64,000 bases of DNA, from assembly GCA_047495785.1 (NCBI GenBank), contig JBLDXI010000007.1, positions 1,798,001-1,862,000 of the forward strand. Direction: 5' to 3'. Positions 1-64,000 of this stretch are shown here, piece after piece. Origin of the DNA: Lepidodermella squamata (lineage: Eukaryota > Animalia > Gastrotricha). The position numbers and the translations under genes are program-made. Under the pieces are notes generated by a model. The model ran no database searches and had not been told where the DNA came from. It saw nothing but the letters and a program-made list of their open reading frames with translations. Position 1 is the first letter of the stretch; each line of letters begins with the position of its first letter.

Positions 1-1031
1 TAATTATGGTTATCATATAAAATAATCACGTTGGGACTGGGCACTATGAAATTAAAAAACATTACCATGGCTGATTAATCTTATATGCTAATTTGCTGTC
101 TTTCGTCTTAAATTTTATCGAGTAAGAAAATTAATCATCCAAATTTGCCAATCTGTAACAAGATATCGATTCTACATTTCACCAAAATATTTGCGCCAGG
201 CATAACCCTGTTTTGAGCTATTTTTGCCGTTTCCTCCACTGTGAAGTTGGCACATTTCGCGAATAAGTCACTACAGAGACCTTGAGGGAAGCGTCATTCT
301 TCATTCTAGAAAAACCGACTCTTGGACGAAGTGTCTGTGGCTCTTGAATTTCGTATGAAGCTTAACTTAATTTCGATAATTTGTTGATGGCTTGCAGTAT
401 AACTCATTCGAAGTAGTCAGCGTGCGACCCGTCATCTATTTCAATTGATATTTAGGCTTATTTCTTATTTCCGCAATGTTCAAACTCTGTTTACCTCATT
501 TCCTCATAAGTGATGCGGAAATAAATGTTGCGTCTGCCCTGAGTCCCTAGTCCGTTTTCTTTAGCTTTTAGAGCAGTGATAAACTTTTCCCACTCAAGAC
601 AAATTCCTATCGAGCATTCCCGTTTGATTGCGATTGTCGCAAACAAACGAGAACTTCAGCCAAAGAATTACCTATACAATAACAGGTCTCTCAAATTTGA
701 AGTGCAAGCTGTAAGTGCTCACTACCTTCCCTGTGACTTGGAAATTTGGGATGACTAAACAAGTTGCTTCTTCAATTTCTTGTTAGCCACAGCTATCAAG
801 GTTAATCACATTGTCAACTCTGCGGAGGGACTCAGGTTAATCCATTTCGTATCAATTTCAATTAATCCTTTCAAGTAAAGTCGGCATCACATTTTCAGGG
901 TTGAACTGATCCTACACAGAACATCTTTCATGATTAGCATATGCTTCTGAAGAGCAACTTTATTTATTACTTTGATAGAAATTATTATTAGCATCTTCAC
1001 AGTCGAGGACGAATCGCGTTCAGATATTGCC

Positions 1032-3496
1032 ATGCATATTAACAGCCTTTTGGCGACCTTTTTGTTTCTCAAAAACGTCATTGCTGATAATCGGGAATTA
1101 ACAATTCTTGCGTTGATTCCATTCACAGGTTTGTGATTTCCATAAATGCCGAAAGTTGTTTTTCATTTCTTTCATCAGGTAACGATCCGAAAGATGGAAA
1201 GCTTTGCCGAGCTGGGATGGAGATAGCAATTGAGGCTGCGAACAAATCGCCCAATATACTGCCCGGTTACCGTTTATCCGCTTCATTCAAAGATGAAGGG
1301 TCCAATTCAATGCAAGCTGTGAGGCACACAGTTGAATTCATCCGATCTACTCCTTCAGCTGCACCCATTGTCGTTGGCCCTTACTTCACCCCTGGCTGCA
1401 AAGCTCTAGCAAGTTCCAGCCATCATCTCAATATGACCCAGCTTGGCGTTGGCTGCGGTGCGACCTTATTCACAAATAACCGCAAGAGCTACCCTAATCT
1501 GTACCGCCACAGAGCCTCGGCAGAACTCGATATTCCATCTCGTCTAAGTTTCATTCGCACCATTGGGAAATGGAGTAGGATCGCAATTATAACAAGTGCT
1601 GAAAATGTTTTCGACTACACGACAGCTTCTTTGTTCTCCCAGGCAGCTAGCTCAGCAGGTATCGAAGTCGCTTGGTTCAATACAGTTTCAACGGTAACAG
1701 ACGACGCGGTGGAGTCTTTGAAGCAAAGCGAGGCTCGTATTGTGATGATAGACGTCGGTAGTAGGGCTGCTTTTGTGTTCAGTGTGGTTTGCCAGGCGTA
1801 CAAGTTTGGAATAACGGGATCGAGATACATTTTCATGGCTGCTACGCAGGCTTTCGCAGATCCGAACTCATCAGTATTACCATGCTCTAGAAACATTGTA
1901 ATCGAGCAATTTCGATTTGTTTATTGGATTGGAGTTGCAACAGCTGCTCCCACAGATTTCGGCAGAACTAGCCTAGGCTACGATCGGAATAGTTTTGAGA
2001 GAACATTCGATAACTTGACCAATACCTCAAGAACACCCGATTACGGAAATCGGCATTGGTGCCACGACGCCATGCTTCAAGCAATTGTTGCATTGAACAT
2101 GTCGGAAGAGGCACTTCGTTCGAAAGATTTGAGACTATCTGATTTTGCAACCAACCCTAAAGCCGTTTCTGAAGTTGTGAACAGAAGTATGGCTTCAGTG
2201 GATCTTGTTGGCTTGAGAGTTGGCCGTATACGATATTCGTCAAGACTTGAGTTGGATAATGAGCCCCATGTTATAGCCTACTGGAATTCGAGTGGAGGAT
2301 CTTACCAGAACACTTTCTTTGTTAAGGTGGCTGATAACGTGTCTGGTCCCGGTGACAATTTTTCATCGATTTTGACTCCGCTCCTTCCAATGGCATGGCA
2401 AACTCCAGACGGTTTGCCACCTAACGACAGAGCGCTGAAAATCGTCACTACTAAGACTATTCAATTTGAGATTTTTATCTTGATAATTGTCTTGGCTGCA
2501 CTGGGGATGCTTTTGAAATTTGCGATATGGATTCACTCAATCGTGAAGCGATACGATGCTGATTTGGCTGCCTTCAAGAATGCCAGAAGAGCATGTTTGG
2601 TTGGCTTAGTTTTGATGGAGGTCTCGTCGGTTGCTTTCGTCATACCGACCAGTCTTGCGTCAGATGTGTTATGCTCTATCGGGCCCATATTAGCCGCCTT
2701 CGGAATCGCTCTGCTTCACGGGAACATATTCGGTCATCTTTTCTCAGTTCATCAAAAAGTGGCACCCGTGCATTTCGGAAAGTTCTCGAGATATTTGAAT
2801 CGAACCGGCTCTCTGAGGCAGCATTCTGACCGTCGCACGCCTCGAAGACCCGGGCCACTTACTCGAGTTGCAAGCTTGCATTACGGAAATGCGTTTGCCA
2901 CCGAGCGTCATTTTACAAATGGAACTCAACTATCCAAGCAATCTGCTCCTATAGTTGTGGATAATGTTTCCGATGGCGGGGTAGTTCTCGTGACGTTGCT
3001 ATGGCTTCTTGTCACATTTGTCATAATTTGCGCATGGGTAGGTCTAGATCCTTTGACCAAATTTCAAGTGACACTTCGAGACGGAATTCATGACGAAATC
3101 GCTGATACTGTAACTTTCGAATATGTAAATATTTGCCGTTCTTCTAAATGGTCGATCTGGTATATAGTGTTAGCTGCTATCAATTTCATCCCGTTGATAA
3201 TATCTTGCTACCTATCATACTCACTGAGGCATCTGTCAAATGTAGAAATGTCAAAGGAACAGGAAAGAGCAGTCAAGAAAGCCCGCATGGCTAGTGGAAA
3301 CTCGGTGACGCTGTATATCGCGACGACTCTCATGCTGATTGCAGTCGACGGTCCTACTACACAGCAGGCAGTCATCTCATTAGCGCTAATTGTGAACTCT
3401 TGGTCGAGCCTTGCGATATGCTTCTTTGATGTGTTTGAGTCAGCTTTCAACCTCATCTTTCGAAGACAAACACCAGACGACACTCAGCATATTTGA
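1032..3496 (+). CDS. Class C GPCR (Venus flytrap + 7TM, GABA-B-like architecture), paralog 1; exons 1032-1128 and 1179-3496
   Basis: ATG1032 gives signal-like MHINSLLATFLFL...LALIPFTG. A 50-nt GT-AG intron (1129-1178) joins it in frame to NDPKDGK, matching FTGNEPQDG of the paralogs. Flytrap motifs AANKSPNILPGYRL and YPNLYR; seven hydrophobic helices with WVGLDPL and YLSYSLR; no nine-Cys domain. Confidence 0.88.
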
Positions 3497-3892
3497 TGAA
3501 CTCGTCTTTATCTAGCGCATATTATTAATTTCCCATATAACTTTTAATGAGAGCATTCATTAAGAAGTCTGAACCTATTAGGACATCACGGTAATTTGTT
3601 CGTCTTTTTGTGACAAAATCTCGTTTACAGCATGGCTTGTTCGATCATGTGACTTTAATTTTGAAGAATGACGTCTGTTACCCTGCAGTGAAATCAAAAC
3701 TCTGATCTCAATACGATTACGCCACTATGCCAATTATCAAGGATCTCACGTGAGCCGCCAGACGGGGACTTTTTCTAAATAATTAAAATGATTAATTGCG
3801 AAATGCATAAGAAATATCGGCAATTAAGGATGTCCACAGAGACCAATATAAGCCAGAGGAAATTTACCACATGACACAATCCTTTGAAAGTT

Positions 3893-6310
3893 ATGAAATT
3901 TCTTACAGCTATTATTCTGAGTTTAGCCCGCCTGCCTGAAGTCAATGGGCAGAACATAGTGAAGCCATCAACACTCTCCGTACTCGCACTTGCCCAATAC
4001 ACTGGCAATGAGCCTCAAGACGGCAGGGCTTGTGCCGCGGCTTACAGGTTTGTCGCCGATGTCGTCAACAAAAGAGACGATATATTGCCTAACTACCGCA
4101 TCGAATTCGACATTCAAGACGAAGCTGGTAGTTCTAATCTTGCATCGAGGCGGCTACTTCAATACACGCGTAACTTCGTGCCGAATGAAAACTTCACCCA
4201 ATCCCCGATCACAATAGGACCAAGTTCCTCGGTAGGATGCATGTCGTACGCATCTAGCTTGAAACCCTTGAATATGGTCTCAGTCACCTGGGGCTGTGCG
4301 TCTCCTGTTTTCTCAGGTAACAGAGTGGCCTATCCAAATATTTACAGGCAACAGTTACCAGGCGAGGTGGCTATTTACACCTGGGTGTATTTTGTTAAAT
4401 TCATCGGTCACTGGAAAAACACGGCTGTTATCTCATCGACTCGAACCCTTGATTTTCAGTTGGCAAAAACGTTTCTCGAAACTGCGGCTTCAAACGGTAT
4501 TAACGTTCGTTGGTCAGATTCATATGACACGGATATATCTGATGAAATGATGCTGTCACTCAAGGCAAGTAATTCTCGAGTTGTCGCTGTCATTCTGGGT
4601 AGGTGGATCATGCTTGCCGAGATTCTTTGCATGGCACATCGCTTTGGGATGACTGGTCCTAATTTTGTATTCCTAGCCTACACAAATGCTTACGTTGACC
4701 CTACAACCCTACCAAGAATGCTGAATCCAAAAATACAATGCTCGCGTGAAATATACCTTGAACAGCTAAAATACACGATTTTCATCGGCGGACCATCCGT
4801 TCCCATTGAAAACAACGGTTACACATCACTTGGTTACGATCGGGATGGCTTCGAAAACATGTTTGATACTTTCACAGATGGTTCCTTCAAAGGTACAGCT
4901 GACTTTCCAAATCGACACAAGTGTCATGATGTCGCACTTCAGGCTGTTCTCGCGCTGAATCGGACTGAATCAGTTCTTCAAACGTTGAACATGACCTTAT
5001 CAGATTACACGACACATCCGTATGAAGTAAGCCTAGTAGCTAATCAATCTGTTGCTGAGGCAGGCTTCTACGGAATTCAAAGAGGTTATGAAAAGTTTTC
5101 AAGCCGTCTCGAAATGGATAACTACTTCAGCTATGCTATGATTTGGTCCCGAAAGAACAACTCGCTCCAGGTTTACTCGAAAATACAAGCTGGGCGCGAT
5201 ATTTTGAGCATACCAAATTATTCAGCCAAAACAGTTCAGCAGTTTCGCTGGGGCACGAAAAACGGACAACCACCCTTAGATACAGCTAGGCGCGTCGTTT
5301 TGGTTACAGATATAGAAGACAGCTTGACTATAGCCATTTACGCCATAGCAAGTGTGGTTGCAACTTGTCAAATTAGCGTCGGGTTCTTAGCAATCAAAAA
5401 CGGACTTGATAAAAAATGCCGATGGGGCAAGGTGATTTTGCTGGTCGGCTTGCTATTCGTCGATTTGTCAGCAGCTCTATTTGCCGCCGGATTGATTGAT
5501 GACGATAACACATGCAGTCGACCTAATTTGATATCCTGCCACCTACGCATCATCTTTGCCGTAATAGGGCTGTCGCTAGTCCACGGCGTTCAACTCGCAA
5601 AATTAGCCCAATATGGGCACGCGTTGTTGGGCAAGATCAATGCCTTCGCAGAAATTGGCAAAAGCAATGGAAAATACAAATTCGTCATCGATCTATGCGC
5701 TGATAACAAGCATTTCTTGTTGCTGCAACAACTGTACAAGAGGAATCTTATGCATAAGCATGACAAGTTAAGTGCAGCGTTCAGCTTCGGTTTCACCCTG
5801 CTGAATTGTTTTGTACTAATAACGTGGTTTCTCAGCGACCCGTTAACCTTCTCCAAAAAGCGGGTCAATTTTTATTATGAGGTGGAAAACGATACTTTTG
5901 TTGCGATTGAAGAGGGCACTTGCTTGTCAAGGGATATTCTGATTTGGCTGTTAACACTAGTTGGAATTAACTGTGCTGCTCTTCTCGGTTCTGCTTTCCT
6001 CGCCTATTCTTTGCGTTTAATTTCTGCGATTCAAGGGTCTTCAGCTGTCATACCTGAACTTGATCCTATAAGAAAGTCCGTTGCTAATTCACTGACTTTA
6101 GTGGCCGGTACTATTTTGCTACTTCTTGGGTTCGATGGGCGACCAACCAGCCAGTACAGCATTGTCGCTGTGATGCTCATCGTCTATTCAGTCGCATCTT
6201 TCTCTATCACGTTTATTCCACCGTTCTTCAAACGAGCAAGTGAAGATTTGCCATCGGTCCCTAACTCCCCTGGTGTAACTCGTCGCATGGATCAGGTCTC
6301 AAATAAGTAA
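3893..6310 (+). CDS. Class C GPCR, paralog 2 (intronless)
   Basis: Single ORF from ATG3893 (MKFLTAIILSL signal); VNKRDDILPNYRI, GCASP...YPNIYR, WFLSDPL, FLAYSLR, PELDP. Confidence 0.9.
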   Translation: MKFLTAIILSLARLPEVNGQNIVKPSTLSVLALAQYTGNEPQDGRACAAAYRFVADVVNKRDDILPNYRIEFDIQDEAGSSNLASRRLLQYTRNFVPNENFTQSPITIGPSSSVGCMSYASSLKPLNMVSVTWGCASPVFSGNRVAYPNIYRQQLPGEVAIYTWVYFVKFIGHWKNTAVISSTRTLDFQLAKTFLETAASNGINVRWSDSYDTDISDEMMLSLKASNSRVVAVILGRWIMLAEILCMAHRFGMTGPNFVFLAYTNAYVDPTTLPRMLNPKIQCSREIYLEQLKYTIFIGGPSVPIENNGYTSLGYDRDGFENMFDTFTDGSFKGTADFPNRHKCHDVALQAVLALNRTESVLQTLNMTLSDYTTHPYEVSLVANQSVAEAGFYGIQRGYEKFSSRLEMDNYFSYAMIWSRKNNSLQVYSKIQAGRDILSIPNYSAKTVQQFRWGTKNGQPPLDTARRVVLVTDIEDSLTIAIYAIASVVATCQISVGFLAIKNGLDKKCRWGKVILLVGLLFVDLSAALFAAGLIDDDNTCSRPNLISCHLRIIFAVIGLSLVHGVQLAKLAQYGHALLGKINAFAEIGKSNGKYKFVIDLCADNKHFLLLQQLYKRNLMHKHDKLSAAFSFGFTLLNCFVLITWFLSDPLTFSKKRVNFYYEVENDTFVAIEEGTCLSRDILIWLLTLVGINCAALLGSAFLAYSLRLISAIQGSSAVIPELDPIRKSVANSLTLVAGTILLLLGFDGRPTSQYSIVAVMLIVYSVASFSITFIPPFFKRASEDLPSVPNSPGVTRRMDQVSNK

Positions 6311-6689
6311 AAAAATAGAGTGAGAAAAATAGAGCCAAAACTTATTTTGTACTGTACCTAGTGTGGTCATTTGATTTTATACCGAGCAACTTCTGAGATT
6401 AACCTTTAATAAAATCCGTGCAGTGACGATCAATGTTTGCAGCGGGAAGTTACTTATCCCATTAGAAACTCCGTAATTGGCATCCTAGTACGTGACCGAA
6501 CTTGTGTGAAACACACGAAATCATGCCGAAGACCGAGACATCATTAAGATAGTCAGCGAGATAGCTGTTCGCGTTACCACTAGCCATCAAAGCAAAGGAA
6601 TTTGCGAGAATCACGTTCTAAGCCACGCAGTTCGCATAATGCCCGGAGTTTTCTTAATGTAGGAGTCATTCCTGTTTCTTGCTTTCGAA

Positions 6690-9182
6690 ATGCATCGACT
6701 AACTTTCACACTTGCAATGGTGCTAATAGGCTGCATCAGTATGGCAGCCCGAGCTGAAATAAAATCTCTATCTCTAATGGGTTTAGTCCCCTTCACCGGA
6801 AGTGAGCCACAAGATGGCAAGACCTGTGCGGCCGCTATGCGCTTTGTTGTCGACAATGTCAACCGGAGATCCGATATTCTGCCGAACTACCGCATTCAAC
6901 TGGACTTGCAGGATGAAACTTTAAATTCTAATCTCGCAACGCGGCGATTAATGGACTACGTGCGATCGTTTGAATCTCCCCAGCCGTATCTGCCATCCCC
7001 GGTTACTTTAGGCCCGATTTCAACTATAGGATGCATTCCATACGCAACTGCGTTATCACATTTGAATATGGTCTCTGTAACTTATGGTTGCGGCTCACCC
7101 GTTTTTGGAGCGAACCGAAAAGACTTCCCAAACATCTATAGACTGAATAACCCCGGAGATACTGTTACCGGCTCTTGGCTCTATTATATCAAATACATTC
7201 AAAAGTGGAAAAACGTTGGATTGATAACGAGCACCAGAACCCTGGACTTCCAACTGGCGAAGAACTTTTATGAGGCTAGTCTAGCTAGCGGAGTGTCAAT
7301 ACGTTGGTCTGACTCGTTTGACACAGAGGTCAGCGATGAAATGATGCTGTCTCTGAAGAAAAGTAACGTGCGAGTCATCATGGTTTCTCTTGGCAGATTT
7401 TTCTCAAATGTTGAATTTCTTTGCGCTGCTTATAGATTTGGAATTACAGGAGCCAACTACGTATTCATAACCTATGCTGCCGCTTTCACAGATCCTTATT
7501 CCTTACCCCAAGTTATAAATCAGAAGAAAAATTGCACCCGAGATGTTGTAATCGAGCAAACAAAGTATTCTGTCTTCATCGGCACTTCTTCTGTCGTTTT
7601 GGAAAATCCGACGACGACATCTCTCGGATACACTTTGAACGAGTTCGAAAGGTTGTTTGACAATTATACAAATGGAATTTTCTGGAACAAAGCTGACTTC
7701 TTCAGACGCCATAGTTGTCACGACGTAACCTTACACGCTATTCTGGTTCTTAACAAGACTGAGAGCCTGCTGGCACAGAAAAATATGACGCTTTCTGACT
7801 ATGCTTTAATGCCGAAGCTTGTTGGTTCGATCGCGAACAAAACAGCGGGACTCACCAGCTTCTACGGCCTTCGCAACGGTTACGAGGCGTTTTCTCAACG
7901 GATGGAAATGGATAGCTACCCGAACTTTGTGGCAACTTGGTCAGGAAATGGAAGCGACATGAACTATCACTACAAAATTGTTGCCGGGAGAAATGTTGAC
8001 GTCTTGGAGAACTATTCTGTGAACATCATGAATTCTGAACTAAAATGGTTAACTAAAGATGCACGGGCCCCGAATGATATGGCGAGGAGCGTGCAAATTA
8101 TGGATGACATAACCTTTGAGACAGGTTTGTCCATAACGATAGTTGCAACTCTCATTTCGTTGGCCCAGTTCGCTGCGCTTGTCTACGTCCTAGCGAAAAG
8201 GACGAATCGAGGGATCTTTCGCGGGAAAATTTTGTCGACAGCTGGTGTAATAGTCATAAACATTTCAGCAGCTTGTTTTGCTGTTGGTTTGGTCGATGGA
8301 AATAAGGTCATTAATGGAGACAATTACGCAATATGTCGAGCTAGAATAAGTCTCCTCGTTATAGGAATGGCTCTTGTTCATAGTTCCATGGTGTTCAAGT
8401 TAGTTTTGTATGGCAACGAGCTGCTTGGGAAGATTCGAGCTTTTAAAAAACAGTACAGTAGTGGCAGCCATAGGGGAGATATGACGAATCAGCATCCGCG
8501 AATATTTCATGAAGGTCTGGCTATGGATTCAACAGCGAAATCTTATTTGCGCCAGTTGTACCCAAATTTACTCGCGAAAGCCCACGATAAGCGCACTCTA
8601 CATTCGACATTGGTCATCGTTGTACTGTATGGCATTATTCTTCTTCTCTGGTTTCTGTATGACCCAGTTGAATTTTCATCAGAGATCGTCTCTGAATATT
8701 ACGATGAGGGCGAGGACGCGTTTTTTACAGTGAAAGAAATGGCATGCTCATCGCCTCAGATTGTTGTTTGGTATGCGATTTTATGTGGTAGTCAAGGCAT
8801 TATTCTGCTATGTGGAGCTTTCTTGGCTTATTCTTTGCGATCAGTTTCGTTGATTATGAACTGCTCGCAATATATACCTGAGTTCAATCCGCTTAGGAGA
8901 GCTCAAATGATTGCTGTAACTTTATTTTATGGTACAATTTTGATACTTGTCGGTTTCGCTGGTCATTCAACAACCCAGTATTTGGTATTGTCCTTCGCAC
9001 TGCTTATTTATTCGATTTCAACGTTCTGCTTCATTTTCGCACCGGCACTTCGCTATCGTTCACACGTTACCAGAATTAGGGACGCTCGTGGATCCATCCA
9101 CCTTTCTATACCTCGTTCCAATCAAACGACCAACCTCAGTCGTAGACTATCCGGAAGCTTATCTAATAATCATAATCAATAA
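6690..9182 (+). CDS. Class C GPCR, paralog 3 (intronless)
   Basis: 830-aa ORF with signal peptide; VNRRSDILPNYRI, TSTRTLDFQLA, WFLYDPV, FLAYSLR. Confidence 0.9.
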   Translation: MHRLTFTLAMVLIGCISMAARAEIKSLSLMGLVPFTGSEPQDGKTCAAAMRFVVDNVNRRSDILPNYRIQLDLQDETLNSNLATRRLMDYVRSFESPQPYLPSPVTLGPISTIGCIPYATALSHLNMVSVTYGCGSPVFGANRKDFPNIYRLNNPGDTVTGSWLYYIKYIQKWKNVGLITSTRTLDFQLAKNFYEASLASGVSIRWSDSFDTEVSDEMMLSLKKSNVRVIMVSLGRFFSNVEFLCAAYRFGITGANYVFITYAAAFTDPYSLPQVINQKKNCTRDVVIEQTKYSVFIGTSSVVLENPTTTSLGYTLNEFERLFDNYTNGIFWNKADFFRRHSCHDVTLHAILVLNKTESLLAQKNMTLSDYALMPKLVGSIANKTAGLTSFYGLRNGYEAFSQRMEMDSYPNFVATWSGNGSDMNYHYKIVAGRNVDVLENYSVNIMNSELKWLTKDARAPNDMARSVQIMDDITFETGLSITIVATLISLAQFAALVYVLAKRTNRGIFRGKILSTAGVIVINISAACFAVGLVDGNKVINGDNYAICRARISLLVIGMALVHSSMVFKLVLYGNELLGKIRAFKKQYSSGSHRGDMTNQHPRIFHEGLAMDSTAKSYLRQLYPNLLAKAHDKRTLHSTLVIVVLYGIILLLWFLYDPVEFSSEIVSEYYDEGEDAFFTVKEMACSSPQIVVWYAILCGSQGIILLCGAFLAYSLRSVSLIMNCSQYIPEFNPLRRAQMIAVTLFYGTILILVGFAGHSTTQYLVLSFALLIYSISTFCFIFAPALRYRSHVTRIRDARGSIHLSIPRSNQTTNLSRRLSGSLSNNHNQ

Positions 9183-10138
9183 CACAAGGGCATATAACGC
9201 CGCGGAGGACCTGATAAATAAATGATATTAATACTTTTCTGCATGTTTAAAATGACCAGAAATGTTGTTCAGCCGAGGTTAAGAACGTTATTATTAATGT
9301 TCTAATGCCTGCTGTGCTGCGAATTTCAGTGACCTTTGGTAATCTGACAATTAGGATAATCTGAATTTAAACAGTGAGAGTTAGAGTTTGATTTGAAGGG
9401 CAGACAATTTTTAAAACCAAAAATTATAAAGCAATTTCCTTTCACGTCATTAAAGATTATTAAATTAATGATAACTGCAGGATATCATATTTGCGATGCG
9501 TTATAATACGCTTCCTTGCGATTCGCCAACAAGGATCGTGTGGCCACGGACATTTTGATCTGACATTTTAGTCTTGGAGGGGGTGGATCTGTTTGGCTTC
9601 AGAGTTGCAGTGAGCAACGCTCGGAACCCAAGAAAGGACGTGACTAATGGTGCTTTCACAAATGCGTCGGACGGCGAAAACTTCGGTTAGCAACTCGCAA
9701 ACTTCGGAAAAGTGAAGCGAAACGTCGGACGGTGTTATCAGTGGCAATTCGGACGCGCGCGCGCAGCGAGACGTCCGACGTTCTATTGTTCTTCTCCCGA
9801 AGTTAGCGCGCATACCTCTCAACGAGCGCACGCACTTTTATATAGCGGAAAACGGCCGGGTACAGCAACTTTTTTTTCATTTCGGTCCCAATTAAAAAAA
9901 TGTTTTCAAATAAAGGTAGATGACGTAAAAAGCAACACGAGCATATATAATTTTACTATTATCGCATTTATCAAGCCAAACATGTTGTTCTATAGTAAAA
10001 ATGAAAGCAAATCAAGTCGAAGCACAGTATAAGGATGCAAAATGCGAAAATCAGAAATGAGAAAATGAATTTACATTCATGAGATGTTAATCATTTTAGT
10101 GCGAATATTAAAAATCGACAGAAACCGACTGCTGAAAT

Positions 10139-11546
10139 TTAGAATTTTCGATTCAGCATTTTTGACTGCCAGGCAACCATGCCCGATTCGGACTGGAACC
10201 AGATGGTTAAATTCGAGCGCAACTGCTGGCCGTGGTCGAAACCCTTTTTCTCGGTGACGCGAATATTCTCTGGGACGAAATTCGGAAGCGCGCCTTCTTT
10301 CTCGATCTCCTGCCACGTGTCCCACGCCTCGCGATCGCCGATGTTGTAGTTAGAAACCTCGGCCATTGCGAAATTATGAAGCGTACAGATGGCCAGCACG
10401 GCGTCTTCTGCCATTTCTGGGCTCAACTCCATCACTTTCCGAAGTAGGCGGAATCTAGCTGATGCAATGCCGAATGCGTTTTCGACGACACGCCGACCGC
10501 GAGATAAACGATAATTAAAAGTTTGCTTATTAGCCGGCAAATTTCCGGATGTTTGTCCGGGATAGGGTGAAAGGAAGTTCCAGTCTAGCCCGAACGCCGC
10601 ATCGCCAACAAAATAATGGTTCGCCTTCATATTGCCACCAGGTAGAGGAATAGACTCTGTTGGCGTGGTGTTGCTGCAATATTCCAGCAGGCCGCTATTC
10701 TTGAATACCCCGCCGTCACTGAAACGGCCGTGGGCACCGACATCGACCAGGCAGAAGCGATACTTGGCGTCAACCACCGCCATTAGCACAATCGAGTAAG
10801 TTCCCTAAAAAAATAAAAAAATAAATAAAAAAAAACCAAAAAAATTAAAATTAAAAATTTACAATTTAATTTTGAGAATATTTTTTTAAATAAAATAAAA
10901 TAAAATAAAATAAAATAAAATAAAAAATAAATAAATAAATAAATAAATAAAAATTGCTACCAACCTTATAATTATAATATTCGCTCCCAGATTTTGCCGG
11001 ACGAACGATGACGCAGTGTTTTCCGTCTACCGCGCCGCAGCAGAACGGCAAATTCCAGTACTGGCCAAACTCGGCGGCGTTCTCTCGCCACGTTTCAGCG
11101 GTGGGAGTCGGCATGTAAATTGGCATTAGGGCGGTTGAGATCGCACGCATAGTTCTTTTCAAAATCGAATGAACTGTTGCCACGCCCATTCGAAACGAGT
11201 ATGACAGGCTTGTCATCGACTCTCCAGTTGCTAAAAAACGAACGGTCAGCGCCATTTTTTCTTCGAGCGAGATGCCATGCCGGCCGAATATCGACGGCTT
11301 GGCAGTAATAGGCCGTACCAGTGCGACAAGTTTGTTGAATGCGGCAATATCGAGGCGATAATAATTTTGAAATCGCTCATTATCCATCAGCAGCTCGCGG
11401 TGTAGACAATGGAAATGACCCAGCATTGGCCGTTGCCGATTCACCGGGTGAATGCCATAACGACGCACTTTTTTCTGTGCTCGTTTTCGGCGTAAATGCA
11501 ACGCTAAGCCGATTAGAAGAGCCTTGCGTCTACGGTCGCGAATCAT
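10139..11546 (-). CDS. Harbinger DDE transposase (HARBI1-like), 415 aa; exons 11546-10965 and 10804-10139
   Basis: Motifs GAVDGKH, YNYK|GTYSIVLMAVVDA, GRFSDGG, VGDAAF, RRVVENAFG. A 160-nt T-rich GT-AG intron joins the two ORFs in frame with no stops. Confidence 0.93.
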
Positions 11547-11835
11547 TTCAGGAGAAGAGAAATTAATTAAATTTTCTTAATCAGATTAGTGGCATCCAGG
11601 TGAGCGAGGCGAGGCGAGCATGACGACGAGCGTGGCGGCCGCGCATTGACGCAGCGCCTGCCGCCATCTTGGCGGTGCGCCCTTTGATTTCTCAACATGG
11701 CGTCCGAAAATGCCGCGATTTTGGGTTATTTAAACCAATCCAACATCAGCTAGGGTATCATCGCTCAACTCAAAACTCGCCGAAAACTAGACTTTCACTC
11801 AGCTTTTACTCGAATTTGGCTAGTTTTTCGTTAAA

Positions 11836-12924
11836 ATGAACGACATGCGCTATTATTTTCCGTCGTCGTCGTCGTCGTCGTCTCAGGTGACTTTCGATGA
11901 CAGCCAACCGTACACGATGATGCAACCGTCTCAACACATGTCGTACTCGCAGTTGCCGCCAACACCGGTTCCGCCCAACAATTCTCGCCCGTCCTCGTCG
12001 GCTTCTTCGTCGTCGTCCGCGTCTTCTTCGATTTCGTTCGAGCAGCATCGCTCCGAGGTGCATGCCGCTATTATCGAGTTTGTTCGACACAACCCGTCGC
12101 TTTGGCTGCCGTCAGACGTCAAATACAGCGACGTAGTCTTCAAAAATGCCCTGTGGGCTACTCTGGCCACACGCCTTCCGATGAAGCCCGCGACAGCGTC
12201 AGCCCCGGCACAGCCGTACACCTACAAAGAAGTGAGCGTGGAGTGGCAGCGTCTTCGCGACCGCTTCACTAAATGCCACAAGCAGTACGTGGCGAGCGGC
12301 TCGGCAGCTGAGAAGACTGTCCGTTTCGCCTTCTACGAGGCGATGACCTTTCTGGCGGACGTAGTGATGTACAAAAACAAGTGAGTTATTTTATTTATTT
12401 TTTTTTAAATGAAAAATGTGCGGAAAATCGGAAACAAATTGCTTAAATTTTTCATATTTTTCAGAACGAAGTCGAATTTACCTGTTTCTTCGGCGTTACC
12501 TGCGTCAGTTGCCCGGCAACTTCGCCCCGACACGCCTCACACGCCTCAAACGCCTCAAACGCCTCAAGTCAATGCTACTGGCGATTCTTCCGGCGACGCT
12601 GGTCAGTTGAACCCTCCGCCCGTCTTAGCCGGCGTTCAAGACTCGCAGTCGAACTTCATCGAACAGTCGACACCGTCAGCAGCAGCGGCAAGCAGTGGTC
12701 GGAAGAAGCGGAAGGCGGAAGAATCTGAAGAACTTGACCCACTTACCCGGGCGATAATCGCCTCGCTCGAGGGCGAGCCGCTCTTTACAGAGCGCCGTCG
12801 CGCTATTAATGAACAATTTGCGTCGATTTTAAATATTATTGATGAATCACCTCTCAGCAAAAGCGAAATATCGCGCTTGTTTTTCGATATTAGTGATTTA
12901 GTCCGTCGCACGGTGTTCAACTAA
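11836..12924 (+). CDS. Harbinger MADF (Myb/SANT-like) DNA-binding protein, 334 aa; exons 11836-12380 and 12465-12924
   Basis: IIEFVRHNPSLW...KNALW...EWQRLRDRF...FAFYEAMTFL is a MADF pattern; GTGAGT...TTTTCAG intron is in frame; NLS-like RKKRK. Confidence 0.88.
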
Positions 12925-13885
12925 TTGTAAATTGTTTTGTAATTTTTTGTTGAATTTTTGTCTTAAATTGTTGAAATGTGTTGTAGTATATGGTGTTGTA
13001 ATTTCCGCTGTTGTTGAGCCCAATAAAACTTTTCCGCTCTTCGTTAGATTCTTTTGTTTAAACTCTTCGGTTCGGACGCACTTCGGACGGTAGTTTTGCG
13101 GGTCTCCGATCCGACGTTCATTGTTTTGCGTGCGCGCGCTGCGTCGGACGCGCTTTTGTTCAAACTTCGGGCGCGCAGGCCGAAGTGCGCGCGTTTGTGA
13201 AAGAAAATCTGAACGTCGGGCAACTATTACGCTACTTCGGTCGCCTATTACGAAACTTCGGGCGCCGAAAACGTCGGACGCTCGTCGGACGCATTTGTGA
13301 AAGCACCATAATCCAGATGGAAGCTCCTAGTCATAAACTTAATGATCATTTAGGATTCCCTAGCCCTTACGCTTCTGCAGCAGCTTGCTGTTGCTGCATA
13401 AAAGATTCAAAGATGTTAGATCCCTATACATAGCAGAACCTGCCAGCGTTTGCTTGTACAATTATTATGGGACATCACCTGAGGTTAGCTTGGCACTAGG
13501 AGTAACTTTGGCACTGGTTGGCTTCAATTCGAGATCTTCCAGCATTACTGAAAATCACTTGTCACAGAACGAGTACTCAGGATTGTCTCAAGGATTGTCT
13601 CAAGTTCGAGGGTTCTGGTGAATATCCTGTCAGTTTCAAGTTCACACATCTGCTAGAAAAGGAGAACATTTTGCCCCAGCAAAGCACATACTGTCGTGAC
13701 TTTGACATAAGGAATGAGGATACCGAAACCCTCAAGTAATTGCTAGTGGGTTGTTTAGCGAATATATGGCTAATTTCGGCAGCAGAACTCTATATGCCCC
13801 GGTGCACGTTGCGGAAAAGATTACACCCACGGCATCGGCATAAAAGGCTGCTTGTACGGGATAATTTTTGTCATATTTCCAAACA

Positions 13886-16225
13886 ATGCTGACATTTTAT
13901 ATAATTTTTTTCTTTACCATGGATGGCCTCAACGCGGAGAAAACAAAAACCCTTTCTGTGATGGCCTTGATGAGTTTCACTGGCATGGAACCTCAGGACT
14001 GCCGGCCATGTGTCGCTGCGATGCAACTCGCTGCGCATCAAATCAATCGCAGGAATGACATCCTCCCTAACTATCAAGTTGTGTTCGACTTTCAAGACGA
14101 AGCCGCTAATTCGAATTTAGCCACGCGCAGACTTTTGGAATATGCCCGTTCGTTTGAAGATAAGCAGGCGTATTGCCAGTCCCCGGTAACAGTTGGCCCG
14201 ACCTCAACAATAGGTTGCATCTCATACGCTTCGGTCCTGTCCCACCTCAATATGGTTTCTATCACTGCTGGATGCGCCTCGCCAGTTTTAGGGGCAAATA
14301 GGAAAACCTACCCAAACATCTATAGAATGACGAACTCCGGGGATGTCACCGTAAGTTCGTGGTTGTACTTCGTTAAATACGTACAAAAATGGAAGAACAT
14401 TGGCTTGATTACATCAACGCGAACGTTAGATTTCCAACTTGCAAATAACTTTTACGCAGCCAGTCAATCCAACAATGTGACCATCAAGTGGTTCGACTCG
14501 TTTGATACTGAAGTCAGTGATGACATGATGAATTCACTGAAGAAGAGTAACGTCAGGGTAATCGTTGTCTCCTTAGGACGATCGTTCAGCAATGTAGAAT
14601 TCCTCTGTGCCGCGTACAGATTTGGGATATCAGGACCAAACTACGTTTATGTGACATACTCCGCGGCCTATATCAATCCTATGTCCCTTCCAAAAGTCAT
14701 AAATCAAAGAAGGAACTGCACCCGTGATGTAATTATTGAACAAATGAAGAATTCAGTCTTTATTGGCACCTCACCCGTTCAGCTGGATAACCCAACACCC
14801 AACAGTCTGGGAGAAAATGTTTCTCAATTTGACGAAACGTATGACAATTTCACCAAGAGCTCTTTCCGAAATTTTTCCGACTATTCTCGGCGCTATTCAT
14901 ACTACGACATAGCTATTCACTCGATTCTCGTGTTACATAATACTGAGATTCTGCTGAAAAAGATGAACATGACTCTGACCGACTACGCTGCTGAGCCGGA
15001 AATGGTTGGTTTAGTTGCCAATCAAAGCGCTGGCCTCACGACCTCCTTCGGGCTCCGAAATGGTTTGGAAGCATTTTCAGCTCGACTTGAGATGGATAGT
15101 TACCCGAATTACCTCTTCACCTGGTCACCAAGGGGTATCAAATTCCATTACAAGATTGTAGCGGGGAAAAATGTGGCCGCATTGGAAGATTTTACAGCTT
15201 TCGTAATGGGGAGTCCGATTAAATGGTCTACAAAAGATGCTACGGCTCCGAATGACATGGCTAAATTTGTTCAAATTCAACGCGATATCGACCCTAGGGC
15301 AAGTCTTGCCATTATAATCCTCATTTCAGGGATTTCGCTGGTCCAATCGGCTTCGATCGTCCGTCTCCTTTACTCTGCGAAGCTAATGAGTAATATCCTG
15401 GGGAAGGTAGTATTAGCAGCAGGGTTTTTATTCATAAATGCATCTGCGGCTTGTTTTGCCGTCGGTTTTGTCGATACTACAAATATAACAAGCCAAAGCA
15501 ATGCTGTAATTTGTCATGCTAGATTACTACTTTTAGTAATCGGCGTTTCTCTGGTTCATGGCGCAATCTTCACGAAATTATTCCTTCACGGCCAAATACT
15601 TTTGACTTTTTTGAGTGGGTTCAAAGGAACACGGGGAGGCGGTGACAGTAGAAATGTAGTGTTTAATGATGCCCTCGAACGAACAGATTCGAAAATGAAC
15701 AACCTTCAGAAGCTTTACCCATCCTTCCTAATTAAACAGCAAGAAAGGCGTAGCATATTGATAACTCTACTGATGACGCTCGTCAATATCAGTGTGGCTA
15801 TCGCCTGGTTTATTCATGACCCTCTCATATTCTATTCGGACGTAATTTCCAGGTATTATGACGAAGAAAACGATACCTTCTTCAGTGTGATAGAAACCGC
15901 TTGCTCGTCACCTGGAGAAATTGGATGGTATGCTGGTCTTGCTGGAAGTCACGGCTTACTCTTGCTGTCTGGAGCTTTTGTGGCTTTCTCTTTGCGAACA
16001 GCTTCCTTGATGTTCGAATGCTCATCGGTCATTCCTGAATTGAATCCTCTGCGTAGAGCAATTTTGGTGGCGGTAACGTCATATTTTGGAACTATGTTGG
16101 TTCTTGTTGGTTTTAACGGTCATCCCACGTGGCAGTATTTGGTAATATCCATCGCACTTCTTTGCCATTCCTCGGCAACATTCTGTTTCATTTTCATTCC
16201 ACCGCTGAAACAGATCCTGTACTAA
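13886..16225 (+). CDS. Class C GPCR, paralog 4 (intronless; closest to paralog 3)
   Basis: INRRNDILPNYQV, TSTRTLDFQLA, WFIHDPL, PELNPLRRA; seven TM helices. Confidence 0.9.
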   Translation: MLTFYIIFFFTMDGLNAEKTKTLSVMALMSFTGMEPQDCRPCVAAMQLAAHQINRRNDILPNYQVVFDFQDEAANSNLATRRLLEYARSFEDKQAYCQSPVTVGPTSTIGCISYASVLSHLNMVSITAGCASPVLGANRKTYPNIYRMTNSGDVTVSSWLYFVKYVQKWKNIGLITSTRTLDFQLANNFYAASQSNNVTIKWFDSFDTEVSDDMMNSLKKSNVRVIVVSLGRSFSNVEFLCAAYRFGISGPNYVYVTYSAAYINPMSLPKVINQRRNCTRDVIIEQMKNSVFIGTSPVQLDNPTPNSLGENVSQFDETYDNFTKSSFRNFSDYSRRYSYYDIAIHSILVLHNTEILLKKMNMTLTDYAAEPEMVGLVANQSAGLTTSFGLRNGLEAFSARLEMDSYPNYLFTWSPRGIKFHYKIVAGKNVAALEDFTAFVMGSPIKWSTKDATAPNDMAKFVQIQRDIDPRASLAIIILISGISLVQSASIVRLLYSAKLMSNILGKVVLAAGFLFINASAACFAVGFVDTTNITSQSNAVICHARLLLLVIGVSLVHGAIFTKLFLHGQILLTFLSGFKGTRGGGDSRNVVFNDALERTDSKMNNLQKLYPSFLIKQQERRSILITLLMTLVNISVAIAWFIHDPLIFYSDVISRYYDEENDTFFSVIETACSSPGEIGWYAGLAGSHGLLLLSGAFVAFSLRTASLMFECSSVIPELNPLRRAILVAVTSYFGTMLVLVGFNGHPTWQYLVISIALLCHSSATFCFIFIPPLKQILY

Positions 16226-16885
16226 CGAGTAGATCGCCCCGAGAACGCGAATAATTAGTCGGTTACATTTCAAATTACCTGTCGGTAACGCAGTCCGCAA
16301 TATTTGGTGCGATATAGCCCGATATTCATTAGCTCATAGTTAGACATAAGCATGTGTTAAACTGTAGGATAGGTAAATCGTAGTATCAATGTACGCTGTC
16401 AATTGTACGCTGTCAGTTGTCACGAGCTGTCCTGGCATTTTTGCGAAAACCCGTACATATTCGTTAGGCAATGCGCACTGAAATAAAACACTGCATGACG
16501 ATCACGGACTCTTACTTTATTCGTAATTGGAGACAAAACTGAAGTTTTTATGAGGCGATGGGTTATATAGCGATTACGTTACCATGGTTTAGAGGTTGGA
16601 GAGTTGAGAAGATTTGTGTAAGATCCACACTCATTTGGAAATTTATCACTTATTTGAGTTCGAAACAACGGGAGTCGTGAGAAAAAATTCAGGGAAAGAA
16701 GAAATTTAAGGCGAAACGGATCGTCAATGGAATGCCAACGGAGGTGTAGCATATGCTTACCCTCGAAACTGAGATGAATGCATTAACATGTTGCCGGAAG
16801 CCGTTAAGCGAACACGTAAATACGTGCTGCCACTAACAGAGTCAATGCCCCTCGTATTTCCGACACTTTGATTAATCTTCGTAGG

Positions 16886-19279
16886 ATGAATATCATCATT
16901 CTGATTCTCACCATATCTGCTCTGTCACCGATTCCAGGTCAGGCTCGAAAGAACAAGACGTTATCTGTCTTAGCTCTAGTCGGCTTCACCGGTAATGAAC
17001 CTCAGGATGGAAAAGCTTGTGCCGCTGCTATGGAATTCGTTGTTAAAGTTGCTAATTCAAGGAAAGATATATTGCCAAACTATCACCTGGTTCTTGACAT
17101 ACAAGATGAAACCATGAACTCAAATCTAGCAACTAGTCGCTTGATAAACTACATTCGATGGTTTGAAAACAGCGAAAACAAGACAATCTCTCAGTCTCCG
17201 ATAACCATCGGTCCGAGTTCATCGGCTAGTTGCCTGCCGTACGCCGCGACTTTGGCCCCATTGAATATGGTAGCTGTAACAGCCGGGTGTGCTTCGCCAA
17301 TCTTCACTGCGAATCGAGCAGCTGCCCCCAACTTGTATCGCCAACAAATTCCAGGGGAAATCGTTCATAACTCATGGATTTACTTTATCAAGCACGTGAT
17401 GGGTTGGAGAAGCGTTGGACTTCTAACCTCAACTCGATCCCTTGACTTTCAGTTGGCAAAAAGTTTCTACGAAGGTACTTTTAAGCACAAACTGGCTATT
17501 CGCTGGTCAGATGCTTTCGAAAACGATGTCCCCGATGAAATGATGATATCTTTGAGAAGAAGCAACGCTCGCATTATCATGGTCGTGCTAGCGCGTTGGT
17601 TTTCTATCACCGAGTTCTACTGCGCAGCATTCAACTTTGGGGTGACTGGATCTAAGTATGTTTTTGTCACCTATCTCGGAACGTTCACTGACCCTGCCAT
17701 GTTACCGTCATTCACCAATCCGAAGAAGAACTGCACCAGAAACATAATATTGGAGCAAATGAAGTATTCAGTTTTCATCGGCGGCCAATCCGTTTTGTTA
17801 GAAAACAATGGGAATACCTCCCTAGGTTACGACAGAGACGGGTTCGAGCAACTCTACGCCAAATTCACTAACGATATGTACCCAAATAGTCCCGACTTTC
17901 CGCGAAGGCTGCCCTGCCATGATGTGGTAATGCAAGCCACGATGGCCTTACATCAGACTGAAATGAACCTAGCCTCGAGGAATATGACGCTATCTGACTA
18001 CGCCGACCAACCAAATCTTGTGAGCCGAATCGCGAACCAAAGCACCGCAGAACTTGAGTTCCGCGATCTTCGGGTTGGATACGAGAAATATTCCGAACGA
18101 CTCGAAATGGATGGCTACCCCACATTGGTTATAACTTGGTCTCATTTGACGAGTGCACTGGTTCTGAATGGGAAAATAAATGCAGGCGAGCCGGCTAATC
18201 TCTCGATGTATTCCTTTTCGAGTATTACCCAGATCGAGTGGCCCGGTCAGAAAGTCCCGTCGGATATGCCTCGATTCACAAGGATTGCTAAAGATGTGAC
18301 TGACGACCTTTCAATCTCAGTTTACGTCATTTCCGCTCTCTCGGCTTTCGGTCACATTTCGAGACTTTTTTATTTGGTTAGAAAATATTTTACACAACAG
18401 ATTCTACGGCGCAGTCAAATCGTCCTTTTGCTCGCTTGTTTACTAATGGATGGAGGAGCAACAACATTCGCAATCGGTCTTGTCAGCCTAACAGATCTCA
18501 GCAATCCTCTGAATTTACGGTTGTGCTACGTCAAAATCATCTTTACTGTCGTAGGCTTAGCCCTCGCTCACGGCTCTGTCTGCACCAGATTATGGTTGTA
18601 TTTCAAAGTTTATCTATCAAATCGCTCGTATCTGTTTCAGCGTGAAGTATTCACGCCAGCGACGAGTGACATTTTTGTCATTAACAGTGCGGAGGTGCAA
18701 CGGCAGAAATCAATTAGGCTGAAAAAGATGTACCCCGAGCAAATTCAAACTCTTCAAGACAAGAGAAGTTCACAAAGTGCACTCTTATTCACATTCGCAA
18801 ACATCGCGTTTCTGACGATATGGTTCTTAAGCGACCCACTCAAATTACATTTTCGCAACGTTTCCAGCTTTTATGACAGTGATAAAGACCTGTTTGTGGC
18901 CGTTGTAGAAGGTTCATGTAGTTCTGATGCCTTTTCCGCATGGCTGGGGACTTTAGTCGCCGTCCACCTGATTATGCTTGTCATCGGATCCGTGATAGCT
19001 TTTTCCCTTAAGGCAATTTCCGGCATCAAAAAAGTCGATGTTTTGATACCTGAGATGAATCCGATGCGGAGAGTGCAGTTCAACTTTTTAACATTATTCG
19101 CCGCTGCTGTTTTGCTTCTGTTCGGATTCGACAACCATCCTTCGGCGCAGAATGGGACAATAAGCATCACTCTGATGTTGAATTCAGTACTCACATCCAT
19201 TATTTTAGCGGCACCATCGTTAGGGAAAAAAGTCGGCTTTGTGCAGCTAAAATCGCGCACAGCTAGCAATGCTGCATGA
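16886..19279 (+). CDS. Class C GPCR, paralog 5 (intronless)
   Basis: Signal MNIIILILTISAL; ANSRKDILPNYHL, WFLSDPL, PEMNPMRR. Confidence 0.9.
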   Translation: MNIIILILTISALSPIPGQARKNKTLSVLALVGFTGNEPQDGKACAAAMEFVVKVANSRKDILPNYHLVLDIQDETMNSNLATSRLINYIRWFENSENKTISQSPITIGPSSSASCLPYAATLAPLNMVAVTAGCASPIFTANRAAAPNLYRQQIPGEIVHNSWIYFIKHVMGWRSVGLLTSTRSLDFQLAKSFYEGTFKHKLAIRWSDAFENDVPDEMMISLRRSNARIIMVVLARWFSITEFYCAAFNFGVTGSKYVFVTYLGTFTDPAMLPSFTNPKKNCTRNIILEQMKYSVFIGGQSVLLENNGNTSLGYDRDGFEQLYAKFTNDMYPNSPDFPRRLPCHDVVMQATMALHQTEMNLASRNMTLSDYADQPNLVSRIANQSTAELEFRDLRVGYEKYSERLEMDGYPTLVITWSHLTSALVLNGKINAGEPANLSMYSFSSITQIEWPGQKVPSDMPRFTRIAKDVTDDLSISVYVISALSAFGHISRLFYLVRKYFTQQILRRSQIVLLLACLLMDGGATTFAIGLVSLTDLSNPLNLRLCYVKIIFTVVGLALAHGSVCTRLWLYFKVYLSNRSYLFQREVFTPATSDIFVINSAEVQRQKSIRLKKMYPEQIQTLQDKRSSQSALLFTFANIAFLTIWFLSDPLKLHFRNVSSFYDSDKDLFVAVVEGSCSSDAFSAWLGTLVAVHLIMLVIGSVIAFSLKAISGIKKVDVLIPEMNPMRRVQFNFLTLFAAAVLLLFGFDNHPSAQNGTISITLMLNSVLTSIILAAPSLGKKVGFVQLKSRTASNAA

Positions 19280-19356
19280 AAATGGGCGGAAATAGACTCA
19301 TAAATGAACATTTTGAAGTCTGATTCATCAAGGATTCATCTAATAAATTCAGCGTG

Positions 19357-20210
19357 CATAGAGCCCTAGGGGAAGCTTACATAATTCACATAATTCACAT
19401 AATTCGAAAATTTAAGGTGCATTTTTTAATTTCTGAAACTTGCGCCGAAGGCGCCAAAAAACCTTGCCCCGCCGTGAAACGCGAGCGCAGCGAGCATCAC
19501 GGGGCAAGGTTTTTGGCCGAGCTGAGCGAGGCTCTACGAGCGTAGCGAGTCCCTCCGAGAGTAGCGAGATTTCCCTATCATGACTGATTGAGCGAAGCGA
19601 ATTTCCTGTGCTCCCGAGCTCAGCGAGGAATCAACCAAATTTTCATGAAGATACTAACGGAACTATTTCTTTCATTCATTTATATTACTTCGATATTAAT
19701 ACTGATCGATTCGATAAACAGCCGAAAATCAAGCTGAAAATGGTTCAGGGTTCACTCAATAAGGATACAACTTTGGTTATTTAGTCAGGATACCGACGTT
19801 ACCGGGACGCCCTGCTGTTAGAGCAAGGAGGCTCGGTGGCTTTCAAATACTAGTTCTATGAAAGACCATCATTGGCCGTAGATTGCTTGCGTTCTATTTG
19901 ATAGGAGCTTACTGCGCCGTTGTGAAAGCAGGAAGAAGGGAGAATAAGAATAAGACCAAGAATAAGAATAGCAACAAATTTAAACGCTTTTTTAAGCTGC
20001 ATTTTTTATTCTTCAAAATTTTTCGTTTTTAGTCATTTACTATGTGACAATTTTACCAGTTTTTACCCGGTTTCACCAGTTTAGTTGATAGCTTCCCCAC
20101 GGGCACTATGTCTAATAAAGCCCACGGTACGGCTAGTTTCTCGGAAAAATCGCTTCGCCTCGTCTTATTATGTGAGTTTTCCTCGAAACTGGCCTCCCCT
20201 AGGGCTTTAT
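19357..20210. mobile_element. Candidate non-autonomous element with nested imperfect inverted repeats and GC hairpins
   Basis: CATAGAGCCCTAGGGGAAGCT (19357-19377) has imperfect inverted copies at 20090-20110 and 20191-20210. Hairpin GCCAAAAAACCTTGCCCCG...CGGGGCAAGGTTTTTGGC at about 19453-19517. No TSD seen. Confidence 0.5.
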
Positions 20211-20601
20211 TTATACATAAACACTTTTTCTTCTTCTCATTTGCTTGTCTTAACCAGGTACCTGTGGCTATGTTTTCAAAAAATGGTATCAGTAGACAGT
20301 TATTTCAGCCAGAGATTAAACAGCTGAACGTCGTGTCGTTTACAGACTCAAGCCACACCGATTAATATGAGCCTAAACAAACTCTGTGAAGCGAATAAAC
20401 CGAGATTGCAGCGCTATTTTGAGCATTAACCTTTGGGAGCAAACAATGACAGACGTCGTTTTATCAACCCACCCACGTATGTTCTAAGAATGTTCGAGAA
20501 CAATAAACCTTCTGACACCCCATAAGAACAGTCAAAACAATAGCATTATATCACTCACCTAATTTTCACTGTCCTGAATTAAAGTATTCAATCGCTCTGA
20601 C

Positions 20602-21600
20602 ATGTCTGGAAACAACGAAAAGCAACGCTGCAAGAACGGTTGCCAAGACGGGCAATGCAAATGTCCCGAAGGCTCTTGCTGCAAAGGAAACGCTAACCAC
20701 GAATGCGGCAAATGTAACTGCAAGCCTGGCGAATGCAAATGCCCAGCTAATTCGTGCTGCAGAACTGATTGCTGCAAAAACTGCAAGCCAGGTGACTGCA
20801 AGTGCAAACACGAATCTGGTTGCCATAACGATTGCTGCAAAGACTGCCCGCCCGGCGAATGCAAGTGCCCACCTGAATCCTGCTGCAAGAAGGGTAAATG
20901 TGGAAAGTGCAACTGCCCACCTGGTGAATGTAAATGCTCCGGAAATTCATGCTGCAAGAAGGACTGTTGCAAAGGTTGCCCACCCGGTGAATGCAAATGT
21001 CCGGCTGATTCGTGCTGCAAGAAAGAAGGCCATAGCAAGTGTGGAAAATGCAACTGCCCGCCTGGCGAATGTAAATGCTCCAAGGGTTCGTGTTGCAAAG
21101 CTGATTGTTGCAAGGATTGCCCACCTGGTGAATGTAAATGCCCGCCCGAGTCGTGCTGCAAGAATGGAGGCAAATGCGGTAAATGCAACTGCCCCGCTGG
21201 TCAATGCAAGTGTCCTGGAAAATCCTGCTGCAAGAAAGAAGGCCATGGCAAGTGTGAAAAATGCAACTGCCCGCCTGGCGAATGTAAATGCTCCAAGGGG
21301 TCGTGCTGCAAGAAGGACTGTTGCAAAGACTGCCCACCAGGGGAGTGCAAGTGCCCGGCTGATTCTTGTTGCAAGAAGCAAGGAACTGGTAAATGTGGCA
21401 AGTGCTCTTGTGCCCCTGGTGAATGTAAGTGTTCCGATGGTTCGTGTTGCAAGAAGCAGTGCTGTGACGGCTGCTCTCCTGACACCTGCAAATGTCCCGA
21501 TGGGCCTTGTTGCAAAAAAGATGCCAGTGGAAAGTGTACTTCCTGCAACTGTAAGCCAGGCGAATGCAAATGCCCGGGCGGTTCTTGCTGCAAGAAATAA
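20602..21600 (+). CDS. Very long modular metallothionein-like protein (332 aa, 14 Cys modules)
   Basis: Intronless ORF; about 96 Cys by hand count (~29%) in CxC, CC and CxxC motifs; Lys/Gly/Pro-rich; no F, W or Y; no signal peptide; AATAAA near 21724. Confidence 0.82.
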   Translation: MSGNNEKQRCKNGCQDGQCKCPEGSCCKGNANHECGKCNCKPGECKCPANSCCRTDCCKNCKPGDCKCKHESGCHNDCCKDCPPGECKCPPESCCKKGKCGKCNCPPGECKCSGNSCCKKDCCKGCPPGECKCPADSCCKKEGHSKCGKCNCPPGECKCSKGSCCKADCCKDCPPGECKCPPESCCKNGGKCGKCNCPAGQCKCPGKSCCKKEGHGKCEKCNCPPGECKCSKGSCCKKDCCKDCPPGECKCPADSCCKKQGTGKCGKCSCAPGECKCSDGSCCKKQCCDGCSPDTCKCPDGPCCKKDASGKCTSCNCKPGECKCPGGSCCKK

Positions 21601-22164
21601 GCTGGAAGGCTTGGACGTCGAATGAACTCTGAAATCACCCCAATCACAACGGATCATATAAAATCGTAACTACTTGTGGCAAAGCCACTGATGATTTTTT
21701 TGTGATTTACTAATATGATTTTGAATAAATTCCTGCATGCACATATCTTCGATTTTCCGTATGGTCGTATAGTAACCTGCCAAAAACTGTGCACAGAAAA
21801 AAAGAGCCGCGATATTAGCACAACGAAATAGATCCGAACGAAATATCATGAAATTATCATGAAATCGAATTAAAGAAATTAAAACTGATAGAATCGGGAC
21901 TCCAAAATGACGTCCTGTGACGTAAAATGGATTTCTTACTGTTCGAAAGCCTGACTTTGAACGGTTTTTTCTAGCTCAAACACAATCCCAAACCGTATAT
22001 GACCCTTTGCAGGCATCAATATCGACTTCACTATATTTCGACATCCACGGCCGCTGAGTCCCTCTTAAATTTCCCTAATTTGCTAAAATTCAGTGAAACT
22101 TGGGCTCGAATAACAATTGCTGTTGGGTTTTTAAGACACATTCTAGGTTGTTTTAGGTTGAATT

Positions 22165-22573
22165 CATAGAGAAAAAATGACCAGAGAAAGCACTCAAGCT
22201 AAAATTTCTAAATCCTCATTTTAAATCAAAGTTGACTTTCTCAAAACGGATATCTCCGTTTTCTACCAAATTTTGCATGCCTATAGAACGCGAGCTGCTC
22301 TTTCACGTGGTATAAGATTTGAGGTGGGCAACCCAACCGTTGTTAAGATACAAAAACCTCGTTTTCACTATGGTTTTACTTATTTTGATGATATCAAGAC
22401 TGAGCAGCAATTGCCCACCTCAAATCTTATACCACGTGAAAGAGCAGCTCGCGTTCTATAGGCATGCAAAATTTGGTAGAAAACGGAGATATCCATTTTG
22501 AGAACGCACTTCTGCAATAATGGAGATCAGTATTTTAGCTTGAGTGCTTACTCTGGTCATTTTTTTCTCTATG
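22165..22573. mobile_element. Foldback MITE (409 bp) with 8-bp TSD (P or hAT superfamily)
   Basis: Ends CATAGAG...CTCTATG; near-perfect inner arms about 22240-22331 and 22411-22503; GTTGAATT duplicated at 22157-22164 and 22574-22581. Confidence 0.85.
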
Positions 22574-22730
22574 GTTGAATTATACGACATGTCTGATGAA
22601 AAAAGTCTCACCCGGTTTAAAATTATTAGAACATAGCGCAGAGGAACCAGATGTGCAGTTGCGCACGCGCTCACAATGTGGCAAAAAACTGTGCTTCTTT
22701 TATTCATTCATAAAGTTGTTGCATCATGAT

Positions 22731-23709
22731 CATAGACATAATTTAGGATAGACTGCTTACTCACGAGAAAAAGGGTGCTACGCCATGGGCGCCAGATGGT
22801 CAGCTGATTCATCAGCGCTTGGAGGAAAAGTAAACAAAATATTCGATTCTTTTTTTACTGGTTCCGTGACGGTGTCGATTTTCCCAAAGGTTTGGTTGAT
22901 GGATCCAGACAGAGGAAATTACGAGGAACACGTTGGTTATTTTTTCGAAATTTTTAAAGGAATTTCAACTGGTGTTATCGACGAAAAATGGTTTCGCAGT
23001 TACAAATAAAAATAATTTTCAGGATCATTTAAATTGAAATTGAAGCTGTTTTTTAATGGTCCAGGTAGCCCACATCGTGGTCCACATGTCGATGCTTGGA
23101 GCGAACTTCGATGATTTTTCCCTGAATTTCCAGGAATTTTAGAGACGAAATCTCAACCTCCAGCTATACAAAAACTGGAGGTTTCGAGTTGGAATCTTTG
23201 TTGACAGCACGTGCGCCACACCCACATGGCGTAGCTGGAAAAAGATTGTAGTTGGGCTTTTCTTTAAATATAATGCCAATTCCGCTTGGTGATATTTTGA
23301 TAATTCCTAGAAAATCAGTAAAAAATCATCGAAGTTCGCTCCAAGCATCGACATGTGGACCACGATGTGGGCTACCTGGACCATTAAAAAACAGCTTCAA
23401 TTTCAATTTAAATGATCCTGAAAATTATTTTTATTTGTAACTGCGAAACCATTTTTCGTCGATAACACCAGTTGAAATTCCTTTAAAAATTTCGAAAAAA
23501 TAACCAACGTGTTCCTCGTAATTTCCTCTGTCTGGATCCATCAACCAAACCTTTGGGAAAATCGACACCGTCACGGAACCAGTAAAAAAAGAATCGAATA
23601 TTTTGTTTACTTTTCCTCCATGCGCTGATGAATCAGCTGACCATCTGGCGCCCATGGCGTAGCACCCTTTTTCTCGTGAGTAAGCAGTCTATCCTAAATT
23701 ATGTCTATG
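22731..23709. mobile_element. Foldback element (979 bp) with ~390-bp near-identical TIRs
   Basis: Ends CATAGACATAA...TTATGTCTATG; the arms give the mirror ORFs 22785+ and 23655-; flanks ATCATGAT and ATCATGAG (7 of 8 match). Confidence 0.88.
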
Positions 23710-23944
23710 ATCATGAGGCTTCGCTCCTAGCCAAACATCTTATTCTTATCTTCAGTATCGCTGGCGACACTTCGCAATTTCGAAATCAACGACACTAGAG
23801 TTTAAATTTCGTAATAAATTAGACGATCTGAGAAATACTCTTCAAGACTTTATCAAAGAGCAGCTGACTCACCGGTGTCGAGTTAGCTGACGCAATGGAA
23901 TCAAACAAAGCGCCCTATATTATCTTTTACGATAAATTGTGTTT

Positions 23945-23955
23945 TGCTTACTCAT
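23945..23955 (-). promoter_or_regulatory. ARE/CNC-sMaf-like site upstream of CYP A
   Basis: TGCTTACTCAT (reverse ATGAGTAAGCA) fits RTGA(C/G)NNNGC; ~220 bp upstream of ATG24174, among several GATAA/TTATC motifs. Motif match only. Confidence 0.35.
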
Positions 23956-24173
23956 CCCCTAGAGCAATTTTTCCATTTTCGTGTGGTAAAAAAGTATTCT
24001 GCTCTAGATATTCTACTTTTAGCGAAGAGATTAGGCGATAAGCTTATACAGTATTATTCTCGGATAAGATAAGGAGAGGTCAGATAGAGCTGACTCTGTG
24101 GGCTGCGGCTTTATATCGTGAATAAATTTTGAATAAAACCTCATTGTAATTTTTGATCTACAAGGTATTTAAA

Positions 24174-26078
24174 ATGACAATTTTCTCGCGCCCAATCTTC
24201 AAGATTCTCGGAATTATTGTCGGTGGCAGTGCTATCGCAGCGATTGTGACATTCATCAAGGCCTACCGATACGTCCACAAGTATCGCGGTGTATTCAAGG
24301 AAATGGGTCTGCATGAGATACCGCCGAAGACATTCATCGGAAGCTGGGACCTTTACAAGAACTCCGTGAGTTTTTATGAGGTTTGCCGCAATTAATTATT
24401 AATTCACTACTTTCTATTATCCAGAAAACAGACCTATTTGACCTCGAATGCCAGCTGATTCGAGAACATGGCAAAGTATTCGGTTACTTCGAAGGGCGCC
24501 AGCCGGTCATCACGATGGCTGATCCTGAAATGTTGAAGCAAATCATGTTGAAGTATCATGAAAGTTTCATTGATCGTAGGGTAATTTTTTGGGTGTTTGA
24601 AAATATTTGGTTAAATATAATGTTAATCTAGATGCTGTTTGTATCACGAGACAGGCCGGTTCATCTTGGACTCATAACCCTTACGGGCCAGCGATGGAAG
24701 CACGTGCGGCAAACTATCTCCCCCGCATTCACGCCTGCCAATATGCGAAAAATGGAACCACTCATCAAGACAATTGTTGACCGCTTTGTGGTAAACGTGG
24801 GCAAGGCAGCTGATTCGAAAGAGCCTATGGATGTTAAGAAATACGCTGGTTGCTACACCATCGATAGTAATGCTTTTAATCACAAACTTGACAGTTATTA
24901 GCAATGCCCTAATAGTTATTGGTTCGGTCGCGTTTGCTATGGATTTGGACTCCTTGAATAACCCCGATAATCCCTTCGTTAGCGGAGCTCGAACTGCATT
25001 CGCTACAATCACCATCACTGGGACATTCATCGCTCTTGCTTGTAAGTATAAATGAGAACTATAAGTTCCAATCTTCTATAATTGAACTTAATCAGTCACT
25101 TTCCCGGACCTTGCTGGCTGGCTATTGAGAAACATGCCTCAAAATGAGAAATGGAATACCATCATGGGTTTTTTCGAACGAGTAGTCAATGAAGAGTTGG
25201 ATAGACGGCAGAAGAATGAAGGCAATATCAATAGGTCTGATTTCTTAGCTGTGGTAATGCCTAGCGAAAAAGACCCGAAAGATCCTGCTAATGCCCATCT
25301 TCGAGAAATCGATGAGTTCGGTGGTGTTTGGCTCCGAGAAGGCATAACGCGAGACGAAATTGTTGGTCAATCCGTTCTTTTCTTTTTGGCTGGTTATGAA
25401 ACAACTGCGAATACTATTACGATGATTTTGCTTGCTCTTTCCCAATTTCCTGATGTTCAGACCAAGCTGTACCAAGAGTTGAAAGCGGCATTCGTCGATG
25501 GCGGTAAAGAGATGACTATGGAGACTCTCATGGAGCTGAAGTATCTCGAAATGGTTATCAGTGAAACATTAAGATATTACACCCCATTTTTGAGGTTTGA
25601 GATTCTACTAATTCTGAAATTTAAATTCCGAAAGTAATTTGTTTCACAGAGTTAATCGAATGTGTACGTCGGATACAACAGTCAATGGTCTCCATATCCC
25701 GAAAGATGTCTGCATTAGTATCCCAGTTCACGCGGTTCATCACGACCCCGATTTGTGGCCTGAGCCGGAAAAGTTCGATCCCGAAAGATTCTCTGACGAA
25801 AATCGCGACCGGATAGTTCCGTTTTCTTATCTACCTTTCGGGGCAGGTAACCGAAATTGCATTGGAATGCGGTTGGCTCAACTGGAGATGAAATTCCTCA
25901 TCGCGAGTTTGATTCTACATTATGAGTTCACGCTGTCTTCAAAAACACAGGTAACTTGAATTTTTTTCTTTTTGGTGAAACTGAGAATGCCATTCAATTA
26001 TAGCAACCGATTAAATGGGCCCCGAGTGATTTGCGATTTGCGGAAAATCCTATTTACGTTGAAGCTGTGCGCAGATAA
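24174..26078 (+). CDS. Cytochrome P450, clan 3 (CYP A), multi-exon
   Basis: N-terminal anchor; WKHVR; FFLAGYETTA (I-helix); ETLR; PEKFDPERF; PFGAGNRNCIG heme motif; introns of about 50-60 nt restore the frame. Confidence 0.93.
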
Positions 26079-26330
26079 GGTACTTATAATATAGTATGCG
26101 ACGATTAATTCAACATGGCAAATTGATTCTTATGACTTTGCGAACAACTGAATAAAGAATGCAATTTGCTGCAGGAAAAGAAAATAGAGTTATTGTGCTT
26201 CACATCGCATGTCCATGGCTTTATGAATTTAATGCAACCTGAAGACAGTACTCATAAGGAATCATTCAGGAAGAATTCAGACATGTAGCATTCCCACTAT
26301 CTCTTAGGAGGAAACTCTCGATCGAAAACA

Positions 26331-27537
26331 TCATGACGCACCCACCTGTTTCCTGCAACGTGCGATTCTGTTCCAGTAGTTCTTGAAAGCTTTCCAAAAC
26401 CCTGGTCGCAAACACTGCGCGACCGGAGCGGAAGCCGTCTCGATCACGTAGAGGAGCACACTCGTTTTTTGGGCGGCTGAAGTTAGATAATGAGGGCCGC
26501 TACCGTCCCACAGGACGCCGAACAGAAAACAGAAAAACATTGGAAGATGGAACACGGAAAACGCCGTAAATAAACCGATCGACTGTTTCATATAGAACAT
26601 TTCACGTCTCTGCCAATTGGCCAGCAAGTTGTTGGAAACAGGAATTGTTGTGTTACTGGCTACGGTGTGATTGTTCGGTGTCATGTTGCCAACTGCGACT
26701 GCCGTTCTATACAAGCGGAACTGTTTGAAAACCATCCTGAAATGAAGAAAAGGAGCATTTCAAAATTCCGTTTTACTGAAAATGAATTGCTCACCAGTAG
26801 TTTTGCGCTATCAGATGGTTCGGTATGATTACTCCCATTAATGTGAATATAACCAAGCTCAGCAACGACGTGTCGAACCGTCCGAAAATTCGGTGATCAA
26901 ACACACCGCAAAGAAGAACTGGTTTATCGTTATTGATACCCGGGATTATAGCATATTCACCAGTAAGAGCGTCAAATGGATATACAGTTACAATACCACA
27001 TATTACCACACCTACTATGAGAAAGAAAAGGGCGATAGACAATACTTTGCGCGTTTGTGCTGAGTAGTTGGAGTTGTTAGAAAGGAGGCATAATCGGCGT
27101 TCGTAACTGATGAGCACAAATATCCATGTGCCCTGAATGCCGCATGTTAAAGAAATCCACCAAATAGCTATACAAAGCCCAAAAGGGGCGTTCCAGAATC
27201 CCGATAACGCAGGCACCCATATGCCTATTGTAACAAAAATCGCGTGAATAATGGATGATGCCGCCTGGCAAGCCTGGCACCTGGCAAGAACGAAGAAATC
27301 TCGACGTACGTTGCGCTTGTGATAAATGATCAAATTAGCTGCATTTGTTATAATCACTAAAATTGTCATAATTAGATAGGTTATAGGGAAGGCCAATCGT
27401 TCCACGAGGGTCACGGCACCAAAATCATGAAACCAGCCGACAAAGAAGGCACGGGGTTCAGCATACCCCCGCCGAGGACTCGCCATTAAAACCCAAGCAT
27501 CTCCAATGATGGTTGCGTTAGCATAATCCATTGTCAT
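26331..27537 (-). CDS. Orphan rhodopsin-like (class A) GPCR; exons 27537-26795 and 26736-26331
   Basis: Seven hydrophobic segments; TM3 Cys and ISYERR (DRY-like); ECL2 Cys; FHLP in TM6; 58-nt GT-AG intron in frame. Confidence 0.75.
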
Positions 27538-28267
27538 TGAGACTTTAGCACTTGGTTATTCGACTTCCAAAAATAAGCTAAAAGGTATAAAGCTTAATAA
27601 GCTTAAAATTTACAATACGCTATAATATAATCACTCGTATATTCTCAAAACTGCTATCTCGTAATTTGAAACATCCCACACAATCGTTGTTTCCGATTGC
27701 ATTAGGCTAAGAACATATTGGACGAATTCTTTCTACAGTATGGGGCATAAATATTGAGCCGACTTTATTTATTCACAGCGCAGTCATTTCGGCTCTGATT
27801 CTCACATATCTTATACCGTTGGAAAGCCAATGAAAAATAGATCATTCCCCTAAAATTTCGCTCAAATGATCCGGATCTCAAATCTTCACGCTCATCGTTA
27901 TTTATTTATTTATTTATTTATGAGCCATCCGTTTTTAGAAAAAGTTGGAAAGCTCAGCTGTAAAAAAAGACAATGGATTAGTTAGGTTCGATTTAAACTG
28001 TACACAAGATTAGATAGTTATAAAACATCATGTAACTTATATGTATAAAAAAAGAAGATAGCTCAACAAAGAAAACAATGCCGGGGGGAACCCCCATACT
28101 GTCACCGTTTGTGAGTGGACAAGTTGTTGTTTGTTTGTTTGTATGCCGCCAGTGTGCGCACAGTCTATGCACGCCTTTCGCGCACGCTTTAAATTGCCTA
28201 GGTTTGGTTTTTCGATCTAAAACTAGGCTTATATTCTTGCGTGGTTGTATTGTATGACAATTGAGCA

Positions 28268-28570
28268 ACGACAATTCGGCAATATTCTGTTATTCGATCG
28301 AAACTCGAAACTCGACAAACGACTAATGGGCACTGGGGCGTCGCGACACCCCAGCACCCCTGTACTTCGCACCCTGCTCCGCTCGCATAGCCGTTTTACC
28401 CCTAATATTCTTGCTCAGTGCAGGACATAACATGTTGTCCCGTTCTCGGGCTTAATCACTCTTTCTCAAACATGAATTTATTCCTGCCGAGTTGTCGTTT
28501 CCCAATACCCAGTGATTTTCATCATATCGAGTTGTCGTTTTGCCGAATTGTCGTACCGAGCTGTCGCATG
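28268..28570. repeat. Degenerate inverted-repeat element with CGAGTTGTCGT-type subrepeats
   Basis: ACGACAATTCGGCAA (28268-28282) is inverted at 28540-28554; four variants of CGA(G/A)(T/C)TGTCG lie at about 28487-28568. Confidence 0.45.
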
Positions 28571-30090
28571 TTGAATAGCCGCTTGCTCCATTGTCGCCAC
28601 ACCTCTTGCTTCCTTGCGCTGTCTGTCGATGTTGCTCACGAGTTACTCGATAGGTTTTTGAATCCCATTAGGCCGTTGAACGAGTCTATCGCCCTTGAGC
28701 TGGCAGACTGCTATCATGGGAAGTTTGTCGCGTCCGAAAACGTTATGCAACGAACTGACCTAGCAAACTCTTTCTATCTCCCAGAAAGTGGCACTGTCGT
28801 TATACTCTGTGAGAGCAGTACCGCTATAGGGATGGTACAGTTTACGGTTCCATCAGTTCCATCGTTCCTCAGGGAGAGCTCAGTCTCAGCTCATTCACCA
28901 AAGGAGGGAACCTTATGTCGAAGTATGTTATCCCTACCAGTTCTGCGGTCCTACTTCACTCTATGGTTTTACTCTCCTGGAATCCACACCGGTGATCTCA
29001 TCTGTACACCCAGCGCCTTTGGTATCCAAGCATGCTAATTTTTGCATCTAAAACTTGGATCTGAAGCGATTGCTGATTTAGTTCGAAGCTTTCGGCCTGC
29101 CCCATGACGCTTGAGGATGCGGCGGTCGGTCGATATTGCTCATAAGTTGAGACTCTAATAACTAACTGGTTTGATGCCATTTGTCCCATTTTCTATTAGG
29201 GAAATGGTGTCAAGTGGCAAATGGCAAATTTCCTTGTACTTTCGTAATACAACGATTGCCGCAGTTTTACGAGGCTTTCACGGCAAAACTTCGTAAAAAT
29301 TCGTAAACATTTGCGGCAGTTAAACGAGGCTTAGTTGTGGGGAAAGGGATTCAAGTAACACCTTCGTTGTACTTTCTTGTAATCTTCTACACCAGTGATC
29401 TCATATGTTCATCCAGATCCCTTGGTACCTCTCAGGGCGCGTAAGGCTAATGATGTCACCTCGTATAGTACAAGAGGCACTTTTCCTGAGGCACAGCCAA
29501 GGGCTCAGAACGGAATCGATCTGATCTCTGCCTAAGCAGCAGTTGTCTGTGACGGCAACAGTTAAATGTCGCCAATGTCAGTAGGTATGTGATTCCGCAA
29601 AGTTATTATTATACTTTTTTCCTGAATTGATTTAATAGGGTACATTACGACCGTCATACGTCATTGAAATCACATTATATCTACTACCAAATTTTATTAT
29701 TTTCCATGTATGATTGATACTGAAATGAGGACTGGGCCAGAAAGGTATTCTGCACAAAAGGCCGCGATGAGTCACAATGAAAACACAATTTACCATTATC
29801 AACGGACTTGTTTACTCATGTCGCACAGAAATCAGTCGCCTTCTTACCGCCGGTCTCGAGAGAGGCGTGAATCATCTGCCCCATAAATCTGTGCTTATTA
29901 ACAAAAATTCATGCCATATAAGGAAAAATGTTGCATCATATTTTTCTCCCAATACGAAGTCCAGCTGTTATTCATCGAGATAAGAATATCGCAAACAGTT
30001 CCGCCACAAGTTATCGTAGCTTATATATGTGACTCGTTTTGCGACTTTCACCATTCTGAATAAAATATCTACTGATAAAAGTAAATACCT

Positions 30091-31894
30091 ATGGCAATTA
30101 TCTCAACGCCTTGGGGCGGCGTTTTGGCCGCAACAGGGATCACGGCTATTGTGGCTTTTGTGGCAGCTTACCGATACGTGAGGAAATATAGGAACATCTT
30201 TCAGGAGATCGGACTTCACGAGCTGCCTCAAAAAGGATGGACGGGAGGATGGGCTTTGTGGATGGCGAAGGTATTTTAGGAAAGAAGTAACACTACTTAT
30301 ATGTGTAAAATAATTCATCCTGCTGCAGAAAGAAAACTTGTTTGAGCTTGAAATGGGTCTCATACGAGAGCATGGAAAGGTTTTCGGCTATTTTGAAGGA
30401 CGGCAGCCTGTCATTATGATGGCAGACCCTGACTTGCTGAAACAGGTCATGATTAAGGATCACGATCACTTTATTGATCGAAGGGTTTTCTTCGCATCGA
30501 GAAAACGACCAATGGACCTTCAGTTAACATCTCTGACCGGCCGGCGATGGAAGCACGTACGGCAGCAGTTAACGCCAGCCTTTACCCCTGCTAATATGAG
30601 AAGAATGGAGCCTTTGATACGAAAGGTCGCTGACCAGCTCTGTGCGAACATTGAAAAGCAGGCACAAATGTCGAAACCATTCGATGCTAAAGAGTAAGAT
30701 GCACTTTCTTTTGTGCAATTATTCAACTTGCGTTAACTATCGCATCAGATACGCTGGGTTTTATACTCTGGATGCAGTCGCATCTGTAGCATTCGGATTG
30801 GATATAGATTCGTTCAACAACCAGCAAAGCCCTTTCGTTACAAACGCGAAGAAAGTGTTCACAGTGGTGCCACTAACAGGGTCATTCATCGCCTCGCTAC
30901 GTAATCATATTTTCCCATGCTAGCCTTAATTGCTAGAGGAAATACGTTAATTTTCACAGTCCTATTCCCTGGGTTCACGGAAGCGTTGCTGAAAATTCTT
31001 CCAGTCTGGTCAATGGTTGCTAAGATTTTCAAATTTTTCCAAGACGTAATTGAAGGTGAAATTGAAAGGCGAAAAAATTCAGTAGTTGGAGCTCAGCGTC
31101 ATGACTTCTTGTCACTGGTGATACCGCTCGAAAGAGATCCCAAAGACCCGAAAAACAAGGAATTTGTTGAATACGACGAGCTCGGAGGTATTTGGCTTCG
31201 AAATGGTCTCACAAGAGATGAAATAATCGGACAATCGGTCCTCTTCTTCCTTGCTGGCTATGAATCAACCGCGACTACGCTGACTATGGCCTTGCTTGCA
31301 CTATGCGAAAATCCTCACGTTCAAGAGAAGCTCTATAAAGAATTGCACAAAGCTTTCCGGGAAGATGGCAAGGAGTTTACGGTAGATGCCTTGAATGAAG
31401 TAGCCTATCTTGACATGGTCGTAAATGAAACGCTTCGCTACTACACCCCTGTTTTAAGGTATAACATTGCGTTTAATTCCACGGCAATTTTCCTGATTGA
31501 TCGAAATTTATTTAGGGTGGATCGAATGTGCACCACTGAAACTGTTATCAATGGTATAAGAATACCAAAAGGGGTCCTCGTCATCATTCCTGTTAATGCC
31601 GTACACCATGACCCTGACTACTGGACTGATGTCGATAAATTCATTCCAGAGCGATTCTCCGCAGAAAACGCGGAAAGCCTGACACAGAATGCGTTCATTC
31701 CGTTTGGCGCGGGTAATAGGAATTGCATTGGGATGCGATTGGCTGTCCTGGAGCTTAAAATGGCCCTTGCAAAGCTAATCCTCGGATTCAAATTCACAAT
31801 TTCACCCGAAACTGATTTACCTATTAGGTGGAAGCCCACGTCGTTCAGGACTCCGCATTGTAGCATCATGCTACAACCTGAACGTAGACTATGA
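30091..31894 (+). CDS. Cytochrome P450, clan 3 (CYP B), paralog of CYP A
   Basis: HGKVFGYFEGRQPVI shared with CYP A; FFLAGYESTA; ETLR; PERF; PFGAGNRNCIG. Confidence 0.93.
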
Positions 31895-32086
31895 ACTTTT
31901 GCTCTCACAAAACGGCTTTAAAATCAAAAATCAACCTCAAGATGTAATCAGCGGTGATTTGTTTATTGCAAGATTAAATAAAGAATCATTCCAATTGACT
32001 GCACATGCGAGCGATTGAACGAATTGACTCACATAACACATGAAAACATCACCGGATAATATAGAGACTCTAGCCCAGCCATGTTA

Positions 32087-35000
32087 TCACGCATCCGAGT
32101 TACTCCTTATCCAGCCGAGAACCGTGCAGACTTTGGCATAAACACCTATGAAGAAAATTATGTGTCGTTATTTGTTTACAAAGAAATCAATTTTCTAACC
32201 GTAGTAGTTTGCCGTAGCACAGTCCCTACCGAAGCTTGTGACTCCGCATAATTTGTAATACCCATCCTCAACGGACATCAAGGGCCCACCTTTCCGAATT
32301 TACGTTGATTCAGTTGGTGTCACCCATGCAATAAAACACTTACCAGAATCTCCGCTGCATGTGTCAACTCCTGAAAAAACCCATAAATTAAGTAATTTTT
32401 AGACCAATAGCCTCCAAAATACCTCCTGCGTCGTATCCAGCACACATCATCCTGTCGGTCAAACTTGAGTAACGTTGCTTGCAAGTGGCTTGGTTCTGTA
32501 CTAAGACGTTTGCTGTTTTCAAAATCGATGAACTAGACCCAAAGGGGTACGATGTCATGCCCCAGCCGGCAATGTAGACGGTCGATCCCGCCGCGCAGCC
32601 GATTGTACAGTTCGTAGGCAAACAAATTTTCTGGACTTTCCAGCTGCTTGTGAAGTTTAGACTCCCTGTATAAGAATAAATGCATTTTACGCACAAATTT
32701 TGAAGGCTTTGATAAAATCTGACATGAAAGCTTCAGGAGAGCGAAATCGTAGTCTTGCGTAACAGCATTGTAACTCGGGTGTTTTATGATTTGTGAAGCC
32801 GTGACCGTGAATTCGCCGTCGTCAGCTACAGTCCTATCGTGCTCTGCAATATAAGCCGTGATATCCCCGGGAATAGTAGTTTCCCTGGCAAGAGGCATCT
32901 TTAGGCAACGAAATAATTCTTCCAACCTACTTACATGCAGTGAGCTGCTGTGAGCAAGTAGTTTGCGCTGATTATCGTTGCTCCACAGAGATATAAGGAA
33001 CCATCGCTTTTTATGCTGAGACGAACAATCCTTCAATTAAAACATAACGGATAACTTGCCAATGAATATAGAAATATGGCATCCTAACCAAGGATATCTA
33101 AGGAAAACAAAATTCTCGTTTGTCAAGAAAATATTTGGTTTTGAATTCGGCATACTGATTTCTTTGGGCATTGACACCTCCGATAATTCCCGCTCCAGGG
33201 TTACCCGAGCCCTGATAATATTGGGAATGGCCGCATACGTTGGACTGGACCGGGGAGCGAGTAACAATAGCTGGTTGTTTCGTTGTAGCCGGTGCGCTAG
33301 CGGAGCCTCCGCTTATAACTGTCTTGATCCAAGTAACGGCGCTGCAAACGCGAGAATAGCCTCCGTAATTTCCGGCAACGGCGCAGTACTGTCCAAAACT
33401 GGTGATACCACACAGTTTGTAGTACCCATCTTCCATCGTCATCAAAGGAGCTCCTTTAAAGCCGCATCAAAGTTAGAAAGTCCTGATTAGGAGTCATAAT
33501 CTTACCTGAGTCTCCAGTGCAAGTATCCACGGTGCCTTGTAAGTATCCTGCAATAAAATTACACATTTTTACCTCAGAGACAAAAAGGATGTATTCACCA
33601 GCACAAAACATAGCATCGGTAACGTAGGGATATTGCTGAACACAGACAGATTGGCTTGCAATCTGAACATAGGCCGACTGGAGAACGGTAGCGTAGGAGA
33701 CCGTGGCTATTTCGAAGAAGCAATTAATGAAATTCAGATCATCTCAGCCTTAGCTTACGGTAAGTTGTAGTACCCCATCCAGCAATGTAGGCCGTGCTAC
33801 CCGCTGCACAACCGTCGCTACAAGAAGAAGGTAGACAGATTTTCTGAACCGTCCAGCTCGACGTGAAATTCAGGGCATCTGGTCAAAAATCGATCAAAAA
33901 TAAGTTAAGCTTTTCTTTACTCCTATTTACCCTTCAGCTTGATCAGAGCGATATCGTATTCACTAGTTGATGAGTCGTAATATGGATGAATTGTGATTGA
34001 AGAAGCCGTAGCTGTGAATTCACCATCGTCCACCATTGACGTGTTATGATCGGCGATGTTTATTTGAAGGTTGCTGTAAGAATCCGATCAAAATATGAAT
34101 CATCAGCTAAGTTCGAAAGCTCATACCTAGGCGTTGTCGCTATTGATCTGGAAAAAGTATGTTTCATCAATATGAAAATCCGGCAAATGTATGAATGCTA
34201 ACCCAACGCAATTCGCGCTCGTTATGAGGTAACTCTCGCTAACTATCGATGCTGCACATCGTCGCTGGGTCGTCAAGACTGTCAGCCTTACAAGCCTGAG
34301 AAATAATCCCTAAAATCACAACAATTCCTTTGCCACGGGAAATCAGTCGTTACCATGGATATCTATGCGGGAAAAATTGAATCAACAAAAATTATGAATA
34401 TAATTTCTATGCTTACTGATTTTGCTTCGCGTCGACTCCCCCAACAACCCGAACACCTGGTTGGCTATTGTTGTAGTAGTATTTCGAATGGCCACAGGTT
34501 TCCATCGTTGCGGGTGGTGGTTTCGGAGTGACAGCTTGATTCGATACTGTCGTAGTCGCTGGAGGTACATAAGTTCCATCCTGAACCAACTTGATCCAAT
34601 CAAGAACTGCGCAGACCCGTCTGTCACAGGGGTATAGAAAATAGATAATTGAGACTGGAAACTTTGGAAAACTACGAGTAGACTCCAAAAGCGTTTGCAG
34701 ATCCACACTTCCCCGAGCCGTAACTTGTGATGCCGCATAGCTTGAAGTAACCATCCTCGTTTGACATCAACGGGCCCCCCGAGTCTCCGCTACAACTGTC
34801 AATACTGCGAAAAGGTAACAAAAAATACGGAGCTGTTGGCCTTTTAAGATAATATTTCAAAATACCCGCCGCTGATATAACCCGCGCAAAGCATTTGATC
34901 GGTAATTGTTCCATACTGTTTGCTGCAGATGGATCGATCAGCTGATTGAACCAAGGCGGTCTGTAGGATACCCGCAAGGGTACCAGTGGCTATTACATAG

Positions 35001-35920
35001 GTTTTCATAGTTTGCTGTTTATTATCACATTTTGAGCTCTTATTACCGGTGTTATTTACGCCAAAGCCTGCTATGTATAGAGGAGCGCCGACCGTGTTGC
35101 ATCCATCCGAGCAAGTTGTTGGCAAACAAATCTTTTGAACGGTCCAAGACGATGTGAAGTTTAGGGGTCCTCGAAAAAATGCAATTCAAATGCGAATTGT
35201 TTGACAATTATGGAATGACTCACGTGATAGACGAAGCATTGCATAGTCGTAATCCAGCTTGGCTGAATTCCAATTTGGATGGATTGTAATTTGAGAAACA
35301 GCGATCGAAAATTGCCCATCATCTGTTTTTAACCTATCGTGATCAGCGAAAGTAGCCGTGATTGCACTCGGAGTAGACGCTATGCTTCTAAATAAGTAAA
35401 AATTTGTTATACATTACAACCTTATTTTTATTAAATAAGTAAAATTTACGCGCAATGAGCTGCTGTAATAAGAAAACTGAAAAGAAGAATAAAGCATGAT
35501 TTTGTGGATTTAACTGTAAATTTTTCAACTTTTCGCTAATGATTGAAGCTCCGCAGATATAGGAGCTGCTGCCAGAGGTAATCGTCAGCCTTGCCAACCA
35601 TGGGTACCTATAACGGTTTAATTTTCGTAAATTTTCCTTCTAATTTCTTAATATTTTAGTATTTACTGATTTGGCAGGGCATTCGCTCCACCGACTACGC
35701 CAATTCCGGGCAAATTCTGGTTGTAATAGTACTGTGAATGACCGCAGCTTGAAGGCGCCGCTGGGGGTGATTTTGCTGAAGGGGCCAGCGTGGTAGCCGG
35801 GACGGAGCTGCCGCCGCCGCCGTTGATTGCACCGGATGCCTGTGTTGATGGCTTACAACTGTCAACATGTTTTATCAATGCGACAGCTATCGTAAGAAAG
35901 CTCGCCACCAATAAATGCAT
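32087..35920 (-). CDS. Secreted serine protease with three tandem trypsin (S1A) domains, many small exons
   Basis: Signal [16 protein letters not shown]. Three units of CGHS(Q/K)YY...(V/I)(V/I)GG...YPW...DxCxGDSG...WI, joined without stops by Thr/Pro-rich linkers; stop at 32089-32087. Confidence 0.85.
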
Positions 35921-37567
35921 TCGAAGCACCCGAACAAGAAGACTTAATTAAGAGTATGTCTATTTAGCCTGGAAAACCAGTAACTTTTTAAGATTTGGCT
36001 CTCAAGTCAGGAAACGTGCAATCTTTTGACTTATTAGAACAGCAATTTAATCTTCTAGAAAGAATCTCAAGTCTGCTGCATGAAACGCGGCTCTACCTGT
36101 TAAACTCAAGTTCGTGTCGTGTTCATTTAATCGTTTGTTTGTTTTTTCTATGAAGGAAATTCGTGAGATTTATGCGTGTAAAATTGCAGAAGCGTCTTCA
36201 TTTGTCTTTGTCTTCAATACTTATACACGTATATAGCTAAATCTCGCTGAATATACGTGTATGACTAAGTAATGATTCATGATGCTTTTTCAACTCATGC
36301 CAAGTTGCATGTCACATAGCTTTGAACTAGTCGGAGACGGTCAGAAAGGAAGAATTATCCTAATCAGTATTAGGCCCTCCTTTTACCGGAACCAACTTTA
36401 CGGTGAACGGATTCTAATTTGCTGTAGCGGAACCAAAATTTAGAATTTTTCTAGTGGCCTGAAATTAAAATTCGTAGAATTATTCAAAAAATTACTCATG
36501 GCATATTTTGAATTTGGTTCCGCTAAAAGATATTCTGATTAAAATTGCATAACCGATAATTTCAGTTGCTATATAAAAAAATCAATAATCAAATGAAGCT
36601 CACATTTTCAACAGAGTTTCTCAGAGTTTTTCAACAACTATAGAAAAATTGAGAATTGTCCAGCTGTTTTCTTGCTCCAGTTCTACATGTCATTTCTCAT
36701 AAAAAAAAACAACCAAACTCTGGGCCAACTTTGGGCTTTTCGAAGGTTAACAATCAGCCTCTGGCCTCTGGTAAAGAAGTTGTGAAATTTGAACCAAATG
36801 TGAGAAATGTGATACCTGATTTACCTGCGAAAATTGCGAAAAATTTGTTGTTCTTGCCTTATTTTTGGCAATTTAAAACGGATTTTTTGCTAACTTGGGA
36901 CAAATGGCGGATAATTTTTGATGCTCTTATGCTACGGCCTCGTAAATTCACTTAAAGAAAAAGAATTATTTTGCCTTGAATTTCATTTCAAATATTGGAT
37001 TCAATTGGATTCAAATTCTATACTATTTTGCTGGCTGATAGATGATTTCACATGACTCAGTTTTTTCCATGACATTTATTGCCGAATATATTCGTCGAGT
37101 TTCAGGTTTCGAGTACGTTTAATTTATTTCCAACGGCGACACACAAAGACGACCAGGCCAACAGCAATTTGACCTCGTTTTATTACAAGTCGCATATTAC
37201 GGCTATTTCTGGCCTATAGGCGAACGAATGATGCTTTCCTATTATTAGACAACAATAAACATAACAGTGATTGCGCCACGTGCGCCGCGATGATGGTAAT
37301 AATCGTCAGTTTGGACGAGCCGTCGACCAATTTTTACGACCTACACCACGCCTCGAGTTGGCTCGACATTACTCGAAAGCATGGCTGCTTTTCACCACGA
37401 ATTGTTTGCTATTGATAGCAGCATAGTCGAACTGTTTTTCCGTGCTTTGCCAACATTCACCTGTTAATATTTTTAATTTAGAATTTTTGAAATAAAATGA
37501 TTAACAACTAATCATCAGGCTGTTGGAATTTCCGCATAATATAGTAAGTTTTTAAGAAATATTTTTT

Positions 37568-38372
37568 GGGTTACCCTCACTTGCGCATTTATCACTTGCG
37601 CATTTATCACTTGCGCATTTGAAAATTATCACTTGCGCATAAAATATTGATTTTACAGCCTGTTGTTCACCAGTTGACGAATTATTATGAAATTTTTATA
37701 AAATAAGATTGGCAGGTGTCACATCTGTTAGTCGCGTGTGTGTAGACATATGGTGCGTTACTGCCCAAATTCAAATTTTCAAATGTTCAAAATCATTTAT
37801 ACATTTTAACTCATTTTCAAAATGCGTTTAACTTGCGTTATGAAATGTGGCTTCGTGTGCCAAGATGCTCGCGGGTCGTCTTGCCACCATAGAAAAACGA
37901 ATAGAAAATACCATAGAAAAAAGGCGAGAGAGTTTGTCGCCAGCTGAAGAAATATCGCGAGATCAACAACGAAATTACCACACTGACGCTGCGTTTTGAC
38001 GAGCAATGGCAAGAAGGCATGAATGCCTATGAACACCTGGGCAATTTGGCAGGCTTCATCGGGCAGAACGGCAAAATATACGCCCAGCACACGGGCCCAA
38101 GACGAGGGCTCTTGCTGCCCTGATTTTCGCTTGATTTTCGCTCGGCCTGACTCTTTTACTTGCTCTTTACTTTGGTCATTACTTTGTAATAAGACGTTGA
38201 TTGAGTAATAACTGCGTCAAGTATCGCAAATAAAAATGTATAAAAAATTTCATAATAACTCATCAACTGGTGAACAACAGGCTGTAAAATCAATATTTTA
38301 TGCGCAAGTGATAATTTTCAAATGCGCAAGTGATAAATGCGCAAGTGATAAATGCGCAAGTGAGGGTAATTC
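37568..38372. mobile_element. Non-autonomous Mutator-like (MULE) element with repeat-containing TIRs
   Basis: ~130-bp TIRs containing tandem 15-bp units CACTTGCGCATTTAT; TATTTTTT duplicated at 37560-37567 and 38373-38380; internal frame 37917-38123 (RQLKKYREINNEI...YEHLGNLA) resembles a MULE transposase C-terminus. Confidence 0.7.
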
Positions 38373-39766
38373 TATTTTTTTATTATTTTCATTGGATTAT
38401 TTTGTAGCGGAAATGTACAACAGTCGGCGATGAAATCGATTTACGAACCTTGGAAAAATAACTCACGCGCAATGTGCCATCACTAAACCATTTGATGTCT
38501 TCACTCGGAGGCGGCCAACGGGTGGAGACAGGGTGTTTCTTCGACAGATCCACAGCAACCCTGGATGTATATAATTCTATAGTCCGAAATCCAGGGTTGC
38601 TGTGTATTTTGTTCGTTCGCCAACGGCCGAACCAGCAAATTCACTAAACTGATGTTGTTGCTGCTGTTCAGTATTTGGCGCGCTGGATTCTTTCGAGAAC
38701 AATATGCGGCGCAATACGACACAGAACAACTCGTGCGACACGCGTTTTCAACAATAGCCTTGATAAATCTTTCGTTTTCCGATTTATTCAATTCAAATAA
38801 CCAAAATAAAGTTAACCAAATGGATAATTTTTCTCATGATTTCTTCAATTAGAACTGTCTTCAGGTGAAAGAAAGTTCAAAAGCTGCAGAATTTCGCTGA
38901 ATGAATTTTCACGATTTATCGAAATTTTTTGGAATATTTTAGAATACGATGCTTGAATCGGAGTGATCAGCTCGAAACTCTCAATTTTCGTCAACAATTA
39001 TTCAAAGATTAAATCAATCAGGCTTATTCGTCGTTTGAATGCCAGCTATAGACTAGCTTGTTCCGAAACCCAAGAATTCACTCGGAATTATTCATCCTTC
39101 AGCTTAATTTTCACATGCGAGATTTTCATCAGTTTTTACTCACTTTCAAATCATATATGAGCTAGCGAAATAAAATAACCGCCATCGATCAAGGTGTTTG
39201 CGAATGTCCGTAAATAGCTCGGTAAATATTTCTTGTCTGGCTTGATTTTTACTCAGCAGATAATACCGGAAATTTCTAGATATATCAAAGTTGATGTGCG
39301 AATAAGTATGCGCCTATAATATAATTGCCCTTAAAATGTCTCTGTGTCACTTGAGCAACAACAGTCTTACAGCGTGGTATATATGTCGATTACAAATAAT
39401 AATAATAACAAAGCAGCAGTAATTCTCCAAAGTGGCCGCTTGTTTTTCAAGTTGATTGGCCATCGCAAGAATTATATACGTCGTAAATTACATAGTGCGG
39501 GCGCGCCGGAAAAATCTAGAGCATTTTGTTGACGAATGGAGGACGCGACTCATCGGACCCATTTTACTCTATTGAGTTGAATCTATTTACCCATTTTTTA
39601 CCCGGACGAATACTTATTATTTACTCAGCCAAAAAATGCTAATACCGCCATTATAATTGGTTCAAATTGCAATTGCGTGATTTTTATTTCTGATTTTTTA
39701 TCGTAAGATCAGAGGGTTCTTTCAGTTTTTTTTCTTCACGCGCCGCCGTTTTAATCGATGCAATAA

Positions 39767-40567
39767 TCAGCGATCAGAAGATGGTCGTTTGGCGATATAA
39801 GCCGCGATAGCCGGCAGCTGTTCGACTTGAGTCGTGTGGTCTGTAAGCAGCGGGAAATGTGTCGCCAATTCTCCCGAGGCCGCGCCAGCGTAATCGTGCA
39901 ACATCCGCATCACGCACGCACATGTAAAATCAGCCCAGGTATACTAAAATTATTCAAAAAAATTATTTAAAAAATTTAGATAAAAATTTAATTATCAACA
40001 CACCTGTTGCCCTACGACAAACTTGCCGCCGTTTTGTTTTAGGCGGGCCTCTAAAAAGCCGAGCTTTTGGGGGAATAGTTCGTTTTTCAACTTTTCGAAC
40101 ATTCGCCGCTTGCGTTCGGAATCCTCCTCGTAGAAGCCCAGCGCGGCGATCATAGCCACATCGGCCAAGGTGTCTATAACTTCATCGCATTGCGCCTCTT
40201 CCCAAGCATTGCTGCCCGCGAGATCTGGAAAAAATTTCAAAAATTTCAGAAAAAATTGTTGAAAAGTAACTTACTGAATTTTCGAGCGAGATAACGGCCA
40301 ATTGCTATGCTTTGGGTCAACAACAGCTTTGTTCCATCGGCCTTAGTTATTTCCAGAACTGGAACTTGTTTCGTCGGCATAGCTGCATGGAAAATGATGC
40401 CAAAGTTAGGAATTTCATTTGGAATGTTTACCTTCTTTAAGTTTTGGCCAGTTTTCGCGGTCAATACGAACATCCTCAAAATCAGCCCCAGCGTAGTGTA
40501 GGATGAAACGAATCCCCTCAGCGCGGCCTCTTGAATTAAAATAGGTCAGCTTATATTTTTCAGCCAT
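39767..40567 (-). CDS. Glutathione S-transferase, sigma class (GST1)
   Basis: [43 protein letters not shown]. Confidence 0.9.
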
Positions 40568-41910
40568 TTTTTCGCGGAACCGCAATTATTATTAGAGCTG
40601 TTTGATATTTTATAAAAATCGAACGGTGTGAAGAAATATTGTTTTACTTCCGTCGAAAAGAGGGCGTGGTCAACGAGTTTTATTGTTCGGTGCACGTGAT
40701 TTTTTTCATTGATAGCGCAGCACGCCTCGTGGCCATAATTATTCTAAGAATATTCTCTCATAGTTGTTTTTTTCGCACTATCATTCCTTAATCCCAAGTT
40801 GTTTTATTCGTTACTCGAACGGCGCAGCTCTTCACGAGGCGTTTTTTTTATCATTGTCATCGATTGGCGGTACTCGATGGCTGCAACTATGAATATGTAG
40901 ATAATATTATGACCCGCGCTTTTTATTGGCCTATATCTATGCAATAAACGCTGCATTGTTAATAGTTAAGCCGCCACAATTACTCGCATCAATCTCTGAG
41001 CCCGATTCTATTTTTTGGCTCATGCTTTCGTTCATCTCTATATGTCTCGCTATATAGACGAAGAGTATACGTCACAAATGCCTCGTCTCATTTCTATCAA
41101 CTGCACCGACAAAGCATCATTAGGCGACTTCCGCTTTCATTTCCGCATGTTTCTTCATCGAAAAAAATTGTATCGGGTCAATTTCACCAGAATTGTCATC
41201 GTTACATCAATTTTTTTGTCATTTTCTCGAAAATTTTAGAAAATTTCTATTATGAAAAATGTACGTTCTACTTTATATCCGCCCCCTATGAAATATTTGC
41301 AGATTTATTTTGCAATTCACATTGCAAATATTAAACATCCGTTCATATAATCTAACCATTGGCTATCGTCCAAATACGAATGGCTTACCCTCGATCGAAA
41401 AATCGGTGACGATCCCGCTCAGTTTTGCGGTTTAGGGCAACGCACGTGTATTATTATTTCGCATTTAACCCAAAAAAAACTCGCTCGTTTTACTCGGACT
41501 GGATTTCAGGTGATCAATTTTCTATGGAAAACTGCAACTTGCGAACGAAAACGTGTATTTTGTAAATCAAACATCGGAGTTTTTTTTTACAAAATTGGAA
41601 AATTTTCAAAATAATTTCGGATTTACGGTCAAATTTAGAGCTCACCTTAATTTTAAAAAATTAGTTTGAAATGTCTGAGTTTGGCAAACAGTCCCAAAAC
41701 AACTCTCCAATTGGGCGGCCAGATCTGGCCATTTTTCAATAATCGATTAAATCAGGAAGTATAGCAAATACGGTATCACCAGAAAGCCCATGATGCAAGC
41801 TATCTGTTATTAGTGATTTTTTCATATTTTTGCATTGAATTTTTGCTAGAATTTTAAACCCGTTAATAATTGATTCGTAACGCTGAACTCGAGCGTTTCC
41901 CCCTCGAGCG

Positions 41911-42501
41911 ATGCGGCTAGGCATCATTAGCGAAGCTAGCTGTATTTTGAACACCCTACTAACGATGCTGCTAAGATTGCCTGCTGTTGCTCAGTCTGCG
42001 TCGATGACGACTCGGCTATTTATCAATCACGCTGCCGCCGCCGATGTTGGCGATGAGCGCGACTATGAAATTTTTGAAACAGTTTACGTCCCATCCGGTA
42101 CCGAAATACCTCTTACCTCCGACGATAGCAGCGATAAAAAGCTCGACGCTGATTACTCTGACGAATTTCTGAATGCGACTGATTCAGCGATACCCGAGGA
42201 CTATACAATAAGCGGTGGTAGTGTAGACGGCAACTACGCGGACGTGGAGAGTGGAAATCACAATTTTAACAGCCAGTCCGGTGATTCGTCAGAATATCAA
42301 GCAACTGCTACTATATCGACGTGGATGGAGGGTGACTATTCAACATCATCTCAAGCAGCCCTGCCCTGGCTTTTAGGCTACAAAAAGCGGAAACCTGCAA
42401 GGTCAAATAGTGACCGCGTTACAGTTAACACAATTTTCGTGTATTTGACCTCAATATTTTTGCGTAAATTTATTGTCTATTTTGCCATAGCTGTCAGTTG
42501 A
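41911..42501 (+). CDS. Orphan acidic Asp/Ser/Tyr-rich protein, possibly secreted
   Basis: 196-codon ORF, more GC-rich than its AT-rich flanks; no family recognised; the 3' end may be spliced. Confidence 0.45.
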   Translation: MRLGIISEASCILNTLLTMLLRLPAVAQSASMTTRLFINHAAAADVGDERDYEIFETVYVPSGTEIPLTSDDSSDKKLDADYSDEFLNATDSAIPEDYTISGGSVDGNYADVESGNHNFNSQSGDSSEYQATATISTWMEGDYSTSSQAALPWLLGYKKRKPARSNSDRVTVNTIFVYLTSIFLRKFIVYFAIAVS

Positions 42502-42832
42502 CGTTTTTTTCTCGAATTTTGTCGCGTGATTTTTTTATTTGCAAAAAAGCTGTGATATTTTTTAATTGCAATGATTGAGAGGTAAAAAAACTGGTTTTAT
42601 CACCGAAAATATAATTTTTACCGGCATGCTGATTGCTTGTTTTTTTGCATTTTTAAATGTCGCTTATATACTAAAAAATATACGATCACCTCGGTTTTTA
42701 TTTTCAGAGCAATAATAAAAATATTATCGCGAATTTTATTTTCTTAGAATCGGCAGAGAGCAGGATTTTCATTTCAAGCCAATCAACGTTAAACTTGTTC
42801 GAGGAATTGTTCGATTTCGATTTCGATACATT

Positions 42833-43721
42833 TTAAAACGGCGTGATTGGTCGTTTCTCTAGATATGCAGCAATTTTCGGAATGGCCTCGACGCTCTTTT
42901 GAAGGGCGACCAGAGTCGGATATTGCTGCTTCACCATTGTTTCAATGTCCTCGCCCAGTCGCTTGATCATCCCATCGAAAATAACCGCTAAATGCAAATC
43001 AGCCCAGGTCCACTGAAATTGGAAAAATTTGAAAAAAATTCCCATATAGTTTTTTATCCTCACGCTATTTCCAACAAGGTGCTTGCCGCCATTAGCAATC
43101 AGCTGCTTTTCAAGACGGCCCAATAAGCGCGGAAGATCGGCCTCTTTCATATGCTTCAAATTACGGGCTTTACGTTCTGGATCTGTTTCTTTTGTGGTCA
43201 TTCCGCCGAAATTGTGAATCTCTTGCAGAGAATCGATGACCTCGTCACACTGCGCTTCTTCAGTCGCGTTTGCACCAGCCAAATCTAACAATAATTTTAG
43301 GAAATTTCGATAAATAATAATGAAATTCAAGCGCTTACGAAATCGCTTAGCAAGATGTCGAGCGATAGTCATACTTTGAGTTAGCACCAGACTTTTGCCA
43401 TCCTTGGTGATTTCCAAAGCTGGAACTTGTAGATTTGGGTAATCTAATTCCCAAAATTAATCAATTATAATAAATTGAAAATTGCAGCAGGTTTTTACTT
43501 TGTTTAAGCGCCGGCCATTCTGACATCTCGAACCTGTAGTCTTCGAATTCAGCCCCAGCGTAATGCAGGATGTAGCGCGAAACTTCAGCCCGGCCTCTGC
43601 CGTTGAAGTAATGCAGTTTGAGGTGTGCGTTGGCCATAGGATCGCCCCGCTTCAGGTATACGTTTATAATGTAATAAAATACGGCTGTTATTAAGGTAAG
43701 ACCTAAAGTATGCTTATCCAT
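42833..43721 (-). CDS. Sigma GST with hydrophobic N-terminal extension (GST2)
   Basis: MDKHTLGLTLITAVFYYIINVYLKRGDP in frame before MANAHLKLHYFNGRGRAE; QSMTIARHLA; WTWAD; KRPITPF. Confidence 0.9.
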
Positions 43722-44367
43722 TGCTTTTAAGCAAAATTTTCTTTATTCCGCATGTGACTTTTCTCAGCGTATACTAAAACAGCGAATTTATTTGAAATAT
43801 GCAATAACACCACCTGGAAACACCTGGCACGTTATCACGGGAAGCGGCTCGTGACGATCCAGTGCTACAAATTTCACAAGTTGACTATTTCACTGCTCAA
43901 ATTGATATCTTTGTCAAATCTGAAGGGGATTACTCGAAGTTGAGTCGAAATCAAAGCTGAAAACCGTAAGCACAAAATACAACCTCGAATTCAAGGTTTG
44001 GGTACGAGTTTCGAATTTATATAGGATCGCACTCGGAAAAAGCTAACGAATTGGTAGAAAGGTAAGAGGTCTGGAAAGCCATTGGAGGATTATGTGTCGA
44101 ACCTAGAATAGGGTCTAATTTTAGGGAACACAGCTGTCCAAGTCAATATAGAATGAAATGCCTGCAAGGCACCGTGGAACCCATAGCGGTGTTCGGAGTC
44201 GAGCACTGGGCAATGAGTAGCCCAGAGCCAAATTCATTGCTTGGGGATTGTTGCGGTTTGTGGAATCTCGAAGTGGTAAGCGAAAAATGCGGGGCGCAAA
44301 AATAAAAAATTAGCTATTACGAAAGTGGCAAGGCATCATCAGTTTAGACGGTATGGACTATGGCCAA

Positions 44368-44532
44368 CAGGGTGGCCTAAAAATTCCGCAGAGGGCGAAT
44401 TCGATGCGCATCATTTTAATGAGGAGTTTCCATTGGTATAAAAGAATGCTTGAAATTCTTCAACTTCTCAAAACTACTCATTAAATCGATGCGCATCGAA
44501 TTCCCGCTCTGCAGAATTTTTTGGCCACCTTG
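44368..44532. mobile_element. Tc1/mariner-type MITE (165 bp)
   Basis: CAGGGTGGCC...GGCCACCTTG followed by TA; inner arms GAATTCGATGCGCATC and GATGCGCATCGAATTC; the left TA is degenerate. Confidence 0.65.
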
Positions 44533-45165
44533 TATGGTTCTTAAGAATAAAGAAAATGTTACTTTATGTAATTATGCAATAAATGAGCCGCTAATTATTG
44601 GCAATTACTGAGCGTATAATATGAAAAATTATTTAGAAATTATTTGCGATTAATAATTGCATTGAATGTCATGGTCAGCTACACCAGCTTCTTGCCCTCC
44701 CGTTATCTCCAAAACCATGGCGTCTTATCCTAATGATAAGGATAGACCTTGCCCCCTTTCAGTCGGCTTTCTTAATTAGGTCACAAGCTTATCGCGTTAT
44801 CAATCTTAGTCTTTCAAGATCCGATTAATTCCCGGCTGGAATAATTATTAAAATAACGCAGTGCCCATCGTTTTATCTCATCAAGTTTTCATCATAGTTT
44901 TGGAAATAAATTAGTATTAATTTAGCGTGAACGATAGAGTATACTATATGAGCAAATAGCCTTAACTTGGGGCAAGAGAGATCCGGACTCAGTTTGCGGG
45001 CATGTTATTTGTTTACCGGTATATGCTGAGCTACACATACCTATTAGTACGGAACATGAAATGTCACGCGGCACAGATGCTGTCTAATAGTTTTTAGCGG
45101 ATATTATTACATCAAGTCCCCGGTATTTTCGACGCTCAGCCATATTTCCTCAGTATAGATCTGTT

Positions 45166-46582
45166 ATGCTAAATAATTTGGATTTGCTACCTCTGCTGTT
45201 CTATGGCTTCAGTTCCTTCTTTGTCACTATAGCTAACAAAGTGATCCTCACGTCTTATGCGTAAGGCTGATATATAGTAATTAATCAATTTATTAAAATA
45301 TTATCTATATTTTTTTGCCAGATTTCCTTCGTATTCTTTCGTTGCCTTGGTTCAGATGGTTTCAGCGGTGTTCGTCCTCGGATTTTTACACTCATCCTCG
45401 CAATTAACAATAGCTCCCCTATCTCGACAAACTTTCTCAAAGGTGCAAATTGAAAATGTTAATATTTTGAATTATAATTTGGATTTGACCCATAGATATG
45501 GCCACTTTGCATTCTAAACCTAATAAATGTCCTATTCGGCCTTGGTGGGACAAAAGGCATGAGCTTGCCCATGTTTGTAGTTCTACGGCATCTCGCCATT
45601 GTTGTCACGCTGGTCTTAGAGAAGCTCATTCTCAAGTAAGGAAACATTTTTAAAAATTACCCGCAAATAATTTTTCAATTTTAGCTCTACGCCAACAGTT
45701 AAAGTTTGCCTCTCAGTATTCCTTATTGCGTTTGGCGGTCTTACTGCTGGATACAGTGATTTGCATTTCGATTTGATCGCTTATTCCTTAGTTGCGATCA
45801 ACAATTTATCGACTGCTGCTAACAACGTCCTTCTTAAATCAAGTCTTTCAAAAATGGTAAAAAAATGAGACAATTTTCGGCTGATTTTTCTCAATTCAAA
45901 ATTTTCCAGGACATTGATAAAATTTCGTTAGCCTTTTACAATTTCGCACTAGCCATCGTTCCACTAACAGTGATTTTCTTCTATTCCAGCAGCATTAAAG
46001 AGGTAAAAAGCAATTTGTTATGGAGTTGAAATTAATTCGTAAATTTTTTCGTAGATTTCAACCTACCCAGCCTGGAAGGATCCGTCTTTCACATTGCTCT
46101 TTCTATTTTCATGCCCTTCCGCCTACCTCATCTTCTTTTCCAGGTATCTCATACCAAAATGATAAGCTTTATCAGTTTAAATGTATTTATAAACTAGTGC
46201 TTGGTGCATAGAGGCTAATTCAGCCCTTACTACGTCAGTAGTGGGCGTGGTTAAGGTAGGTTATTTTAGGCTCTTGCGTCATGACCTGGATTTTACACGG
46301 CCGAATTATCAGAATATTTTAGTCACCGCCTTGGGCATGTTCATCGGAGGTGACTACGTGTTCAACTGGCTGAATTTCACCGGTTTAACAATCAGCACTG
46401 TTGGCGTGGTAGTCTACATCGATGCCAGCGCCAGATCGAGACTTAAATCGAACCCGCATCTTGAGACGTCATCTACTGTCAAAATGGCCACTAAAATTTC
46501 ACCCTTTGAATCTCCGAAATTGGAGAGTGTTGACCTGAAAAAAGATATTGAGCTGAAATCCAGGGGAGATAATTACGTATAA
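45166..46582 (+). CDS. SLC35D-type UDP-sugar transporter (frc/sqv-7 family), multi-exon
   Basis: [21 protein letters not shown]|FPS...[56 protein letters not shown]. Confidence 0.85.
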
Positions 46583-46684
46583 AAATGCCTATTTTATTTT
46601 AATTACTGTGCTTTCCTTTAGAAAATGTGACGAAAAATATTAGAAATAAAATGTTAAAATAATTTTGGGCGTTTTTTCCAGCGT

Positions 46685-46867
46685 TTAATGCTTTGCAAAG
46701 GGACAACCGCCGCCATTGCTTGTTGGTTTATTGATGGGACAAGCTGCCGACTTGGTTTTCGGGCATTCAGTTCCGCACTTTTCGCATTTCGTAACGCCAT
46801 GCGGGTATTTTGCCTTGCATTTCGGGCAGTGACCTTCGGCACAATCGCGAGATTTAGACGATTCCAT
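46685..46867 (-). CDS. 60-aa Cys/His-rich peptide (CxxC-x10-CxxC plus four CP motifs)
   Basis: MESSKSRDCAEGHCPKCKAKYPHGVTKCEKCGTECPKTKSAACPINKPTSNGGGCPFAKH; splice acceptor TTTTATAG 2 nt before the ATG. Confidence 0.6.
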   Translation of the reverse strand: MESSKSRDCAEGHCPKCKAKYPHGVTKCEKCGTECPKTKSAACPINKPTSNGGGCPFAKH

Positions 46868-47132
46868 AGCTATAAAATTTGAGAAAATAACTTGGTTCGA
46901 TCCTTGATATAATCAGGCGGTCAACTTCTAGGTATTCGTCGGTAATTGAAACGTGACTGATTTATTTTTTAATAAATGGCTTCTTCGTTGAAAAAATCAT
47001 GGGGGAAAAAAATGTCGAAGTCACAAGAGCAAGCCTAATCTCTCAGGTCCGATAAACTTATGAATATACGATGATAAATTCGACCTGAGATTCTGCGAAT
47101 TAAAATCAAACTAATTCAGGATTGAAGTCCTT

Positions 47133-48217
47133 CTAATCCGCGTCAGGACATTTTTCAATCCAGGCTTTGATTTCAGGCTGCGCTTCGACTGATTTCCATA
47201 GTTTGCAGAGTTCAGGAAATCGCTGCTGAATTCGGTCGGTATCTGCGCCGCGGGATCTAAGGCTTCCTAGAAAACTTCCTATTGCTAAATCGGCGAAGGT
47301 CCACCGATCTCCAACAATGTGCTTTCCGCCATTTAAAATCAATTTTTCCTCCAAATAGCCGAAAATTCGTGGATATTCTTCGCTCATGAGCCGGTTTTTC
47401 ATTACTTCCTAGAATATTTTTCTGGTGAGAAAAAAAATTGCGAAAATTTAATGTCAACTAACCTTGCGATGCGGGTCTTGCTCTAGAAAGGCTAGGACTA
47501 CCAAGTTCACCAAATCGTTCAGGCAATCGACTACTTCTTCGCATTGAGCTTTTTGAAGAGCGCTATTTCCGCATAAATCTATTCATGTTTAACCTGAATT
47601 CAGCCCGAAAATTGAAATTCATGAACTCACCTAGTTGTTGTGCCAAATATCTGGATATCGTAAGGCTTTGGGTTAGGAATACTTTTTTGCCATCTGCCAT
47701 TTCGATTTCAAGAGCTGGAACTTGTTTAGCTGGAAATTCTAACGAATTTTGATTGATTAATTAAAGAAAATATTGCGTCGGTAAAATGTTACTATTTCGA
47801 ACTTCAGGCCACTTGTCCTAAAATAAAAATTAATAAAAAAAAACGTTGAATTTCAAAAATTGACGCGAATTACGTTAGAGTAGCGGACATCTTCGAAAGG
47901 TTTCTTCGCGAAGTTCAAAATGTACCGGATTAGCTCGGCACGCCCTACTTGATAAAGATGTTGATGGCGTTACATATAGCTGGAAAAAATCTAACCTCTG
48001 GTGTTGAAGTAATGAAGCTTCAGCTTAGCGTTATCAAGCTCGTTTTCACCACGGTTTTCGTTGTGGTTTTTGTCTGTAAGAGGTTGAGCAATCGTTGAGC
48101 AATCATTCGAAAAAATGTTTCATTACTTTGACAATGACAAGTTTCTTCGGATTTTCGTTTACTTGTTGCTTCGCTGGCGGATTCGTCGGCATCATTGCTA
48201 TGACTACTTTCACTCAT
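47133..48217 (-). CDS. Sigma GST with polar/acidic N-terminal extension (GST3)
   Basis: First exon MSESSHSND...CHCQ splices in frame to NKNHNENRGENELDNAKLKLHYFNTRG|RAELIRY; QVPALEI; WTFAD. Confidence 0.85.
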
Positions 48218-48617
48218 AATAAATGATAAATATTCTGTAATTTAGGGTCTAGATACAATTTGCCCGTAACCGCGACCTAATTATTATGATGTTGCGAAAT
48301 GTAAAATAGATTTCATGGCGTGTCAAGAGTCAAGAGTGACTTTTGTTTACTCGTGACCTGCCGCGGTGATTCGACACTTTTTATCACAACACGTCCGAAT
48401 ATCCTTATCGCTGCTGTAACACGTAGGCATAGTGTATAATTTTATCTGCATTTGTACTGAAAATGGTACTAAAAAAGCCTATAATCTTACGATTTCTTAA
48501 GATAAGTAATTTGATACCGGTTGAAGGACAACGAACAAAATGCACTCAAAATAGCGTTTATTTCTCTCGGAAGCATTAAGGTGGCAGCTTTTTTGCGCAT
48601 AAATTAAGTGCGGTATG

Positions 48618-49370
48618 TTACATCGGCGTATCGGGGCGCTTCTTGATCCACTCGGCAATTTGCGGAATCTCCTCAACGCTCTTAGCCAGGGCAACAAGAC
48701 CCGGCAGCTTCTCGGCAATGCCAGCGTTGCCATCAGTCAGCTTCAACAGGGCGTTGACAAACAGCGAAATGCCGAAATCAGCCCACGTCCAGTTGCTGCC
48801 AACAATGTGTTTACCGCCGTTTTCGCGGACCTTCTTTTCAAGGTAGCCTAACAAGCGCGGGTACTCCTCAGCGCGAAGGCGGGCCTTGATCTTTTCCTGA
48901 CGCTCTGGGTCAGGTTCGAACCGAGCCAACAGGGCCAAGTTGGTCAATTCGTGGAGGCAATCAGCAACCTCGTCACATCGGGCAGCTTCTGCCTCGTCAG
49001 CGCCGGTTAGGCCGTGCTTGCGGGCCGCCGAACGGGCGATGGTCAGGCTCTGAGACAGGAAATGGGTCTTGCCATCCTTTTCAATCTCAAGAACGGGCAG
49101 CTGGCCAGTGGGGAAATCTAGTTGAAATACTTTTAAAATCCGTTTTAGGTATATTTTTTCCGGACTCACTGGCTTTGTGGCTTGGCCACTCCTCCTTAGT
49201 GTAGCGAACGTCCTCAAATGGTTGGCCGGCGTAGTGAAAAATGTACCGGATCAACTCGGCTCGGCCGCTAAAATGATAACATCAACCTTATAATTCCCGC
49301 GAAAACTAGACGTTGTTTATTGAACCTACCGAGAGTTGAAGTAGTGAAGTTTAACTTTAGCTTCAGCCAT
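48618..49370 (-). CDS. Sigma GST (GST4)
   Basis: MAEAKVKLHYFNSR|GRAELIRY, GQLPVLEI, QSLTIAR, WTWAD, KRPDTPM. Confidence 0.92.
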
Positions 49371-49835
49371 ATCTCAAGTGTTGCGAAGATTGTAAGTGGT
49401 CTCGACGACTATTCTCGCTGCGTTTTATAACGACCGGTCTCACAGATAAGGAGGCGTATAGAGCTAATTTCCTCACACATTGCGATGTTTCGGGATTATA
49501 TTGAGCAAACAAGCTTGTTATATCTATAGCCGGCGGTGTGTCACCCAACATGTAGGAATAACTTGGCTAATAATATTATCGTTAGAACTGGAAATAATGC
49601 TAATATTCCGGTGATATGCGCGGCTAATTCGCATTCTTAATTCGCCTAGGGTTCAAAAGTCACGGTGTGATGAAAAAAAAACAACTGAATGAATTTATTT
49701 ACACAACAACGTCATAATTTACGAACGCCGAAGTTATAATTTCGGTATCGGAAAAATGCGCCATTTTTTTTATTGCACAGGTATCCCAGCCAGCTTGATT
49801 CGTGACTTGCAAATTGTTTTTACATTCCGTTGCTC

Positions 49836-49845
49836 GTGACTCGGC
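49836..49845 (+). promoter_or_regulatory. ARE-like site upstream of GST4
   Basis: GTGACTCGGC matches RTGACNNNGC. Motif match only. Confidence 0.35.
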
Positions 49846-50349
49846 TAACTAAAAATAATAGAATTGGTATAAAAAAATGCAATAAATAAATAAAATTGTT
49901 TACCTTATATTGGCGTGATGTTAATCCATATTCGGTTATTGAGCAGGTAATTTCTTGGATAAAATACCGAATTATTGAGCCCGCTTCCGCCTTAACTCTT
50001 CAACTTATAACTGCGGGTGACTTGAAAAAATGGCTGAACCAGATGCGTCAGCCATTTTTTATGAATGACAGCACCAGCCAATGAAGTAGATTAGAGAGCG
50101 GCGCGTGTTTGTGACGGCCGCCTCTCATTTATCAGCGCAGCACTAGTGTTCATAATGAAAAAGCGGCGCCTTTACGGACGCGTGACCAGAATACGTGCGT
50201 GGTGAGAGGGTGCTTATGAGACGATAATTAATGACTGCGTTTTTTATTATTACCCCCTAAAACCCTGTTGCTAACAAGCATACAAGTCTCATTATTTATT
50301 TCAAAAAATAATTGTTAAAAATTGAAGAAAATTGTAGTTTTGAGATGAA

Positions 50350-51072
50350 TTAATTTGCATTTTTCGCCAAATAGTTTTCGATATCAGGTAGTTTTTCCAC
50401 TGCTCTTGTCAGATCGGCCAGTTCAGGGTAATGCTTCTCGATTTTCGCCAGAGCAGCTTCTTTCCTGAGATGAACAATAAACGTGGCGACTGCAAAATCA
50501 GCCCAAGACCACTGTTAAAGAAATATTTCTTTTGGGAGGAATGTCAAACAATTGTTAAATCTTACAGATGATCCCACCATATTTTGCCCTCCGTTTTCTT
50601 TCAGCTTTCGCTCGAGGTATCCGAGAATTCGAGGACATTCTTCGTTGACGAGCCAACGATGTAATTTTTCCTTGCGATCTGGGTCAGGTTCCAGATAGTA
50701 CAGCATATACATGTTGATGAGCTCGTTCAAACTGTCGACCACCTCGTCACACGCCGCTGATTCCAGCCAATTCGCACCGTTTAGACCAAACTGGGTCGCG
50801 AGATGTCTCGCAATCGCCAAACTTTGAGTCATTAACCGCTTAGCTCCATTCTGCTGTTTGATTTCGAGAACTGGCATCTTGCCACTTGGCATGTTCTCTC
50901 GTGCGGCAAGCCATTCTTTTTGCGTATAGGCCCTCTCGCGATATTCGGCCTTGGAGTATAGTAAAATATACCGAATCAACTCCATCCTAATAGGATTGTG
51001 AGTAGTGGTATGTAGGGTGAGCTGAAAACTCTCAGAGCCCTTGCTCTGTTTTGCTTCTTGTAAAACTTGCAT
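50350..51072 (-). CDS. Sigma GST-like protein lacking the N-terminal catalytic Tyr (GST5)
   Basis: LTLHTTTHNPIRMELIRY in place of LHYFNxRGRAE; GKMPVLEI, QSLAIARHLA and WSWAD retained; start codon uncertain. Confidence 0.8.
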
Positions 51073-51395
51073 ATTTAGTGAGAAAATTTGAATAATTTGA
51101 CCCTGTCCACAATCGGGGGAGTCTTTATAGGCTCATTTTTGGTGCCGTGCCAAGCGCGCTCCGTTCTTAATAGCCTGCCACACCGCCTGCGTGTTTTCGT
51201 GGACACTCGGTTCGCATTTTTTGTCGTAGTAATACTCCTACCACATGACTCATGCGCCCTCAGAATTGTCATCAAAAAAACCAACAAAGTTATTTTTCAT
51301 CTAAAACATTGTTTATTTGATGGTTAAGTAACAAATGAATCAGTAAAACTCGGTGCAGATCACAATTTTTGAGGGTAAGGCTTGTTTTTTTGTCA

Positions 51396-52873
51396 TCAAA
51401 ATCTGGACGAAGATTGAGCTGGTGTCGAAGACATGGATGACTGTTGCATAGCAGCCGCTGCAGCCGCGGCTTCAACAGCTTGAGCAAGCATCAATTCGCG
51501 ATTTTCATACCGCCAAAAGCCTTCAAGGTCAATAACAATTGAAAGCACAACATCACCCTGGCTGCATCTGATGAGATCATTTAGAGTGATATAATCACGA
51601 TTCGAAGGTCGGACTATGTCGAAAATTTCATGGACAACGTCTTCAAACGCTACGGCCATGCCGCTGGTTTTGCCCAGTTTTTCTTGAATGTCTTTGAAAA
51701 AGTACCACAGCGTAAATTTGCTCAAATAACCGACATGGTCGACGTCCATAACTCGGAATAAATACGCTAAGGATTGGCGTTCTTTTCTATTTTCGAGGGC
51801 GAGAACGAAATCAACAAATGCTTTGAAGTCCATTTCGCCGTTATACGTGCGACACTCCTCGAAAACGCGATTTATGAAGCTGGGTGTGAGCGTTCCACCG
51901 TTATACATCGATAATTCACTTTTCGAAAGCAACCCGTTGCCATCACGGTCTAATTTCACGAAAGTATCGTTTATTTGAAGGGCATTTTCCAACGAAAACC
52001 AATTGGATTCAATTTGCTCCGGGCTTAAATCGTCACTTCGAAGCTGAATAAAAATAATAAATTGAATATTTCACGACTAAATGAAGCCGATTATGAGTTA
52101 CCTCCAACAAATCGTCAAGAAACCCTGAACCAATCACGTCAACAATTCGGACTCTTTTCGCCCGTTTCGTATCAAGGAAAAAGAAGAATTTCCGAACGGC
52201 TAAACACACGTAGTATGACTCGAAGTCCGAGTCCATTTGGCTCAGTTGAGGAATTGTTGGAATCAGGTCGATGATGTAGCTTTGCATCTCCTTTGTAAAA
52301 TATCAATAAAAATCCAGGGTGCTTGCAGATTTCGAGCTTACCGGTTCTCTCAAGTAACCCTGGCCATTCAAATCGTAAAGCGATAGACCCATCCTCGTTT
52401 GAACGACCCAATTCTTGCGCATAACCTGCCCAAGAATTATGAGATATTCGAGTATTCAATATATGAAACTTACATAATTGAAAAAATCAGTGATACACAC
52501 ACGTCCCGCAGGGTCTCGCTTGTGGATGAGCTTCATGTAGACCAAAGGGGTTGTAAAAGGTCTGCAATGAGATGCAAATTTTATGCTAAATTTTATGCTA
52601 AATTGAATTTTTTTACTTGAATTTTTCGCTCAGGCGGGGTTGAATTTTCATGAAGCTGTTGTAGTCGATCATCTGCTCGCCATTGAGCGCCGGGGGTGGA
52701 GTTGACATCTCTTCCAGAACAAACCACAAGTTGCGAAGTTCTTCCTCAGTCAAGGTTTCCTTTGCCTGTCGGTGTAGAAAGTGGCCGCGAGCTTCTTCGC
52801 GTAGCTTTTGCTGAATCAAGTCTTTTGGGACTGGAAGGGCTTTGTAAAGACATGGCAGTTTTTCACTTGTCAT
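51396..52873 (-). CDS. PPP2R3C: PP2A regulatory subunit B'' gamma (EF-hand), multi-exon; an upstream exon is possible
   Basis: QKLREEAR, EELRNLWF, YVCLAVRKFFFFLD, FLDDLLE, DFVLALENRKE and FWRYENRE match the PPP2R3C/G5PR family. Confidence 0.9.
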
Positions 52874-53278
52874 ATTGTACAAACTTCGGTAAACTTGGTT
52901 AATTAAAATATCACTAAAATGTAGAAAATGAAAGCTACAAATTGATGCAAACAGGAATACAACGGGATGAAACCTCACAACCAATGGCTTCGAAACCTAG
53001 GATCATTGAATTATCCGTCTAAGCTAGAAGCATCATAACAACGCATACCTGGCTATCAAACAATTCCTTAATGGTAAATAAGAAGAAATATCAGTTTAAA
53101 CTTTGCAATCACCACCGAAGACATAGTTGTTCAGCCTTCAAATGAAATGTCACCCTTGGATTCACTATCGACAACAAGCTCGCCTTCAAAAAGTCTACTA
53201 TGCTGCTGACTCTCAGGAAAGTAGACCGTTGTTCAGCGAAACGACCTGCGCGACGCACGGCAACAGGGATCCGTTGTC

Positions 53279-53413
53279 GGAACGCCTTTTGCGTCGGAAT
53301 AATTCGGCGATTACTGTGAAAGGGAAAGCATCAAGCACAGCACGATCGCCCATTACAGTCTCAGGGCGAATGACGAGGCAGAACGGTTCGTTGAGACTTT
53401 AAAACAATTCCTG
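53279..53413 (+). pseudogene. Degenerate LTR-retrotransposon (Gypsy-like) integrase fragment
   Basis: GTPFASE*FGDYCERESIKHSTIAHYSLRANDEAERFVETLKQFL resembles the rve core GxxFxSxEF...GIxH...NGxAERxxxTLK, with an in-frame stop. Confidence 0.7.
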
Positions 53414-53764
53414 AATACCCAAGTAGCGTCATAATTCAATAAGGTGAGTAGCGGCACGCTGAAATATTATTCCATTTCTTAACACCATTTAAATGCAATG
53501 AATGAATTCAGCACAGCCATTTTGCGGCTGAAATCCAGCAGCTGGCTACCCATGAAACCCGCAAACGCTCTTACTTGTGCAGAATTGTCTCGTTAGGTGC
53601 TTTTCTTCTCTACCTCTACCAATGGCTCAAGGCATCGTTTATGATGAGGGCGAATTAACAGCCGACGCGGTTGAAATTTTAGCCCCAGCTGTGAAATCTA
53701 AACTTGAGGTCTCCGTACCAACTGTTGTCGCCAACTCTTGGCTGACCCAACTCTTGGCTGACCC

Positions 53765-54004
53765 TTGTACGAAGAAACTTATGCGTTTTACCGCCGATTT
53801 CCCGAGGTTCTGAGGGTGCATAAAATAGGTTCTACAATTCTGAAATACTGCTTGACAGATAGTTTTCCGTCCCTCCTCACGGCGTGCAGACTATTTCTTA
53901 CATTACCGGTAACTACTGCCGAAAACGAGCGCAGTTTTTCCCGTCTGAAATTGATTAAAAATTACCTTCGAACCCAACTGGGGCAACATTTCCCCAATAG
54001 GTAG
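53765..54004 (+). pseudogene. hAT transposase C-terminal dimerisation-domain remnant
   Basis: FPSLLTACRLFLTLPVTTAENERSFSRLKLIKNYLR; no upstream catalytic domain or TIRs seen. Confidence 0.8.
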
Positions 54005-54742
54005 TGACACTCTCATCTCGCATCTATCACTAGAGTCATTTTAGAATTCGATAGAACAATCCTAAGCTGATTCACAACTTAATTGAGATAATTAGACGTT
54101 GGTCGGAAGCTTTGAGCGTAGATAAAAGTTGCTTCCTAATCTATGTCCTCGATTTACCAGGGTTTATTTTCGGGCCATTTTTGGCATAAAGATTTTAGGC
54201 TAACTATTTTCATTTCCCGCGTGAATTCAAATCGGTAAATTAAGACTGTATAAATTATTACTTTTTAGCAAATATATATTTCTGAGTGATTAATTTTATT
54301 TTTAGGTGAAGGTGAACTGAATGGTAAAGGCTGATGCTGGCTCTCAGCTCGTTCCTAGTCCACCATGATCTCGAAAAAACGACGCGGCTGATGCAAACAC
54401 GGCTGAGTGGACTACAGGCCTACGTTTACCGGTACCTTCCATGCTTTGCGTGCGCAAGTGTAACATGCCTGGCAACCAAGCCAAATTTACCTGTTTCATG
54501 TCAGTTTTTTTGGCACAAGTGCGGAAATGCATACCTGTCAGGTGCATGCCGGAACCCCACATACGAATTTGTGACTTGGTCGTCTCTGTTACTCCTCACC
54601 GTAACATGCATTATGGCAGCCTTGATTTGAGATTTCTCTTCAATTCTACTATACATTTTTTATTTTCAAGAGACATGCTTCATGCTTTGTTCCGCACTCG
54701 CTGTACAATTTCTTATTCATTCTTCATGTTTAGGGTGTTATA

Positions 54743-57700
54743 ATGAAGGTAGCTTCTGGGGCTGATTCAAAAACTGCAGCCGAAGAAGCCGGAAAGAAAG
54801 CATTGGCTAAACGTGTTAAAGTTTTTCGTAATAGTGAAGGCACACTGCAGCCTAAATCCGTCTCTCGCGATAGTCGCAAGCGCCCTGCTGACTCGAATTT
54901 TTCAGATTGTGCTGCTGTTGGTGTAAGATTCATGAATCTTGGCGCTTTTAAGGTGCTCAATCATACCTTTTTTCGTTTTTAGACAAACAGCGAAAGGGGC
55001 GACTCGTCGGATAGTGTTCATTATGTCATTCCCCAGCTTCTGCCGAATCCTACGCGATTAGGTGAAATGCTGGCGATGAAAGGTATGTCAAACTATTCTA
55101 CATCGCTTTCAACATCTAGCGATTGGTTTACTTATTTTATAGCCATCGATAGTGTTCCTGCCGAGAGTTTCCTAAATTGCTTCCAGCAGATGATTGATCA
55201 GGCTAACGCTACAGCCCTCGCCTCTGATGCCGAAGCGCATAATCATGATAACTGTTTTCCCGAGGCAGCTGAAAGCGACCTCAATGCTTTGAGAACATTT
55301 CTTGAGTGCCAAGGTCCGCATGAAGAAAGCGACTCTCTCCTCGTCCTCGCAAGTTCTGCAGGTTGTTATGAGCTTGTTCATGTAAGCGTTTAGTCACCAA
55401 TGATGAATCGAAGCAGTCATCATTTTTTCATTTTCAGGTATTACTTGACATGAGGCAACCTGTGGATGACCGAGGAGCCAAAGGTGACCTTACTCCTCTA
55501 ATGGCTGCCGCTAGTGGTGGCCATGAAGAAATCGTTCGCCTTCTACTTCAGCACCTCGCAAATCCGAATCTTCAAACTCTAAATGGTGATACCGCGCTTC
55601 ACATAGCGGCTAAAGCGGGTCATGAGGGCATTGTGAAGGCTCTTATCGAAGCTGGTGCCGATTTAGAGAAGCAGAATGAAAGCGGCCACACTCCATTGAT
55701 GGATGCTGCGGGCGCTGGTCATTTATCGCTATGCCGAGCGCTTGTGGAAGCCGGAGCGGGCGTCAACGCTCATTCCGACGACTACAAAGAAAGTGCCCTC
55801 ACCCTCGCGGCCTACAAAGGCCACATCGAAGTTGTGCGGTATCTTTTAGACGTTGGCGGTGCCGACCCTGAGCATCGAGCCGAAGAATTGCATACGGCTC
55901 TGATGGAAGCTTCCATGGACGGCCACACCGACGTGGCGCGGCTTCTAATCGATCGAGGTGCGCAAGTCAACATGCCGCCTGATAGCTTCGAATCGCCTTT
56001 AACCCTCGCTGCCTGTGGTGCCCACATCGAACTAGCCAAACTGCTCCTCGAGCGCAACGCAAATGTCGACGAAGCTAACGACGAAGGTTACATGCCTTTG
56101 ATGGAAGCGGCTCGAGAGGGCCATGTCGATATGGTTAAGCTGTTACTTGAGCATGGCGCGAATGTCAACGCGCAAGCTGAGGAGACGCAAGAAACCGCCT
56201 TAACACTCGCATGCGGCTCCGGTTATCTCGACGTTGTTGAAACGTTGATTGAAGCCGGCGCTAATATCGAACTAGGCCCGTCGACCCCGCTCATGGAAGC
56301 GAGTCAAGAGGGTCATGAAGAAATCGTGAGGTATCTTCTGAAAATGAAGGCAAATGTCAACGCCAAGTCGGTGAACAACGATACGGCCTTCACGATGGCG
56401 TGCGAGAATGGCCATACTAGCGTTGCGGAGTTATTATTGGCGCATGGTGCTGAGATCGAGCACGAATCCGAGGGCGGCCGGACTCCGTTGATGAAGGCTG
56501 CTCGAGCGGGACATGTGCAAACCGTGCGTATGTTGATTGCTAAGGGGGCTTCCGTGAACCGGACTACATCAAACGGTGAACATAACGTCCTTTCAATCGC
56601 GTGTTATGGCGGTCATTACGAGGTGGTGAAGACTCTTTTGAGCCACGGAGCGGACCCAACTTTCAAGCTGAAGGACGGTTCGACGATGATAATCGAGGCG
56701 GCTAAGGGTGGTCATATGAAGATTGTTGAGTTGCTTTACAGCTACCCGGAGGGGATGGCTGGCTTAGCGGCCCAGCAACAGTTGCAACAACAACAAGAGG
56801 GTATTGAAACACCTTTCGTGCCAACTCTACCACCGCCTCCGTTGCCTCCCATGCCAGCGCCTTCGGTTGATCAAAAGAAGCAAACCGCGAAAAGAACTGG
56901 CGGTGCGCCGCAACCGAATAAGACCTCGACATCGACCCCGCCTCCTGCGCCTCCACCTCCGCCTGTACCGCCTCAACTTCCCATCGTGCCTCTATCGTCT
57001 GCCGTCGACCCGGCAATGTGGGGTGCCTTGCGGTTGGACCTGGCGCAGCCTGGTGGTGAAACCGTGCCTATTTCGTTGGAAAACGTCGTTACTCCGATCG
57101 ACCCGGCGCAGCAGCAACAACTCGCTGCCATCGTATCGTACCCCGGCGGTGCCAACGCGGCGGCAACCCAGGCCGTCATTATGCCTATCGCAACGACTAC
57201 CACCTTCCAATTGCAATTTAGCTCCACGCAAGCGACGGCGGGTGGCGAAACCGTGGGAGTCGTCCCACCGCCGCAACTCTTCCTGTCGCCTCCACCCGGC
57301 GCTGATTCGTCCTCGCAAGGCGGCGACTCGGACAGCTCGAGCCGGAAAGGCTCAATTTCCGACGAAGACCTCAAAAAACAGCATCCTTTCTATTCTCAGG
57401 TAAGATTTTAAATTTTGACCCAATTATTTAAGACATGGATACTGAAATAATCGTATTACAGTAAACAATTTATTTACGCTTTGTGCAACGGCGCCATAGT
57501 TGGCCGAAATTTTGAAGACGCTCTTTTATTTGAGTCTTAAATGATATTTGCTCTGAGCAAAACCAGGAAAAATGAAAAGATGTTAAAATGTCTTAAAATT
57601 ATTAAGCTGGGTGTTATAATATATTTTTCTGAATTTTAACAGGGATTGCTACTGACGACCTCTGGCGGTAATTCGACGGTGGTCGAATCGAACCAGCCCC

Positions 57701-60700
57701 TCTACATCGGCGTGACGCACACCGGGCAGCATTTGCTGATCGGTTCGCAGAACAACCAGCAAGTCGTCCTCGGCATCGTGGGAAATCCGCCCACGGGCGT
57801 GCCACCCGGCACTACACCCACCACCGCGACTCTGATACCGGCCACATCGTTACCAAGTGGAGCCCTTCAAGCCCCGCTTCCGGTCGCTATCCAACCGCCG
57901 CCGGTAGTACCGGCAATCGCCGCTCCACCACCTACCCCGCCTGCCTCGAGCACTCAGGTGACACATACCATCAATGTCACTACAACGAGTGTCAGTGTCA
58001 GTGCAACCTCGACTTCGTCTACCACCACCACCTCGACGTCAAATTCGTCCGAGTCGTCGGTAACATCGGCGAGTTCTAGCACCGCAAGCAACAGCAAACC
58101 GGCCAAATCAGCGAAATCGTCTTCGTCACAGCAGCAGCTGCAACCTCAAACCTCGTCGCACGCCGGCTGTCCCCGGCACCCGCACGCAAATCTCGCCGAT
58201 TTGCCTTCGATCCTCGAAAAGTACTTCAAATCCGAGCAGAACCCGGAATTACTGTCGAAATTCATCGAAGAAGCGGCGCAATGCCCGGAGGGTCGCGTGT
58301 TGAAAGAGCGAATGGCTGCGTTGTTGCGGCGGCCGAAAGCGTCGTCCACCACCCAACCTCCGCAAACTCTACCGAATAACGACCAAACGTCAGATATCGA
58401 CGCGGTCGCCCTCGCCTCGCCTAATGTCGCCCTACCGCCGGAACAGCCGAATAACACCAGGGTTGCTTCGCCGGCCGCTGCTGCCGCCGTTGCAGCCGCA
58501 GCCGCCGCAGCTGCTGCCCAGACCCTGCAAGCCTGCCCGCCCCCGCTAATCGACCTGAATGCGCAGACTGAGTCGAATCACGACACCGCCCTAACCCTGG
58601 CATGCGCTGGTGGTTACGTGGATCTGGTCAAATACCTGATCGACAATGGTGCCGATATCGAACATCGCGATAAAAAAGGCTTCACTCCGTTAATTCTCGC
58701 GGCTATGGCTGGTCATACGAACGTGTGTAAACTTCTTCTCGACCACGGCGCCAAAATCGAAGCCGAGGCTGAGCGGACGAAAGACACAGCTCTATCCCTC
58801 GCCTGCTCAGGCGGCCGCTTCGAGGTTGTTCAACTCCTCCTCGAATACGGCGCGAATAAAGAGCATCGCAACGTCTCCGACTACACGCCGTTGAGTTTGG
58901 CAGCTTCGGGCGGCTTTTGCCAGATTATCAAGCTGCTGCTGGACCACGGCGCTGAAATCAACTCGCGAACGGGTAGCAAACTCGGCATTTCGCCCCTTAT
59001 GTTGGCGTCGATGAACGGCCACACTGCAGCCGTTAAAATGCTACTCGAAAATCGTTGTGACGTGAACGCGCAAATCGAAACCAACCGCAACACAGCCTTA
59101 ACTCTTGCTTGCTTCCAGGTAAATAAAAAATCCTCCTTAAAAATATTATTTTCAATATTTTGTAATTTAGGGCCGTCATGAAGTCGTTCAATTGCTCCTT
59201 GAGCATGGCGCTAACATCGAACATCGTGCCAAGACCGGCCTCACCCCTCTCATGGAAGCCGCTTCTGGCGGTTATGTCGAGGTCGGAAAAATCTTGATCG
59301 CTCACGACGCTGAGGTGAACGCTCAGCCTGTCCCGTTGTCGCGCGATACGACTCTCAACATCGCTGCGGATAAAGGCCACGCGCTATTCGTCCAGCTGCT
59401 GCTCGAACACGGCACGCTGGTTGATGTGAAGAACAAGAAGGGATGTTCGCCTCTGTGGTTGGCTTGCAACGGCGGCCATCTCGACGTTGTGAAACTGCTC
59501 GTGGCGGCTGATGCCGATGTGAATTCTGATGACAATCGCAAGATTTCATGCCTGATGGCCGCGTTCAGGCGAGGCCACGTCAAGGTCGTGAATTACCTCG
59601 TCAACTACGTCAAACAGTTCCCGTCGGACCAGGAGTGTGAGCGTTATATGACCACGTTGACTGACCAGGAACTCCTCAACAACTGCCGCAAGTGCCTTGA
59701 AATTATCGGCCAGGCTAAGGAGCAGCAGGCGCTTGAAGCGTCACGAAATGCGAAACAGCTGCTTGAAATTATTGAAATTGAGAAAAAGCGCGAGGAAGCG
59801 AAACAGGCGAAGAAACGCGAGAAGCGTAAGCGGAAAAAGGATAAGCAAAAGGGCCCGGCCAAGGCGGTCGCTGCCACGTCGCAAAAGACAGGCCGCGACA
59901 CCCCCGACACTCAGTCCTACAGCGAAGATGATCGATCGCCTGAGAGGTCGACTCAGTCGACGAAAGAGGTCCAGCAGAAGTTGCGGGAGCTTGAAATTAC
60001 GGCGAAGAACAATGCCGCGAAGCAACGGGCTTCGTCCGAGTCGAGTGAGGCGTCGAGTCTAGCCGATGACGACCAGCCCGAGGTGGCTGCGCCCGTTCAA
60101 GTCGCTACCACAAGCCGAGTTCCGCCTCAAAACAGCCACCAATCCAGGGGCCAGGCATCGAATCGCGTTCCTGTCCAGGAGATTGAGCTAGTCGAGGAAG
60201 TTCTGATCGAAGAAGCGCCGGCTAATGGCAAAACTTCGAAGCAGCAGGCGAAAAAGGGCGGAAAACAGGTTAGTAACGCAAATTTAATTTTAAGCTGGAT
60301 TTTTATTTTTAAGTTTTTTCAGAAGCAGCAACAACCGGCGAAACAACCTCAGAAGGAGATGGCTAAACGGTCCTCGCCACCTCCGCCTCAACAATCCAAC
60401 AACTTCCCACCTCCTCTTCTGCAGCCGAAATCGGGTCAAAACGAATCGCGGTCGTCTGCATCGGCGACTTCGACCCGCGCGACAGTCACGACTACGTCAA
60501 CATCGTCGACCCCAACCGTTCCAGCGGTTGTCGCATCTTCCTCGTCTACCAATCAATCGGGCGTCTCAAGTCAAGTCAACTCGGCCCAGAAAACCGGGCA
60601 GGTCCAGACCAACCCGACTACTCCGAACAGCAAGCCGGTTGGCAAGGTTTTGCCGACTATTTCAGCGGCCGCTGCTGTTATTACCAGTACTACTTCGTCG

Positions 60701-63700
60701 AAGTCACCCGGCAGAACTCCGGTTAAGGACGCGACTGCTCAGCAGGAGACTGTCGGCTGGCGAGAGGTTAAACGCAGTCAAACTTCGGGTAAAGTGCCTA
60801 TCAATCCGAAAATTGTTGTGCCCGCTCATGTTGTGAGTCGACTGATCGGCCGCCAGGGTGCTAATATCAAGAAGATTCGCGACCTCTCCGGCTCGAGTGT
60901 TCAAGTCGATCGGATCAGCGATGATACGAACGACCATATCGCCACCTTGAAAGGCACACCGCAACAAATGGCGATGGCTGAGTATTTGATTCGATCGGTC
61001 ATCGAAGAGCCGGGTATTGACGTCACCGGGTTAGCTGCGAAGTATCCGGACTATTTGAAGGCGACCGGGCAGAGTGAACCTCCGGCCCAACCGCCAGCTC
61101 AGCCTGCCCCGGCAACGACTAACGCCACGGCGACGACTAACCAGACCACTCAGCAGCAACAGGGATCGAAACCGAATGCTAATTCGACGCAACAGGCGGC
61201 TCAAACGGCTTCGAATGCTAATCGACCTTTGGCCTTTGCCTCCGTTGTCTCGGGCGGGTCGTCCGGGTCTGCGGCTACCACCCCGTCGACGGCTGCACCG
61301 CATTTTGGCGATAAACCAGCTTTGGACTACGTTTCCGTCGCTTCGAAAGCGGCGAGTGGTGGCACTTCGTCTGCCACGTCGACCACAACAGCCGCGTCGA
61401 ATTCAACCGGCGGAACCGGGATTCGACCCCTGTTCCAGCAACAACAGTCTATTACTGGGTCAGGGCAGAATCAAGGGCCGAACGCTTCGATTTCTGCGAC
61501 ATCGGTCGTTTCAGTCGGATCCAGTGGGTCGAACGCGTCCCCGGGCGAGCCGCTAGTTTCGCCGAGAAATATCGATATCCCAACGAAGCAACAAGCTCAA
61601 GTTGCTGTGGTTGCGTCTAACAGCCAAAACCAGATGCAGCAACAACAGGTTTCGCCGTTGATTCAACAACAGTACGAAGCACAGCAGTCTCAGCAACAAC
61701 AGCAGCAATTACAGCAACAACTGCAGAACCAGCAAACGCTGACCCAGCAACAGCAACAAGCCGCGCAGGAGTACTCACTGTTCTCCAGCGGTCTTGCCTC
61801 GAGCGGGTTCAGTTTATTCGGCGGACCGCCGAACCTTGTCGGAACGTCCCTATTCACGTCGCAGCAACGTCAACAGCAGCAACAAGCGCAAAACCAGGCG
61901 AATGCTAGCAATGATTTCGCAACTGTGGCTGCTGGTCGTCAACAGCAGCAGGTCAATCAGTTGGCGTATGTTCTGCAGCAGCAGCAACAACAGGCGCAAA
62001 ACTCGCCGGGTAAGGCGTTGCAACCGGGAGATTACGACCAGAATTTCTCGCAGAACGGCCCGTACGACCCGCATCGCGCCGATCACGTGTCGCAACAGCA
62101 ATTGACCGAAATCGCTGCGGCGATGTTGAGTGCCTCGAACAGTATGGTGGGCAGCAATAACGGTAACGGCCATTTCAATCAACAGCCCAGGCAGCACATC
62201 AGCCCGCCTCAACCCGGGCAGAGTGCTAATTCGCTGTCGCCGGCCACCCCGCCGCCATCCGCTGCGTCTGGCTCGACGCCGTTGATTCTGCCGTCGACAC
62301 CCTCGCGAAACCAGTTGCCGCCGATGATGCCGCCGCAGTTGGCTGGTCTGCATCAAATGCAGCAGTTGGCCGCGTTTGGTTCGGCGAGCAAGCCGGTCGT
62401 CAACTCGGCGATGAGCGACGTCTCGATGGCGCTCGGTTTGCCGAAAATCGACTCGGCGCTGAATCCTGATGTGCCGGTTTTCACGCCATCGACCCGCAAT
62501 GATTCGAACTCGATGAACCAGGCTGTTGCGCCCACGAATAGCCTACCAGCTATGCTGCGCCAGCAACAACAGCAACAACAACAACAACAACAGCAGCAGC
62601 AGCAGCAACAACATCAGCAACAGCAACAGCAGCATCAACAGCAACAACTGAGCAATTTGAACATTTCTCAGGTAAAAACTCGGTTTTTCTGATATTTTAA
62701 GGTGGAATTTTTGAATATTGACATTTTTTAACGTTTTCTTTCTTCTTGTGTCTTACAGGCTGCTTTGAATCAATTGAGTCAATTGACTGGTATGGCTAAC
62801 CAGCAACGTATGATGCAGCAACAGCAACAACAACAGCAGCAGCAGGCTCCTCATCAGCAGCAACAGCCTAGCCAGCCACAACCGCCTCAAATGCCGTCCC
62901 ACTTTCAAATGCCAGCGCAATCTGCGCCCGTTCAAAACAACGATATGAACCAAAACAATCGAATTCCGCCGTGGTTTGCTCAGCAAATGGCGCCGCCGCC
63001 GACGCAGCAAATGGGCCCGTACGGCCGCGTGCCACCACCTCCGCCGCAACAGCAGCAGCCCGGTCCGAATTCAATGGACCAGTCGCACTTCGCGCAGCAA
63101 CAGCAGAACCAGTTCAACGCGGCTCGCCACTTCCAGCAACAGCAGCAACAACAGCAGCAACAACAACCGCCGCAGCCACAACGGTCTAAACTCGGCGATT
63201 TCATCGCACCAGGTGCGCCGGGCTTCATGCCTCCGTTTGGGCCTGGCATGCCGCCGCCGCCTGATTTCGCCGGGCCGGCTATGCCATCTCCAATGAAGTT
63301 CGTCGACTCAACCGCAGGATCGAATAAAATGGCGGATTTCTTCGCCATGTCGCGGGGTCGTCCGATGCCGCAAATGCCGCCGCCGCATCAAATGCCGGAA
63401 CCCGGCTACGGAATGGACCAGCAGCAGCAGGTTCCGCCGCAGCAACAGCCGCCAATGTGGTCGGGCGACGGCTCAGGGCTCGGCGGGATGCAGTCGCCCT
63501 TCGATTTGAACGCAGCTGATGCCCTCGGTCGCTATGGCATGGGCATGCCGTCCCACATGACGGGTAGGGTGCCTCAGCCTCAACAGCAAAATAATATGAT
63601 GTTCGATTTGGGCCGATCGGTCGATCAGGTATGACATTTGATCCATCAAATTGCATTATTCTTTAATTGCTGTTTTTTAATTCAGCAGTGGCAAGACAAC

Positions 63701-63703
63701 TAA
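54743..63703 (+). CDS. mask: Multiple ankyrin repeats single KH domain protein (Mask/ANKHD1/ANKRD17 orthologue), multi-exon
   Basis: Two ankyrin blocks (ESALTLAAYKGH; TESNHDTALTLACAGG; NSRTGSKLGISPLMLA), basic stretch KKREKRKRKK, KH domain SRLIGRQGANI, Q/P-rich tail; last exon ends TAA 63701-63703; 5' end uncertain. Confidence 0.92.
62561..62647 (+). repeat. Coding CAA/CAG polyglutamine tract in mask
   Basis: Run of Gln codons interrupted twice by His; further Q tracts lie between 61.6 and 63.2 kb. Confidence 0.9.
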
Positions 63704-64000
63704 GTCGGGTCGGGTGAATGCCAATAAACAAGTTTCTTTTACCTGGTTCTTGCGGTAGTAATCAACAGCTGAAAAGGAATTGCATACTAAACAACGTTTT
63801 CTTTGTTCAATGCTAATCGTTCTCCAGTGGAATTATAAATTCTCTCTTTACGTTGTTATATTTTCTTTCTCTCTCTCTTCTCTCTCTCACGTTGGCGGGA
63901 TACGTAGAAAGCACACGAAACAGTGACGCGTTGGATCTTATCCGTTCATTTCACTATAATGATGCTCTAGTTGAGTTGCATGCGGTTGAACGACGACAAA

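Follow-up and report, generated by a model that had tools for sequence, protein, structure and literature searches.

The gene and its transcript

At 20602-21600 of the window (the whole stretch of Lepidodermella squamata DNA that was analyzed, 64 kb long), the list of open reading frames contains an ATG-to-TAA coding sequence of 332 codons on the forward strand. It lies among genes of animal type, namely a tandem family-C receptor array, a cytochrome P450, and an ankyrin-KH (ANKHD1/mask-like) gene. The nematode markers TTR-52 and SL1 were looked for and are absent. The main features of the locus are given below, where C32 is the contig that carries a second version of the gene and X1 to X4 are public sequencing runs.

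19342..20215, no strand: 874-bp stretch upstream of the promoter, present in the window haplotype and absent in C32 and X4
20217..20552, +: proximal promoter region, conserved between haplotypes (C7/C32 alignment)
20553..20601, +: 5' UTR of 49 nt, transcript 5' end at 20553 (run X1 contig with SMART oligo)
20602..21600, +: coding sequence; 332 aa, 96 Cys, 34.4 kDa, predicted pI 8.5; TAA at 21598-21600
20626..20628, +: codon 9, CGC (Arg) in the window and TGT (Cys) in C32; Arg form in the cDNA contigs
20791..20793, +: codon 64, GGT (Gly) in the window and TGT (Cys) in C32 and X4 (20791 G>T in X4)
21030..21031, +: approximate insertion point of the extra C32 sequence, ambiguous within the repeat (protein alignment and module lists)
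21601..21741, +: 3' UTR of 141 nt, AATAAA at 21724-21729, poly(A) site at ~21741 (run X2 contig)

Contigs from the four public runs were aligned to positions 18800-23000 of the window. Runs X1, X2, and X3, which come from two studies, are cDNA-type, and run X4 is DNA. The summed depth of the X1-X3 contigs reaches ~150-1400 and is confined to 20553-21741; it is zero over 19646-20491 and 21761-22042 and amounts to 2-22 over the upstream neighboring receptor gene (contigs rank expression imprecisely, but the contrast between the gene and its flanks is nevertheless large). With their coverage limited to the gene in this way, the three runs therefore behave as cDNA.

Both ends of the transcript can be placed. 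One X1 contig reproduces 20553-21018 without differences and is preceded by GTATCAACGCAGAGTACATGGGG, which corresponds to the 3' portion of the SMART template-switch oligo, thus marking 20553 as the 5' end of a full-length transcript. One X2 contig spans 21299-21741 and continues with 21 A that are absent from the genome; since the genomic sequence at the addition site (~21741) reads ATATCTTCG, this A run is a true tail. Not a single splice joint was seen in the X1-X3 contigs inside 20553-21741, and the gene is intronless. The 49-nt 5' UTR has no ATG, so that 20602 is the first AUG of the mRNA, in the context GACATGT. In short, 20602-21600 is a real gene that gives rise to an abundant, unspliced mRNA of ~1.19 kb.

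Protein composition and module architecture

The encoded protein is extreme in its composition, with 96 Cys (28.9%), 61 Lys (18%), 42 Gly, 32 Pro, and 5 His among its 332 residues, whereas F, I, L, V, W, and Y are all missing. Since hydrophobic residues are lacking, a conventional core cannot form. AlphaFold2, run without metal, yields no fold (mean pLDDT 42.6, pTM 0.21), and the protein is thus predicted to be disordered on its own; such a low-confidence model fits apo-metallothioneins but is no evidence by itself. The cysteines are clustered in short motifs, namely 21 CxC, 19 CC, and 13 CxxC, and are frequently flanked by lysine (36 CK and 26 KC).

The N-terminus (MSGNNEKQ...) is hydrophilic, and the maximum Kyte-Doolittle(15) mean of the whole protein is only -0.09. 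Hydropathy gives no signal peptide or membrane segment in the 332 residues, and the mRNA has no upstream exon that could supply one. The topology is thus that of a cytosolic protein, which should stay in the reducing cytosol; this predicted location argues against both the secreted disulfide-knotted repeat families and a prohormone-type polyprotein that is cut at KK.

Cutting the sequence after each C[KQ]C-x4-5-C[CH] divides it into 14 modules, which follow one another as B A B B A B A B A A B A B A. The A module, Cx2[CxC]x4[CxC]x4CC (typically CGKCNCPPGECKCSKGSCC), occurs in seven copies with 7 Cys each and is preceded by a linker of 3-7 residues, e.g., KKEGHSK. The B module, CCx2Cx4[CxC]x4CC (typically CCKDCPPGECKCPADSCC), is found in six copies after the first unit, which is itself B-like but has 6 Cys, residue 9 being Arg. 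Module 3 (residues 54-75, B type) also has 6 Cys, with Gly at residue 64, and the other modules (12 of 14) have 7. Most modules are separated by KK, and two of the linkers contain His (KKEGHSK at residues 140-146 and KKEGHGK at residues 211-217). An earlier note on this DNA had counted seven A units, six B units (one with 6 Cys), and a 6-Cys first unit, and had pointed out KKEGHSK-type His linkers and a lack of aromatic residues; our module list agrees with it on all of these points. The modules and the youngest duplicate among them are positioned as follows.

20602-20682, +: module 1, B' type, 6 Cys
20683-20760, +: module 2, A type
20761-20826, +: module 3, B type, 6 Cys
20827-20886, +: module 4, B type
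20887-20955, +: module 5, A type, 7 Cys
20956-21018, +: module 6, B type, 7 Cys
21019-21096, +: module 7, A type, 7 Cys
21097-21159, +: module 8, B type, 7 Cys
21160-21231, +: module 9, A type, 7 Cys
21232-21309, +: module 10, A type, 7 Cys
21310-21372, +: module 11, B type, 7 Cys
21373-21450, +: module 12, A type, 7 Cys
21451-21513, +: module 13, B type, 7 Cys
21514-21591, +: module 14, A type, 7 Cys
21592-21597, +: C-terminal KK after module 14
21013..21098, +: youngest duplicate, first member (module 7 and edges), 82/86 identical to the second
21226..21311, +: youngest duplicate, second member (module 10 and edges), 82/86 identical to the first

At the DNA level, the A+B pair appears as a 141-bp period over 20899-21171 (Tandem Repeats Finder). 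The two members of the youngest internal duplicate lie at an offset of 213 and are 95% identical. The earlier note had seen this likeness between ~21016-21090 and ~21228-21302; it is borne out (72/75 bases over the first stretch), with the coordinates of the second stretch off by 1-2 bases. Between the modules, synonymous sites have reached saturation but the Cys scaffold is retained, in line with the silent differences between repeats that had been described before.

Alleles, reading frame, and searches for relatives

The genome (121 Mb in 151 contigs) contains a second copy of the gene on contig C32. The C32 region is collinear with the entire 64-kb window at 91-97% identity, so that the two regions represent either a pair of haplotypes or duplicates of very recent origin. 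On C32 (L002:1498-2637, minus strand), the gene codes for 379 aa with 112 Cys, arranged in 16 modules of exactly 7 Cys each, its extra A+B pair (47 aa, 141 bp) being placed after residue 143. The runs separate the two versions: at the diagnostic sites, DNA run X4 shows the C32 type exclusively (other depth equal to total depth), and it has a joint 19341>20216 whose bridging letters match C32, i.e., the C32-type absence of 19342-20215; the bases in cDNA runs X1-X3 are all of the window type. Each version is therefore found in samples without the other, and X4 settles that they are alleles. The comparison of module number that the earlier note had proposed thus gives 14 versus 16 modules in different samples.

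The array has grown in 141-bp modular steps, and its alleles differ in module number. The unit of gain or loss is an in-register A+B pair, as expected from unequal exchange between 141-bp repeats, and this process would explain how the array grew, still changes, and came to exist in 14- and 16-module versions. The period, the 95%-identical copies, and the extra pair in C32 together uphold the idea of a continuing internal duplication and elongation.

As several frames are open across the repeat (it is overlapped by a further five ORFs, 148-277 aa long), the coding frame needed testing, for which the two alleles were compared. Outside the indel, their coding sequences differ at 32 bases, of which 26 are third codon positions, and 22 of the 29 changed codons are synonymous. 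By the Nei-Gojobori method, dS is 0.151 and dN is 0.009, giving an omega of 0.057. Both the third-position bias and this low ratio identify the frame of 20602-21600 as coding and under strong purifying selection.

Upstream homology between C7 and C32 begins at ~20217. The 336 bp preceding the transcript start are ~96% identical between the haplotypes, and the last 134 bp (from 20419) are identical. There is no metal response element (MRE, TGCRCNC) from 19490 to 21342, i.e., to ~1 kb upstream of the start; the nearest such elements are >1 kb away in the upstream direction, within or next to the 874 bp specific to the window haplotype.

A third copy is found at a distance of 560 kb on C7, the contig of the window (C7:1256721-1256999; L004:1507-1791, minus strand). 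It is short (94 aa) and degenerate, keeping the N-terminus and two modules before it decays into Tyr-, Leu-, and Ile-containing sequence. On contig C25, the genome has a weak match that was dismissed as due to chance.

Searches beyond this genome were largely empty. Neither allele, nor the di-module, nor the short copy matches a Pfam family at E up to 10; a sequence search of the PDB and a phmmer search against 1.84 billion representative proteins gave 0 matches each. The word-indexed collection held no match for a 91-aa A-B-A-B piece or for a di-module profile. Two scans of metagenome contigs yielded no confirmed match (the first used uninformative N-terminal patterns), the ESM Atlas no usable match, and the PF00131 profile nothing in the genome. 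It should be kept in mind that HMMER and BLAST down-weight biased composition and may hide Cys-rich matches, and that the protein collections do not include this genome's own proteins, so the absence of relatives is weaker than it appears. As far as Pfam, PDB, HMMER, and word searches reach, there is no known metallothionein family or other relative, which suits the earlier suggestion of a new family.

The only word-search match of the full protein was P0001 (database E 7.5e-5, pairwise BLASTP E 9e-15), in which CPxGECKC heptads make up a Cys-rich N-terminus that is joined to a rhodanese domain. P0001 sits on a 1.1-kb contig of bacterial appearance, between a divergent cytidylate kinase fragment and a second rhodanese, which has a lipoprotein-like leader. 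When 185,579 prokaryotic genomes were scanned for exact CPPGECKC, seven places emerged. At four of them, the protein has additional Cys or Cys/His motifs close by; these are two small planctomycete proteins (L026 and L027, 18% Cys), L029, and L030. The remaining three, all short open stretches, may match by chance. P0001, L026, and L027 share with our protein an identical CPPGECKC and neighboring CxC. On the other hand, the bacterial proteins are built of short heptad-type repeats instead of A and B modules of 21-26 residues, they carry a fused enzyme or a lipoprotein-like leader, and the likeness does not extend beyond low-complexity motifs. We read the likeness as the recurrence of a short metal-ligand motif rather than as descent. 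P0001 is accordingly not taken as kin, its likeness being at motif level and of low complexity only. Horizontal transfer from bacteria or fungi, an idea prompted by CPPGECKC/CPPGxCxC and the intronless gene, is not adopted either, because only an 8-residue low-complexity motif is shared.

Proposed function and known counterparts

Metallothioneins typically contain ~15-30% Cys, few or no aromatic residues, few His, and Cys in CxC, CC, and CxxC arrangements. The protein follows this description with its 28.9% Cys (112 of 379 residues in C32), its lack of F, W, and Y, its 5 His, and its motif arrangement; it departs from the classical mass of <10 kDa with its 34.4 kDa. Multi-modular metallothioneins of at least 25 kDa are, on the other hand, accepted members (PMC4755600, PMC11645667). 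We consider that the gene probably encodes a lineage-specific multi-modular metallothionein. This reading draws on the high expression, the composition and motifs, the lack of a signal peptide, the lack of a fold without metal, the constraint, the fixed Cys spacing, a core that resembles that of fungal metallothioneins, the recurrence of CPPGECKC in small bacterial Cys/His-rich proteins, and the allelic variation in repeat number. Counted against it are the lack of an MRE (an element frequent though not universal in metallothionein promoters) within ~1 kb, the lack of a match to any metallothionein family, and the size of 34 kDa. The window allele also tolerates the loss of two Cys (R9 and G64), and the combination of an intronless gene, Cys-rich repeats, and size polymorphism is equally typical of keratin-associated proteins.

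As a metallothionein, the cytosolic 332-residue polypeptide would acquire a fold only by enclosing metal ions, with a metal-thiolate cluster wrapped by every 7-Cys module or by every 14-Cys A+B pair. In classical metallothioneins, Lys next to Cys balances the cluster charge, and the many CK and KC pairs may likewise offset a negative charge here. Capacity would increase with the number of modules, a relation that experiments on OdiMT and AbiMT constructs have demonstrated. Taking Cd3Cys9 as the model, ~30-37 divalent ions could be bound (~32 by the window version and ~37 by the C32 version); taking Cu5 per 7-Cys block, it would be ~70 and ~80 Cu(I), respectively. The fungal-like core hints at copper, although metal preference is not readable from the sequence.

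The serious rival among the alternatives is a cytosolic, disulfide-forming matrix protein or cross-linker, a counterpart of keratin-associated proteins or of the sperm mitochondrial cysteine-rich protein. Mammalian keratin-associated proteins are cytosolic cross-linkers that are Cys-rich, repeat-built, and size-polymorphic, and their genes are intronless. The same traits are seen here, where a very abundant, cytosolic, Cys/Pro-rich product with a polymorphic repeat number stems from an intronless gene. A possible site would be an intracellular skeletal layer of the epidermis as in rotifer-like animals, the rotifer integument having an intracytoplasmic lamina that is said to be disulfide cross-linked. 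The details fit less well. High-sulfur and ultra-high-sulfur keratin-associated proteins are made of CCxPx pentapeptides and have few Lys as well as some aromatic and aliphatic residues, whereas this protein lacks the CC[QRVE]P pentapeptide, is rich in Lys (18%) as well as in CxC, CK, and KC motifs, and hits none of the keratin-matrix families in Pfam. Moreover, its modules have 7 Cys at fixed spacing under an omega of 0.057, and such a precise Cys geometry is expected of metal clusters and not of random cross-linking. The earlier note had named a disulfide cross-linked structural protein as the outcome that would overturn a metallothionein; that outcome is weakened by the motifs, the Lys content, the spacing, and the constraint, and we hold a cross-linker to be unlikely. 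Its most specific form, in which the protein is not a metal store but an independently arisen keratin-associated-protein analogue of a rotifer-like animal, cross-linking an intracellular skeletal layer with module-number alleles tuning stiffness, seems somewhat more doubtful.

A cytosolic thiol redox buffer or radical scavenger (e.g., in stress or desiccation tolerance), for which metal binding would be incidental, is an unlikely account as well. The 96 thiols, the high and constitutive-looking expression, and a promoter without MRE would all suit it. Free thiols this dense, however, bind Zn or Cu in cells, so that a redox role would not displace metallothionein function but overlap with it, and the strict Cys spacing argues for defined clusters. 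A precursor cut at KK into ~14 small Cys-rich peptides is very improbable: KK does separate most modules, but there is neither a signal peptide nor an upstream exon, and the ATG follows the start of the mRNA by 49 nt; dibasic processing takes place in the secretory pathway, which such a product would not be expected to reach. Finally, a non-coding tandem repeat that is open by chance, as the five overlapping frames might suggest, can practically be dismissed in view of the polyadenylated, capped-type cDNA in which the first AUG opens the frame, the 26 of 32 allelic differences at third positions, and the omega of 0.057.

For the metallothionein reading, the closest known system in logic is, judging from the sequences, the 7-Cys copper-thionein block of fungi, represented by N. 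crassa, CnMT, and TmMT. Cryptococcus neoformans CnMT1 and CnMT2 and Tremella mesenterica TmMT share with our protein the tandem amplification of 7-Cys blocks, a CxC-PPGx-CxC core, the lack of aromatic residues, and a very high predicted capacity (PMC4755600). TmMT is a proven constitutive metallothionein; the predicted capacity of the fungal proteins is Cu5 per 7-Cys block, and TmMT binds 40-45 Cu(I) (PMC4755600). The fungal pattern is [CxC]x3-5[CxC]x3-4[CxC]x2C (PMC4755600), whereas the A and B modules both end in CC. The A module has the central CxC-PPGx-CxC but C-x2 at its beginning and CC at its end, and neither [CxC]x5[CxC]x3[CxC]x2C nor the Tremella block CXCX3CSCPPGXCXCAXCP (PMC4755600) matches, the first and last Cys motifs being different. 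In addition, the host is an animal here, the Cys number is 96-112 versus 57, and homology was not detected; the common core of the A module and the fungal copper thioneins may represent convergence.

In architecture and population behavior, OdiMT2 and the AbiMT proteins are closest. OdiMT2 of Oikopleura dioica is likewise an animal multi-modular protein with a repeated two-part unit, t-12C (7 Cys) plus 12C, and is proven to bind Cd and Zn (PMC8283569, PMC8476144). It has three to seven units depending on the population, and differences between populations or alleles always comprise whole pairs (PMC8283569). Its unit contains 19 Cys versus 14 per A+B pair, its gene has introns (PMC8283569, PMC8476144), and its pattern Cx3Cx2Cx2Cx3Cx2[CxC]x2Cx4[CxC]xCC (PMC8476144) does not match our modules. 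10d-AbiMT4 of Alinda biplicata (>300 aa, ~90 Cys) is also built from small tandem domains; it binds 30 Cd, capacity is proportional to domain number, and 9d-AbiMT3 is its probable allele minus one domain (PMC11645667). These proteins are made of 9-Cys mollusc beta domains (Cd3Cys9) and belong to the mollusc family, in contrast to the two alternating 7-Cys types without family match described here. More broadly, the A and B patterns differ from the ascidian, thaliacean, appendicularian 12C, vertebrate alpha/beta, cephalochordate 11C/9C, mollusc, echinoderm, and insect domains (PMC8476144, table 1).

Where does this leave the 14-module gene? Metallothioneins arose many times, and each independent origin shows which sequences can wrap metal-thiolate clusters. 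If it is one of them, it would be among the most cysteine-laden animal examples, with 96-112 thiols, and a natural candidate for metal capture. None of these findings overturns current views. The earlier note had called the protein giant, a word to be used with restraint, since OdiMT2, with six or seven t-12C/12C repeats, and 10d-AbiMT4 are of similar size or larger; size alone is thus not unprecedented, and it is the module types and the lineage that are new. The 14- and 16-module versions would be the third case, after Oikopleura and the land snail, of within-species variation in repeat number. Large modular metallothioneins with allele-varying repeat number are already known, whereas two alternating 7-Cys modules are undescribed in animals.

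Neighbours of the metallothionein-like gene

The surroundings of the metallothionein-like gene in the window hold the following features:

1133-19279, all on one strand: five tandem family-C (GABA-B-like) receptor genes with an ANF_receptor ligand-binding domain
19342-20215: an 874-bp stretch that follows the last receptor gene and precedes the promoter of the metallothionein-like gene
22184-23655: highly repeated DNA, recognized by its depth in X4, a public DNA run
22785-23009 (+) and 23431-23655 (-): a pair of near-identical 74-aa ORFs in inverted orientation
55450-63634: a gene for an ankyrin-repeat and KH-domain protein (ANKHD1/mask-like), in four long open stretches

The receptor genes encode ~760-830 aa each and are apparently intronless; the last of the array is expressed at a low level in the cDNA runs. 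Its stop lies at 19279, and low cDNA depth extends to ~19645. In a cDNA contig from run X1, 23 T directly precede position 19250; they would mark where a minus-strand transcript, overlapping the 3' end of this receptor gene, is polyadenylated. At the other side of the window, the gaps between the four open stretches of the ANKHD1/mask-like gene measure 11-235 bases, thus indicating that the Lepidodermella squamata genome pairs very long exons with tiny introns.

Haplotype-specific and repeated DNA

The 874-bp stretch is found in the window haplotype and is missing from both the second haplotype (contig C32) and run X4. It contains the only matches to the metal response element consensus TGCRCNC near the metallothionein-like gene (at 19352 and 19483). 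Since parts of it reach very high depth in X4, the stretch looks like an inserted repeat. Downstream of the gene, X4 depth rises to ~19,000 within 22184-23655, versus ~50 for unique sequence, and the runs show several opposite-strand and skip joints there. This region, with its inverted ORF pair, probably represents a transposon whose long ends are inverted.

A paralogue in the same genome and bacterial-type proteins with similar motifs

A short copy of the metallothionein-like gene, and bacterial-type sequences that resemble its product at the level of motifs, were found at these sites:

G000:C7:1256721-1256999 (L004:1507-1791, minus strand of L004): short, degenerate paralogue on contig C7, the contig that also contains the window
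L005 (NCBI GCA_004196315.1, SDBT01794285.1), 248-886: bacterial-looking Cys-rich/rhodanese fusion gene
L026:4509-4532 and L027:5579-5602: CPPGECKC sites in small proteins from planctomycete MAGs

The short paralogue, 560 kb from the metallothionein-like gene, yields a product of 94 aa with 21 Cys, which shares the MSGN-EKQ N-terminus and keeps two intact modules, followed by a degenerate tail with Tyr, Leu, and Ile. The matching stretch is interrupted by a TAA, through which the match continues. Probably, it is a pseudogene or a truncated derivative of the metallothionein-like gene.

The L005 product joins a ~90-residue N-terminal Cys-rich domain of CPxGECKC heptads to a rhodanese domain, and next to it lies another rhodanese, this one preceded by a lipoprotein-like leader; the product is an unusual metallothionein-like/sulfurtransferase fusion. 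The planctomycete proteins (~128 aa, 18% Cys) have a leader peptide and a His-rich stretch, with CPPGECKC followed by DHSHKHQH, making them candidate bacterial periplasmic metal-binding proteins. Their core motif, CPPGECKC, is the one also found in the animal metallothionein-like protein.
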